Shown here: positions 1 through 64,000 of the stretch, one piece after another | Position numbering within the stretch: the first letter of the stretch is position 1 | How the letters are laid out: each line of letters begins with the position of its first letter | DNA from: Massalongia carnosa | Lineage: Eukaryota | Assembly (NCBI GenBank): GCA_965645245.1 | Contig: OZ287088.1 | Span: 310,001 to 374,000 of the forward strand | Reading direction: 5' to 3' | DNA length: 64,000 bases | Program-made: the position numbers and the translations under genes | Notes under the pieces: model-generated | Database searches by the model: none | Told to the model about the DNA's origin: nothing | The model's input: only the letters and a program-made list of their open reading frames with translations

Positions 1-355
1 CTATCTTTTCTGAGCGTATCTGAATGGCTAGCGCACTCTCCGCTTTGGCTAGAGTTTCGTGCAATTTGATGCGTTTTTTGGAGAGTGAACCTGATTGTGC
101 CGGGGTGGGAACGGGTGTGCGTTCCTGATATGATCTCCAGTTAATATTGATATATTTAATCCAAGAAATATAATTATAGTTATAAGCATTAATTAAATTT
201 CGATTACATATTTGATAAAGAGATTGCTCTCTTAAGTAATCGAAATAACTAATATAAATATTTCGAATTTAAAAAAAAACAAACAACTTCGTCGATCAAA
301 TTCCGATTAATTCCTGTCGAAACTCTCGCATGTCACGAATCGAATCGCACGAACC

Positions 356-2440
356 CTAGGCCAAGGAAATCTCTCGAATTTTCAAGTCTTCCCTCAACAT
401 GGCTTCTCCGTACATAATACCGTGACAGTAGCATTCACCGACCAGCACAAAACTCTCCCCTGCTCGGCGTAGGACGAAGGGGACGTTAGCGCCTTTGAGG
501 ATACAGACAAGGTCCCCGGCCACCGTCCTGCTGGGCGCAAGCCCAATATATCCTTCTTGCGTGGCGAAGAACCGCCGACCTGCTATGGCCAGCCCAAAGT
601 TCTCGTCGTATACCCTGGCACGCGCAAAATGTTCCCCCATCGTAGAGTGAAATGTGTCTTCTGGATTCTGCATCATTCTAACCACCGTGCGCCACGATGA
701 GTAGTTGTCGTGATAGCTTCTAGGAACACGTTCGCCTGTGGTGGTGGTATTGCAGATCAGTGTTCTCCAGAAGGCGTCGGTCATTCTTCCACCTGCTATG
801 TAATCAGGGTACGCACGCTGCTGCTTGGCCAGTGCCTCCGCTTCGGCATGCAGATGTTCGCCAAACGTGAACTCGGACCATCGCGTTTGAAGCTGCTCTG
901 CAGTCCAGCCAGAGGTTACCCAGTCCGGAATCGCCGATTGTCGATTCAGTTGTGGCACGACTTCTGCTGTCGTGTGGGCCGTTCCCAAATTTTCAATCAC
1001 ATCAACGATTTTCCCTAGAACGGTTAGAATGGAGCCTCCGTAAGTGAGACAGGCATATCCTGGAGTTGGGACATTTACGGGGCAGGACGGATGCATCACG
1101 AGAGCTTTCAACATTGCAAAAAGAGTCTGGTAGAGAGCTTTCAACATTGCAAAAAGAGTCTGGTAGTGGAGAGTTTGCGCAATAGCACCTTCTTGGTGCG
1201 TAATCAACGCATTGGTCATACCTGAAGCTTGAAAAGCTGTGGGAAATGTTATACCGTAAGCAATAACTTGAGGTGACACTGTCCAATCCGGCGTCCAGGA
1301 CGGCAGGTTAGAAATACCACCTTGAAGGCCAGCAGCGGACAAAATCTGCAGAGACGAATACTGATTGATTGATGTCCATGCAAAGGAGGTGTAAATTTCT
1401 TTTACTTCTCTTGTGTAATCTGGTCGGTATGCCGGGTGATTCCCATCGCTCGAGATGCCCACAAGCGCAAAGATGTGATCCTTCTCTTCTGTAGTTAAGC
1501 TGTCTCGAAAGCGGCAAAGTAGTTCAAAAAGTGTCAACGGAGTCTTCTGCCATAAGTTAAGGCGTTGAACGCTCATGAAATAGGCCTGTTGAAGCCCGTT
1601 GAGCTTCCATTCGCTTTCTACATTCCTTAGTCGAGCATTCTCAAGCTGAGCGGACTTGACTAGGCTGATTAGGTTAGTCTTGATCAGCAGTTCGGGAAGC
1701 TGCCACAGTGGATCCCATGGAATGATCAGAGGCCCTTTCATAAGACCAATCTCTTTGGCGGAGGCTACCTCCTGAATCACCCATTTACGAGTGAACCAAG
1801 ACTCTTGGTAGAAATCACCCAGCCTTACCCAGTCCTCGGAAGCGGCTGGAGGGATCTGACCAGCATCCCTCAAAGCAACAATGTCAAGACTATGTGGATC
1901 TCGACCTTTTGTCGCCTCACTCAAATTCTTGTGCAGACCATCGATCAGCTTAATCAAACCCTGATCAGTGTTCTCGCGCGGCCCAAGCCATACGAGGACG
2001 ATAAAAGCTGACTGGTAAATCTGCCTCATTAGCTGTACTTGCTGACTTCTTTCGGCTAGATTCGATTGATCGATGCAGATGGCGTCTGCCCATATCCATA
2101 CGCTGTACCCAAAGGGATCATCGGTGTCGAAGGAACCTTGCAAAGGCTCCGTTGCCAGACAAAGCAGCGCAGAGTATAGGTTCCGAGGGATCATGACTGT
2201 CTGACCATTGCTACCGCATCGAATTGGAACCTTGTCATCGGGAGAACCCCAAGTATAAGACATTGCAATATATTCTGATTCAGTCAAATCGTTAAGAGAC
2301 ACTTCTTTCATGATAAACTGGAGTTCGATGCTAGTGGCACCTGGAATCAGGTGCAGGAGGCGGAAGCAATCAATGCCAGATAAATTTCTGTATTGATAAT
2401 GCGGAGTGGAAGGCATATCGCTATTATCGCTGCAAGGCAT
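356..2440 (-). CDS. HET-domain (heterokaryon incompatibility, HET-6-like) protein
   Basis: ORF 356-2506 has HET motifs RLLHLIPG, YIAMSYTWG, WADAICIDQ..ERSQQVQLMRQIY, WFTRKWVIQE, LPSWTPDW and the C-terminal GRRFFAT..GYIGL..GDLVCIL..PFVLR..LVGECYCHGIMYGE. Start is more likely ATG 2440 or 2416. A 162-nt in-frame intron at 1060-1221 is possible. Confidence 0.9.
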   Translation of the reverse strand: MPCSDNSDMPSTPHYQYRNLSGIDCFRLLHLIPGATSIELQFIMKEVSLNDLTESEYIAMSYTWGSPDDKVPIRCGSNGQTVMIPRNLYSALLCLATEPLQGSFDTDDPFGYSVWIWADAICIDQSNLAERSQQVQLMRQIYQSAFIVLVWLGPRENTDQGLIKLIDGLHKNLSEATKGRDPHSLDIVALRDAGQIPPAASEDWVRLGDFYQESWFTRKWVIQEVASAKEIGLMKGPLIIPWDPLWQLPELLIKTNLISLVKSAQLENARLRNVESEWKLNGLQQAYFMSVQRLNLWQKTPLTLFELLCRFRDSLTTEEKDHIFALVGISSDGNHPAYRPDYTREVKEIYTSFAWTSINQYSSLQILSAAGLQGGISNLPSWTPDWTVSPQVIAYGITFPTAFQASGMTNALITHQEGAIAQTLHYQTLFAMLKALYQTLFAMLKALVMHPSCPVNVPTPGYACLTYGGSILTVLGKIVDVIENLGTAHTTAEVVPQLNRQSAIPDWVTSGWTAEQLQTRWSEFTFGEHLHAEAEALAKQQRAYPDYIAGGRMTDAFWRTLICNTTTTGERVPRSYHDNYSSWRTVVRMMQNPEDTFHSTMGEHFARARVYDENFGLAIAGRRFFATQEGYIGLAPSRTVAGDLVCILKGANVPFVLRRAGESFVLVGECYCHGIMYGEAMLREDLKIREISLA
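1101..1166. repeat. Perfect 33-bp tandem duplication inside the HET ORF
   Basis: agagctttcaacattgcaaaaagagtctggtag occurs twice (YQTLFAMLKAL x2). Confidence 0.95.
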
Positions 2441-3569
2441 ATCTATGGTAAAAACGAACGCTAGTACTTTTTGTACAAGTATCTTAAAGAGGAGCAGCAA
2501 GAACATTCATGCACTACGATCCTTAAAGTAATTCGGCTAGGGCGAAAGGTAATGCCGGGACCGAGTGGAGGCAGGCCGTGGATAGCCGACGAAGGCCGAA
2601 GGTCGAAGGGAGATGATGTTCAAATAGTTGGACTGGAAGGGGAAAAAGAGCATAAATAGGTGGCCTTTGGCACTCTTCTCCTCATCATCACCATTGATTC
2701 GGAGTTCAGCACCAAAAGGTCTTTTGAAATAAGAACCATCGACATTTGCCCAACCTCATTCCATCGCTGAAACCACCGCTGAAACCACCCCCCTCCCCAA
2801 ACACCCCTACCAAACCAAGCTCATTATGCCGTCCCATCGCCCTCAAAGGGTCACCAAGCCTTCCACCCGCTCTAGAAGTGCCTCCGTACCCAGCCGACGT
2901 CTGAGCCGTTCCACCTAAGCTCCCGGGGGAGGCGCCATCGTCCCAGAATCCCATCCCCCTCCAGACATCCTAGGTTCGGAAAGAACACTCCGGGGCGACA
3001 TGGTGAAGGTCGAACAAATACCAGATCCAACCCAGGACCTACTATTGGACCTTAGGGCCCAGCAGGAGGCCAACGACAGCACTCAGGCAGGCGGAGACCC
3101 GTCACCTCCAGAAACAAATCGCCGACAACCTAGCGGCGATTCAGGGCCTAAGAAAAGGAAACGCAGTTCTCGGGAGTCGGCAGAAGGCATCCACCCCCCT
3201 TCTGAACTAGCTACTACCCACTGAAAGAGAAGGTACGAACCCATGTCTCCTTCCCCTAAGCATCGAGTACCCTGCCATAACCAGTATTTATTTTCGACAA
3301 ATTCTAAGTGTTGGAACTGTGACTGCAACAGGCTGAATGGTAGCACTGGGCAATTGATATGACTAGTTCGACAAACGAGTTCTTGCACATGCAAAACAAA
3401 CTGGGAGAAACGATTGACTTTCTACCACTACGTAGGGTAAAACTGCTCCTATTTATGCCCGTCCACCAGCGATTCCAGAAGCTTCCATTTCCATCTCATC
3501 GGTTCCTTCTTCCGATGCGCTTTCTGACTTCATACAAATTTGCCACCGCCACAAGCCTTTCATTGCCGA

Positions 3570-3935
3570 TTGCCTCAGACGTGCCTGGCTAAGCCCCTTC
3601 GGATTAGCATTACAGAACGTTAAGCCCCTTCGGGTTAACAGGCTGACTACGCAGCACATAGTGGTAGTATGGCGTCTAGAGAGATCAGATGGTCTGCACT
3701 TTCCAAGGCTGGCACCTTCCTATTAGTTAGTTACCTTAGACTAGTGCTGGTAAAACTGGCCTGGGAAAAATATCATCTGCTTTCTACCTTCAGAACGCTT
3801 TTCGGGTCGAGGGTTTTTCTCACATCTGTAGCAAACCACGTTAGTCAGCTGGGACGCTAATCCGAAAGAGCTTAGCGAAATAGGCTAACCCGGAGGGGCT
3901 TAGACGGCTGCTAGAGCCTACGCACGTCTGGGCAA
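3570..3935. mobile_element. Miniature non-autonomous derivative of the AcademH-like family
   Basis: Ends ttgcctcagacgtgc ... gcacgtctgggcaa. Internal gctaagccccttcggattagc and gctaacccggaggggcttag hairpins match the termini of 54323-60319. Flanks attgccga / cttgccga form an 8-bp TSD with 1 mismatch. No coding capacity. Confidence 0.75.
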
Positions 3936-4378
3936 CTTGCCGAGTGTAGATGCAAATTGCTTTGTCAGCTGGTTTCGGTACTTGGCATCGGTTGCCGTTT
4001 TAACATGTCTCTCAATCTGGTCACAACGAAGATGAAGTTGATAAAGAGAATGATAATGACTCTAATGACAATAATAGCGACCTAGTGAAACGTAGCCACC
4101 TTGTGTTTATTGCTATTCTAGTGTTTGGGCAAAGTCCTGACCCTAGGGTGTGGCATGACACCGTTCGTGCGCCGTCCGCGCCGGGTACGGAGCCGCAACG
4201 GGTAGGCTACGGGGTCCATGGACGTTGTAGATGTGAACCCTGGGGTCAAGACATACTCCCAAAACCCCAAAACCGTGTTTCTCGCAGAGGAATCGTTTAG
4301 AGCGTGCGAAGTCTCGCGATGGTGTGGGTGCGGTGTGCATGTGGTGAGGGTTCGGGTAGGGTGCGGGACATGTGGTAT

Positions 4379-5340
4379 TCAGCCTCTTTGATGTCGTCTC
4401 GAGGCATTCCATATGATTGAGGGGTTTGTGTGTATGTATAATCGGTAGGCGTCTGATTTCCAGCGTCCTAGCAGCTTGATTTCATCCTCGTTTAGGCCGG
4501 CGTTTTTCGCGGAGGTGGCGGCCCCTCTCCGAAAGGAGTGACCTGAATAATTTCCCTGATACCCCTTGTCTTTTAGAACGTCTCGTAATGCTTTAGTGAC
4601 AAAGTTTCGCGTGAAAGCCTTTTTTGGATAGAACATAGGTTGGGTGAGATCTGTTGGAAAACGTTCGATCAGATTTCTCAATGATCGGATTGGGCAGGCT
4701 TCGTCGTTGACGGCCGCTACTGTAACTGTGACCCCTTATCGGAAGGGATCCGTCTTGGAGGCGGGAAGGGTCAGCTGTAATCTGCCCTCGCTCAGTAATA
4801 GTGAACCTCTGGTTATGTGCCATTGGGCAAAGTCGTCTCCCCACATGTTTTCTTCCCATGTGAATTCTCCGATACGTAAGAAGGCCGCGAAGGCTAAACA
4901 GAAGGCCGCGTGCAGTGTGGCTCCCCTTAAGGAATTTTGATCAAAAGTACTAACGATCTCTTCTAGGATGGATCGGGTTATAGGACGACGTTCTCGCGGC
5001 TGGGCGGCGGGACGGAGCCGGCGTATGGCTGCCACGATTCTCTCTAGTTGGGGATGATGGAAAATGTCTAATTCGGCCTTCGACGCGCCTCGGTCGACTT
5101 GATAAGATCTGATGCCGCTTAAGTATTGTTTTATGGTTTTTGGGTTAATTCCCTTGTCGCCTAAATGAGCTGCCCAGTCGCATAATGAGCGAATGGACGG
5201 AGGAAAGGGGACGTGATTCCATATCACGTAGTATTCGGTGTAGCTTCGTCGTGCCTGCTCGTACGATGTTCTAGTCCCTACAGCTAGGCCCCACCATAGA
5301 TATCTCGCTGCTGAGTTTGGCAGTTCTTGGTTTTGGAACC
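4379..5340 (-). pseudogene. Tyrosine recombinase of YR retrotransposon copy 1
   Basis: FLRIGEF (R), SKTD (K), HSFRRGAAT (HxxR), LGRWKSDAYRLY (W/Y). Premature stop at 4736; 5' boundary approximate. Confidence 0.9.
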
Positions 5341-5393
5341 AGTGTTCCGGTGGTTCACCGATTGTGCCCCGTGGGCTAATGTCAAGTCCTGTA

Positions 5394-7600
5394 CTAAAGG
5401 ATAGTTGTCAGCAATTTTGTTCCATGGACCGCGGGAAAGTATATCTGCCAGAGTATTAGTCTTGATGAGATCCAATATGATTCAATGACGATGTCATGTA
5501 ATGCTAGTAGCATGGCAATATCCCGTAGGGGTTTCATGGCCGGGCCGCGTATGGAGCCGTTGCGTAGTCCATTTACGACCGCTTGATTGTCGCCATATGA
5601 CAAGTTTGGATCCTTTAAAATAGGTAACCATTTGCGCAGTGCGTGTAATACAGCCATCATTTCTTTGACATTGATATGTTTCTTCATGTCTCTGGACGAG
5701 GTCATTATCGAGAATACTTCAGTGCGTGTAATACAGCCATCATTTCTTTGACATTGATATGTTTCTTCATGTCTCTGGACGAGGTCCTTATCGAGAATAC
5801 TTCGGCGGACGAGACTAGAGATTCCTTTGAATGTCCTTCGTCGATCGTTCCGACTATTTTGCTATGCGCCATGCGTGACGCGGCATGTTCCCGGACGAGG
5901 TCCGATGAACCTTTGATACCTCGAGCAGATGCAGCGAGAAATTCTTTGGAATTTTCTTCGTCTGTCAGCCCGGCCATCCGCATCGAAGACACCTCGGCAG
6001 ACACCTCCAGAAATTCGCTGTAATTTCCTTCTTCGGTTATCTCGGTTGTCCCGGACTTAAAGGTGCGCATTGCGATGTCCCCGGACGAGGTCCGTATGGC
6101 TGACGTCTCGGCAGGTGTGACTAGGAATTCGTTGAAATTCTCGTCGTCTATCACCCCGACTATCCCCTGAGACTACGAGACCCGGACATCTTGTATCCTT
6201 AACTCGTTGTCTGAAGACGTCTCGAAAGAGATTGAGTTCTTCTTCTTTGAAGGCATCCAATGCGAGGGTCTCGTGAGAACACCTCGTCTTGGGAGAGATA
6301 CCTCGGCAAACGCACGCTGTGTTTCGGTTGTCTCTAGTGTTTGTGTATTTGAATGACGAGAAAGCGTGCCCGCTTCGGTGGAGTGTGGGGTTCGGTGCAC
6401 CGAATAGTACCCGCCAATTCCCCATGTTCCCGAAGCGTCTGGCCCTAGACGAATTTCCTCTCTAGTGTTCAGCGATCGTAAGATTTGAACGCCGTTCCAT
6501 CGGGGCAAGAAGTATTGCCACCATAATAGATCTAGTCGCATGTCGCCGGCTATGCGGATCCGACCCGTGTCTTCGCCGAGGGCGGTAAATAGGCGGTGTA
6601 AAAAGGCTCTGCCTGGTTTGACCACTTTGGCCGCAAATGATAGAAAACCCCAGAAGGGAACTTAGTTCGTCTTTGGACATATAGTCTTGCGTCAATGCGC
6701 TGTTGACCCATTCGATGGCCTTTTTTAATTTGTCGGGAGGTAGGCGGGCTTCCATGCGTTGGGTGTCTAGTGTTAACCCGAGAAAATCGCAGATTTGCCC
6801 CGTCTCTCCCTTTGATGCGTTTATACGCATGCCCAACTCGTCGCACAACGTGTCGAACGCGGACTCGTAACGGGATGCCTCCTCGCTCGTCTTGACAATC
6901 GCGAGGAAGTCATCTAAGTAATGTAGGACTAGCCAGTTCTGAACGACTAATATCAAGTTTATTCCCTTCGCGAAGAGATCGAAGATAAATGGGGAGGCAC
7001 GAAGACCAAATGGGAGGAAGATGTCCATCCAATAAGAATTGTTCCACTGAAAACCCAGTAGCCACCAGTCCGCTCTTGCGACGGGTATGTGCCGGAAGGC
7101 GTCCGCGAGGTCGCGTTTCACGAGGTATGCTCCTTGTCCGACGTCAAGAAGAGCTTCTAGTGCTTCGTCAAATGACGTGTACTCTAGGGCGCCCCATTCA
7201 GCGGGAATGTGATAATTGACCGAGCCCTTGCGTGGATGAGACAGATGATGAATTCTTCGCCATTTGCCATTGGGGTTGGGGACGAGGCCCAGTGGGGAGG
7301 ACATAAAGTGAGGCGGTGGTTCCCGTACGGGTACTACACGGTGAAGTTGAATCTGTTCGTCCAGATCTTTGGACAACACCTCGGGTGCATCTTTGGCAGA
7401 AGATAGGTTCGGGCTTATGATACGCTGTTTTGGCCCTGTGTAGCCAATCCTTGCCCCACATCGCATGATGTTAAGAATTGTCCTTCTATAGACACTGTCT
7501 GGATGTTTCTCCAATCGTCGTTTCCATCCCGCTGACTTAAGTGGGCATCGTACCTCGTTCGCATCCGCGTCGGTGTCTATCCGATATGGAAAACCCTCGG
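5394..7600 (-). pseudogene. RT-RNase H of YR retrotransposon copy 1
   Basis: KWRRIHHLS, KRDLADAFRHIP, LPFGLRASP, HYLDDF, DASGTWG, HINVKE, GDNQAVV. Frameshifts and stops present; boundaries approximate. Confidence 0.9.
5637..5802. repeat. 83-bp tandem duplication disrupting RNase H of copy 1
   Basis: cagtgcgtgtaatacagcc...gagaatactt repeated at 5637 and 5720; single in copy 2. Confidence 0.9.
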
Positions 7601-7631
7601 AAATGAACGAGAGAGCGCTTGAGACGGATAG

Positions 7632-8776
7632 TCAACTGAGCTTGCTTTGCTGTGGAGGATATGGATTGACGCGCATGCGACAATCGCGTTGCGTATGCTG
7701 GCGTCCGCATGACGCGCAAACGTGACGAAATGTGCAGTTGCTTGGACAATCGCCGCCGTTATTGTATCGTCTGCACGCTGCTATGCCGCGTTGATCGTCT
7801 TGACTTGACGTGCGTTGAACGAGCGAATTCGTGCTCTGTGTTCGACGAAGATTGGGGCCAGCGTTGTAATCGATTTTTCGACGGAGATTTCGTTCTTCTA
7901 AACCTCTGTTCGGGGTCCGCCATTCGCGCGGGTCGTCCACGCCCTCCACGAGGCGGGCTTTATGAAAGCCGAAGTAGAATTGACGAATTGATTCGAACGT
8001 GTATAGAAGAGACCATCCTAGCAATTGATCGATGTAGACGTGCATTGCCGCTTGAAGTTGTTAGAATGTACAAATCAGGCTACTTCATTTCAGCCGCACT
8101 CACCTTCTACCGCACGAGTATGGCGCACGCTAATGGCTAGACGTATCGCTAGTCTAATACTAGCATACCGTACATTGTCTATAAATCTAGCTATTCCCAC
8201 TATATAGAACAATAGCAAGCGTTCTATCTATCTACTATACTACCTTTTGATAGAAGTTCCATTTGTGTGCCCGCGTGAGCGATGTGAATGACGATTTGAA
8301 AGTATACGAGAAACGCGCGAAGAAGATGTGTGATTCCTCGTGCGTCCGAGGCTAGGGCGTCCTCTTCCCGATATTCCACCCTCAGCATGAAATGTCGCGA
8401 ACGCGCTCGGTCTCGCTGGTAGTATTAAAGAATTTGTGGGTGGTGCGGATTCTGTGCGTGACAGCACCGCTTCGTCTCTGAGACGTTGTATCTCGCGTTC
8501 GAGCTCTGCCTCCTCTTGCTCGATTTCTCTGGCTTTTGCTTCGGCTCGTAGCCTTTCGGCTTCTGCCATAAGGGCCGCGTGACGGTCTGGAGGCGGGATT
8601 GCCTCGGGGGAGGAGTGGCGTTACTCATTTTCTATTGTGGCCTCTCTAGAGTCTGATTGAGGTGTGACTCGGCCTCCCCGGCCGCGTGTGCCTCTGCCTC
8701 GACCCCGACTGCCGGTCGCACCACGGGGAGGATTCGTCTGGCAATTCTCTCGCCCGCTTTGACTGCGTGTGTTCAT
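7632..8776 (-). pseudogene. Gag-like ORF1 of YR retrotransposon copy 1
   Basis: Matches 27881-28996 (coiled coil; CRRYNNGGDC..C..H..C..C..H..C finger). Has an internal deletion near 8378 and a solo-LTR insertion. Confidence 0.85.
8059..8252. mobile_element. Solo LTR (194 bp) inserted in YR gag
   Basis: TGTTAG...TTGATA with 5-bp TSD gaagt (8054-8058, 8253-8257). Absent from copy 2. Confidence 0.75.
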
Positions 8777-9068
8777 GATGTGAATAGAATATGAATAATA
8801 TGTTTGCGTGTGTGTGAGTGTGTGTGTGTAGAAACAGCGAAACACGATTTTTGATGAGTGTTGATGAGGAAAGAGAGAAGAGATGGCGGGATGGAGGAGG
8901 TGAAGAGTTTTTCACCTCCCTGCTAGCGTCCGGCCCTATCCCGCCACGCCCTTGAAAAAAAAACTGGCAACGTGTAAGCGAGCTTACCCCACTAAATTTT
9001 ACCCCTTTTTATCAACATTTCACCTTTACATTGCGATAACCAGTCAATTGAAAGCTATTTACATCAAA

Positions 9069-10175
9069 TTAATGACCAGTCATGGCCCCCTCAGCTGAGA
9101 TGACGTCCTTTAGCCGTTGAGGCATTGATCGTACTCTCTAATTAATAAACTCCTGACTGACTGTCGCCCAGCCCTCACAAATCAATGCTTTTAAGCTCGC
9201 TTCGTCCCAATGAGGATACTTTTTAATATGCTGCTTTGTGGGCTGCCAGCAGTTTTCTATAGGAGCCTAATCAGGTGAAGAAGAGCAGTTGAAATAATGT
9301 TCTAAACGATGATCCTACTTCCATTTCTTGACTGCGTTTCTCGTCCTGCCTGTGCCATGCCCGGAATCACCATCTTCTTCGATCACAAAATCATCCCCTC
9401 GCTCTAGCCACGGCTTGACAACGGGCTCAAGTATTGAGTTAATGTATACTTGATGCGTCATCTTGCCATTGCTGTTGCCCGGCACTTCGTAGAATATAAT
9501 ATCCGACTTGAAGTTGTAGCCTACAGCCGCCCAACAATGCAGTCTCTTTCGATCTTTCTCCGCTGGCGCATCACGATGTTGTATACAATCCCATCTATAG
9601 CGTGTGCCTGGCTGACGTATGATGCGTAATTTGCCCTCGGGCCCGTAGGAGAAATGAACATCGTCACTAAATCGTACTCGATACCAATCTTCTGGTTTAG
9701 GATATTTGGCCAGCATTATATGAGCGTATTCCACCCGTTTTTGCATAGGAGGGTCGGCCAGCCATCCTTTGACGCAGGCTAGACATTTCTCGTAATTCAA
9801 TGCAGCACGTAGCACATTATGCATTGTACGACCCACAACATCTGCTCCAACTTCCATCGCAACTTGTTCCCATGTCAAGCGTTTTCCTTCGAGTTGTAGC
9901 TCATCTTCCTGAAGCAGCCGATCAGCCTCTCTTACTTGCTCGCCTGTGATTTTTGATCGTCTTCCTCGCGTTTCTATAAGCTCTGTATGATGACGAGTAC
10001 GTGTCGAAGCTCCTTTGCGAATAATTCTGTAGCCAGCTCGTTCCGAAACGCCATACTTCTTGAAAAGATTTCGTGGATCATGTACGATGCCTTCATCAAG
10101 AAGATATTCATGAATTCCTTGAAGTTTAGCTCGAATGGGAGTATCGTAGTGAGTTGCACGTTGCTTACGAGGCAT
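9069..10175 (-). pseudogene. Tc1-like DDE transposase (DD38E), with in-frame stops
   Basis: MPRKQ start; WYRVRFSD, HCWAAVG, EEDGDSGH, SPD*APIENCW. Stops near 9315 and 9267. Confidence 0.88.
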
Positions 10176-10353
10176 GTTGGTGTGGATGGTTGATGAAAAT
10201 GGGGGGATTTTAAGGGTTCGGATACGGGGACACCGGGTAGGATGCATGTACACCGGCACGCGGGTGACAATAAATTGCAACGTGTAAGCGAATTTATCCC
10301 TGAATGCCCCATCAAAACACCTTCCTTTTTTTCAACTTTTTATCTCATCATCA

Positions 10354-11792
10354 ATGTCTCGACCCAAAAAGCCTCATTATGATACTCCCACAAAGGCCAA
10401 AGTTCAAGGAGCTTGTTGGGAATGCCAAGCCAGCTAGATCATATCTGACGTAATATGCGAATGCTCTCGCGTATTTTACTGATATGGGAATGGTTACATC
10501 TGAGAATTTCTGGTATCTTCGATGCTTAGAAATTCAGGTCTATAGACGTTCGAGGAGAATCTCGAATGTTCTATGATCATGTGTATATAACATCACTCCT
10601 ACGCATAGCTTAGAGATCAGTTGCAATAATCTGAATTATTCCATTCATAGAAGTTCTGTACTATCCAGAGACTTCTGGCACTCTGCCACCTATTTTCTGT
10701 GCATTGGGTCCATCGTTCTCCATCCATCCCTCCTATTTTAAACAGAGCTTATCAATTTCTCATCTCACATGCAATTCCATTCGATCCACGGGCCATTTTT
10801 CAGGAATTTGGCGTGGCCGAGCGCGCGGGCTATAACATCATCAAAAGCGGAGCTTCTTCTCGCACACGTCACAATTCTTCTCTCGTTGAGACTCGGGGTC
10901 GAAAGCGAAAGATTAGTGATGATCAGCTGAAGGAGGCAGATCACATTCTGCAGGATCAAGATCTACAATTGGAAGGAAAACGCTACACATGGGATGCTTT
11001 AGCACAGGAGATTGGGGCCGACGTGATGGGACGTACAATGAAGAGAACTCTTACAGCTGCCTTGAATTATCACAAATGTCTAGCCTGTGTCAAAGGGTGG
11101 CTGGCAATGGCATCAGAAGAAAGAAGAGAAGAATTTGCTACAGTTATGTTAAATAAATATCCTCGGTCCGAAGACTGGCATCGCGTACGATTCAGCGATG
11201 AGATTCATTTTGGCTACGGGCCTGAAGGACAGTTACGAATCATTCGTAAGCCCGGAACAAGATATCGTTGGGATTGTATTCAGCATCGTGATGCACCACC
11301 TGAGAAAGATCGTAAAAGAAAGCACTGCTGGGCAGCAGTTGGTTACAATTTCAAGTCGGATATCTACTTCTACGATGTGCCCAGCAATAGCAATGGAAAA
11401 TGACTCATCAGGTGTATATTGACGCTATTCTTGATCCCGTCGTCAAGCCCTGGTTGGAGCGTGGAGATGACTTCGTACTTGAAGAAGATGGAGACTCTGG
11501 TCATGGCACGGGCAAGACACGAAACGCGGTCAAAAAGTGGAAGTTAGATCACGATTTAGAGCACTATTTCAATTGTGCTTCATCTCCTGATCTAGCCTCC
11601 ATTGAAAATTGCTGGCAGCCCGCAAAGCAGCATGTTCGTAAATTTCCTCATTGGGACGATGCAAGTTTGGAGCAGCTGATTAGGGAGGGATGGGCTCGAG
11701 TCAGTCAGGAATTTATCAATGAAAGGGTGTTATCCATGCCCAAAAGATTGAAAGAGGTAAAAGATGCAAAGGGGGCGATGACTGGTTATTGA
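10354..11792 (+). pseudogene. Tc1-like DDE transposase (DD38E), split by a solo LTR and a frameshift near 11400
   Basis: MSRPKKPHYDTPTKAKVQGA|YQFL..., RFSDEIHF, EEDGDSGH, SPDLASIENCW. Paralogous to 9069-10175. Confidence 0.88.
10414..10744. mobile_element. Solo LTR (331 bp)
   Basis: TGTT...AACA with 5-bp TSD gagct (10409-10413, 10745-10749). Removing it restores the transposase frame. Confidence 0.85.
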
Positions 11793-12117
11793 TCTCATGT
11801 AATTTAGATGAATTTTATCAGCTATGCAGATGATGGTTGATGATGAGATGAAAATTTGAATAAAAAAGGGGGGGTAAATTCGCTTACACGTTGCAATTTA
11901 TTTTGTCACCCGCGTGACCGGGTAGGATGCATGTACACCGGGCACTTGATACATATACACCCTCTTCCCAAAAAGGTAAAGGGCCGGCACATTTCGCACC
12001 ACTTTACCTTTCTTGGTTAGCAGATGAAAAATCAGATGGTGATTTGAAAACTATGCGGCAATGAAGTTTTCAGCATTGATCTGTTGCATCTCATCAAGAT
12101 TGATAAGATGACATCTT

Positions 12118-14246
12118 CTAGCTACTCGGTCGCAATTGCCTCGTCAGTCCTACCCCTTCTTCCCCTGCCCCCCCTGCCCCCCCTGCCCGCCTCGCCGACC
12201 TTTTTCGCCTTGTCCGCCTTGTCCGCCCTGTCCGCCCTGTCCGCCCTGCCCGCCCTAGTTGCTGCTTGAGTCGCAGGCCTGGATGAGGCACGAGTGCCTG
12301 CCACCTAACCTTCATCTCGTCGTCGCTCGCGCCCGCGCCCGCGCCCGCGTCCCGCTGGTGTAGCCTCAGCTCTTGCCAGAACTCGTTCGATATCCGCTGG
12401 CAGTTCATTCCCATGTTGCTCTGCTATTTCACCTTCAACGATTTCGAATTGAGATGGATTCCGATAGGTGGAGTTGTCCAATGCTTGTCTACGATTCTCC
12501 GCCCCTGCAGGACGTCCTCGAGGTTGGACAACTGCTGGTTCTTCCACCTGAAGTAGCGGATCGAGAGCTGGATCATTGATTGGATCAGGTAAGGAAGATC
12601 TTTCAAACCTCCAATGAGGATGGACATCTTCCAAAATCAGACATCCCTCAGGTCCGAATAAACGTTCCTGCATTTTGTGACTGCATGGTAATCCGGTAGT
12701 AGTTGTAAAGCTTCCAGTGCAACGATTGACTGCCGTTGCTTGGTCCGTCAACAGTCTGTATTGATCATCCATTCTTCTCAATGCGTATGGGGTTACGAAC
12801 GCCGCGATGCGATTGAAAACTGGTTTTCGAAGATCCATAGGGTATCGCATCTTCGCTTCGTCAAAGGCTATCATGTAATTTTGTCGCTCGTTGATTAGAA
12901 GTAGGTTGATGCCATCTACAACTGTTTTCAAATCTCCTACAGCTCAGTCAGTATTGAATGTTTCTTAGGGTTATACTCATTACCTGTTGATACTCCGAGA
13001 TGACGTTTAAGAGCTGCGTGCCCCCCCTCACCTCTAGAAGTAGTTGTGGTTCCGAAATGTAACACCTGATCGGTTTGAAATTTCACGAAGCGACGATGAA
13101 AGGACATGATGTACGTTTCTCGCAGATAATCCAAACATTCTCTATGCGTTAGATAGTAGGTGTCATTCATTCCCTGCCACGCCGACTCGTAATCAACTCT
13201 GGAAGCGGCGTATACAACAGAAGTCCAGGCGGATATGAAGTCATCCCATTCTTCTTTGGTATTGAAGTCTTTCTTGCAATTTGCCGTCACATTCTTGTTG
13301 ATATGCCAAAGACAGAGCAGATGATTCGTATTGGGAAAGATCAATCGCACGGCATTCATCAACCCACGTTCCATGTCAGTCACAACAACCACCGGATCTG
13401 GAAGTTGCAACTGCGCATACAACGACTTCAATTGTCCCAATGTCCACTCATAATCCACCTGCTTCTCTTTTGCCATGAAGCAAAACGCGACATAGAAATT
13501 AGTATGTAGGGCCGTTTGCCCGCTGATGATCAGCAACGGAAGTTTATATCTGTTGGTTTTGTAGGTGCAATCCATGACCAGAAATTCATGATTGACCTTC
13601 AGTAGAGTTTGAGATGTTCCTCTCACGAAGAATAAGTGGGTGATCTGATTGCGAATGTCTTTCTGATAGTTGTACGTCCAGTCGTTTTGATCAAGTTCCT
13701 GCATCAATGCCTGAACCGGGGTTAAAGGACCTAGAGTATCTCGTCTCAGCTGTGCCTTGATGTTGTAGATATCTCGAGCTTGAATAACGCATTGTTGTCA
13801 TCGGCGTCAATACGAAGGGTGGAGAGAATCTTAGAAGGAGCTGTTTGCACGGTCAATTGTCTAGAGATGTCGTTCTTAATCTCTTCAGTCATAGCCATTT
13901 TGCGTAACTTTGGATGCGATCCAGCAATTGTAGCTTCATGATTATGGAATGGGTTGATTACTTCCAATAACCAGGTTCCATCCACTCTGTTTCGCACCGC
14001 CGTGACCTTGAACTGACAATCGATGATTCGAGTATTGGTATGACGTCTATCTCTGCCTCGAGGTATTCGATTGCTACCTCCCCTGTCGCAGCGCAACCAG
14101 ACTTTCCTCTTGATGCCAAGATCTGATTTCTTTGATCTAGCTGTGACCACCGCGTATCCTTCTGAGCCGGCGTGAGTATTGACGCTGAGAATGAGTTCTT
14201 CCAAGGTGGAAAAAACCTGGTCATCATTAGGAGGAGCCAGAGGCAT
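12118..14246 (-). pseudogene. MULE transposase (FAR1-like DNA-binding domain, MULE DDE, SWIM-like C-terminus)
   Basis: CDRGG..CQFKV..HNH, MDCTYKTNRYKLPL, VVTDMERGL, LCLWHINKN, TTSRGEGGH, CTG..GLPCSH. Likely intron ~12937-12983, frameshift ~13775, RG-rich tail. Confidence 0.9.
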
Positions 14247-14682
14247 GATTTGAGAATGATTGAGAAAGATGATGCATCAATTGAAAATTTCAAGATCTCA
14301 TCTGATTTTTCATCTGCTAACCAAGAAAGGTAAAGTGGTGCGAAATGTGCCGGCCCTTTACCTTTTTCGAAAGAGGGTGTATATGTATCAAGTGCTCGGT
14401 GTACATGCATCAAGTGCCTGGTGTACATGCATCCTACCCGGTGTCCCCGTATCCGAACCCGATTTTAATGGGGTAAAGTCGCCTACACGTTGCCAGTTTT
14501 TTTTTCAGGGGCGTGCTAGGGCAGCCGTAGATTGACCTGTTCAATGAACCTCCACGTCTCATGTTTAATGAAATATAAATTCACTTTGTAGGTATAGTAG
14601 CATGATTGTCATTGAAGGTAATTATCTATGTGGGCTATTTGTCTGCTTTATATAGCAGTCACAAAACAGTTACATCTAGGAG

Positions 14683-14765
14683 CCCTGACGGTCAGACCTT
14701 GTCCCCTGACGGTCAGACCTTGTCCCCTGACGGTCAGACCTTGTCCCCTGACGGTCAGACCTTGT
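14683..14765. repeat. 21-bp minisatellite, about 4 copies
   Basis: ccctgacggtcagaccttgtc repeated head-to-tail with no spacers. Confidence 0.95.
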
Positions 14766-14991
14766 TTCCCATATCTGCTTTTTTTTAGGCACTTTGCAAG
14801 GCACCTCCCGAACTGCCTGTTAGGCACCTCCTATAGATGCCTGGCAGGCACCCGTGGGACTCACGATGGATGCCTATATTAGTGGTTGTCTGACCATCTA
14901 ACCGATGGTAGCCTTACCATTTAACAATGTTCACACCATGACAGGTGGCGGGTCGGGTTCGACTAGTCAAAACCCGACCCAACCCGACTCG

Positions 14992-15228
14992 TTACGCGGC
15001 GTATTTACAGATTATATCTGATTGTTCGTATTCTTTTGACATTTGAACGTAAAGTAACTGGTTAATTATTTCGTATAAGAATGCAGTGACGATATTAAGT
15101 TGTTTAATATTCAGATCATAATAAACTACTACAAAAATAATAATCGAATGATTATAAATTTTATCATTAAAACGAACATTTGTTTGAGGTTTATCTCGTA
15201 TTATTGAAAATAATCTTTTATAACATAT
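14992..15228 (-). pseudogene. AT-rich relic of a Ty1/copia reverse transcriptase
   Basis: YYDLNIKQLNIVTAFLYEIINQLLYVQMSKEYE resembles the copia RT motif 'QMDVVTAFLYG..VYVQMPKGY' with G>A/C>T decay. Confidence 0.65.
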
Positions 15229-16276
15229 TGTGATAGGGTGAATAGGGACAAGGGTAGGTGCTGAGGGGAGGGGGGGGATTGGTGTGGACGGAGCGGAGGG
15301 GAGGTTTTTCCGGGGCTGAGGCGCCCATTTTTCTATAGATAGGGGAAGTTTCACCCTCTAGACAGACAGGCAGTCAACATTTTTCTTTCCTTCAGAGTCA
15401 GTATTCGTGTCCGAGTGACAGTGTCAGAGTGGCCGAGTCGTCACCGCCAACGTTCTGTTTGTTGTTTTCACGTGTGTTCCTTGTTTGCTTTCTGCCGGTC
15501 TTCTCTCCTTGAGGTCATCACGTATGCACCACCCACGACTACCACTCTTCATTGGCGACCACGGTGCGATGACCTTTTGAGGCTATTCGGTAGAAGCAAG
15601 AGTCCAGAGAGATCAACGAGTGCAGATTCGAACGCAAAGAGAGTGGGAACGCGTTTGACCCTGAAAAAGCCAAGAGTTCAAAAGGGGCGGGGCACGGATC
15701 GTGAACTAACCTTCAGAGTGTTTCTTATTTCTTTGTTTGATAGTGGGATCGAGTTCGACCTTGATGTTCTAGACCGAAGGCGGTGAGCTGAAAGAAGACC
15801 AATTGGAAGTCTAAGAAGCAATCCGCGGGACGACGCAAGCCATACTTTACCCTTTTTGGAAGCATCGTCGGGTTTTAGCGAGTGGCAAATCCCGAAAAAC
15901 CTCAATACTGGTGGCAGCGGCCTATGCGACGGCGCGTCTGGACTAACGAAAAATGGTTACTATTTCGCTACAAGTTCCCGATTCCATGCTGTTATGGCTC
16001 GGCAAAAAATATCTCCAAGAGGTCCGAGACATGGAGCCATTGTTCCGAGAGTACTATAAGACTGAGCCTTTCGGCCGCGTAAAGAAGAGACGCGACAAAA
16101 AGACAGAGAAAAATCAGAGAGTGAGCAGAAAAGAAAATTCGAAAAAAGTTCATCGTTCTGTTATTAGAAAATCGAGATCCCGAAATTTTCCTTGTGTTTC
16201 TTACCCCCCTAGTTTAGTGCCTCATTCCTTGGAGCAATTGGGTACAGTATACGACAAGTCTTACAGTGAGCTGATC

Positions 16277-18829
16277 ATGTCCAATAGTGACCCTTTTAGC
16301 CTGCGACCGGAGACACTCGAACAAAAATCCGAAGACTCTACTCCTGACGCCTCCATACCTTCAGAAAAAGCTCCTGCAGGTGAGCCTGTGTACCAACCGA
16401 CGGCGGAATTGCCACCACCTCCTGCTATAGGACCGTTCCCGATGGACCCGCGTTTTTATATGGCCTTACCTCAATCTGGTTCCCCTGGAACGCCCTTTTT
16501 CACGGGAGGAAATGTCACCGATTTCCTGGATCGCTATCTTCTTATGTGTCACGACTACCAACTCGCCGAAGATCAAATTATTCCACGTTTGCCCTGGTAC
16601 TGTGAGAACCTGATAGGCCAGAACGTCAAGTCTATGATCGAGTTTACCTCTGGTGATTGGGACAGCCTAGCCAAGGCAATGCGCAAGGAATACCGTCATA
16701 ATGACACCTCGCAACAAGTCAACTCTCGAGCTTTTCTGGAAGCACTAAAGAATAAGCCTCGCATGGAGGAGGATGACATACCGCTATATTGTCGTCGTTT
16801 TGTGGCTATTTGCAGGCAGCTTCCTGGCGGCCAAAGGCTTGACAATTTCACTCAATGTTCATGGTTTGTTCAAGGTTTACCGGAGAAATTATGTTCGGAG
16901 CTATTCATGCGATATGATATTGACCTAGAAGGCGACGAACCCCTGATGCTCGATACTTTGGTCCAGTACACTATAACTCTGGCTACCTCAAGGCAGCGCC
17001 TGAGAGATCTAGTACGAGGAGATAAGGAACAAGATAAGATTAGTGCCTTGGTGGATGATTATGGACGGGCAGCGAGCAAGCAAAAAGCCTCTCCTCCTAG
17101 TTCTTCTCTTACACAAGCGCCTATAGCCCCTCCGGTGATAGATACCAGGGCTATTATGAATAGCGCTATCGAGGAAATTACCCACGGTGTTAAAGATATG
17201 ATGTTGTCCACTGTGACTGCGGTGACCTCTAACATACAGAGCAATGTGATGCAAGCGCCCCTACCGGGCCCACGACCTTACCGACCGTATCAGCCTCCTC
17301 CACTTCAGCAAAATTTCCAATCTGCCCCTACTGTAGTGCCAGAACAAACGACGTCGCAGCCTAGAAATGCACAGCCATCTTCTTCTCTGATCCCTCCCCA
17401 GGCACAAACGAACTCTGCTGGTGGCAATTACTCATCTTCGAACCCTCGACGTTGCAACTATTGTTGGTCTACTGATCATAGAGGCCGCTGGCAGTGCTCT
17501 GATTATAGGGCTGACCTCTCCAGCAATCGTATACATTTAAACTTCGAGGGTCGGATATGTGTAGGACCTCCGAACCCAGGCGCACGTCCCGTACAGATGA
17601 GGCTGGACCGTTCTCAAAGACAGTGTGTGGCAGAGTCCGAACGGCTTCGCTATTCTGCCCCTGCGGCCACGGTTGAAGCTAATACGGTGCGTGTTGGAGA
17701 GCTCGAACCTGATGAGTTGTCTAGTGAAGGCGAGAGTTGGGACGACAAAGATTTTGGCCTTTGCATTGTGGAACATCGCACGGATAGTACCAAGGAGGCA
17801 ATAGTAAACGCCGCCCGAGTCAATGAGAAGCCGAAGAGTACCGCCAATTTTCATGAGCCAGTTCGCCGGATATTGAAACGAAAAGTTGAGAAAGAGGAAA
17901 AGCTTCCTACTCCAAAGAATACGAGCTTTGGTAGTTGGCAGCAAGTGACTGTGGAAGATGCGACAGAAGATACTGACATGGAAGAAGTTGAGGAGTTTGT
18001 GACTTATCCAAATGGAACACCGGAGGTTTCTTCTACGAAGAAAAACGTGACTTTTGCGGACAATAAGAAGAAAGCTATAGCCGATAAGAAGGAGACTTCG
18101 TCTGAGCCTAAAGTAGTGGAAATTGATGAGGCCAAGGAGAAGCCTCCTCGAGCTCTCCGTTTGCCAGAGCTGACAAAAATCGACATGGATGATGAAACAC
18201 TGATGAAAAAGGTGACTCAAATACCGATAACCATGCCCTTGTCCGAGTTATGGTCCATATCTCCTCGGGTGCGAGAGCTCTTTTCCAAGCCTATAAAGCA
18301 TCCTAAACCTCCGACCGCGCATGTTAGTTCACTGGGCGTTAGCGATGATGCGATGATGGGTAGCGGACAGATTCCGAAGCTTTTGTATTCCTTATCCACT
18401 CCTAAGGCTCCTGTTCGATTAGAAGGCTTTCTCAAAAGTGTAGCTCTTCTAGATTCTGGCGCGGAAGTCAATGTGATGACCTCTAAGCTTATGCATCAAG
18501 CTGGACTATCCTGGAGACCGGCTCCTCACTTGGGTTTGGTTTCTCACACCGGGCACCGAAAACACTTCGATGGAGTATGCGAGAATGTTGAGATAAACAT
18601 TGGGGGTCTAAAGAGTTTTCAACAGGTGTTTGTAGTGGACTCCGTGGATCATCAACTGGTCCTGGGTGCGCCTTTCTTGTTTATGGTGGAGCTGCAGTAT
18701 GAGTACCGTCCTCAGGGAGCTTTTGCGGTCATCAATAACTGTACTGGTCATAAGTCCGTCGTGTTCCGAGCTATTGATTATCAAGACGAAGGCAACCGGC
18801 AGGAGGAGGACATTTTTCCTTTAAACTAG
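16277..18829 (+). CDS. Gag-protease polyprotein
   Basis: Within ORF 15953-18829; likely start MSNSDP. PFFTGGNVTDFL gag motif, CNYCWSTDH..C knuckle, LLDSGAEVN protease. Confidence 0.85.
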   Translation: MSNSDPFSLRPETLEQKSEDSTPDASIPSEKAPAGEPVYQPTAELPPPPAIGPFPMDPRFYMALPQSGSPGTPFFTGGNVTDFLDRYLLMCHDYQLAEDQIIPRLPWYCENLIGQNVKSMIEFTSGDWDSLAKAMRKEYRHNDTSQQVNSRAFLEALKNKPRMEEDDIPLYCRRFVAICRQLPGGQRLDNFTQCSWFVQGLPEKLCSELFMRYDIDLEGDEPLMLDTLVQYTITLATSRQRLRDLVRGDKEQDKISALVDDYGRAASKQKASPPSSSLTQAPIAPPVIDTRAIMNSAIEEITHGVKDMMLSTVTAVTSNIQSNVMQAPLPGPRPYRPYQPPPLQQNFQSAPTVVPEQTTSQPRNAQPSSSLIPPQAQTNSAGGNYSSSNPRRCNYCWSTDHRGRWQCSDYRADLSSNRIHLNFEGRICVGPPNPGARPVQMRLDRSQRQCVAESERLRYSAPAATVEANTVRVGELEPDELSSEGESWDDKDFGLCIVEHRTDSTKEAIVNAARVNEKPKSTANFHEPVRRILKRKVEKEEKLPTPKNTSFGSWQQVTVEDATEDTDMEEVEEFVTYPNGTPEVSSTKKNVTFADNKKKAIADKKETSSEPKVVEIDEAKEKPPRALRLPELTKIDMDDETLMKKVTQIPITMPLSELWSISPRVRELFSKPIKHPKPPTAHVSSLGVSDDAMMGSGQIPKLLYSLSTPKAPVRLEGFLKSVALLDSGAEVNVMTSKLMHQAGLSWRPAPHLGLVSHTGHRKHFDGVCENVEINIGGLKSFQQVFVVDSVDHQLVLGAPFLFMVELQYEYRPQGAFAVINNCTGHKSVVFRAIDYQDEGNRQEEDIFPLN

Positions 18830-18950
18830 AATGCAGGCGAGCTGTCGGGGGTTTGTCTGCGGCGTGGAGTTCGAATAGCCGAGGAAGAAAGAAAAGCGCG
18901 CTAGTCCCAATGCGTCACTTAATCTTGGATTAAGTAACCGATTAGGCCTA

Positions 18951-21900
18951 GTGCACCGTTCTGACGCTAAATCCAAAGTAGCTGCAGCTTGCATCCTTAG
19001 CGGTAGGCTTAGGGTTGGAACATCCACTAGTCCGCATTGGGAGTTTGTACCCAGTTTTGATATTGGGCAGGAGTTTCGGTTATCACGCAAGTTTGATTTA
19101 TTTTCGGTTTCGCAAGCAAGAGATAGAGATAGGGAGTTTGTTCGGGTTGATGGAGCATACAAGAGAAAGGGTGATAAGGTGCGCCCGGCGGAAAGATGGA
19201 TTTCTGACGGTTCAATGCCTGGGGGGATGCCTGATTGGAGAGAAAGAGCTTTGGAGAGGGAAAGAGCGATGCCTAGGTTGCCCAACGAAAAATATCCAGG
19301 GTGGTTGATACCGAAATTATCACGTATGGCGCGAGGAGCACGATTGACTCCAGAAAGATTGCAAAAGATTCGAGTAGGGGATGGGTTGTCCATGGAAGAG
19401 AGAGACCTTTTGGCCGAAGTCCTACACGGTAGGGAAGCTGCACTCGCTTGGGACTTTTCAGAGATGGGACTGGTCCGACCAGAAGTGGCGCCTCCGCAGG
19501 AGATCCGTACGATCGAGCATAAGCCTTGGCAGCATCCTGGTTTCGCTATTCCAAAATCACTACAGGAGAAGACCATCGAAATGGTAAAAGAGCGCCTTGC
19601 GATCGGAGCAATAGAACCTTGCCATGGTCATTATCGCAATCCTTGGTATGTCATAGGGAAAAAGGAGAAGGGAAAATATAGGCTCATCAATGCCTGCACG
19701 GAAATGAACAGAGTTACCTTGCGGGACGCCACTTTACCTCCTATGGCGGACGATTTTGCTGAGAACTTCGCGGGATGTTCGGTAGCGTCGTTGGTGGACT
19801 GGTTTTCCGGATATGATCAAATTTCGCTAGACCTCAAGAGCAGAGACTATACAGCTTTTCAGACGGCACTAGGACTCATGAGGATGACTCGACTTCCTCA
19901 AGGAGCCACCAATTCCGTGGGACAATTTGTTAGGATAAATAATCAAATCCTCCAGGCTCAGATACCTCATAATGCGGAACCTTTCGTGGATGATGTGGGA
20001 GTCAAAGGGCCCAAGACAAAGTATGACAATGAAATGGTCGCCCCTGGCATCCGCCGATTTATAAAGGAACATCTTCAGGCGCTGGACGAGGTTCTAGCCG
20101 ATTATGAGAGAGCTGGTGTGACTATCTCGGGGGCAAAATCACAACTTGCCATGCCTGGGATCCGTATTGTTGGTTATATTTGTGACTATGACGGTCGACA
20201 TCCGGATACTGCCAAGGTCATAAAAATTGTTGATTGGCCTCCTTGTCAGGATGTTACCGGTGCACGAGCTTTCATCGGTGTTTGCGTGTACTATCGTATA
20301 TGGATCTTTGAGTTTGCCATCGTCGCTGAGCCTATCTACCGTCTGTTCAAAAAGAAGATCCTTTTTGTTTGGGGAGTAGAGCAACAGGAAGCCATGGATA
20401 AGCTGAAACTTGCGTTGACTACCTCTCCGGCACTGCGGTCGCTGGATTATTCGATAGGAGCTGGGCTCATCATTTTGGGAGTGGATTCGAGTGGTAAGGG
20501 ATGGGTGCCGTCTTGATGCAGGAGTGGGAGGGCAAGCGACACCCTTCGCGATATGAAAGTGGTATTTGGTCCGACGCCGAAAGTCCTATGATGCGACGAA
20601 GAGAGAGTGTAGAGGGGTCTTGAAGGCTCTCAAGAAGGTCCGCAACTATCTTTATGGAGTACATTTCTTGTTGGAGACAGATGCTTCGGTGCTTGTGGCT
20701 CAATTAAATCGTGGAGGGACGGATTTGCCAGGTGCGCTTGTTACCAGATGGATAGCTTGGATTCAGCTCTTCGACTTTGACGTGAAGCACGTTGCGGGTA
20801 AAAAGCATACAGCAGCAGATGGACTGTCTCGTAAACCCCCTACCGAAGACGATATACGGGAGAGAGAGATGGAAGAAGACATAGAAGATTTTATTGATGC
20901 AGAATTAGGCTCTCTAAGAGTTGCCCCTATTTCCGTTACAGACGAACTGCCCTTAGAGGAGAGTTATTCAGAAAAATCTCAATAAATCGCTGCCTATCTT
21001 ACGAGTTTACAGAGACCGGCCGGCATGGGAAGGAAAGAGTTTTACAAGTTCAAGAAAGAAGCGATGAGATACTGTGTGCAGAGGAGAAAGCTGTTTCGAC
21101 GAAACAACAAAAATGTCCCCATACGAAGAGTTGTAGATGACGACAAGGAGAGACAGGAGATTATGGAAAAACTACATGATGAGAGTGGTCACAAAGGGAG
21201 AGAAGGGACCTACCGTAGGATTGCTGACCGCTACTGGTGGGAGGACCTTCATGCTCATGTCAAGGCCTACGTACGAAGTTGCGAGAGATGTCAAATGCGG
21301 GACCCTACACGGCAGGAAGAAGCTCTACATCCTACCTGGATAAGTCTTTGTTGGGCCAAAGTAGGTCTGGATGTTGTGTACATGCCTTCAAGGGAGGGCA
21401 AGAAGTTCCTGGTGGCTGCTAGAGATGATCTTTCAGGCTGGGTAGAAGCTCGGGCAATAGGAAATGCCAATTCGTTGTCGGTCGCTAGGTTCCTTTGGGA
21501 AGATGTCATCTGCCGTCATGGTTGTTTTGGCCGCTTGGTTGTAGATGGAGGGCCGGAAAACAAGGATTTAGTTGAAGAACTCACAGCGCGATACGGAACT
21601 AAGAGGGTCCAGGTGTCTTCTTATCACCCACAGGCCAATGGTATGATCGAGAGGGGCCATAGACCCATTGTTGATGCACTGTCCAAGATGACCGATGGAG
21701 GGTTGGGAAATTGGGTCGAGAACCTACCCGCTGTATTATGGGCTGACCGTTCCACTGTCAAGAGTACCACCGGCTTATCCCCATATTATGTGACCTGTGG
21801 CAGTAAACCTGTTCTACCGATTGAGTTGGAGGTACCTACCTGGCGTATTCTTCCTTGGAGTGAGGTTCATACAACTGCCGAGCTATTAGCTATGAGAGCT

Positions 21901-22350
21901 CGTCAGCTTCAGAGGCGGAAGGAGGATCTTGAGGAAGCTGTGCATCATTTACAGCGCATGAGGATGGAAGGAAAAGAGGAGTTTGATGATGCGCACATAA
22001 TTAGAGCCAAAGAGCTAAAGAAAGGAGACTTAGTACTGCTCCATGACACCAAGAGAGATGCGGTGATGTCTACCTCCGTCAAACTGGCCTATCGATGGCT
22101 GGGACCATACAGGATACATGAAGCTAAACCCGAGAAGGGGACATACCTTCTAGCAGAATTGGACGGGACGGTCTTGGCTAACACCTTTGCGGGCAATCGG
22201 TTGAAAGAATTCCACCCCAGACAAGACCTTACTCGTATTACGACTCCGGAGCATGACACAGAAGAAGTCAACATTGATCCCAGACAGCATGCAATTCCCG
22301 AAGGTTGGCCGTTAGCGGTAGTTGTTCCTCCGATCTCCGGCATAGCATAG
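18951..22350 (+). pseudogene. Gypsy Pol (RT, RNase H, integrase) broken by frameshifts and a stop
   Basis: RLPQGATNS, FVDD, VDSSG, ETDAS, ADGLSR, H..GH..C..C, VVDGGPEN, HPQANGMIE, WLGPY. Confidence 0.9.
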
Positions 22351-22630
22351 ACCGAGTGTGTGTGTGTTTCTGACTGTAGTCGCTCTTTCATGATGATTTT
22401 CCTTTGTATAAGTGAAGAAGTGAGAGTTTCCTTGGATTTGAACTTCACGTATTGACCAATTTCCTCCCTCACCTAAAGACGTAGCCATAAGAACTCCTCA
22501 CGTCTTGTGTTCTCTCCTTCCTCAGCTTTCATCTTTTCATCAATCATCAGCAAAACTTTTACACCTAGTACAACTCCTCTCTTCTCATATTCACATCTGC
22601 CTTTCCATAACCTGATTGTGTGTTCCCATC

Positions 22631-23295
22631 ATGTCCTTCTCTGAGTTCCAGGTGGTCAAGATACGGGCCGGGGATAGAGAGTTCCTCACCCTAGATAGTG
22701 CGATTGCCTACATGGGCACATTACCACCACCAGTACGCCTTTAGGCACAGGAGTTAGTGGCCGGGTCGCTAGAAGAAATGGGCGCACATTTTGAGGACAC
22801 TGTAGCAAAATTCTGGGATTACTTAGAGTCCGATGGAACCATGAATGAACTGGTTACGGGGCGGAGTGGCCTGAGGGAGAGATTCGGATATGTGAAGACG
22901 GAGGCCGGGGAGTTGTGCACCGGACACGGGGGGAAAGATACTGGGGGAAGCGAAGAGACAAGAAGAGGACGAGAGATGCGCATGCACGGCACCAGAAGAG
23001 TGGGTAGCAGACCTAGGAGGGGGAGGGGGAATCGAGCTCCACCCGGAGTATCGAGCTCCTCTCCTTCCATTAGTATGGATCCATAGGTTTGTGTGTTCGT
23101 CACGTGAATATGCTTGCTGCCCTATTCGGACTAAAAACTCCTATCGAACCTAAGGAACAGGTGAGGCGGTTAGCAAGGTTGTGGGCAGAAAGGAAGAGAG
23201 GGGTGGACCGCTTGCGGTCCATGCCCGAGACGGACACGTGGTGGGACTTGGGAGCGCCGCCGACTGGGTGGGCGGATAGTACAGGCAGACATTGA
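22631..23295 (+). pseudogene. Extra ORF between integrase and the 3' LTR, unknown function
   Basis: ATG 22631 (MSFSEFQ) is in frame with ORF 22757-23086 across one TAG; continues in another frame at 23089-23295. Confidence 0.4.
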
Positions 23296-23875
23296 TGCCA
23301 GGGGACGGCATCAATGGGGGTCTGTGGGTGTGTGATAGGGTGAATAGGGACAAGGGTAGGTGCTGAGGGGAGAGGGGGGGGATTGGTGTGGACGGAGCGG
23401 AGGGGAGGTTTTTCCGGGGCTGAGGCGCCCATTTTTCTATAGATAGGGGAAGTTTCACCCTCTAGACAGACAGGCAATCAACATTTTTCTTTCCTTCAGA
23501 GTCAGTATTCGTGTCCGAGTGACAGTGTCAGAGTGGCCGAGTCGTCACCGCCAACGTTCTGTTTGTTGTTTTCACGTGTGTTCCTTGTTTGCTTTCTGCC
23601 GGTCTTCTCTCCTTGAGGTCATCACGTATGCACCACCCACGACTACCCCTCTTCAGTAGTTGTCGCATGGTAGCAAAAAATAGAAATTTTGGCGTTCTCA
23701 CCGGGTTCGGCGTTTCACCCGGAAATGCCGGGAGTTGTTGATTTTGGTTGGGTAAGATTTTGTTGTTATCATGCGCGGGCGTACTCAGTACCTCAGACGG
23801 GCTGTGGCTCAGCCATTCACCTTTATAACCTTTTCCGGTTAACTCGGCGCTAACTTATTTAGCCTACTCGGGGTG

Positions 23876-26338
23876 TCGGGATGACTGGGATATGCAACAA
23901 ACCTAGATATGTAACAGCACTAGTAGGGGTTTATATCCGATGTTTATCCGATTCGTTTATCCTGAAGCATTCTTACCAAAATTTATACTGTAGCGTCTCT
24001 ACAAATTAGCCAATTGACCTATACCTACTCTCCAACCCTCAACCCTGACCATTGAAGATATAATTGATCTCAGCGCCTAGCCTAGCCATCCCTCCGTTAC
24101 CAAAATATCATGCAACTTGTTGAGGAAGACCCATTAGAAGAGGAATCAGATACAGAGGTCATCCCAAGGCGTGAGCGCATGAAGCTTGCTCTGATCTCCT
24201 TTGCCAAAGCTATCAAGCGGTAGGATGAATATGAACTCCAGCCTGAAATAAAGCATAAGCAAGAGAAGCCTTCATTCCGCCAATATGCCAACAAATACAA
24301 TGTTTGCCATACAACATCATATCGACGATACAAAGAAGAAACATTACATTATCACAAAGCTCATCAAGCCTAAAAACGCCTCACTTTCATTGAGGAGGAA
24401 TGCTTAGTAATCAGGATCGAACTATTGGCCAAATGGGGCTTCCATCCAATGATTTATCGAATCAAGTTACAAGCAGAAGAGATTCTCAAAAAAAGAGGAA
24501 ATCATACCCCATTGGGATGTCACTGGGTAGAGAAGTTCTTGAATCGACATCATTCGTTAAAATCTCGCTTTTGCACTCCGTTATAAAGAGCGCCTCAATG
24601 TAGTCAATTACGAAACAATTAATCGTTGGTTTAAGCTCTTTTCGGACACAATGAAGCAATACAACATTGAAAAAAGAGACGTATATAATATGGACGAGAA
24701 GGGCTTTGCAATATGCCAAGCAGGCAAGTAGAAAGTAGTGGTTTCAAAGGCAAACCTCAATGCATACATGTATCAGAATGGGAGCCGGGAATGGGTGTCT
24801 CTTCTTGAATGTTTCTCTGCAGATGGAGCACTTCTTCCTGCTTTCGTCATCTTTAAAGCAAGATTCAAAGGAAGGCCTGGATGAATGAATTGGAGCGAGG
24901 TAATAACATCGCTATCAGTGACAAGGGCTGGACCAATAATACACTCGCTTTCGAATGGTTTAAACGTGTATTTGATCCATATTCGAAGAAGCGACAACAA
25001 GGCGAATATCGCTTGCTTATCCTCGACGGGCATGCTTCTCATATTACGTCGGAAGTTATCCAATTCTGTATCAATGAGAAGATTATTCTTGCTTGCCTTC
25101 CAGCTCACACGACTCACTTCCTCCAGCCGTTAGATGTGGGTTTCTTTCAGCCACTGGGGAGTCTCTACCAGACCAAGCTACTGCGTCTGATAAAGTGGGA
25201 TAGCAGTGCTAATGTGGATAAGGTCGATTTCATTGATTTATATCAACGAGCTCGGAGTGAGACAGCCAAATTCAATACTACTCTCAGTGCTTTGCAGAAA
25301 GCACTTCTATTTCCTCTGGATCCAGAGAGTCTTTTGAAGACATTGCCACAGCTGAAAGATGTGATAAACACTGTTACTCTAAGGCCGTATACGCGACCAG
25401 AAGTATTCTTCCGATCGTCGGATGGCGTCACTATATCCGCTCCTATCAAGACTCCAAGAAATGCAGCTGAATTCGATGAAATCGTCCACAAAGCTATTGA
25501 TGGGAAGGCTACCCAGCAAGAGATTATGAAGCTAGGCAAGGCTGGATCAAAAGCGTACGTCGAGAAGGTGTTACTAGAGACTACAAATACTGAATTGTTG
25601 GAGAATCAACAGTGTAAAAAGGACAAGGCCAAACGTTCAAATCAACAGCTCGGTAAAGGACGTATAATGAATCATGACGTTCTCGAAGAACGGGAGCAGA
25701 AGAAGCGTGCAGATAAACAAGAGAAGGAGTTCTGGGAGGCCTGGAAATCTGTGTGGAGCCTCATTGCAGAGCCCAAACATCAAAGTCTGAAAAACAAGAC
25801 AAATAAGAAGGCACAGGCTATCCAGCCAATTTCCATCCATTTAGACCCTTCAACACTTGCTCCGCCAGAGCCTTGCTTAGAGAATGAGGATCCCGAGTTC
25901 GCTATACAGACTGAGGTACAGGATGTTAGGGATGAAGGGATGAGAGGTAAAAGAGGCAGGAAGTCAGTCAAGGCCCGAAGTGAAGGAATACATAAAATCA
26001 AGGACGCTGTGACGGTATTGCCTGTATATACGGCTTCTGGGAGGATAGTGAGACCTCCTATAAGGCGAGATTGACTGCTTTATATACTACATCATGTATA
26101 ATATAGCACTGAGCCGGCCTAGCGGGCGGGGCCTAAGAACCAAAGCTTTCTATAGCTTCAATTGTTTAGACCATTAATTCGGCCGTTGCTTGCAATTATT
26201 AGTGCTCTGGAGATACTGCAGCCAACTTCGATAAGGAAGACTGGCAATGCTAATCAGAAGATTATCGGTCAAACTTCGGGTAAACCCCTACTAGTGCTGT
26301 TGCATATCTAGGTTTGTTGCATATCCCAGTCATCACGA
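23876..26338 (+). mobile_element. pogo/Fot1-like DNA transposon, decayed
   Basis: ~60-bp TIR gatgactgggatatgcaacaaacctagatatg. Transposase ~24109-26074 with YNMDEKGF, LLILDGHASH, LQPLDVGFF and multiple stops. Confidence 0.88.
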
Positions 26339-26599
26339 ATACAAGTCTAACTTTTTATAGTTAGACTTTGCTTACTAAGTTCGCTGTGCCAAGGGCAAAC
26401 CTCAATAATACAGGCAGGTTTGCCTTATAAATGAGAAAATGTTAGAATACCAAGCCGCCTTAACTTACCCGATAAGCGTAAAATATCAACTCGATTGTGT
26501 TATACCATCCCATCGTTTTCTATGTGTGTTAACTATGTACGGCAAAGCTAGGATCGAGCGGCAATCATCCGTCATGACAGGGTTGGATCTGGGTCGCGG

Positions 26600-27500
26600 A
26601 GGCCCTTCGAGCGGAGCTCAATGCACTGGTTGCAACGGCCGCATTTGGGGTTTTACACCCACCGTCGGAGACTGACGAGCTGGGCACCTTAAATAGCTTC
26701 AAGGGTGCCGCATCGGTCATCATGAGTAAGGCGCCACGATGGCTAGATCCTATTCAGCGCGTCTGTTGTGATGCCCACCGAGACGAGTCCACTCATCCTC
26801 AGCGCGCTATTCCGGTCGGGCGGCAGTTAATTATATTGTCCCTCTTTTGTCACATGTTGCGCCCGAATACGTCAACAAATTTTCAGAGCGTCATGGGCCT
26901 TTATATCTATCAGGGTGGCGCCAGGCGCAGAGTTCTGGATACTTTATGTGAACTTGGCTTGACAATGTCGTATTCCACTCTTCAACGGCGCATGTCAAGC
27001 TTAAGTGACGAAGCGAGGCGAAAAATAAGGACGATACGGCGAGCTTCAACTACTGTTGTAACCTATGATAATTTTGTTTTTGCAGAAGGCCGAAGAGGCG
27101 AGAGAATCGGTGACGTAAGAGAGTTTCGATCAATTACGACCGCTTTGATATTTGAAGGAGAGGGCCTTGGGGTAACGGTCTTGAGACAGAATATGTGGCA
27201 ACCTGAGAATTATCCTTTGTCCGCCATAGGGCTCGCACTAAGATTGAATCCAGATGACATAGACGCACAGGTAAGCATCGACCACTTTTCCAAGCGGCTT
27301 ACTTGAAACTGATGAAATGTGGACGAAGATTCAAATTCATCATGTTGAGTCGGCAATTCAAGCCCTTTAAAATGCTAAATTCAGCGACTTCAAGTTTCCT
27401 CGGGTTACATCCATGCCTGTGTTGAAAAGACTGAATCGCCTTCGAACGAAGTATCATCCGTTGAAGCCGGCTATGAAAGTCGAAAGCACCACTGTTGAAG
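26600..27500 (+). pseudogene. AcademH-like transposase fragment
   Basis: FQSVMGLYIYQGGARRRVLDTL..LTMSY, VTYDNF; intron donor gtaagc at 27271 in the same position as in the intact copy. Confidence 0.82.
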
Positions 27501-27880
27501 ATCAAGCATTTCAGCTTGTGATTTCAACAAAGTACTGACTTGAATGTAAATCTCTGGTCGATCAAGAGGTGTTTTGATAAGTCGAGTTTCATCATGAAAC
27601 CCACATTGACTTCTGACGCAGTTAAAGGTCTCTTCATTCAACGTTGCAGAAACTCTCAAATAATGCACCAGCTTGCTGGGGGCTAGTGAAGTTGTCACCG
27701 TGAGGGACGGCACCAGGCGTGTAAGCGGGATAGGGCCGGACGCTAGCAGGTGAAAAACTCTTCACCTCCTCCCATCTCTTCTCTCTTTCCTCATCAACAC
27801 TCATCAAAATCGTGTTTCGCTGTTTCTACACACACACACTCACACACACGCAAACATATTATTCATATTTTATTCACATC

Positions 27881-28996
27881 ATGAACATACGCAGTCAAAG
27901 CGGGCGAGAGAATCGTCAGACGATTCCTCCCTGTGGTGCGACCGGCAGTCGGGGTCGAGGCAGAGGCACACGCGGCTGGGGAGGCCGAGTCACACCTCAA
28001 TCAGACTCTAGAGACGCCACAATACAAAATGAGTCACGCCACTCCTCCCCCGAGGCAATCCCGCCTCCAGACCGTCGCGCGGCCCTCAGGGCGGAAGCCG
28101 AAAGGCTACGAGCCGAAGCAAAAGCCAGAGAAATCGAGCAAGAGGAGGCAGAGCTCGAACGCGAGATACAACGTCTCAGAGACGAAGCGGTGCCGTCACG
28201 CACAGAATCCGCACCACCCACAAATTCTTTAATACTACCAGCGAGCACGAGCGCATTCGCAACATTTCATGCGGAGGGTGCGTCTCCTATGTTTCATTCT
28301 CTGATAGCTTGATTTCCAATGGTAGACACGGAGCACTTCAAAAACATCCGCGACAACAAATTCAAAGTGGAGAATATTATGAAGCTGTCGACCGAATACG
28401 AGTCGGTTCAGCCCAAAAACAAATATCTAAGAATTGGGTCGACCGAGGTGGAATATCGGGAAGAGGACGCCCTGGCCTCGGACGCACGAGGAATCACACA
28501 TCTTCTCTGCGCGTTTCTCATATACTGTCAAACCGTCATTCACATCGCTCACGCGGGCACACAAAGGGAACTACAAGCGGCAATGCACGTCTACATCGAT
28601 CAATTGCTAGGATGGTCTCTTCTATACACGTTCGAATCAATTCGTCAATTCCACTTCGGCTTTCATAAAGCCCGCCTCGTGGAGGGCGTGGACGACCCGC
28701 GCGGTTGGCGGACCCCGAACAGAGGTTTAGAGAAACGAAATCTCCGTCGAAAAATCGACTACAACGCTGGCCCCAGTCTTCGTCGAACACAGAGCACGAA
28801 TTCGCTCGTTCAACGCACGTCAAGTCAAGACGATCAACGCGGCATAGCAGCGTGCAGACGATACAACAACGGCGGCGATTGTCCAAGCAACTGCACATTT
28901 CGTCACGTTTGCGCGTCATGCGGACGCCAGCATACGCAACGCGATTGTCGCATGCGCGTCAATCCATATCCTCCACAGCAAAGCAAGCTCAGTTGA
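27881..28996 (+). pseudogene. Gag-like ORF1 (one in-frame TGA at 28310)
   Basis: ORFs 27812-28312 and 28319-28996 are in the same frame; RG-rich N-terminus, coiled coil, Cys/His zinc finger. Confidence 0.85.
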
Positions 28997-28999
28997 CTA

Positions 29000-31263
29000 T
29001 CCGTCTCAAGCGCTCTCTCGTTCATTTCCGAGGGTTTTCCATATCGGATAGACACCGACGCGGATGCGAACGAGGTACGATGCCCACTTAAGTCAGCGGG
29101 ATGGAAACGACGATTGGAGAAACATCCAGACAGTGTCTATAGAAGGACAATTCTTAACATCATTCGATGTGGGGCAAGGATTGGCTACACAGGGCCAAAA
29201 CAGCGTATCATAAGCCCGAACCTATCTTCTGCCAAAGATGCACCCGAGGTGTTGTCCAAAGATCTGGACGAACAGATTCAACTTCACCGTGTAGTACCCG
29301 TACGGGAACCACCGCCTCACTTTATGTCCTCCCCACTGGGCCTCGTCCCCAACCCCAATGGCAAATGGCGAAGAATTCATCATCTGTCTCATCCACGCAA
29401 GGGCTCGGTCAATTATCACATTCCCGCTGAATGGGGCGCCCTAGAGTACACGTCATTTGACGAAGCACTAGAAGCTCTTCTTGACGTCGGACGAGGAGCA
29501 TACCTCGTGAAACGCGACCTCGCGGACGCCTTCCGGCACATACCCGTCGCAAGAGCGGACTGGTAGCTACTGGGTTTTCAGTGGAACAATTCTTATTGGA
29601 TGGACATCTTCCTCCCATCTTCCTCCCATTTGGTCTTCGTACCTCCACATTTATCTTCGATCTCTTCGCGAAGGGAATAAACTGGATATTAGTCGTTCAG
29701 AACTGGCTAGTCCTACATTACTTAGATGACTTCCTCGCGATTGTCAAGACGAGCGAGGAGGCATCCCGTTACGAGTCCGCGTTCGACACGTTTTGCGATG
29801 AGTTGGGCATGCGTATAAACGCATCAAAGGGAGAGACGGGGCAAATCTGCGATTTTCTCGGGTTAACACTAGACACCCAATGCATGGAAGCCCGCCTACC
29901 TCCCGACAAATTAAAAAAGGCCATCGAATGGGTCAACAGCGCATTGACGCAAGACTATATGTCCAAAGACGAACTACGTTCCCTTCTGGGGTTTCTATCA
30001 TTTGCGGCCAAAGTGGTCAAACCAGGCAGAGCCTTTTTACGCCGCCTATTTACCGCCCTCGGCGAAGACACGGGTCGGATCCGCATAGCCGGCGACATGC
30101 GACTAGATCTATTATGGTGGCAATACTTCTTGCCCCGATGGAACGGCGTTCAAATCTTACGATCGCTGAACACTAGAGAGGAAATTCGTCTAGGGACAGA
30201 CGCTTCGGGAACATGGGGAATGGGCGGGTACTATTCGGTGCACCGAACCCCACACTTCACCGAAGCGGGCACGCTTTCTCGTCATTCAAATACACAAACA
30301 CTAGAGACAACCGAAACACAGCGTGCGTTTGCCGAGGTATCTCTCCCAAGACGAGGTGTTCTCACGAGACCCTCGCATTGGATGCCTTCAAAGAAGAAGA
30401 ACTCAATCTCTTTCGAGACGTCTTCAGACAACGAGTTAAGGATACAAGATGTCCGGGTCTCGCAGTCTCAGGGGATAGTCGGGGTGATAGACGACGAGAA
30501 TTTCAACGAATTCCTAGTCACACTTGCCGAGACGTCAGCCATACGGACCTCGTCTGGGGACATCGCAATGCGCACCTTTAAGTCCGGGACAACCGAGATA
30601 ACCGAAGAAGGAAATTACAGCGAATTTCTGGAGGTGTCTGCCGAGGTGTCTTCGATGCGGATGGCCGGGATGACAGACGAAGAAAATTCCAAAGAATTTC
30701 TCGCTGCATCTGCTCGAGGTATCAAAGGTTCATCGGACCTCGTCCGGGAACATGCCGCGTCACGCATGGCGCATAGCAAAATAGTCGGAACGATCGACGA
30801 AGGACATTCAAAGGAATCTCTAGTCTCGTCCGCCGAAGTATTCTCGATAAGGACCTCGTCCAGAGACATGAAGAAACATATCAATATCAAAGAAATGATG
30901 GCTGTATTACACGCACTGCGCAAATGGTTACCTATTTTTAAAGGATCCAAACTCGACAATCAAGCGGTCGTAAATGGACTACGGAACGGCTCCATGCGCG
31001 GCCCGGCCATGAAACCCCTACGGGGTATTGCCATGCTACTAGCATTACATGACATCGTCATTGAATCACGTTGGATCTCCTCAAGAGAGAATACTCTGGC
31101 AGATATGCTTTCCCGCGGTCAATGGAACAAAATTACTGACACCTATCCTTTACTACTGGACTTGACATTAGCCCACTGGGCACAATCGGTGAACCACCGG
31201 AACACTGGTTCCAAAACCAAGAACTGCCAAACTCAGCAGCGAGATATCTATGGTGGGCCCTAG
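29000..31263 (+). pseudogene. RT-RNase H with a large repetitive insertion
   Basis: HYLDDF, TDASGTWG...(~190 aa insert)...HINIKE, DNQAVV, ENTLADMLSRG. Stop at 29564 and a frameshift near 29600; 5' boundary approximate. Confidence 0.9.
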
Positions 31264-32167
31264 CTGTAGGGACTAGAACATCGTACGAGCAGGCACGACG
31301 AAGCTACACCGAATACTGCGTGATATCGAATTACGTCCCCTTTCTTCCGTCCATTCGCTCATTATGCGACTGGGCAGCTCATTTAGGCGACAAGGGAATT
31401 AACCCAAAAACCATAAAACAATACTTAAGCGGCATCAGATCTTATCAAGTCGACCGAGGCGCGCCGAAGGCCGAATTAGACATTTTCCATCATCCCCAAC
31501 TAGAGAGAATCGTGGCAGCCATACGCCGGCTCCGTCCGCCGCCCAGCCGCGAGAACGTCGTCCTATAACCCGATCCATCCTAAAAGAGATCGTTAGTACT
31601 TTTGATCAAAATTCCTTAAGGGGAGCCACACTGCACGCGGCCTTCTGTTTAGCCTTCGCGGCCTTCTTACGTATCGGAGAATTCACAAAGGAAGAAAACA
31701 TGTGGGGAGACGACTTTGCCCAATGGCACATAACCAGAGGTTCACTATTACTGAGCGAGGACAGATTACAGCTGACCCTTCCCGCCTCCAAGACGGATCC
31801 CTTCCGACAAGGGGTCACAGTTACAGTAGCGGCCGTCAACGACGAAGCCTGCCCAGTCCAATCATTGAGAAATCCGATCGAACGTTTTCGAACAGATCTC
31901 ACCCGACCTCTGTTCTATCCAAAAAAGGCTTTCACACGAAACTTTGTCACTAAAGCATTACGAGACGTTCTAAAAGACAAGGGATATCAGGGAAATTATT
32001 CAGGTCACTCCTTTCGGAGAGGGGCCGCCACCTCCGCGAAAAACGCCGGCCTAAACGAAGATGAAATCAAACTGCTAGGACGCTGGAAATCAGACGCCTA
32101 CCGATTATACATACACACAAACCCCTCAATCATATGGAATGCCTCGAGACGACATCAAAGAGGCTGA
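31190..32167 (+). pseudogene. Tyrosine recombinase (frameshift near 31540)
   Basis: FLRIGEF, SKTDPFRQG, HSFRRGAAT, GRWKSDAYRLY. Confidence 0.9.
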
Positions 32168-34110
32168 ATACCACATGTCCCGCACCTCACCCGAACCCTC
32201 ACCACATGCACACCGCACCCGCACCATCGCGAGACTTCGCACGCTCTAAACGATTCCTCTGCGAGAAACACGGTTTTGGGGTTTTGGGAGTATGTCTTGA
32301 CCCCAGGGTTCGCATCTACAGCGTCCATGGACCCCGTATCCTACCCGTTGCGGCTCCGTACCCGGCGCGGACGGCGCACGAACGGTGTCATGCCACACCC
32401 TAGGGTCAGGACTTTGCCCAAACACTAGAATAGTAATAAACACAAGGTGGCTGCGTTTCACTAGGGGTATTCCATCTGGCAAACGGGTTCGAAGCACCCC
32501 AAGATTGAAGTATTCAGGTCGAAAATCACGCCATTCCGATACCAGATGCAGCCCGTCGATAGCCAACAGACAAATATTTGAGAAATAAGATGAATGACTG
32601 AGAACCATTTCGTTAAACAATTTCGACGTTGCTATTTCTGGACTCGTGAATACTGTAAGTAACAATTAGAGCGCTGACTTTTATACAAACAGATTTATTC
32701 GACTTATCATGAGTGTAACGACTATGACGAATAGCAGTCAAGGTAGACGAGTTGTTATTATCTCCGTTCAACACTATGGGTCGATAGGTGTCGATGAGAG
32801 TAAGTTTTTCACATTGCTCTTCTTCCAGTGCAATCAAAGGCATAATTATCAACATTGACTTGCAAGGCGAAAACATCAACGGAGCAGCTTGAAATAGTAT
32901 GCTTTTTCCGAAGCCTGTTTTTGCTATCAAAATCAAATCCATCTTATCGCACAACAGATGATGAAGAGCATCCACTGCGCCCTCTTTAGACGAAACCCGA
33001 AATAACGATCAACAACGCTCTCGATCTTCTCAAGAGTCAACGCCTGTATCACGTCGTTCATATTAATGTAATAGCGCTACAATCTTGATCGACTTTCGAA
33101 CTGTCAAAAAGCACGCTAGCAAGGACGACGACTAGATTTTCGAGTTCGGAGCCCTGAAGGACTACAATAACTTGATCCGTCAAGGCAATATGATGGATAT
33201 AAGCGCCGACCGTTGATTTGAAGAGCAAGACTCAGTTTGATATTGTGGTGCTGTTGTCGGGATTTGAGAAACATTTTGAGTCGATGTTGCTCGACGAGGA
33301 AGATATTCGCGCAACGCATGCATGACATTTAAATTTTAGGACATTCAATAAAGCATATCTGGAAGTAGCGGCAACAATGAAGTATTATGTAACAATTATC
33401 ATGTGTTATCGTTGATCCTGTGAAAAATGATGATTTTTTATCTTAAGCACGAAATTTACATGTGTTGTCACCAAAATAACGCGAACCTGGCAAAATTACA
33501 GAGTTTTGAACTCAGACCTGCCGCCGAAGCATGCGTAGTAAGCTAAACAGAGTCTTAACCCAAAACAATTAAACTACTCACTAAACTAGCTTAGCTTTAG
33601 ACTAATAATATACTAATCTGAATAGATTTAGCTGTGGCGAGGGCAAAGCAGGTCTGAGGTAATGAGGCAAGCGTACTAATCGTGCTTGACCACTTTGAGA
33701 GCACCCCTCAGTGCCTACCGGCTCAAAGACGCTACCGGCTCAAAGACGCATTTTCAACATTTTACACCTCAACGTCGACCCGTCAACAATCAACAACATA
33801 ATGGTCAATTCATATTCAGCTATCGAGGATCGAATTGACAGTGCAATTGACGCGTTACACGATGGTTTGTATACTAACTTTCGAGCTGCAGCCATAGCTT
33901 TTGACGTTGCCCCTCGTACGGTTCAAAAACGATGGAATGGAGGCAACTCCAAAAGCAGTCGACCTAGTACTAACAAAGCTCTGACGGATGACCAATAATA
34001 AGCTGTTCGTGACTACATCGAGCGATTGGACAAGGCCAACATGTGTGCGCGACCCAAATTGATCGTGGGCTGCAAATTATCTGATTCGTTTTGGGAATCG
34101 TACTTTTGGT

Positions 34111-34365
34111 TGTCATGGTGTGAGCGCGAGATGCTCTGCTAAGCGATACCTCCCGACACGCTAAATGTTTTAGGTATCGCGTTAGCCTTAGTGGGGAGCT
34201 AACCGCATTCAGGTAAGGAAATGGGTTCCGGGAGTTACATGGAAAATCTCTGCAGCAATTGATGCTTTCTTCCTTGTGTTCGTCTTGTCTATCTAGTATA
34301 GTCATAGCTAGCAATGCCACCACCTTCACCACCTGAATAGGCCCCCCCGTTGCCGCCTCGTCACA
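34111..34365 (+). repeat. LTR, left boundary of the LTR-bounded segment
   Basis: TGTCA...TCACA, near-identical to 49905-50153; preceded by ttggt. Confidence 0.9.
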
Positions 34366-34792
34366 GTACCATCACACTGAAGCACCGAACGACAATGACG
34401 AAAAGCACGCTCAGTCGCCTTTGGCAGTACCTGTCACGGTTCAACCACATCCACCCAAGGCCAATCAAAGGAAAGTACGGCATCTGCCGGCGCACTAACC
34501 GCTTCCGTTACTCAAGCAATCATAGGGGCAATCAACGGAGGTCTGAAAGAACTGAAAGGGACGCATCGGAACGACCTTCTAAAGCAAACACAAATGGATG
34601 AAAGGGACAAAGGACAGAAAGACTGTTTGACCAAACTGTTTACTTATTGATTAAGACACAAGCAGCTGGATCGGGCTAAGCGATTATCTATATAGACTCC
34701 TAGAGAGGGCACCCTTTGCTTGTTTCCTTTCTGCATCTTTGATATTTTCTAGTGCATAGCTTCCCAGTAGATAGTCAATTCCACATCCTGGT

Positions 34793-37396
34793 TGTTGAGG
34801 ATAGCCGAGATGTCTGCTTATAGAAAATGGCACTAACCCCAATGCGCACTAGCTATTGGAAGTATTTGGATTGGCCACCTTGGGATTTATCATCAACATC
34901 CCGCGTCTGATATTCTAGGAGACATTCGAACATTCTACAGTGGATTGATAATGAGGCAAATATGTCAGCTTTGGAACTCCGACAAAGACGAGCTTACATA
35001 TCAGCATTTGACTGACCGATCACATAGAAAGTGGGAGAATCGTGCTCAAGGCAGGCAGCGGTATATAATGGGCTATATGCCCCCATAGATAGCCTCAGTC
35101 ATTTTCAATCAATCATTAGTAGCCTGCCATTGGATCAGCTTGATCATCGCACGTACTTTTTGCTGTTGTTTCCTACTTCCACCCCTATAATCCGTAGCCT
35201 CCGCAACAGGTTATGAGCCCGGTCAGCCAATAGGAAAAACAGTCTGAAAATCGACTCGAAATGTCTTCATCCACCCCTCAACAAACGCCCGGCCCCGAAA
35301 TCGTGGTCAAGGATAGATCAGATGGGGCCGACGGTCGGATCACGTCCGGAGCAGGGGTAAGGGATGTTAAAGTTCCCAAACTAACCGAGGAAAATTATCG
35401 TACATGGAGTAAGATAATGAAGAATAACCTGATAGGTAAAAAGCTCTGGAGCATCGTCATTGGACGAATAGTATGCCCGGACGAGACTCGGCCCAGTGAT
35501 CTGGAAGCATGGGAATTCAACAATGCTACGGCCATGACATACATCATGACGGCCGTAGATGACAGACAGCTTCAACACATCATCCGATTGGACACAGCCA
35601 ACGATCAGTGGGAGACACTAAATCGTATTCATAGGGATATCGGACTGACACGCCTTATACCTCTTTCTAGACGGCTTTGTGGTTACAAAGCCGGCCCATC
35701 AGACTCCGTTGAGCAAATAGCTTCGGAGCTACGAACCATTGCTGCTGTAATGGCCGAAATTCGACCCGGGGAGGAACCGTCGGAGTTTCTTCTAGCTCGA
35801 ATATTAATGGATTCAATTAACGGGACCCCGTACGCCATGGCTAGGGCCCTGTTGGAAGACAAAGGAGAAATAACCATGACCATGGTTATAGAAAAGTATA
35901 AGGAGGTGGAATCAAGAAATAAAGATGAGATAAGCACCCCGGAAATTGCTAATAAGGCCTCATCTAGCCGAAAATTCACTGGAAAATGTTTCTATTGTGA
36001 TAAGGCTGGCCACATAAAAACGGACTGTTTTCAATGGTTGAAAACGGATGAGGGCCGAGAGCACAAGCGGAAAAATGAAAATGCTTATCAAACCAATGAT
36101 AGTAAGAGGCGGGGGAAATCATCAGGGAGTCGGGGCCGAAAAACGAAGAAATCGGACGAAGCACGACTGACCCAGGAGAATGATGCCCGATCTGAAGAAA
36201 GCGACTCGGAATACGCCCGTGCGGCTACCGAAGTCGAAGATTTTGGCCTGATGGCTCAAAATAAGGACGCGGTCCCTGCTCAGGAAGAATTTGCCCTGGT
36301 GACTCGAAACGATGACGCGGTCCCACTCGAAAAACTCAAGGAATATCATGCTCTGAAAAAAGACCTTTTGAATGAAGGCATTCTGATGGAATTTACTGAT
36401 CCGTACACTCCCGAGCAAAACGGGGTCGCTGAGCGGATGAATCGGACACTAATGCAAATTGTTAGGGCCATGCAATTATGGGCCGGATTACCCAGAGAAT
36501 TTTGGGGGGAGGCCCTGATGGTAGCCAATTATTTAAGAAATCGGCTACCAACGAATACTCACGGGGGAAAAATGACCCCGTATGAGGCCTGGTATGGCCG
36601 AAAACCGGACCTGAATCACATACGAACCTACGGATGCTTGGTGCATGCCCGTATCCCCAGTGAAAAAAGGGATAAAATGGATGTCGTGTCATTTCAGGGA
36701 ATTTTTGTTGGTTATCATTCGTCGAAACAGTATCGAGTCTATAACCCCGTTACGAAGAAAATCGGCTGGCATGCGGCCCCCGAATTCTTCGAGGACTGGC
36801 CCGGAGGGCCGTTATTGAATGCTCCGAGCCGGGCTGGGACTAGAGATTATTGGTTAGAAATGAGGGGGGAACATACATCGGTCATTTGGCCCATGGTCCT
36901 GGGGACGGGCCCCGGAGACGACACGGATAGTCGAGGATATGCGAGGGCATGAAGTTATTCAGACATTCTCGGAGTGGGAGTGTTGAGGATAGCCGAGATG
37001 TCTGCTTATAGAAAATGGCACTAACCCCAATGCGCACTAGCTATTGGAAGTATTTGGATTGGCCACCTTGGGATTTATCATCAACATCCCGCGTCTGATA
37101 TTCTAGGAGACATTCGAACATTCTACAGTGGATTGATAATGAGGCAAATATGTCAGCTTTGGAACTCCGACAAAGACGAGCTTACATATCAGCATTTGAC
37201 TGACCGATCACATAGAAAGTGGGAGAATCGTGCTCAAGGCAGGCAGCGGTATATAATGGGCTATATGCCCCCATAGATAGCCTCAGTCATTTTCAATCAA
37301 TCATTAGTAGCCTGCCATTGGATCAGCTTGATCATCGCACGTACTTTTTGCTGTTGTTTCCTACTTCCACCCCTATAATCCGTAGCCTCCGCAACA
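34793..37396 (+). mobile_element. Internally deleted (non-autonomous) Ty1/copia element
   Basis: 416-bp LTRs 34793-35208 and 36981-37396, identical by eye; PBS ggttatgagccc; PPT ggagtgggag; TSD ctggt. Confidence 0.95.
35261..36952 (+). CDS. Copia Gag fused in frame to a partial integrase (no protease, RT or RNase H)
   Basis: KLTEENYRTW, CFYCDKAGHIKTDC, then PYTPEQNGVAERMNRTL, FWGEA, TPYEAW, GIFVGY. Confidence 0.88.
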   Translation: MSSSTPQQTPGPEIVVKDRSDGADGRITSGAGVRDVKVPKLTEENYRTWSKIMKNNLIGKKLWSIVIGRIVCPDETRPSDLEAWEFNNATAMTYIMTAVDDRQLQHIIRLDTANDQWETLNRIHRDIGLTRLIPLSRRLCGYKAGPSDSVEQIASELRTIAAVMAEIRPGEEPSEFLLARILMDSINGTPYAMARALLEDKGEITMTMVIEKYKEVESRNKDEISTPEIANKASSSRKFTGKCFYCDKAGHIKTDCFQWLKTDEGREHKRKNENAYQTNDSKRRGKSSGSRGRKTKKSDEARLTQENDARSEESDSEYARAATEVEDFGLMAQNKDAVPAQEEFALVTRNDDAVPLEKLKEYHALKKDLLNEGILMEFTDPYTPEQNGVAERMNRTLMQIVRAMQLWAGLPREFWGEALMVANYLRNRLPTNTHGGKMTPYEAWYGRKPDLNHIRTYGCLVHARIPSEKRDKMDVVSFQGIFVGYHSSKQYRVYNPVTKKIGWHAAPEFFEDWPGGPLLNAPSRAGTRDYWLEMRGEHTSVIWPMVLGTGPGDDTDSRGYARA

Positions 37397-38284
37397 CTGG
37401 TTGAACCGTCACAGTACCCAACATCGTTTGAAACAATCGTTCTCATCTAGCTCCAGATTTGTTCATGCTGTTCGTGTATTGTTTGTTCTTCGCATGCTGA
37501 CAAGAATGCAGGTATATATTGAAAGCTTTGCTTAATATTGCCAAACCGCTTAATCTTGAGAAACTCTTTTGTGCGCCACATCGCCATATAGTTTGTGTTG
37601 TTTCCTCGACTGGAAGTCTCGACGGTCATTAAATGCCTCGATTTAACCCGATGATAAGATTGCACAAGCGCTTGATTTGTCTTGTTGGTGGCTAAATACT
37701 GAACAGTATTGCTTCCTGAATGGCCGGAGTGGTTCGATATGGCACAGGTATGAGGGATCATTTTAGTGAGTTTCCCTGATCTAATGTCAGTATTTCTTTG
37801 TCTTAGCTCTTATACATTTAAGTATTACATCTCCCAGTTTTGTTGGACAAGCTGGCTCTGATTCGAAAGTCACAATGATCGCACTTAACTAGATATCTAT
37901 TCTTCTCGGTCTTCTCAACATGCCATGACTGTAGCACGTCGACCTAGATAGAAATCTAATAGGGACTATGTACGAAAACTAGTAAGATGAAGAAAGAAAG
38001 CTATGTACAGATCGCCGGTTAATAAACACTCATACCCGTGCTAAGCCTAATGCAGGTTTTCATCACCGTCGTTGAACTGCTCATACCACGCGTGTTAATA
38101 ATGTCGCTACAAGCAGTGCTTAATCCGTTTTCAGTTAGATAAGGTGAATAGCACTACGTCATGTGTTGCCTGAGGTTACATAGAGCGTTGTAATCCGTGA
38201 CATTACCCCCTTCTTTAGATCGCGAATCGCCTGATCGCGATTAGCGCCGTTCTTGTCAGGTGACGTAATTCCCGTTGACTGTTG

Positions 38285-41200
38285 TCAACCTGGTGCGAAA
38301 TTCCACCGTGGTTTGCTAGGATAGCGCAAATAGAAATCCTCCACTATCTCCTTAGCATTTTCAAATCCATTAGCATCGTACCAATCTGGATCTTCCGGAT
38401 GGTCCTTCCATTTGACTCGAAATTGCACCTTTCCTCTTCGCCTTCTGGCATCCAGCACGTCATCAACTTCCCATTCTTCCTTACCTTCTATCACTACCGG
38501 AGGGGCTGGATCATTGATCTGCCCTGGTAATGGATCCTCCGCGGCCTTTCTCAATAGACTAGTGTGGAATACATTATGAATTTTCGGGCAGAGCTAGCCT
38601 GCACGATGACCCAATCATCTTGTCTATTCGGTACGGTCCGATCATCTTGTGGTCCAGTTTCTTCGAAGTTCTCTCGGTATGGATATTTTTCGTTGACAAC
38701 CAAACCATATCGCCCTCTTCATAGCTGACCTCCTTTCGATTCTGATTAGCCACCCTTTGCTGTCTATCCTGGGACTTCTTCATGTTTTCGTGAACGAACT
38801 CCCAGGTTTTCTTCATCCTTTCGGTGATATTTTGGGCACGTTCCTTAGCTAACCTTTCTCGAGTAGTATCTGCAGATAGATCAACCACATCGAAACTCAT
38901 CCTTGGTTCATATCCCTTTGTGGCCATAAACGGTGTCAACTTGGTGGAGGCCGATTCGCAAGCATTGGCCGCAAACTCCGCCATCGGTAGTAGCATCACC
39001 CAATCATCCTGGAAATAGTTTACATAGCTGCGCAGGTGTCGCTCCATTTCCTGATTGGCTATCTCGCTCTGGCCATCGGTTTCCGGATGAAATGCTGTGG
39101 AGAGTTTGGCCGTTATACCCAGTATTTTGCACATCGTTTTCCAGACCGCCGATACAAACTGCGGTCCCCGATCGGATACTATGCTACTGGGCAACCCATG
39201 GTATTTCCAGACGTTATTGATCAACAACTTCGCCGTTGCTTCGCTCGTGGTTCCATGTTCCTCGGTAGTGCATGGTATGTAATGCCTTTCCTTCGATAAT
39301 CGATCTACCACCATAAGAATCGCATTGAATCCTTCGCCCGACAGTGGAAGGCCCGTTACGAAGTCTAGTGATATATCCTGCCATGGTTGTTCGGGTATAG
39401 ATAATGGCCTCAATAAACCATTGTACTTATCTCTAGGTGCTTTCGCGCGTCTGCACACATGACAATTCCGTACATACCGTTTGATATCCGCTTCCATTTT
39501 GGGCCAGTAGTAATTCCGAGTTATCATCTCCAAGGTTCGAGCGACGCCAGGGTGCCCTACAGCTGGCTGATCATGAATCTGACGGATTACCTCCAGTTTC
39601 AATTCATCCTGTGCGGGCACCCATAGCTTATTCCGCTTGTATAGCAAGCCGTCCTTGACCTGACAGTCTTTTAACGCCGGCGAGTTTTCCGAGTCTGAAT
39701 CAAGTCCAGTGCTTGCAGCACTCAATGCCTGACGCATATTATTGCAATCCTCATCTGTGACATTGCCCTGCCTTACCTTTTCTTCCAAGGTCTGAACAGT
39801 CTCTTCCGTTTCTGTCTCGATGGGCGCCAGTTCGATGCGATTGCGGGGCAACAGAGTCTGTAGCTGATGCTGTTGGCGTTCGTCCTTCTCATCCTTGGGC
39901 TTATCATTGGGTCTCCGGGTTAGAGCATCAGCCTTTTCATTATTTTTACCCGTTTGATAAACGATGACGAAGTTGAACTCAGATAGGAATTCCGCCCATC
40001 TAGCCTGTCGACGGGTCAACTTTTTGGTAGTCATGAAAAACTCCAAACTCTTGTGATCGGTGAAGACCTTTATAGGTATTTCTGTGCCTTCCAATTCTGG
40101 TCTCCATTGTTCAAAGCATCGAATGATAGCTAACAGTTCTTTATCGTAGATCTCGTAGTTGCACTCGGCCGGGCTCATGTTCTTTGAGAAGAAGGCTACC
40201 GGATGCAACTCGTCATCCTCACCCATTTGGGACAGAATACCCCCACTGACATAATCCGAAGAGTCTGTTTCTAACCAACACTGTAGTTTTGGATCGAAAT
40301 GAGCAAGAACAGGTGCTTCCACCACTCGATCCTTCAGGTCCTGGAACCCCTGAGCGCAAGCTTCGGTCCATTCGAAGATTCTATCCTTCTTGGCTAGTGC
40401 ATTTAATGGTCCAGCTAGTTTGGAAAAGCCTCGAATGAAGCGCCGATAGAAGTTGCAAAAACCTATAAATGATCGCACCTCGCGAAGACAGGTAGGAACG
40501 CTCCATTCCATGATAGCCTTTATCTTTTCCGGGTCCATCTTGATACCATCCGTGCTGATGATCAGGCCCAAATACTTCGTTTCAGTGACGTGGAATTCAC
40601 ACTTATCCACATCGGCTTGGATGCCTGCCTCTCTTAACTTGGTGAGCACTCCCCTTACATGCTGACGGTGTTGTTTCAGATTTCTGCTATAAATCAGAAT
40701 GTCATCCAGATAGGCCGTACAAAATTTGTCTAAGTATTCAAAGAGGACATCATTAATGAAGTGCTGCCACGAAGCCGGTCCTCCAGTCAATCCAAATGGT
40801 AACACCTTGTATTTATAGGCCCCAAACCGTGAGTTGAAGGTGGTGAGGTCCTCCGACGCAGCCTCCATCCGAAGTTTATGAAAGGCCTGACGAATATCTA
40901 TTTTGGAGAATATTTTAGCCTCTTTCAACTGAGCCAACGTTTCCTCGATCAAAGGTATTGGATAACGATCCTTTTTAGTGATCTGATTCAGCCTTCGGTA
41001 ATCTACGCAGAACCGTAATCCACCACTAGGCTTTTTCGCTAACAGAATGGGCGATGAGCATGCGGCATGGCTTGCTTCGATAAAGCCTTTTCTGAGATTG
41101 TCTTCTAGATATTTCTTGACAAAGTCCAGTTCTTTCTGGGACATGCTCCGAAGAGGACTATATCCATGATCTTTACCCCCTTCGAGTAGTATCTTGTGAT

Positions 41201-42032
41201 CATGCAATCTATGAGGTGACAACGTATCAGAATCTATCTTCGAAAACACGTCCAAAAACTCGTGATACTCCGGCGGCACTACCAACTTTGGATCAGTAGG
41301 AGGCCTCGACTCCTTATTCAACTGATCGTCTATGTCCTTCATCGAGATCGCATAGACTTTTACCGCCTTACAGTGAGTAAGATATCGGTAGGAGTCTGCA
41401 CCAATGATGGCTACATCAACCGGTTTAGATGGTTTCGGATCGATCCTCGGAACTTCCTTTGGGATTGGAGTAGCCTCCGGTTTATCTTCCATGATAGATC
41501 GACGCAATATCTTTCGGGGTGAGATCACTGTAGTCAACTCCTCATCCGTCGATTTTTTATCGATCGTTTCCAGTTCCTTAGGAGGTTCTATCAACTTAGG
41601 AGCACCCGGGTGGGTGCAGTGTCCAGGCCAGAACATGATTTTATCGCAACTCATGTCCAGAATGACTCCATGCTTTCGCATCCATGGTTTTCCTAGTATC
41701 ATTTTATGCTGCCCCAGCTGTGTAATCAACAGAGGCGAGATTGTTTCCCTATGATTCTGCACGGTGAGGGTAGGATAGATGGCGTGGGTGATAGGTTTAC
41801 CCAAGCGGCCATCGAAACCTTTCACCGGCTTCGGTTTCGTCAATCGCTGCGGTGATAGTTGCAGTCGTTCACAAATTGTGCGCACCATCTTTTCATCAAT
41901 AAAAGCATGTCCTGTAGCACCAGTGTCTAACAGAGTAACAAGCTCTATTTCTTCCTGATTGCCTAGTTTACATGAAGTAACAAGAGGTTCATCGGTAAAC
42001 AAATCACCAGGCAAACAAGAGGATGAGATCAA
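38285..42032 (-). pseudogene. Pol (protease, RT, RNase H, integrase, chromodomain) with a frameshift before the chromodomain
   Basis: LLDTGA, YLDD, ETDSS, ADALTR, HPETDGQSE, IGPY; chromodomain EWEVDDVL..FRVKWKD..DWY in ORF 38285-38554. Confidence 0.92.
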
Positions 42033-42089
42033 AAGAGGTTTATCATCGTCATCTCCACTCGCGTCTTCGAGGGAAATCAGTCTTTTTTT

Positions 42090-43358
42090 TTACTTCGGCT
42101 CAACATCTAACTCGTTAATGATGGCTGTCATCTTTGATTTCTTTTTAGGACAGTCCCTTGAGGGATGTCCGACCTCCTTGCAATTGAAGCACTTCCCTTC
42201 CCTGCTCAACCGCTCCCGTTCCGACTCCGATAGATAGGATCCTACGGTCCAGGACGACAAGGTCGATGGCGATGAAGGGGCACGAGACTCGGTGCGAGCA
42301 TTTGGTGCCACATAGGTTTTGCTTTCGGTGGTAGCGGTAGGGGTGTTCGCCGGGACCACTACGCTGGTTGGTTTTTTTCCTTCGGCAAAGCGTTCCATCC
42401 TAGCCTTGCTACGATCCACATCCTTCAGAGCCTGATACATGCGCTGGCAACGCTGAGCGAACGCATATAGGTCGGTTGGTTCGTGATCGCCGGTGGCTAG
42501 CTGACGGCGCATATCTAGGTTGAGCTTGTGTTTCAACTCACCGATTAGGGTAGACTCATTGTGATCCAACTCGGCGGCCAAACGCTGAAACTCCGCCCAA
42601 AAGGTATTGAAGTCCTTTTGACCCTGTCGCAGAGAACGGAATAGGTTCATGGCAGTCTGTTTGCGGTTCGGATCTCCATAAATTCGTTCCAAATGATCAA
42701 ACATTTCCTCTGCAGTAAGAAAAGGTTTGATAGCATTTTTTCGGAGACGAGGTTCCAAATGGCCCATAGCCTCTCCGCCGACTCGGTTTTCCACATAGGC
42801 CTTTTTAAATAGCTCGGTCGGCTTATGGTCTTCATTAGCTGCTAATTTGCTGCGCATTTTAGTCAACCAATGATCGATACTCGGCTCTTTTCCATCGATA
42901 AAAACCGGTGGGTCGGGAAGTTTCATCGACTTCCATAAAGATTCTTCGCTCTGATTGCATCGTGCAGGGGAGCCCTGCAGGTCATGTGGAGGTGGAAATG
43001 GTGGTGGTGCATTACTCCCTGCAGGTGCAGTAGCTGCTGCGGCCATCCGCCGAGCCTCTTCAAGTTCTTCCTTCTGGTATTCAATCATACCTGCTTGGCG
43101 ATTGATTTTGATCTGACTATTTTCTAAACTAAGCACAAGCTTATTATGTTCCACTACGACCTCCTCATAGTCTGACTTCATGTCTCGTATTATAGCCAAG
43201 ACTGTTTCGGCATCCTCCTGCACCCAGTGCCGAAGATGTTGTACTGTTTCTATCCTCCATGGTGAGTCAGCCCCGGGGCCTTCTTCACCGATGTCTATGG
43301 GCGGGATGAGAGACTCCCGTTGATAGTAGGTGGGTGTTTCGTTCGCGGATCTAGCCAT
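42090..43358 (-). CDS. Gypsy Gag
   Basis: KLPDPPVF, LRQGQKDF, CFNCKEVGHPSRDC knuckle. Confidence 0.9.
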   Translation of the reverse strand: MARSANETPTYYQRESLIPPIDIGEEGPGADSPWRIETVQHLRHWVQEDAETVLAIIRDMKSDYEEVVVEHNKLVLSLENSQIKINRQAGMIEYQKEELEEARRMAAAATAPAGSNAPPPFPPPHDLQGSPARCNQSEESLWKSMKLPDPPVFIDGKEPSIDHWLTKMRSKLAANEDHKPTELFKKAYVENRVGGEAMGHLEPRLRKNAIKPFLTAEEMFDHLERIYGDPNRKQTAMNLFRSLRQGQKDFNTFWAEFQRLAAELDHNESTLIGELKHKLNLDMRRQLATGDHEPTDLYAFAQRCQRMYQALKDVDRSKARMERFAEGKKPTSVVVPANTPTATTESKTYVAPNARTESRAPSSPSTLSSWTVGSYLSESERERLSREGKCFNCKEVGHPSRDCPKKKSKMTAIINELDVEPK

Positions 43359-44394
43359 TTCTATCGCTCTTCCTTACTCAGCTCTGTTGAGTATAGTCCC
43401 GTTTCGTTCGTTTTCGGATTGTTATCGGATCTACTATCATATGCTGAGGATAGTCCTAGGATTTCGGATCTGGTTCGTGTTTCGGGTGCTGACTGACTGA
43501 CGGACTGACATACAGTTGGGTGGATTGTTTTATATCCTCCACAAGGGATAGCAAGATTTAGAGTGATCTTACTAGTTGTGTAGCACGTCGACCTAGATAG
43601 AAATCTAATAGGGACTATGTACGAAAACTAGTAAGATGAAGAAAGAAAGTTATGTACAGATCGCCGGTTAATAAACACTCATACCCGTGCTAAGCCTAAT
43701 GCAGGTTTTCATCACCGTCGTTGAACTGCTCATACCACGCGTGTTAATAATGTCGCTACAAGCAGTGCTTAATCCGTTTTCAGTTAGATAAGGTGAATAG
43801 CACTACGTCATGTGTTGCCTGAGGTTAGAGCGTTGTAATCCGTGACAATGACTCGCCCTTGTTTGCAAGCCAATTAGTGATCGCCTGTCTTGTCTCATAT
43901 TTATCGTCCCACTCTTGACCGACATAAAGCGACATTGTTGATGATTCGGCCATAGTGAGATTGAACGAGACATAAGTATGCAGAAATGATGGACGAAGAT
44001 ATGCACAAATAAGTCCCGAGTTAATGCTAGATAGCCCGAGTGCCACGCAGTCCAAATGCCTTGTTTTAAGCATTCTATGGAGTTTCAATGGCCTAAAGCA
44101 CTTAAAGCAGAAAGTTATAGAGCTGTAATTTTTAGGTTCAGTCACTTCACCTATGATTGACCCCCCGATATCGCACGATCATCGGGCTACAGATATCTAG
44201 TCGCTCGTTTTTATCGCCGTAATCATGTCTTCTTTCTTGGAGTAGCAAGGCTTTTATCGGGTAGCCGATGCTCAATGGACTTTTCCTCGTGCGTGCCATT
44301 TAACTTTGCAGTCGCAATATTCCAAATTACAGTTCTTGGGGGTCATCGTGACAGCGCCAGAAGCAAAATTACGTGTAACTTATATTACGGTAAT

Positions 44395-44441
44395 TGACCC
44401 CCAAATAACCCCCAGGCAAGATGGGGGTTATTTGGGGGTCA
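44395..44441. repeat. Perfect 20-bp inverted repeat with a 7-nt loop
   Basis: tgacccccaaataaccccca-ggcaaga-tgggggttatttgggggtca. Confidence 0.9.
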
Positions 44442-44563
44442 TCTCAGTAATTTGCCGAAGATTAATTATATCGTCATAAAGTAAAGATCGAAAATACGGC
44501 AAATTATGTGATATAATAACGTCGTCGTGCGATATTTGATTGATATACGCGTACAAAATACAC

Positions 44564-45034
44564 TGTTACTAGTTCGTCTATGGCGAGAGCTAGTGCGGGA
44601 CCGATGCTATTCGGCTACCAGCGGATTCGGCTACCAGCGGATCGGCTACTAGCGGTTCTCCGCGCTGACGGGGACAAAGGTGATACAAAATCCGAACCTC
44701 GTCGGTTTTGCACGGTTATCCGCCAGGAGCTAGTTCGGATAATGACGAGGGATTGGATAGGGAAGGATGGGTGATAGGGGGAGATGGAGGCTATATAGAG
44801 GGCCAAAGAAGTCCTACATCTCATCATCTCGGATTCGGAGGTAGCACTGCATAGTGGTTTTTGACCCGCCCACCCACTCCAGGTCTCAGCCGCAGAGGTA
44901 GAGGGAGTATCCACCGCGATCTGCACCAAGGCCCGAAAAGGGGTGCTAGGTAGAGGCGCCAGCGAGGTGCAGGTGACTGTGTTTCCGCCAACCTTTAGAA
45001 ATAGAAGCAATACGAGGTCACATGAACTAGTAGA
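44564..45034. mobile_element. Probable degenerate solo LTR
   Basis: tgttactagttc ... gaactagta terminal inverted repeat, internal TATA (ctatatag) and 16-bp tandem repeats; no TSD. Confidence 0.4.
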
Positions 45035-45190
45035 GCCAACTAGGCTGAATTATTGAATTAGCATATGTAGAGTGATAATCTATCAACTACGCAACAAAAC
45101 TCGAGACTCGGATTTTGACAATTTGACTTATTCGGGACTATTTCACGCTGCTCTGAACTCTTTTACTCAGGGATCAGTCTAGAGTTCACG

Positions 45191-47862
45191 ATGATAAAGA
45201 ATAAGAAAAGTGCACTTGAAAAAAATTACGAAAAAGCCCGGAACGCGGCTCTAAAATGGCATTTTGGCGTGATTACAGATCCCCCATTAGATGAGACGGG
45301 GATGATTTATCTCACCCAAGTTCTTCCTAAGTTATACAAGCTGGTAGATGGGCAATTGGTATATGATTCCAAGATGGTTGAATTCTCATGTTGAATGACG
45401 TGTAGGTTATCAAGAAGACTGGGAAACCGCCAGAAGCGAAAGAATTAGCTACAGATATGAAAAAGGCCAAAAAGTCCTTTTACAGTACGCGTGGAGTATA
45501 CGAGAAAAGCTCCTTACCGACCCCGGTCCAGAATGAAGTGATCGAGAAGGCTAGCTGCGTTTCCTCAATTAACCTACCTAAGCAAGCTATGACAGAGCAG
45601 CCGCTCATAGACACTGAAGAATATGATGTACCCGTTGTGATCCCGAAAGCGCCACTGAATTTTAATGAACCAGAATTCGAGCATACGAAATCAGAAAAAT
45701 CTGAAACCCCTAAAAATAATGGAGGGCCATCCTTTTCGAGAAGGTTATCAACCCTCTTGGATGACCGAAATACCGTGCAATCCAAGGCTGACGAGCCCGA
45801 CTTTTCTCAAATTACCGGAGAGTCATCCTTCAGTGAGGAGTTATCAGCTCTACTGGACGATCAATGTACTGCGCAAACCAAGACAGAGGAACCAGACTCC
45901 TTTTTAACTACAGGAGAGTCGTCCTTCAGCCGGAAGTTAGCATCGGCCATGAATGACCCACTAGTTGCCCTAGCAAAGCCAACTGAACAAAAACTCTTTC
46001 AAAGCATTGCAGGGTCATCCATTGACGACAAGTTATCAGCCTCCTTGAATAACTCTAACACTGCCCACAAAAAACCAGCTAACCCAAAATCCTGTCAAAG
46101 CATCCAAGAGTCATCCGTTGACGACGACTTATCGGCCCTTGAATATCAATTAGCATTCTTATCAGGCTCTGGGGGGAAGTCCGGTGATGGCCGCTCGGAG
46201 TTCACTATATACCAAGAGGAGCTGAGAACAGTGCCGCTGTTCTCAGGAGCTGTCCTGGATAGTTCGAAATCATGTACGATCCAACAGTATGGATTACTTG
46301 CGCAACACGTGATGAGTGCTGCGCGCAGCGATCCTTCAAGCCAAGCTGAGAGACGGTTTTCAATACCAAAAGGTGATTCTCGAATTTTTCTTAATGTAAA
46401 CACACCTTGGTCTACATTTATCTGTGGCTCCCAGGGATCCGGTAAGAGTCATACACTGTCATGCATTCTTGAGAACTGCTTGATTCCATCGAAGCTCGGT
46501 CAGCTTCCGAGTCCACTTACTGCTCTAGTATTTCATTATGACGCTTTCACCTCGTATGGAGGTAATCAACCATGCGAGGCAGCCTATCTCTGTTCCTCTG
46601 GAGTGCCTGTAAACGTATTGGTATCTCCAACAAACTATTGGAGAATGAAGCAAGTATATGAAAATCTTCCACATTTGCATTCAAACAGCCGAAAGCCTAA
46701 GGTTATTGCCATGAGGTTTAAGGACAAACAGCTCGATGCTCCCAAGATGATGAGCATGATGGCTGTTAATGATAAAGAAGGACCCGTGCCATTATACATG
46801 GAAGTATACCGCTCGTTAACTCAGCTTTCTTGTGTTGATTCTTACCATTGCAGGTGATTCTTCGTATTCTTCGTGAAATGGCTGTCGAAAGCCGTGGCGC
46901 TCCTGGTCTTGATTACGACTTTTTTCGAAAGAAGGTTGATGCCGAAGCATTCACCGGTCAACAGAATGCTCCCCTTAAGCTCCGCCTCGAGCTATTGGAA
47001 AGCTTCATGGACCGATCACACAAAGCTCGGCAAATTGAGAAACCGCCCGAGTTTACACAGACGAAGGCTGGAAAGCGTGCCCAGAAGTTGTGGCTTGAGC
47101 GATCAGCTCGGGAGAAAGCGGAAGTAGAGAGCCTAGCCAGCGCTTGGGATTTTGAGCCCGGCGCACTTACGATAGTCGATTTGAGTTGTCCCTTTGTTGG
47201 CGACAGCGCTGCATGTTCCCTTTTTTCTATATGCCTAGAGTTGTTTTTGGAAAGCAGGGGCAGTGTTAGTCGAATTGTGGCATTGGATGAAGCACACAAA
47301 GTAGCCTCCTACCCGTCCTTGTTCTCACGCCGGGGCGTTTGCTAACGGCGGATTCGCATATTAGTTTATGACATCCAGTGCGTCTGCGGCGATATTCACG
47401 GAAAAATTACTGCAAGTAATCCGTCAACAGAGGCATTTAGCCACCCGCGTCGTTATCGCGACGCAAGAACCCACCATCTCTCCGAAACTTCTTGACCTCT
47501 CGACCATGACCATTGTGCACCGCTTCACCTCTCCCGAATGGTTTCGGACGCTTCGCGATCATCTTGCCGGCGTGAACACGCTGGCGGAGACCGACTCCGC
47601 CCAGCCAAACGCCAAACGCGATGTGGCGAGAATATTCGCCGAGATCGTGAAGCTCGAAACGGGCGAGGCGTTGCTGTTCAGTCCGGCCGCGATGCTGAAT
47701 ATAAAATCAACGGCCACGAGTGGGGGAGCGAACGAGTGGGATGCGGAGGCAACGCCGAGAACGGAAATCCTGCCGGAGAAATTGGGCGTGGGCTGGGTGA
47801 AAATTCGGGTAAGGAAAAGGTTGACGGAAGATGGAGGGAGAAGTATTTTGGCGGTGCGATGA
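45191..47862 (+). CDS. Fungal HerA/FtsK-like P-loop NTPase, 4 exons (45191-45358, 45406-46803, 46854-47300, 47365-47862)
   Basis: Walker A GSQGSGKS, Walker B IVALDEAH, QQRH..VVIATQEP. Three GT..AG introns join the ORFs in frame. The true 5' end is uncertain. Confidence 0.85.
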
Positions 47863-48049
47863 AGGGCGGGTTTTGCACGAGTCAAGTCTATCGTGACATG
47901 CAAATGGGATATAATAATGAAAATTTCCTCGTTTCTGATTAGATGGTTTACTTAGCGACGCTACATCCTTCGTAGTATGAACCATCACATCTCCTGCCAA
48001 TTGTAAACCTTTTTAAGACCATCCAACCTCATTCATCAGACAACTTCTC

Positions 48050-49900
48050 GGCTCACCTCGTACCCAACTGGGTCATTATCCTGTCGTCCTGGGAGTCAAG
48101 TGGCTTCAAATTCATGACCCCTCCGTCAGCTGGACTGAAAATACCCTGACCTTCTGGTCCACGTACTGTTTCCAGGAGTGTTTAGAGAATAAACACGTCC
48201 CTCTTGTCATTTCTGGCCTTCCTGATCCATCTGAAGGGACTCCTGAGTCCGCTTCGTCCCTGTCCTTGAAAACCGTCGAATCACGCAAGAACGAGGTCTC
48301 TTGTATGAAAACTCCTGAAACCCTGAAAGTCAGTGAGAACAAGGTCTCTCGCTCGACTCCTAGAACTCTCGAAGTCAGTGTATTAAACGCTCCTTCAAGT
48401 CCTGAATCCCGAACACTTCTTGAACCACCGATCTCGAACGCACGACTAATGACGGTCTGCACGGAATCTCCCGATCCCTCACCTATGAGCATTTACATGG
48501 TTGGAGCCGCTCCATTCTCGACCCTGATGAAGGACCGGAAGAACGAAATCTTCGTCGCTTCCATGAATGAAATTGACAAAGCCCTTGAACAACTCAGAAA
48601 TCCGAGAGAGAAATTCAATCTCTCCGCCTCGTCCCTCGAAGATATCGCCAAGTCCTTGAAGCCCAAGAAAATCATCGATCCCGCCAGTATAGTGCCCGTA
48701 GAATTTCACGATCTTCTAGACGTCTTCTCCAAGCAAGAAGCCGATAAACTACCCCCACACCGCTCCTACGATCATAAAATCGTTCTCAAGGAAGGAGCCA
48801 TACCCTCGTCAGGCCCGCTGTACAAGCTGTCAGCTCCTGAACTACTAGTCTTGCAGAAATACTTGAAAGAAAACCTAGCCAAAGGATTTATTCGTGCCAG
48901 CTCCTCGCCCTGCTCCTCGCCCGTGTTATTCGCCCGAAAACCGTCGGGAGGACTGCGTTTCTGTGTAGACTATCGAGCTCTGAACGCGATCACGATCAAG
49001 AATCGCTATCCAATACCACTGATTCAAGAAACACTAGATCGTCTTGCCAAGGGCATGATTTTCTCTAAGTTTGACATCATCGCGGCTTCCAACAAGCTAC
49101 GAATGCAGAGCGGGCAAGAATGGATGACCGCTTTCAAGACCAGGTACGGTCTCTTCGAATATGAAGTATTGCCTTTCGGACTTTCAGGGGGGCCCGGCTC
49201 CTTTCAGCACTATATCAACGACGTTCTTCGAGAATATTTAGATGCCTTTTGCACCGCCTACATCGACGACATTCTTGTATACAGTAAATCAAAGAAGGAA
49301 CACAAGATTCATGTAAGAAAAGTTCTTGAAGCTCTGAGGTCCGCAGGTCTGCAACTGGACATAGAAAAGTGTGAATTCTTCGTCACGGAAACCACTTACC
49401 TGGGACTTATCATTTCGGACAAAGGAATCAAGATGGACCCACAAAAAGTTCAGACGATCAAGGACTGGATAACACCCAAGAACATTAAGGATATTCAAGC
49501 TTTCGTGGGCTTCGCAAACTTCTATAGACGCTTCGTCAAGGGTTTCTCAGCCATTGCCTTGCCCCTAATCAAACCGATGAAAAAGGGGACCGTGTTCTCT
49601 TGGAACTCCGAGTGTGAGGCCGCGTTTCAAAGGCTAAAAAACGCTTTTGTTAGCGCTCTCATTCTGATGCATTTCGATCCTGAAAAGAAAATCGTGGTAG
49701 AAGTTGACGCTTCCGACTGGGTAGTGGGGGGTGTACTCTCACAGTACGATGACGAGGGAGTTCTACGCCCTGTAGCCTTCTTCTCGAAAAAACACGCCCC
49801 CGCGGAAATCAATTACGAGATCTATGACAAGGAACTCATGGCCATCATTCGAGCTTTCGAGGAATGGAGATCCGAGCTCGAAGGAGCCGCCTTTCTCATT
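48050..49900 (+). pseudogene. Truncated gypsy pol (protease end, RT, partial RNase H)
   Basis: QLGHYPVVLG..WL, LRFCVDYR, YIDD, EVDASD, NYEIYDKEL; runs directly into the LTR at 49905. Confidence 0.9.
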
Positions 49901-49904
49901 TCTG

Positions 49905-50153
49905 ATGGTGTGAGCGCGAGATGCTCTGCTAAGCGATACCTCCCGACACGCTAAATGTTTTAGGTATCGCGTTAGCCTTAGTGGGGAGCTAACCGCATTC
50001 AGGTAAGGAAATGGGTTCCGGGAGTTGTATGGAAAATCTCTGCAGCAATTGATGCTTTCTTCCTTGTGTTCGTCTTGTCTATCTAGTATAGTCAGCTAGC
50101 AATGCCACCACCTTCACCACCTGAATAGGCCCCCCCGTTGCCGCCTCGTCACA
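49905..50153 (+). repeat. LTR, right boundary, first 4 nt missing
   Basis: Matches 34115-34365; followed by ttggt (50154-50158). Confidence 0.9.
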
Positions 50154-50932
50154 TTGGTCATCAGTGGCTGAAGCAATTTCTTGATCGAAATCCCGAGTTT
50201 CATGTACGAAAACAGTAGCCTCTCGCGGTCGATCGAGAAAATAGTCACGACGTTAACGATATGGTTGAATATTTCAGCAAATTAGAAAGGGTGATAAGGG
50301 AAAAGGGAATAACGGAGCTGGATGTATGGAATATGGACGAAACAGGCTTTCGAATTGGATACGGACGAGCTCAAATAGTAATTACCTTGGACCCACGAAA
50401 GCCTCTTCGTATGACTGCTCCGGATAATCGTGACTACATTACTTCTGTAGAGTGTATCAGCTCGGCCGGTGACGTTATTCTACCATTACTTATTCTTTCG
50501 GGTATTCATATTCTTTATAAATGGTGCCAACACAACGATCTCGACGGAGAGACGATGATTGGGACCAGCGAGACCGGCTATTCAAATGACGATTTAGCAA
50601 TGGATTGGCTTCGTCATTTCCTCGAGCATACACGGACTAAAAGACATGGAGCTTGGCTACTTAGTCATCGACGGGTTTGGGTCTTATTCAACCATTCCGT
50701 TTTTGAAGCTGGCCACTGAAAATCAGATCGTTCCATTTCGTCTTCCATCACATTCTACTCATTTGACTCAGCCATTAGATGTAGGTGTTTTTCAGCCGTA
50801 CAAACACTATCATGTTGAGGCCATTGATCATGCGATACGAATGGGAGACACGGAATTTGGAAAATTGGAATTTTTAGCCGCATTCCAGGAATTTCGGAAC
50901 AAGACATTCAAATCATCTACTATTCGTCATGC

Positions 50933-51255
50933 TGAAGAGGGGTAGTCGTGGGTGGTGCATACGTGATGACCTCAAGGAGAGAAGACCGGCAGAAAGCAAA
51001 CAAGGAACACACGTGAAAACAACAAACAGAACGTTGGCGGTGACGACTCGGCCACTCTGACACTGTCACTCGGACACGAATACTGACTCTGAAGGAAAGA
51101 AAAATGTTGCTTGCCTGTCTGTCTAGAGGGTGAAACTTCCCCTATCTATAGAAAAATGGGCGCCTCAGCCCCGGAAAAACCTCCCCTCCGCTCCGTCCAC
51201 ACCAATCCCCCCCCTCCCCTCAGCACCTGCCCTTGTCCCTATTCACCCTATCACA
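50933..51255 (-). mobile_element. Solo LTR of the 15229-23655 gypsy family
   Basis: Reverse complement of that LTR; 4-bp TSD atgc. Removing it restores IRHAFRTTG in the pogo transposase. Confidence 0.92.
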
Positions 51256-52211
51256 ATGCATTCAGGACCACCGGCATCGTCTTATTCAATCCGAACATGG
51301 TACTCGACGTTATTCGTTAGAAGCAAGCTGCAGCCTTGGAACTTATGAATGAACCCCGCACCACGAGCCCCCCACCTCTTCAATTTCATGAGCGCACCCC
51401 TCGAGGCCCCGAATCAATCAGAAAATTCGGTCACGGATTGCAAAGGGCATTGACCGCGGCCGGGCCGATCGGTGGATGGATGAATAAAAAAACAGTGGAC
51501 GGTTTTCAGAAATTTATTAGGGCCTCCATCACCTCCGCCAACACCCTAGATTTGACTACGCGGGACCTTCAGCAAGTGCAAAAAGCCACCACATCGCGTA
51601 AAAGTCGGGCCGCTCTCGGGGGTCAGGTAGCTGCAAAGGGTGGAGTCATAAAAGTCAGTCAATGTAGAGAATTATATTCAATTCGTCAAAAAAAAAGAAA
51701 AGGCTAGACGAAAGGATCAAAGGGAGGCTAATAAGGGGAAAAAGGCCTCATCAACGTAGTTAGACAACGTCCGATTTTTACTAGGGCAAGGCCCGTTAGT
51801 AGAACAGACTGAGCCGTAGATTTCGAACCCGAAATGAAGCTATTTGGACGTCTTTTCATAAAGATCTGATTAATTTAATGTTGAGGTGTTGAAAAATACG
51901 TCTTTGAGCCGGTAGCGTCGTAAGCACTGAGGGCTCTCTGCGTTCCGGAAGTGGTCTAGCACGATTAGTACTTCCAACAAGTGGTCTGCGCACCAGTCAG
52001 GCGCCCAAATCTCAATCGCGCCCAAATCTCAATCGCGCGCTAAACCTCTTCCGAGCTAGCCAAGCCACCACTGGACCCCTTCTTTCGCGTCTTCTGCTTC
52101 TTCAGCCTCGAACACGAAGATGAGAACGGAACCGACCGCGATCCTTCCACCCCCCGATTCCATCGTGCGTGCTGCAATGTTGTGCATTTCCCTTCCGAAT
52201 CCAGAACAAAT

Positions 52212-52728
52212 CGTAAGGCGAGCTGGCTAGGATGCAAGAGATGTTTTGTGTCTTGCATGTCGGCTCCAGTACCTGTCTCATGCAGGCCGGCTTGGCTCCT
52301 TCGGAAAAAACTTATTCCCCCCTTTACAACAATGTTGATAGGTGAACCCTTTACAACGATGTTGATATGGAATAAGTTCGTAAGGCGAGCTAGCTAGGAC
52401 GCAAGAGCATGTGTTTTGCGGCTTACCTGTCTCATGCAGGCCGGCTTGGCTCCTTCGGAAAAAACTTATTCCCCCTTTACAACGATGTTGATAGGGAATA
52501 AGTTCGTAAGGCGAGCTAGCTAGGACGCAAGAGCATGTGTTTTGTGGCTTGCATGTCGGCTCCAGTACCTGTCTCATGCAGGCCGGCTTGGCTCCTTCGG
52601 AAAAAACTTATTCCCCCCTTTACAACAACGTTGATAGGTGGACCCTTTACAACGATGTTGATAGGGAATAAGTTCGTAAGGCGAGCTAGCTAGGACGCAA
52701 GAGATGTTTTGTGGCTTACATGTCGGCC
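52212..52728. repeat. Complex tandem repeat, about 3.3 units of 125-170 bp
   Basis: cgtaaggcgagct(a/g)gctagga.. recurs at ~52212, 52379, 52505 and 52675. Each full unit has an aacttattcc...ggaataagtt inverted pair. Confidence 0.88.
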
Positions 52729-54936
52729 ATGCAGATATAACGCGAATAGTCATGTTCCAAAGCCAAACTGCATGACTGATGCATGAGACAGGTACTATGG
52801 TATCCATGGATTATACCCACTTCACCGGTACACTATGGTATCCTTAGTGACTTCATCCAATCATAAGAGCTATATTAAGTCTCTAAGCCGCATCCGATAT
52901 AGTATGTGCAGATCTTTCATGCACTGTACTACATAATAACTGAATCGCCACGCCTTGTCGCCGGACAAGATCAAGCGGCGCAGTAGGATAGGTTGTGCAT
53001 TTACAAACAATTTGCGTGCCATTTGCCTGTTTCTTCTTCTTCCCCTAACGTTCCCCATTATCTCCCATGGAACTGAAAAGCATATAAGCCTGGATGAATT
53101 TCCGCTGTGATGCTCGAACAGGTTTGTTCACGACTTCTCCGTTAGACGTCCAAAGGTATATTTGTTTCCCCCAATTTGCTCCCTTTTCTCTAGTCTTGGC
53201 CTCCGTCACTTAGTCTTCGACTCATCCATCGTGTTAACGTCGCAAAGGCCTAATGGCTTACCAAGAACAAGAAGCTCAAAACTCTCAAGGGTAGGGCCAC
53301 CTTGAAACCCCTTATTTTTTGAATTGGTCCCTCAAACTCGGCCTCCTTTGCTGACGTCTTCTTCTTGTAGCCGTGAGGACGCCCACATTGTCCAAGACGG
53401 GCAAGCACTCCGTGAGATGGCTCGCACTTCTGGTATAGGTGCCTCTGCATCTACAGAGTCAACCAACGAAGCCATTTCTCAGCAAGCTCGTCGAGAACAC
53501 AATCTCGAACCGGGACAAATAATCCTGCTGTCGGCTTCGAGTAATATCTCTATTCAAGCCCAGCCTCCCTCCTGCCCGTTCCATGGCCCAATTCTTGCAA
53601 TGGCTCATATCCATGGCTGTCAAGGAGAAGGATTAGGTCCCATGGAGCGATATCTTGCCGAAGGCCCATCCCAGCAACATGCAGTCTTCATTCGAGCAGA
53701 TACTGGAAGATTTTCGACATCACGTGGATGCACCTGTCGTTTCGTGTTGGAAGCCGACTTGGATCATCATGCCCAAGAAGAACGAAGACATGGCACAGGG
53801 CCGAGGAACATATGACGCTGAGTAGCAGCTATCATTTGAGACAAAATTTTCTTCTTTTGGCCTTAGAAAATCTCTTCTCCTCCTACCCAGCTTGGCCAAG
53901 CTGTTTGGCTAGACGCCGTTGTTCCAATTCCTTTAACGAGTATCGATTGCGTTATTGGTTTGGTCGTTCATTATGTGCCACCTGGCTGGCTACTTTCATA
54001 ATCTTGCCTCCTGTCATTACCTTAGGATATGAAAAGAGATACTTTGAAACAAATACTAAAAGCAATAACAAAGTACAGAGGAAAGGCCGAGTCGTAAATA
54101 CTCATGACTTGATGGAAACCTAGCAACACAAAGGCATTGAAAAGCAAACACGTCCATACCCACGACACTACCCGCCCATGTTGTCTTAATATGTCATTTC
54201 ATCACGCTTCGGGCTGTAATGGGTACATACATGCGTTGTCCAATCTTGATCAGACGATGTAGTATGATGCTTTATTCGATTACTTCATATGACTAAGCTA
54301 TTAGGTACGCGGATTCTTTAGTTTGCCTCAGTACCTCAGACGTGCGTGGCTCTATGAGCCGGCTAAGCCCCTCCGGGTTAGCCTATTTTCGCTAAGCCCC
54401 TTCGGGTTAGCGTCGCTAATTCCCTTCGGGTTAGCGGCCCTTTAGCTGACTACGCATGCTACGGGCGGCACGTCTGAGCGCAAAACTCTGTATTTTTGTC
54501 AGATCCGGCTTATTTTGGTGCGCGCTCATACAAATTTTTGGCTTAACCTCAAAAATCATCAAGAATCAAGTTGACGGCGGAATCAACAACGCGCAACGAC
54601 ATTTCATAAATTATGTAATAATAGAAATGATGCTTTGATATACATTCTATCGATTAATCAATATTTTAATTACATATCGATGCAAAATTGAGTCGCAATA
54701 TCGATCTCGCGACGAGGACTCGACTTTGACTCGAAATTTCGACACCACCACAGCAGACTCAACGGGTCACTAGCTCCAGTTTTTCATTGTCGGCGCTTCT
54801 GATCATTAATCTGATCCTCCGAGCGTTGTTTTCGAAAGCCTAAAATCGTTGAATGTGATGAACTTGCTTGATGTGCGTTTTGCGGGCTAAGAATCCAACT
54901 CGCGAATCGTCGAATATCGCTCGCGAACACATCGAA

Positions 54937-57111
54937 ATGGACGATCCTATAGCGTCGATAACTCGCGAGCAGGTGACGACCGTGATTTTAAGTAAATTCG
55001 GCTTTTATCCAAAGAATGAGCAAGTTGACGCTATCATGACTTTAGCACAAGATCAAAAGGATCTGATATTTATCGCCAAGACTGGATTTGGAAAGAGTAT
55101 TATCTTTCAAGCTATGCCATTAATGTTCTCTTGTCTTAAGATCGCTTTAATTATCATGCCTCTCAAGACCTTAGAAGCTCAACAGTGCAAGAAATTGAGC
55201 GTTATCGAGGGATGCAAGCCTTTCGTGTTGGACGGTGATAGTAATAATTCTTCTAATTTAAAGTTAATTCGTGAAAACAATTATACGCATGGTGTGTATT
55301 CAAATTATGATTGAGATAAATATAAAAACTTACTCGTTAATATGAATAGTTTTTACTAGCCCAGAGATAGCGACGTCAAAGCTGTTTAATCAGGAGGTTC
55401 TGAGGCATCCAAGTTTCTTCTTGAATTTATGTCTTTTAGCTCTTGATGAGATGCATCTTGTATCCGAATGGCGAGATTTCCGGCCCGAATACTTCAATCT
55501 CGGTGTGCTTCGTACACGATTACCAGATGGTATTCCTTTTCTGGGTGCGTCTGCAACGCTGGATCCAAGAACCCTAGAGAGCGTTAAAGATCGCTGTGGC
55601 TTTGATAACGAAAGTACTGTTATTCAAACAGCGCTTGATCGTCCAGAGATATACATACAGACAAGCAGTCTACAGCGGCCTATGAACAGCATGATCGATC
55701 TTCAACATCTTTTACCAACACGGGCTGAGAGTCCTTTTGATATTCCGAAAACGATTATCTTCATGGATTCAATTTCATCTATCAAAAAGGCGTGTGCGCT
55801 AATGAAAGTATGGATGAATCAATTGTCCTATCCAATTGAGGCTGCTAGTTGGGTCGCGCCTTTCTTTTCCGACATGGCCACCCAAGACAAAGAAAGGATT
55901 GCGGCTCGCTTCGAAATGCCCTCGAATCAATGTAAATTTCCTCGAATCCTGATCGCAACGGATGCATACGGGCTTGGTATTGATAATCCAGACGTTATGA
56001 GAGTTACGCAATGGCTGCTACCCTCGTCAATGGCGAAGCTATACCAACGTTTAGGTCGTGCTTTGCGTTGCGGTCGAGGACAGGCGCATTTTACTCTTTT
56101 GCATCCTTCTTGGTGTATGGGTCCAAGAAGCGGATCAAAAATGGACGAACAGGACGGATATGACGCGGGAATCGAGATTGAATCCAAGGCCAGTAAACGC
56201 CGCATCAATCAAAAGGATGCTGATCGGCGACGAGATATGCCACCGGGTCTTTGGGAGATAATCAATGTGCCTTCAGATGGTTGCGTTCGAGGTATTGGCT
56301 TGAATTTCTTCAATGATAAAGTGTATCCAACGTCGGCCTATGTTAAGCCGCAACCTTGCTGTTCAATTTGCGATCCAAGTTTTCAGACATCAACAGCCGC
56401 AATGAGATGTTAAATAGAACGGCCGAGCGTGACTCGTCTAGGCGGCCTTGGTTCACCCTTAAACTTCGAGAATGGAGGGAGGCCAAGGCGCAGGAAAAGT
56501 TCCCAAATTCACATATGCGATACTTCCCATCATTGATAATGCCCGATGAGGTACTGAATTCTTTGACCACTTGGGCGGATCAGATTGTGGACGAGCCCAC
56601 CATGCGGCGATGGATTGGTAACACATGGACTGGTATTAGGCCCTACGGCGCCGAGCTTTTAGAAATTTTAAAGCGGGGTCAAGCAATGAGATTAGACGAG
56701 GGAGACATGTTCGAGGAATGGAAACGACACAACGACATAAAGAGAAAACGATTACCCAGCCTAACATGCAACTCCGCCAGTATTGAATTTGAGGAACGGA
56801 GGAAAAACTGGATGATCAAACAAGGATATATGTCGAGAAAGGTTTTTAAAAAGCGAAATGCGGTCAAGAAGAAAGTCTCGAAGGAAAGCGAGAGCACGGA
56901 GCCATCGGGCGAGAATCCTGCGCCTAATCACAATATCTCCGATGCGGCGCTCGTTGTTGACAATGTTGATGCTCTTAAATCATCGATGAAGGCATCAAAG
57001 ACCAAAAAAGCGCCTCGAGATCCTATGGAAGCGTTGTCGCTGAATGTACCCATGGCCCTTCCTCCGACACGATCTAGACAAGAAAGAAAGTGCCCCGTCC
57101 GCTACCTCTGA
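54937..57111 (+). pseudogene. SF2 RecQ-like helicase (intron 55292-55349; one frameshift near 56375)
   Basis: AKTGFGKS, IMPLKTL, VFTSPE, LDEMH..EW..FRPEY, GASAT, DRPEI, IATDAYGLGID, YQRLGRALR, C..CCSIC Zn site, helical C-terminus in the overlapping ORF 56356-57111. Confidence 0.88.
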
Positions 57112-57170
57112 CTCTGTAAAGCCGCGCGGCGCGGATTTACATGACTAGGCTATCTCGTGGTATCGATGAT

Positions 57171-59849
57171 TTAATCAAAAAACATACCGCCGGATATCTC
57201 GAGACGGGCCATTGAAATGACAGGGCTGTCGGGGACCTGCTTTGTTTCATTGACAAAATCGGGCTCGGCTTCATACTTACCCTCAAGGTCGTCTGTTGAA
57301 ATTTCTTTTGAAATTTCTTCGGAAAGATACTGCTGATTGTATTTTAATACATTTTCTCCAAGTTTCTTCAATCCCTCAACATAAAGATTAGCTGTTGGAT
57401 TAGTTGAAAATCGATCATAGCTTCTTTTACAGAGTGATTTATGCGCTAGTGCCGTAGCCATGCCCCACACATCCTCTGCGGCCGATTTTGCTGGATGCCT
57501 TGAAGAGTTGACTCTTCCAAAGTAAAACTCAACGATTTCTTTGAGCTTCATAAGATATGGACCGTTGAGTGCCCAGTTCTCGAGCAAGGTGTCACTATAC
57601 TTTGAAAAATAAGATCGCTCGTGCTGGAACGTCTTGAGGTTATTGTTTAGTATCTCTAAAAGCCGATCAGTCTCAAAACTCGACTCTTCGTCACCGCGTA
57701 AATTGACAAGACTATTCATTAAAATACTTTCCTGTAGCCTTATGGTCGCTGCGGAAGAATCAATCGCATGAAGGGTGTATAGAAGAGCTTGCGCATATTT
57801 CGGGGTGCCAGCTACGCTTGCCTGAAAGATCACCGTTGCGTGGCGCAATGCGTGACGAAGTAGTCCAATATCCGCATATTTGATTGCGTATCGAAGTGTT
57901 AGATACGATTCAACGTGATCACAGAAGTTCTGATGATTCTGAAATTGTTGATCAAGCGTTGGAGGAAGCATATCTATTGACGTTGAGGGTAATTCCGCGT
58001 GAAGTTTGCGAGATATCCTGCCCAACATATTCATCCAGGTGCCATCCTGCCCGCAAGTCTGCGCTGTGAGCCACGAAATAGTTGCTTCGATTCGCTGCGG
58101 AGCATATCCATCCTTTCGTAAAAACCTAATCCACGTCCCAACGATTCTAGCTTGATAGCTCTGAATGATCAGATCCTCTAAGGCCTGGAAATCGTTCGGC
58201 TGCACGACACGAGCGCGGCCCCACCGATCGGCGGCATATTGAAGAGTCGAAGGATCAACCGGCTGGGCCTCTCCCCAATGTATTTTATGAATAAGCTGCA
58301 GCATGTTAAAGCGAAGATGCCATAACCCTAATCCCGGTAAAATCCAGTCGAACCGATCGAAAGATTGCTCCGATATCCCACGACGTAATTCCTTGACAGA
58401 TTGCATTCTCGACCATGTCTTGAGGTCACCATAGATAAGCCGAATGACGCTCGCAAACGTCGAGTCATCCTCCTTGAACTTGAACTGTCGCACAAATATA
58501 TCCTCCAATATTTGAATATTATTAGATGTTGTGCTCTCATCCTTCATGACTGGTTTGATAGGAATGTAATTGGTCTTGTATTTTTTCATCTTATTCAGCA
58601 CGGGCATTGCAGTCGACCAAGGAAGTTGAACGTCGCCGATCTCTGGGCCATAAAGCGCTCGAATCGCTGACTCTAGATGATGAAGACGAATCTAGGTACG
58701 CGGTGCATTAGCGATTGAGCGCGGTATATACACCTCGTCCTGTATTGAACTCACCTGCATCTCGAGATCACCAGTCTCCAGCTTTCGCGCAATTCTTTCA
58801 GCTGATAAAAGATGCGTGGCGGGGCGCCACATATCCTGCCTCAAAGCGCCGGCATCGAATCCTTGCCCCTGGAAAATTAGAGCGGTAGTGATTGATCTGA
58901 CGTCTCTATTATCCCCCGTGCGCTCTCCTCGTTTATCTTCTGCGAAGTCAAAGTTATCGTATGTCAAGATCATGTTTGAGCCTTGTCCTAGCATCTGAAC
59001 CTTTCGTTCGGCCTCCTTAATCAAGGACAACATGCGCCGCTGCAGGGTAGTATATGACATCGTCAGGTCAAAATGACAGAGTGTATCTAGAACTCGCCGC
59101 CTCGCCCCACCTTGATAAATATAAAGGCCTAAGACGGACTGAATATTGGTCGCCTTATTTGGTCGCAATTTGTGACAAAGCATTGCCAATATAACGGTGT
59201 GCCGGCCGCTGGGAGAATCCAACGTCACATCGAGAGGTTCCTGCGGGCGAGCCTCGCGACAAACACTATCAATTAGCTCAAGCCATCGTGGCGCCAACTG
59301 CTTGGCGGCAGATGCAGCAAGTTTAATAGCCTCCAAGGTCCCAAACTCGACTGTCGCAGAGGGCGGCTGGAAAGGGCCAAAGGCTGCGTGAGCTGCCAAA
59401 GCTTTGATTTCTTCACGAAGCACATCCGCGGCCCAAACCCATCCTCTCTCGCGAAGGATAGTGGATATTCTACCAGGCCCAATGAGGCTTGAAAAGTCTT
59501 CTTGCCGCACAATATCGACATAGACAAAATCGAAGAGCTGGCCTTGCGCCTTTCGCATACTATGACGGGCTCGATTCTTACAAAGTGTTGATAAAAAATC
59601 TTTTACCGACCAATTTAGAGAGCTCAGAAATTTAAGCACCTCAACCAGCTTGTCGTAATCTGATATGCGCCGGCGGTGGCGTTTCGCGCCTCCATTTTTT
59701 TCAGGTAAGGCAGGAGGGGAGGAGGAAGAGGGTGAGCTATCATTACTGCCTGACGGCGATGGGTGGGGCCGGTTGAGCGCACCGGCGGGAGTCAAGGGAC
59801 TTGTCCGTAGGTCGGTAAGTGGCGAGGAGGGGCCCCCGACAAGAGCCAT
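57171..59849 (-). CDS. Academ/AcademH-type DDE transposase (DUF6589-like), 871 aa, intron 58692-58754
   Basis: The GTGAGT..CTAAT..TAG intron joins the two ORFs in frame with no stops; motifs TYDNFDF, YGDLKT, GLWHL, TDRLLE. Confidence 0.82.
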
Positions 59850-61788
59850 GGCTTTCGTCAGATAGCTTCAATCTAGATAAATCATACAATACCATTGATT
59901 GGCCGTCGTTATTCATATCATCATGATCTTTGTAACTCAATGTAATCGCGCCACATGAAAATAATCAGTTCATCAACCTCAAAATTGAGCGAAAGCGAAC
60001 AATTTATCACTTAATCGACTTTCACATCGCTTTTCTTAGCCTGACAGTAGTTATAACACATGATTATCGAGTCATCCATCTTGAGAGGTGCGTTTTTGGT
60101 ATAAAATACAGTCTCTGGTAAACTAATACGACCCTAATCATTGTATTAAATCCATAAAAGGAATGGTTGCACTGCTAAAATTTTTATTACGCGGATCTGG
60201 CCGTAATTTTGAGTTTTGCGCTCAGACGTGCTATCGCACTGATGTTAGTCAGCAGCGACGCTAACCCGGAGGGGCTTAGCCGGCTCATTGAGCCACGCAC
60301 GTCTGAGGTACTGAGGCAATCTTTAGTTAGCGTTCGTGTTTGCCGCTAAATTAGCCTCATTGATTATTAGTCACGAAAACCAAAACCAAAGATGATAGCG
60401 ACAGAAAATTTACATCTTTAAACGAGTATACGGTTGAATTTATATTCATATTAACTAACGATACTGAAGACTTGAAACGATCAAATAGAGATTCGACTTA
60501 GTTTTAGCGCTGAGAGGTTTGATGCACAGATGCAAAAGAACTGATGACGGCAGCATACATTGGTATGTACGTTTGAACTTCCTATCCAAGCGATCTCGAG
60601 GAGTTTATATCATTCGCAGTTACCTATGTATAAATAAATACCTGTGTATCTTTTAATCGGGTTATTATCACATGGTCTTGAAATAAGGTTGGTTTCAGAG
60701 ACTAGCCGCGGGAAATGATTCATTCCGACTCTCATGCTTTGAAAATGAGGCTCTGCGAGATCCGCGGGCAATATGAGTGGTTCCCCATCACGGAGGGTAT
60801 TGTACATACTTCAGCATGCACTATGCAGCATGCACTATGCAGCATGCATCATGGAGAACCAAGACATGCGAGATTTTATACGGGTAGCTGCACACATCTA
60901 TCATCCTACTGCTCTTTTAGTGGCTATAGGTGTTGCTTTCATCCATATCTACGCCCTGTAGCTAAGACACCATCCTCGCTTTGTTTGCCCCTACATAGTG
61001 AGGGCGGGTCTCGATCCCCGTTGCCCCCAACCCCTCTAGCGATTAGTTCGTTGCTTCTGGGTGTTGCGGTATGGCAAATTAGAGTTTTCAACCCTTTTAT
61101 GCTGCTTTCACGTGAAGTAGATGCATAGCAAAGTACACAGAGAGAGAGTGGGGACTTTTCCATCCTCCGCGGAACGAAGAAAAAAAAAAGCTGAATTTGT
61201 CAATTCTGTCGTATCCTCGGTGACTCCTTTCCGTATCATTTCGCTTGTTTTCAAGTTTGGCGATTGTGCGAAGCCGCTCCATTCTCGGTTTGCCCTGTGC
61301 CATGATTCGGTGTCGCCTTCCATTGGAGAAGGCTAGAAAATAAGGGCAGATCACTCGATTCCTTCCTATTCAGAAAGCCTATCGACGACGACCGAACATG
61401 ACCATCCATCATCAGATAGTGTCTATATTGATTTTATCGCCTTGTGTGACGATTATCCCGGAGGCTGATTGGTGCGATATCAACTGGCAATAAATGAATC
61501 AAGCATGGCCAAACCAACATCTAGCTTGACCACCATGATTTATCTTGCAGATTGGCACATGTGGTGATTCATGAGGTAATGTCAGGGGTAATCTTACGAG
61601 TCCAGAATCACAACGACGCCTCTAGGGGAGGGTATATAGGAAGTTTATAAAAAGGTCCAATTACCCTCGCAAAACCTTCGTTAACATCTTCTCGTCTATC
61701 TTCTCTCTCTAAAATCCGCAGTCTCTTCGTACATCTGTATTCGGCCACGCTCTTCGCAAACCCTGCCACACACGACTCGACTCTCGAT

Positions 61789-62526
61789 ATGTTTACTTCT
61801 CCCCTCCAGCGCCTAGTGGCGGGCCTCGCAGCTCTTCAGCTCACTCAAGCTGCTCCATCAGTGCTGGAAGCTCGCACCATAACTGAAAACCTAGCTACAG
61901 TAAGTCATTCCCTGCACTTTCCATTACCAATTGGTCTTGATTCTGAGCCCTAAGACCCGTTCCAGTTTGAGGACATCCCAACCAAGGACCTTGGTGCATC
62001 AGTCCAAGTCATCGGCAACTACAAGGATGTCTACTGGCGGGGTATGCGTCTCGTCTCGAAGGACGGTAGTGGTATAACCGAACCGCTGGGCTTATCCCCC
62101 CCAAATAGCATCACGGCCCCGGGCGTAATTCCTCACTCCCCACCCAAATGCGCCGGTTTTCCGTTCGTGGGTCAAACCGAGGATGGGATGGTGTCCATGA
62201 CGACCATCTACGATGGCTCTCCCCCGAATAAGCTCATCACCCTGCACTCTTTTTGGTGGGGCGCGGAGCTGCGAACCCAGCAAACGGTGGTAACAGTGCC
62301 GCAGAACGCGCAGCTGATTGTCATCGGATACAATCAGGCTAATGAGGCCGTCGCCGTCAGGAATTACGATTACGATTTCACCGGTTTAAGTCAGCAAATG
62401 GTCTTCGCGGACGCGGACTCGAGCTTCCAACTTGTCAGCTATGTGGAGTTTGCCGTCCAATCGGTAGCGGCCGGTCTGGTTGTTGCCATACTGTTGGATA
62501 GCCTTAATTATACCGTCACAACGTAG
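61789..62526 (+). CDS. Small secreted protein (223 aa), intron 61900-61965
   Basis: Signal-peptide-like MFTSPLQRLVAGLAALQLTQA-APS..EAR; GTAAGT..CAG intron in frame; TATA at ~61634-61652. Confidence 0.8.
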
Positions 62527-63296
62527 GTTACCATTCGTCTTCTGAGCGAATGTTGCGTAAGGGGAAAGTTTGAGTATCTCTTGAAAAGCACGAACATATT
62601 GCGGGCGAGAAATTGGACGGTCGACTACTTGTCGAAGGAGCGGTTTAGTATCTTTTGACTGTCTTTTCCCCTCACATTCACGTAATACTACGAGGTCGTT
62701 TCCCACTTAACTAGCTTAACTCTCAGATGTAGGAGACAGCATCAATCGCAATGCCGTTCTCCATCCGTACTAATATTTGCGTAGCATGTCCCATCTTACC
62801 AGGTATATTAAGCATTATCAGAGCCGCGGTAAAAAAAATCTGCTCCTAAAACCCCGAAACGCTATCCTCTCGATACAGGGCTCCTTTTCGCTATTTTTCG
62901 CGGTTCTTGGTGCCGCCCCCCTTTTTCTTGCCTGCCTGGCTGTCTACCTGCTTGGCATGCAGAGGTAGTGTTGAACAAAAATCAACTAGGCATACGGCAG
63001 CGGGATGCATGAGAAGAGGGTCTAGGTCTATCAAGAATAGGCAAAGAGAAGTGCTTGGCAAACGTGATGCAGGTACTCCGTATTTCCAGTGAAGATACTC
63101 CAAATTTAGCTATCTGCTGAACTGAATTCTGAACGACTGAATAGCTAAATTACATGAGGAATCACCCCCTCTTTATACTGCTTGAAGGCCTTCATCTCGA
63201 TTTTATATCAAATGCATGAACTTGCTTCCTTTGGACTTTTTCAGCTGAGCAAAAATACATTTTATTGTTGACTGGAGACCCCGAGACACTCAGTGA

Positions 63297-64000
63297 TCAC
63301 GAACAGCTGAAATGCCTCCGAAGTGTAGCATTTTTGCTTGGTAGTGATGATAATGCCGAATTTAAAGAACGAATTTTGGTCAAGCCTACCTCCGGATTGT
63401 AAGGTATCAACCCAGTTTTTTCCCAGGTTGATTTGATAATAGATGATTTAAATGCCTTTGTACGAAATTGATTGAATGCGGCCAGAAAATCCAGACCATT
63501 AAAGTCAACGTTACCCAACCGAATGGCGTTGTCATCAGCTTCAGCATGATAATGTTTCGTTGACTGAAAAACACCAAAGTCTAATGGCTGCGTCAAATGG
63601 GTTGAATGAGGAAATAATCCGAATAAACAGATCTTATTTTCTTTCGAATATTCCTAAAATTTATAAGTTAGATGAGATCCATATCCATATAACAAAAGAA
63701 GCCTAAACGCTCCTTTTTGAACCTTTTTTAAATGAGCATTAAAATGGTTTAACCACTCTAATGCTAGAAAATTATTCGAATAGCCGCTATCGCTTGTAGT
63801 CAACAAGATATCATCTTTCAAATCATTCTCTATGTAAATCCAAATGCTAGCTCATTAGGAGTCTTTCCGGTGGTGGAAGACGAAGAGTTGTTCAGAGATG
63901 ACTGAATAGAAACTAGGACTTTCGGCCAGTCAGCTGGAGCCTCCAGGGTGCTTATGTGAAAACGTAAGGCAATTTCCGCCGTTTGGTTCGTTCGTTCCGA
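63297..64000 (-). pseudogene. Degenerate pogo/Fot1-like transposase relic
   Basis: HSTHLTQPLDFGVFQ..KHYH..TGLIPYNP; upstream stops and frameshifts; runs off the window end. Confidence 0.8.

Follow-up and report, generated by a model that had tools for sequence, protein, structure and literature searches.

The retroelement lying in a helicase gene of the window, by which we mean the whole 64,000-nt stretch of the Massalongia carnosa contig OZ287088.1 analysed here, is likely, with a probability of about 0.7, a decayed unit-length copy of a Ngaro-type tyrosine recombinase (YR) retrotransposon in a transposon-rich stretch of a fungal genome. The preliminary description had proposed a YR retrotransposon without terminal repeats, bounded by two CTAG-containing 8-mers and regenerating its termini in an undescribed way, which, if true, would define a YR retroelement class of its own, with a novel form of end rebuilding. 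The evidence points instead to an element of the ordinary Ngaro kind whose A2-B2 tail was lost or never present. The Ngaro placement is suggested by 45–47% RT and YR identity to related loci bearing split direct repeats (SDRs).

The proposed gag-RT-RNase H-YR element is real and its identity as a YR retroelement is borne out. On the + strand, the RT (Pfam RVT_1, E 6.9e-9) is followed by a Phage_integrase match which is weak (E 6.7e-5) and falls under Pfam's cut-off; the YR ORF aligns over 214 aa, at 47% identity (E 5e-58), with the final ORF of the SDR-bearing locus L006. RNase H, recognised through alignment with 22 homologues, ends at ~31120 before the YR ORF starts at 31140, placing the YR downstream of RT/RNase H. 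Pfam detected neither a methyltransferase (Dam/MT families, E≤0.01) in the six element ORFs nor an rve (DDE integrase) match in the element ORFs, and the gag-like ORF, putative from its position, gave only a sub-threshold, irrelevant match to FA_desaturase (E 0.0023). RNase H contains an in-frame, repetitive insert of ~200 aa which is present in 0 of the 22 aligned homologues. The gag-like ORF ends in a TGA common to both window copies and is interrupted by an in-frame stop at 28310-28312, where position 28310 is C rather than T in contigs from 4/4 runs. In pol, an 11-bp duplication at 29605, missing from copy 1 and from the X1, X3 and X6 contigs, disrupts the frame; the YR frame is disrupted by a 1-nt deletion at 31535, behind which an extra C is found in the contigs of 4/4 runs and in copy 1. 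Both window copies are pseudogenes.

Table 1. Features of the retroelement copies and their surroundings, in window coordinates.
Feature	Position	Strand	Evidence
Copy 1 of the same element	4082..8950	-	BLAST; MAFFT comparison; 3' end
Mutator-like DNA transposon, nested Tc1-like foldback inside	8945..14515	-	~52-bp TIRs; Pfam
Copy 2, unit-length A-[ORFs]-B, ~4802 bp	27663..32464	+	Empty-site joints; second copy; F1 homology
5' terminal module: inner stem (~27668-27679) and right outer arm CTAGTGAA (27683-27690)	27663..27690	+	In-silico fold; covariation
gag-like ORF (putative, from position)	27881..28996	+	ORFs and translations; Cys/His-rich stretch near end
pol (N-terminal domain, RT, RNase H)	28997..31263	+	Pfam RVT_1; alignment with 22 homologues
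RT within pol	about 29620-29871	+	Pfam match
RNase H within pol	about 30196-31120	+	Alignment with 22 homologues
In-frame repetitive RNase H insert, ~200 aa	30235..30840	+	Alignment columns 465-653; internal repeats D1, D3
Tyrosine recombinase ORF	31140..32167	+	Phage_integrase (sub-cut-off); 47% identity to L006 ORF
3' terminal 8 nt TTCACTAG, left outer arm, element's last bases	32457..32464	+	Same end in copy 1
RecQ-like helicase gene, upstream half	32465..33008	-	Translations and paralogue comparison

The 3' end of copy 2 had been correctly placed at 32464, as copy 1 has the same end and three contigs of the X3 run diverge from the window sequence beyond it. The 5' end had been placed at 27683, which is wrong. 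In empty-site contigs of other runs, position 27660 leads straight into 32465/32466 apart from an intervening AA/AAA; in another genome, a second copy preceded by an unrelated flank can be aligned from 27665 onwards; and the 30 nt that open the element at 27663 share homology with the 5' terminus of a related family, F1. Since all three lines place the start at ~27663, to within about 2 nt, the 27683 CTAG lies inside the element, which starts with ATGCACCAGCTTGCTGGGGGCTAGTGAA and has TTCACTAG as its last bases. Integration at CTAG is contradicted by the empty site, ...CTCAAAAA followed by GGGTATT, which has no CTAG. Comparison of empty and occupied sites indicates that copy 2 lies in a RecQ-like helicase gene without target-site duplication. 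The downstream half of the gene resumes at 27662, running left, and the host frame is restored across the insertion (GIP/FLRVSAT) in agreement with the helicase paralogue at 55346-56410 (Pfam DEAD and Helicase_C). A 4-bp target duplication of CTAG, with which the host frame would also stay open, was considered and is contradicted by the empty-site contigs. A short core common to the two flanks, of the kind suggested for DIRS elements, is found in neither F1 nor window flanks, and inspection of the 5' end by eye gave no convincing tRNA-type primer-binding site. The 5' flanks are often A-rich, their number being small.

Copy 1 is 97.7% identical to copy 2 over 4573 aligned nt, lacks the first ~53 nt and carries several indels, including an 83-84-bp tandem duplication. 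As had been described, it shares the 3' end, ...TTTCACTAG; the CTAG at 14516, taken as its other end, adjoins a terminal inverted repeat of a Mutator-like transposon (MULE; repeats at 8945-8996 and 14464-14515; Pfam MULE 1.3e-25, FAR1 and DDE_3). This MULE stands in place of copy 1's 5' end and does not belong to the retroelement. A continuation of copy 1 beyond the MULE was sought and rejected, the best local score of 14516-14900 against 27400-27730 being 17 with a shuffle mean of 18.0. Target-site duplication of the MULE was not seen by eye around 8945-14515. The sequence GGCGTG adjoining the MULE end is common to both copies.

The reported absence of LTRs, inverted termini with an internal complementary region (ITR/ICR) and SDRs from copy 2 was confirmed, as a repeat search within 27600-32560 found no direct or inverted repeat linking the ends; the longest inverted pair (32 nt, 72%) and the longest direct repeat family (49 nt) are both internal. 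SDRs of the form A1-[ORFs]-B1A2B2 occur in neither window copy, and in place of long inverted termini with an ICR the terminal complement amounts to 8 nt only. Joints leading from B back to A (32464 to ~27663) number 0 among the 13 listed in the four runs containing the family; contigs show presence, not absence, yet short empty-site contigs came from the same runs. Contigs joining A to B were observed (27809 to 32288, 27748 to 32287 and 27809 to 32425) and resemble the solo AB remnants expected of SDR elements in the account of Cafeteria (PMC8547959). SDR-complete relatives of the window's own family would have to be postulated, as no copy with a B-A-B tail was seen among the two full copies and few contig ends examined. 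SDRs are thus absent from the copy but not demonstrably from the lineage, because its termini are homologous to those of the SDR-bearing F1.

F1 is ~45% (RT) and 47% (YR) identical to the window element, with homologous termini, starting with ATGGTCCAGCTTGACTGAGGGCTAGTGGA and ending in ...TCCACTAG. Two forms of it exist, A1-[ORFs]-B1A2B2 and unit-length A-[ORFs]-B: in six of the ten F1 loci having a B end, what comes after the first B is A (L005, L006, L011, L016, L017 and L046), and in the other four it is unrelated flank (L007, L008, L015 and L043), SDRs being present in L006, L011 and L016. Nine independent F1 5' flanks place the start 20 nt upstream of CTAG, and target-site duplication was absent at F1 flanks. 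Mutual identity is 88-89% among unit-length F1 copies and 95-96% among SDR copies; A1 and A2 of L006 are 97.7% identical. Of 78 related loci, 22 have canonical SDRs by automatic detection, with one dubious case among the 22. The closest RT relative, L004 (57%), is cut at its 3' end by the contig end, and L001, the 3' end of which is a candidate, has no SDR. As a family with homologous ends has both forms, the window copies represent a unit-length state of a known kind, and since unit-length copies recur (4/10 in F1), missing SDRs in a single copy say little. Ngaro-like families and copies without SDRs are, moreover, already in print (PMC9210276): the reference of the Ngaro-like DIRS-54_XT of Xenopus tropicalis is reported to be without SDRs while some genomic copies have them, and copies with SDRs wholly or partly lost are described (PMC9210276). 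Given these published cases, and canonical SDRs beside unit-length copies in the same-ended F1, an undescribed mode of terminus regeneration is not needed.

Judged from sequence comparison, a conserved, covarying two-tier hairpin, predicted to span the B/A junction, has the CTAG 8-mers as its outer arms. Over 12 related junctions 89.6% is paired, compared with 74.5% after shuffling and with 0/500 shuffles as high. The 5' terminal module has homologues in F1 and in L004/L001, and the F1 end TCCACTAG bears a compensating change relative to the left arm of the window element. The hairpin probably folds in the + strand; an inner-stem pair is U.G in 10/12 sequences, a combination that pairs on this strand only. 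Taken by itself, the folding energy of the junction is unremarkable (window and F1, z -0.45 to -1.09); the case for the hairpin rests on covariation. With regard to the dyad previously proposed for the joined ends, the relevance of a circle-type junction and the pairing of the 8-mers stand; its single 4-bp core does not. With the true start about 20 nt farther upstream, the arms lie ~20 nt apart as at the F1 B1/A2 junction. Arm spacing at natural junctions is 20-36 nt. That a short circle-junction sequence defines integration is an idea published for DIRS elements (PMC7192593). The conserved B/A hairpin may be a new result.

It is unlikely, in our estimation, that elements of this fungal lineage are natively unit-length and transposition-competent as such, with SDRs dispensable, in which case a whole-unit transcript would be copied into cDNA, with the 8-mers and inner stem splinting the ends, in the role of the DIRS-1 ICR, or forming a recombinase site. 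The lack of listed B-to-A joints in the four runs is consistent with this, as are the unit length of both window copies and the related L001, the mere 2.3% separating the window copies, the retention of both conserved hairpin halves in their termini and a report that DIRS-1 cannot retrotranspose without an internal complement of its ends (PMC7192593). However, the hairpin is equally conserved in SDR-bearing families and is thus no SDR substitute there, F1 unit-length copies coexist with SDR copies and are older, both window copies are broken, and the A-to-B contig joints look like the solo remnants of SDR elements.

Binding of the recombinase to the outer 8-mers on duplex DNA, as an att-like dyad and with no folded hairpin, appears improbable. 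A tyrosine recombinase is expected to cut beside a binding arm, and in all families whose boundary can be placed it does follow directly 3' of the left arm, but the variable arm spacing, the covarying inner stem contained in the spacer and the strand-specific U.G pair argue against duplex sites. The repeat-less element as originally drawn, bounded by CTAGTGAA...TTCACTAG, targeted to CTAG and forming a circle dyad around one CTAG core, has scarcely any probability left. Although CTAG is present at 27683 and 32461, the 8-mers are perfect inverted copies and the host frame is open across the site if CTAG is counted once, this reading is refuted by the empty site, which contains neither CTAG nor the 20 nt left of 27683, and would survive only if the empty-site contigs were paralogues that happen to carry a 24-nt deletion; the second copy and the nine F1 5' flanks likewise start 20 nt upstream, and arms at natural junctions are separated by 20-36 nt rather than meeting in one core.

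The unit-length Ngaro reading agrees with features of Ngaro-like elements (order DIRS; fungi, zebrafish, Xenopus and Cafeteria) in the order gag, RT/RNase H, YR, the lack of a methyltransferase and of target-site duplication, and termini homologous to an SDR-bearing family. It differs in the absence of A2-B2 from the window copies, the ~200-aa RNase H insert and the in-frame TGA between gag and pol. DIRS-54_XT, likened by description only, comes from an animal and encodes an SGNH hydrolase in an additional ORF. DIRS-1 and DIRS1-like elements are also YR retroelements integrating without duplication and with an internal complement of their termini (an ICR in their case, here an 8-nt arm and inner stem), whereas the window element has another ORF order and neither long ITRs, an 88-nt-type ICR nor the methyltransferase domain that follows RT/RH in DIRS1-like and PAT-like elements. 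Cryptons share a eukaryotic YR, the presumed substrates of which are a circle and a target of weak similarity, but have no RT, RNase H or gag; the short flanking direct repeats reported for Cryptons (PMC13465315) were not seen at the window element.

The element would have entered as circular DNA, recombined by its own YR at the B/A junction. A unit-length copy would correspond to the length of a single circle, lacking the A2-B2 tail to which a complete Ngaro owes its SDRs. It could be the product of recombination between B1 and B2 following insertion, in the manner of solo LTRs, or of a one-unit circle having integrated. As its ends could not be rebuilt from a shortened transcript, it would be a dead end. 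Running counter to this explanation, the 2.3% divergence of the window copies is near that of L006 A1 and A2, so that SDR loss through age alone is not obvious.

How reverse transcription starts and ends are joined in YR retroelements is described as still open (PMC7192593). We tentatively suggest, as a possibility well short of even odds, that the conserved, + strand-folded B/A hairpin is a cis element in priming, joining or recombining the ends and that two-armed unit copies could be mobilised without SDRs. The comparison with F1 offers a worked example of unit-length copies as a regular Ngaro state (4/10 in this one family), and the B/A hairpin, if not already described for Ngaro, would be a concrete and testable predicted cis element.

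Copy 2 of the YR retrotransposon carries four coding parts on the plus strand at ~27.7-32.2 kb, a gag-like ORF, pol with RT, RNase H and a YR ORF, the last of which shares 47% identity across 214 aa (E 5e-58) with the final ORF of L006, a metagenome contig locus with canonical Ngaro layout in which the order of RT and RNase H is that of the window element. No methyltransferase family was matched by Pfam in the window element ORFs, and the RNase H-YR interval is too small for one. Because of this ORF content and order, the element is, as judged from sequence, Ngaro-like. A protein search at E<=1e-5 yielded 117 relatives of the RT-RH ORF, mostly 45-59% identical in the RT part. RNase H of both window copies contains a ~200-aa insert, in frame and internally repetitive (30235-30840 in copy 2, where it is open, and about 5640-6300 in copy 1), which lies after the first catalytic Asp region and before the next helix and is found in 0 of 22 aligned homologues. 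A single in-frame TGA splits gag from pol, which share a frame, in both copies (28994-28996 and 7632-7634) and could represent readthrough or decay; pol of relatives begins with its own Met (MPSSL...).

Features of the window element, its relatives and its surroundings (window coordinates, except L006, which is in contig coordinates)
Feature	Position	Strand	Details
gag-like ORF		+	named by position alone; meaningful Pfam match absent
pol ORF		+	Pfam RVT_1, E 6.9e-9
RNase H		+	recognised via alignment with 22 homologues
Last ORF (YR)		+	weak Phage_integrase, E 6.7e-5, under Pfam cut-off
Copy 2 lesion	28310		stop in gag
Copy 2 lesion	29605		11-bp duplication, RT frame shifted
Copy 2 lesion	31535		1-nt deletion, YR frame shifted
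Window termini			5' ATGCACCAGCTTGCTGGGGGCTAGTGAA; 3' TTCACTAG
F1 termini			5' ATGGTCCAGCTTGACTGAGGGCTAGTGGA; 3' TCCACTAG
L006 A1	4705-5143		
L006 B1	9082-9262		
L006 A2	9263-9701		
L006 spacer (A2 to B2)			89 nt
L006 B2	9791-9971		
Window arms			inside A CTAGTGAA; B end TTCACTAG
F1 arms			inside A CTAGTGGA; B end TCCACTAG
Other-family arms			inside A TTAATCC; B end GGATTAA
Other-family arms			inside A TTAATAA; B end TTATTAA
Other-family arms			inside A TTAATTAC; B end GTAATTAA
Other-family arms			inside A TTAATGA; B end TCATTAA
Other-family arms			inside A TTAATTCCCC; B end GGGGAATTAA
L001 arms			inside A TTAGTGC; B end GCACTAA; 3' end a candidate
Mutator-like transposon	8945-14515		TIRs ~52 bp, 8945-8996 vs 14515-14464
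FAR1 and MULE ORFs of this transposon	12308-14464	-	Pfam domains
Other window ORFs			Pfam: HET-domain gene; Gypsy- and Copia-type polyproteins; DDE transposases; MULE; RecQ-like helicase paralogues

The preliminary description had the element bounded by CTAG 8-mers at 27683 and 32464 and free of terminal repeats. The absence of repeats is borne out for copy 2, as its two ends have no direct or inverted repeat in common within 27600-32560, the longest inverted pair being internal (32 nt, 72%) and the direct families short or internal. The 3' end at 32464 also stands, copy 1 terminating identically (...TTTCACTAG), three contigs of another run (X3) diverging from the window past this position and the 3' end of F1, a related Ngaro-type family, being in agreement (...TCCACTAG). 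The 5' boundary is displaced upstream of 27683. Empty-site contigs of other runs show a joint 27660->32465 with AA between (X1 and X6, the shorter side in X6 being 192 nt) or 27660->32466 with AAA between (X1 and X5), the empty site restores the helicase frame (...DGIP/FLRVSAT..., like the paralogue at 55346, ...DGIPFLGASATL), and another copy, on a 7136-nt X6 contig, aligns from 27665 with unrelated flank before it. Thus, the ~20 nt left of CTAG, previously suspected of belonging to the element, are part of it, and homology to F1 places the start of copy 2 at 27663 (ATGCACC...), +/-2 nt. Insertion of copy 2 was clean, target-site duplication being absent, and the proposed integration at CTAG fails because the target site in the empty-site contigs contains no CTAG. 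A-rich strings (CAAATA, CTAAA, CCAAATA, TGAAAC, GTAAAAC) close several independent 5' flanks (window copy 2, the X6 copy, L004, L006 and L048); they may stem from a slight preference for such targets, for a test of which the cases are too few.

When metagenome contigs were scanned with the RT alignment, 78 relatives with context emerged, 14 of which constitute F1 (mutual nucleotide identity 83-96%; RT sharing about 45% identity with the window element), whose ends are homologous to those of the window element by sequence comparison. Ten F1 loci have a B end. After the first B comes A in six (L005, L006, L011, L016, L017, L046) and unrelated flank in four (L007, L008, L015, L043), and three of these four (L007, L015, L043) have 5' flanks of their own as well. 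Thus, copies of the unit-length form A-[ORFs]-B, without the A2-B2 tail, occur regularly in a bona fide family with split direct repeats (SDRs; A1-[ORFs]-B1A2B2). Unit-length F1 copies are more diverged, with mutual identities of 88-89% versus 95-96% among SDR copies. As with the window copies, Ngaro-like copies, plus one family reference, are reported without SDRs in PMC9210276.

An automated screen detected the SDR pattern in 22 of the 78 loci (L063 being dubious); A2 and B2 are never adjacent in these, with a spacer of 51-105 nt (two odd cases, 16 and 220) that is constant in length inside each family. The whole of contig L005 (1-9039) consists of two head-to-tail F1 units with a period of 4547 bp, 99.96% identical and with a B/A junction between them; a tandem array, a circle or two passes of the assembler through the SDR cycle could account for this. 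In a distant relative, L009/L010 (41% RT identity), 208-bp inverted repeats flank the RT region (6221-6424 vs 9066-9261), a second inverted pair lies upstream and SDRs are absent; its terminal architecture may be different.

Both copies in the window represent a Ngaro-type element in its unit-length state, as in F1, and an undescribed mechanism of end regeneration, as suggested previously, is not supported. We regard them as derived, dead-end copies with a probability of roughly 70%, a value held at this level because the family is sampled by only two full copies plus contigs, and contigs cannot prove absence. Within the family of the window element itself, no copy with complete SDRs was seen, none of the 13 joints listed for four runs connecting the 3' end back to the 5' end; that the repeat-less state is native to the window lineage is nevertheless considered unlikely. 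A-to-B joints are present (27809->32288, 27748->32287, 27809->32425) on low-depth contigs of three runs, fusing the element's first 86-147 nt to its last 40-177 nt, and resemble the isolated AB repeats reported for Cafeteria in PMC8547959. The 3' module from 32287 on is common to another family and forms a loose end in X1, X3 and X5. The joints and the 3'-module family could represent solo AB units or non-autonomous derivatives.

By their reading frames both window copies are broken. Copy 1 (4082-8950, minus strand) is 97.7% identical to copy 2 over 4573 aligned nt, with 68 transitions and 38 transversions. The copy 2 lesions (see table) were called against copy 1 and contigs of other runs; copy 1 has different indels, including an 83-84-bp tandem duplication within the RNase H insert region, and is without its first ~53 nt. 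The CTAG at 14516, formerly noted for copy 1, adjoins the outer end of the Mutator-like transposon, and DNA beyond it is unlike the element 5' end. As nothing in this outer flank is related to the retroelement, a deletion or rearrangement accompanied the transposon, whose surroundings show no clean target duplication. Inside the transposon sits a nested Tc1-like foldback, with inverted arms of ~1 kb and 72% identity (8935-9929 / 10933-11926). The whole window is rich in transposons and comes from a fungal genome; Pfam on 24 long ORFs found the families given in the table. The interrupted RecQ-like helicase gene region (26578-33547) has an inverted paralogous region ~25 kb off (54441-59194; 75-84% nucleotide identity, patchy), which adjoins a DUF6589 ORF (57174-58691, minus strand), and a larger repeated unit may include the helicase.

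All 11 natural B1/A2 junctions that were folded show pairing of the terminal 6-9 nt of B with a stretch lying 20-36 nt into A, the two enclosing an inner stem-loop, and the ends of the window element joined in silico give the same fold. Folding energy alone is unremarkable for F1 and the window element (z -0.45 to -1.09), and z reaches -0.98 to -4.90 in the other families, internal control windows averaging -5.3 kcal/mol. The arms co-vary between lineages when the window, F1, other families and L001 are compared. Exact boundaries were computable in 14 of the 22 SDR loci, and 13 of these have a mismatch-free 7-nt arm whose end lies no more than about 3 nt from the boundary (L027 has one mismatch), against a random-site rate of 3.1% (2048/66000); in L042 the outer stem is absent by eye. 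RNAalifold predicted both helices from 12 junctions, and 9 of 16 pairs show compensatory changes in one or more sequences. Paired cells amounted to 89.6% versus 74.5% in shuffles and the covariation score to 0.455 versus 0.181, with 0 of 500 shuffles as high in either case, for related sequences, an alignment with two F1 rows partly misaligned in the right arm and a structure predicted from that same alignment. Partners shifted by 1-3 columns paired in <=49% of cells. At one inner-stem pair, 10 of 12 sequences have U.G, suggesting that it is the plus strand that folds. Among the papers listed for Ngaro, no title or abstract opening concerned such a hairpin, and we do not claim that it is unreported.

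The B/A junction inside SDR elements is identical to the element end joined to its start, and the hairpin is conserved with its left arm ending at the element boundary. A circular or end-joined intermediate may be formed, at whose B/A junction the YR would recombine, and the hairpin may contribute to priming, keep the cDNA ends together or serve as the site of recombination. For DIRS-1, PMC7192593 describes an internal complement of the termini as essential and a 3' hairpin as a suggested primer, the actual primer still being unknown. The junction hairpin slightly raises the otherwise modest interest of the element.
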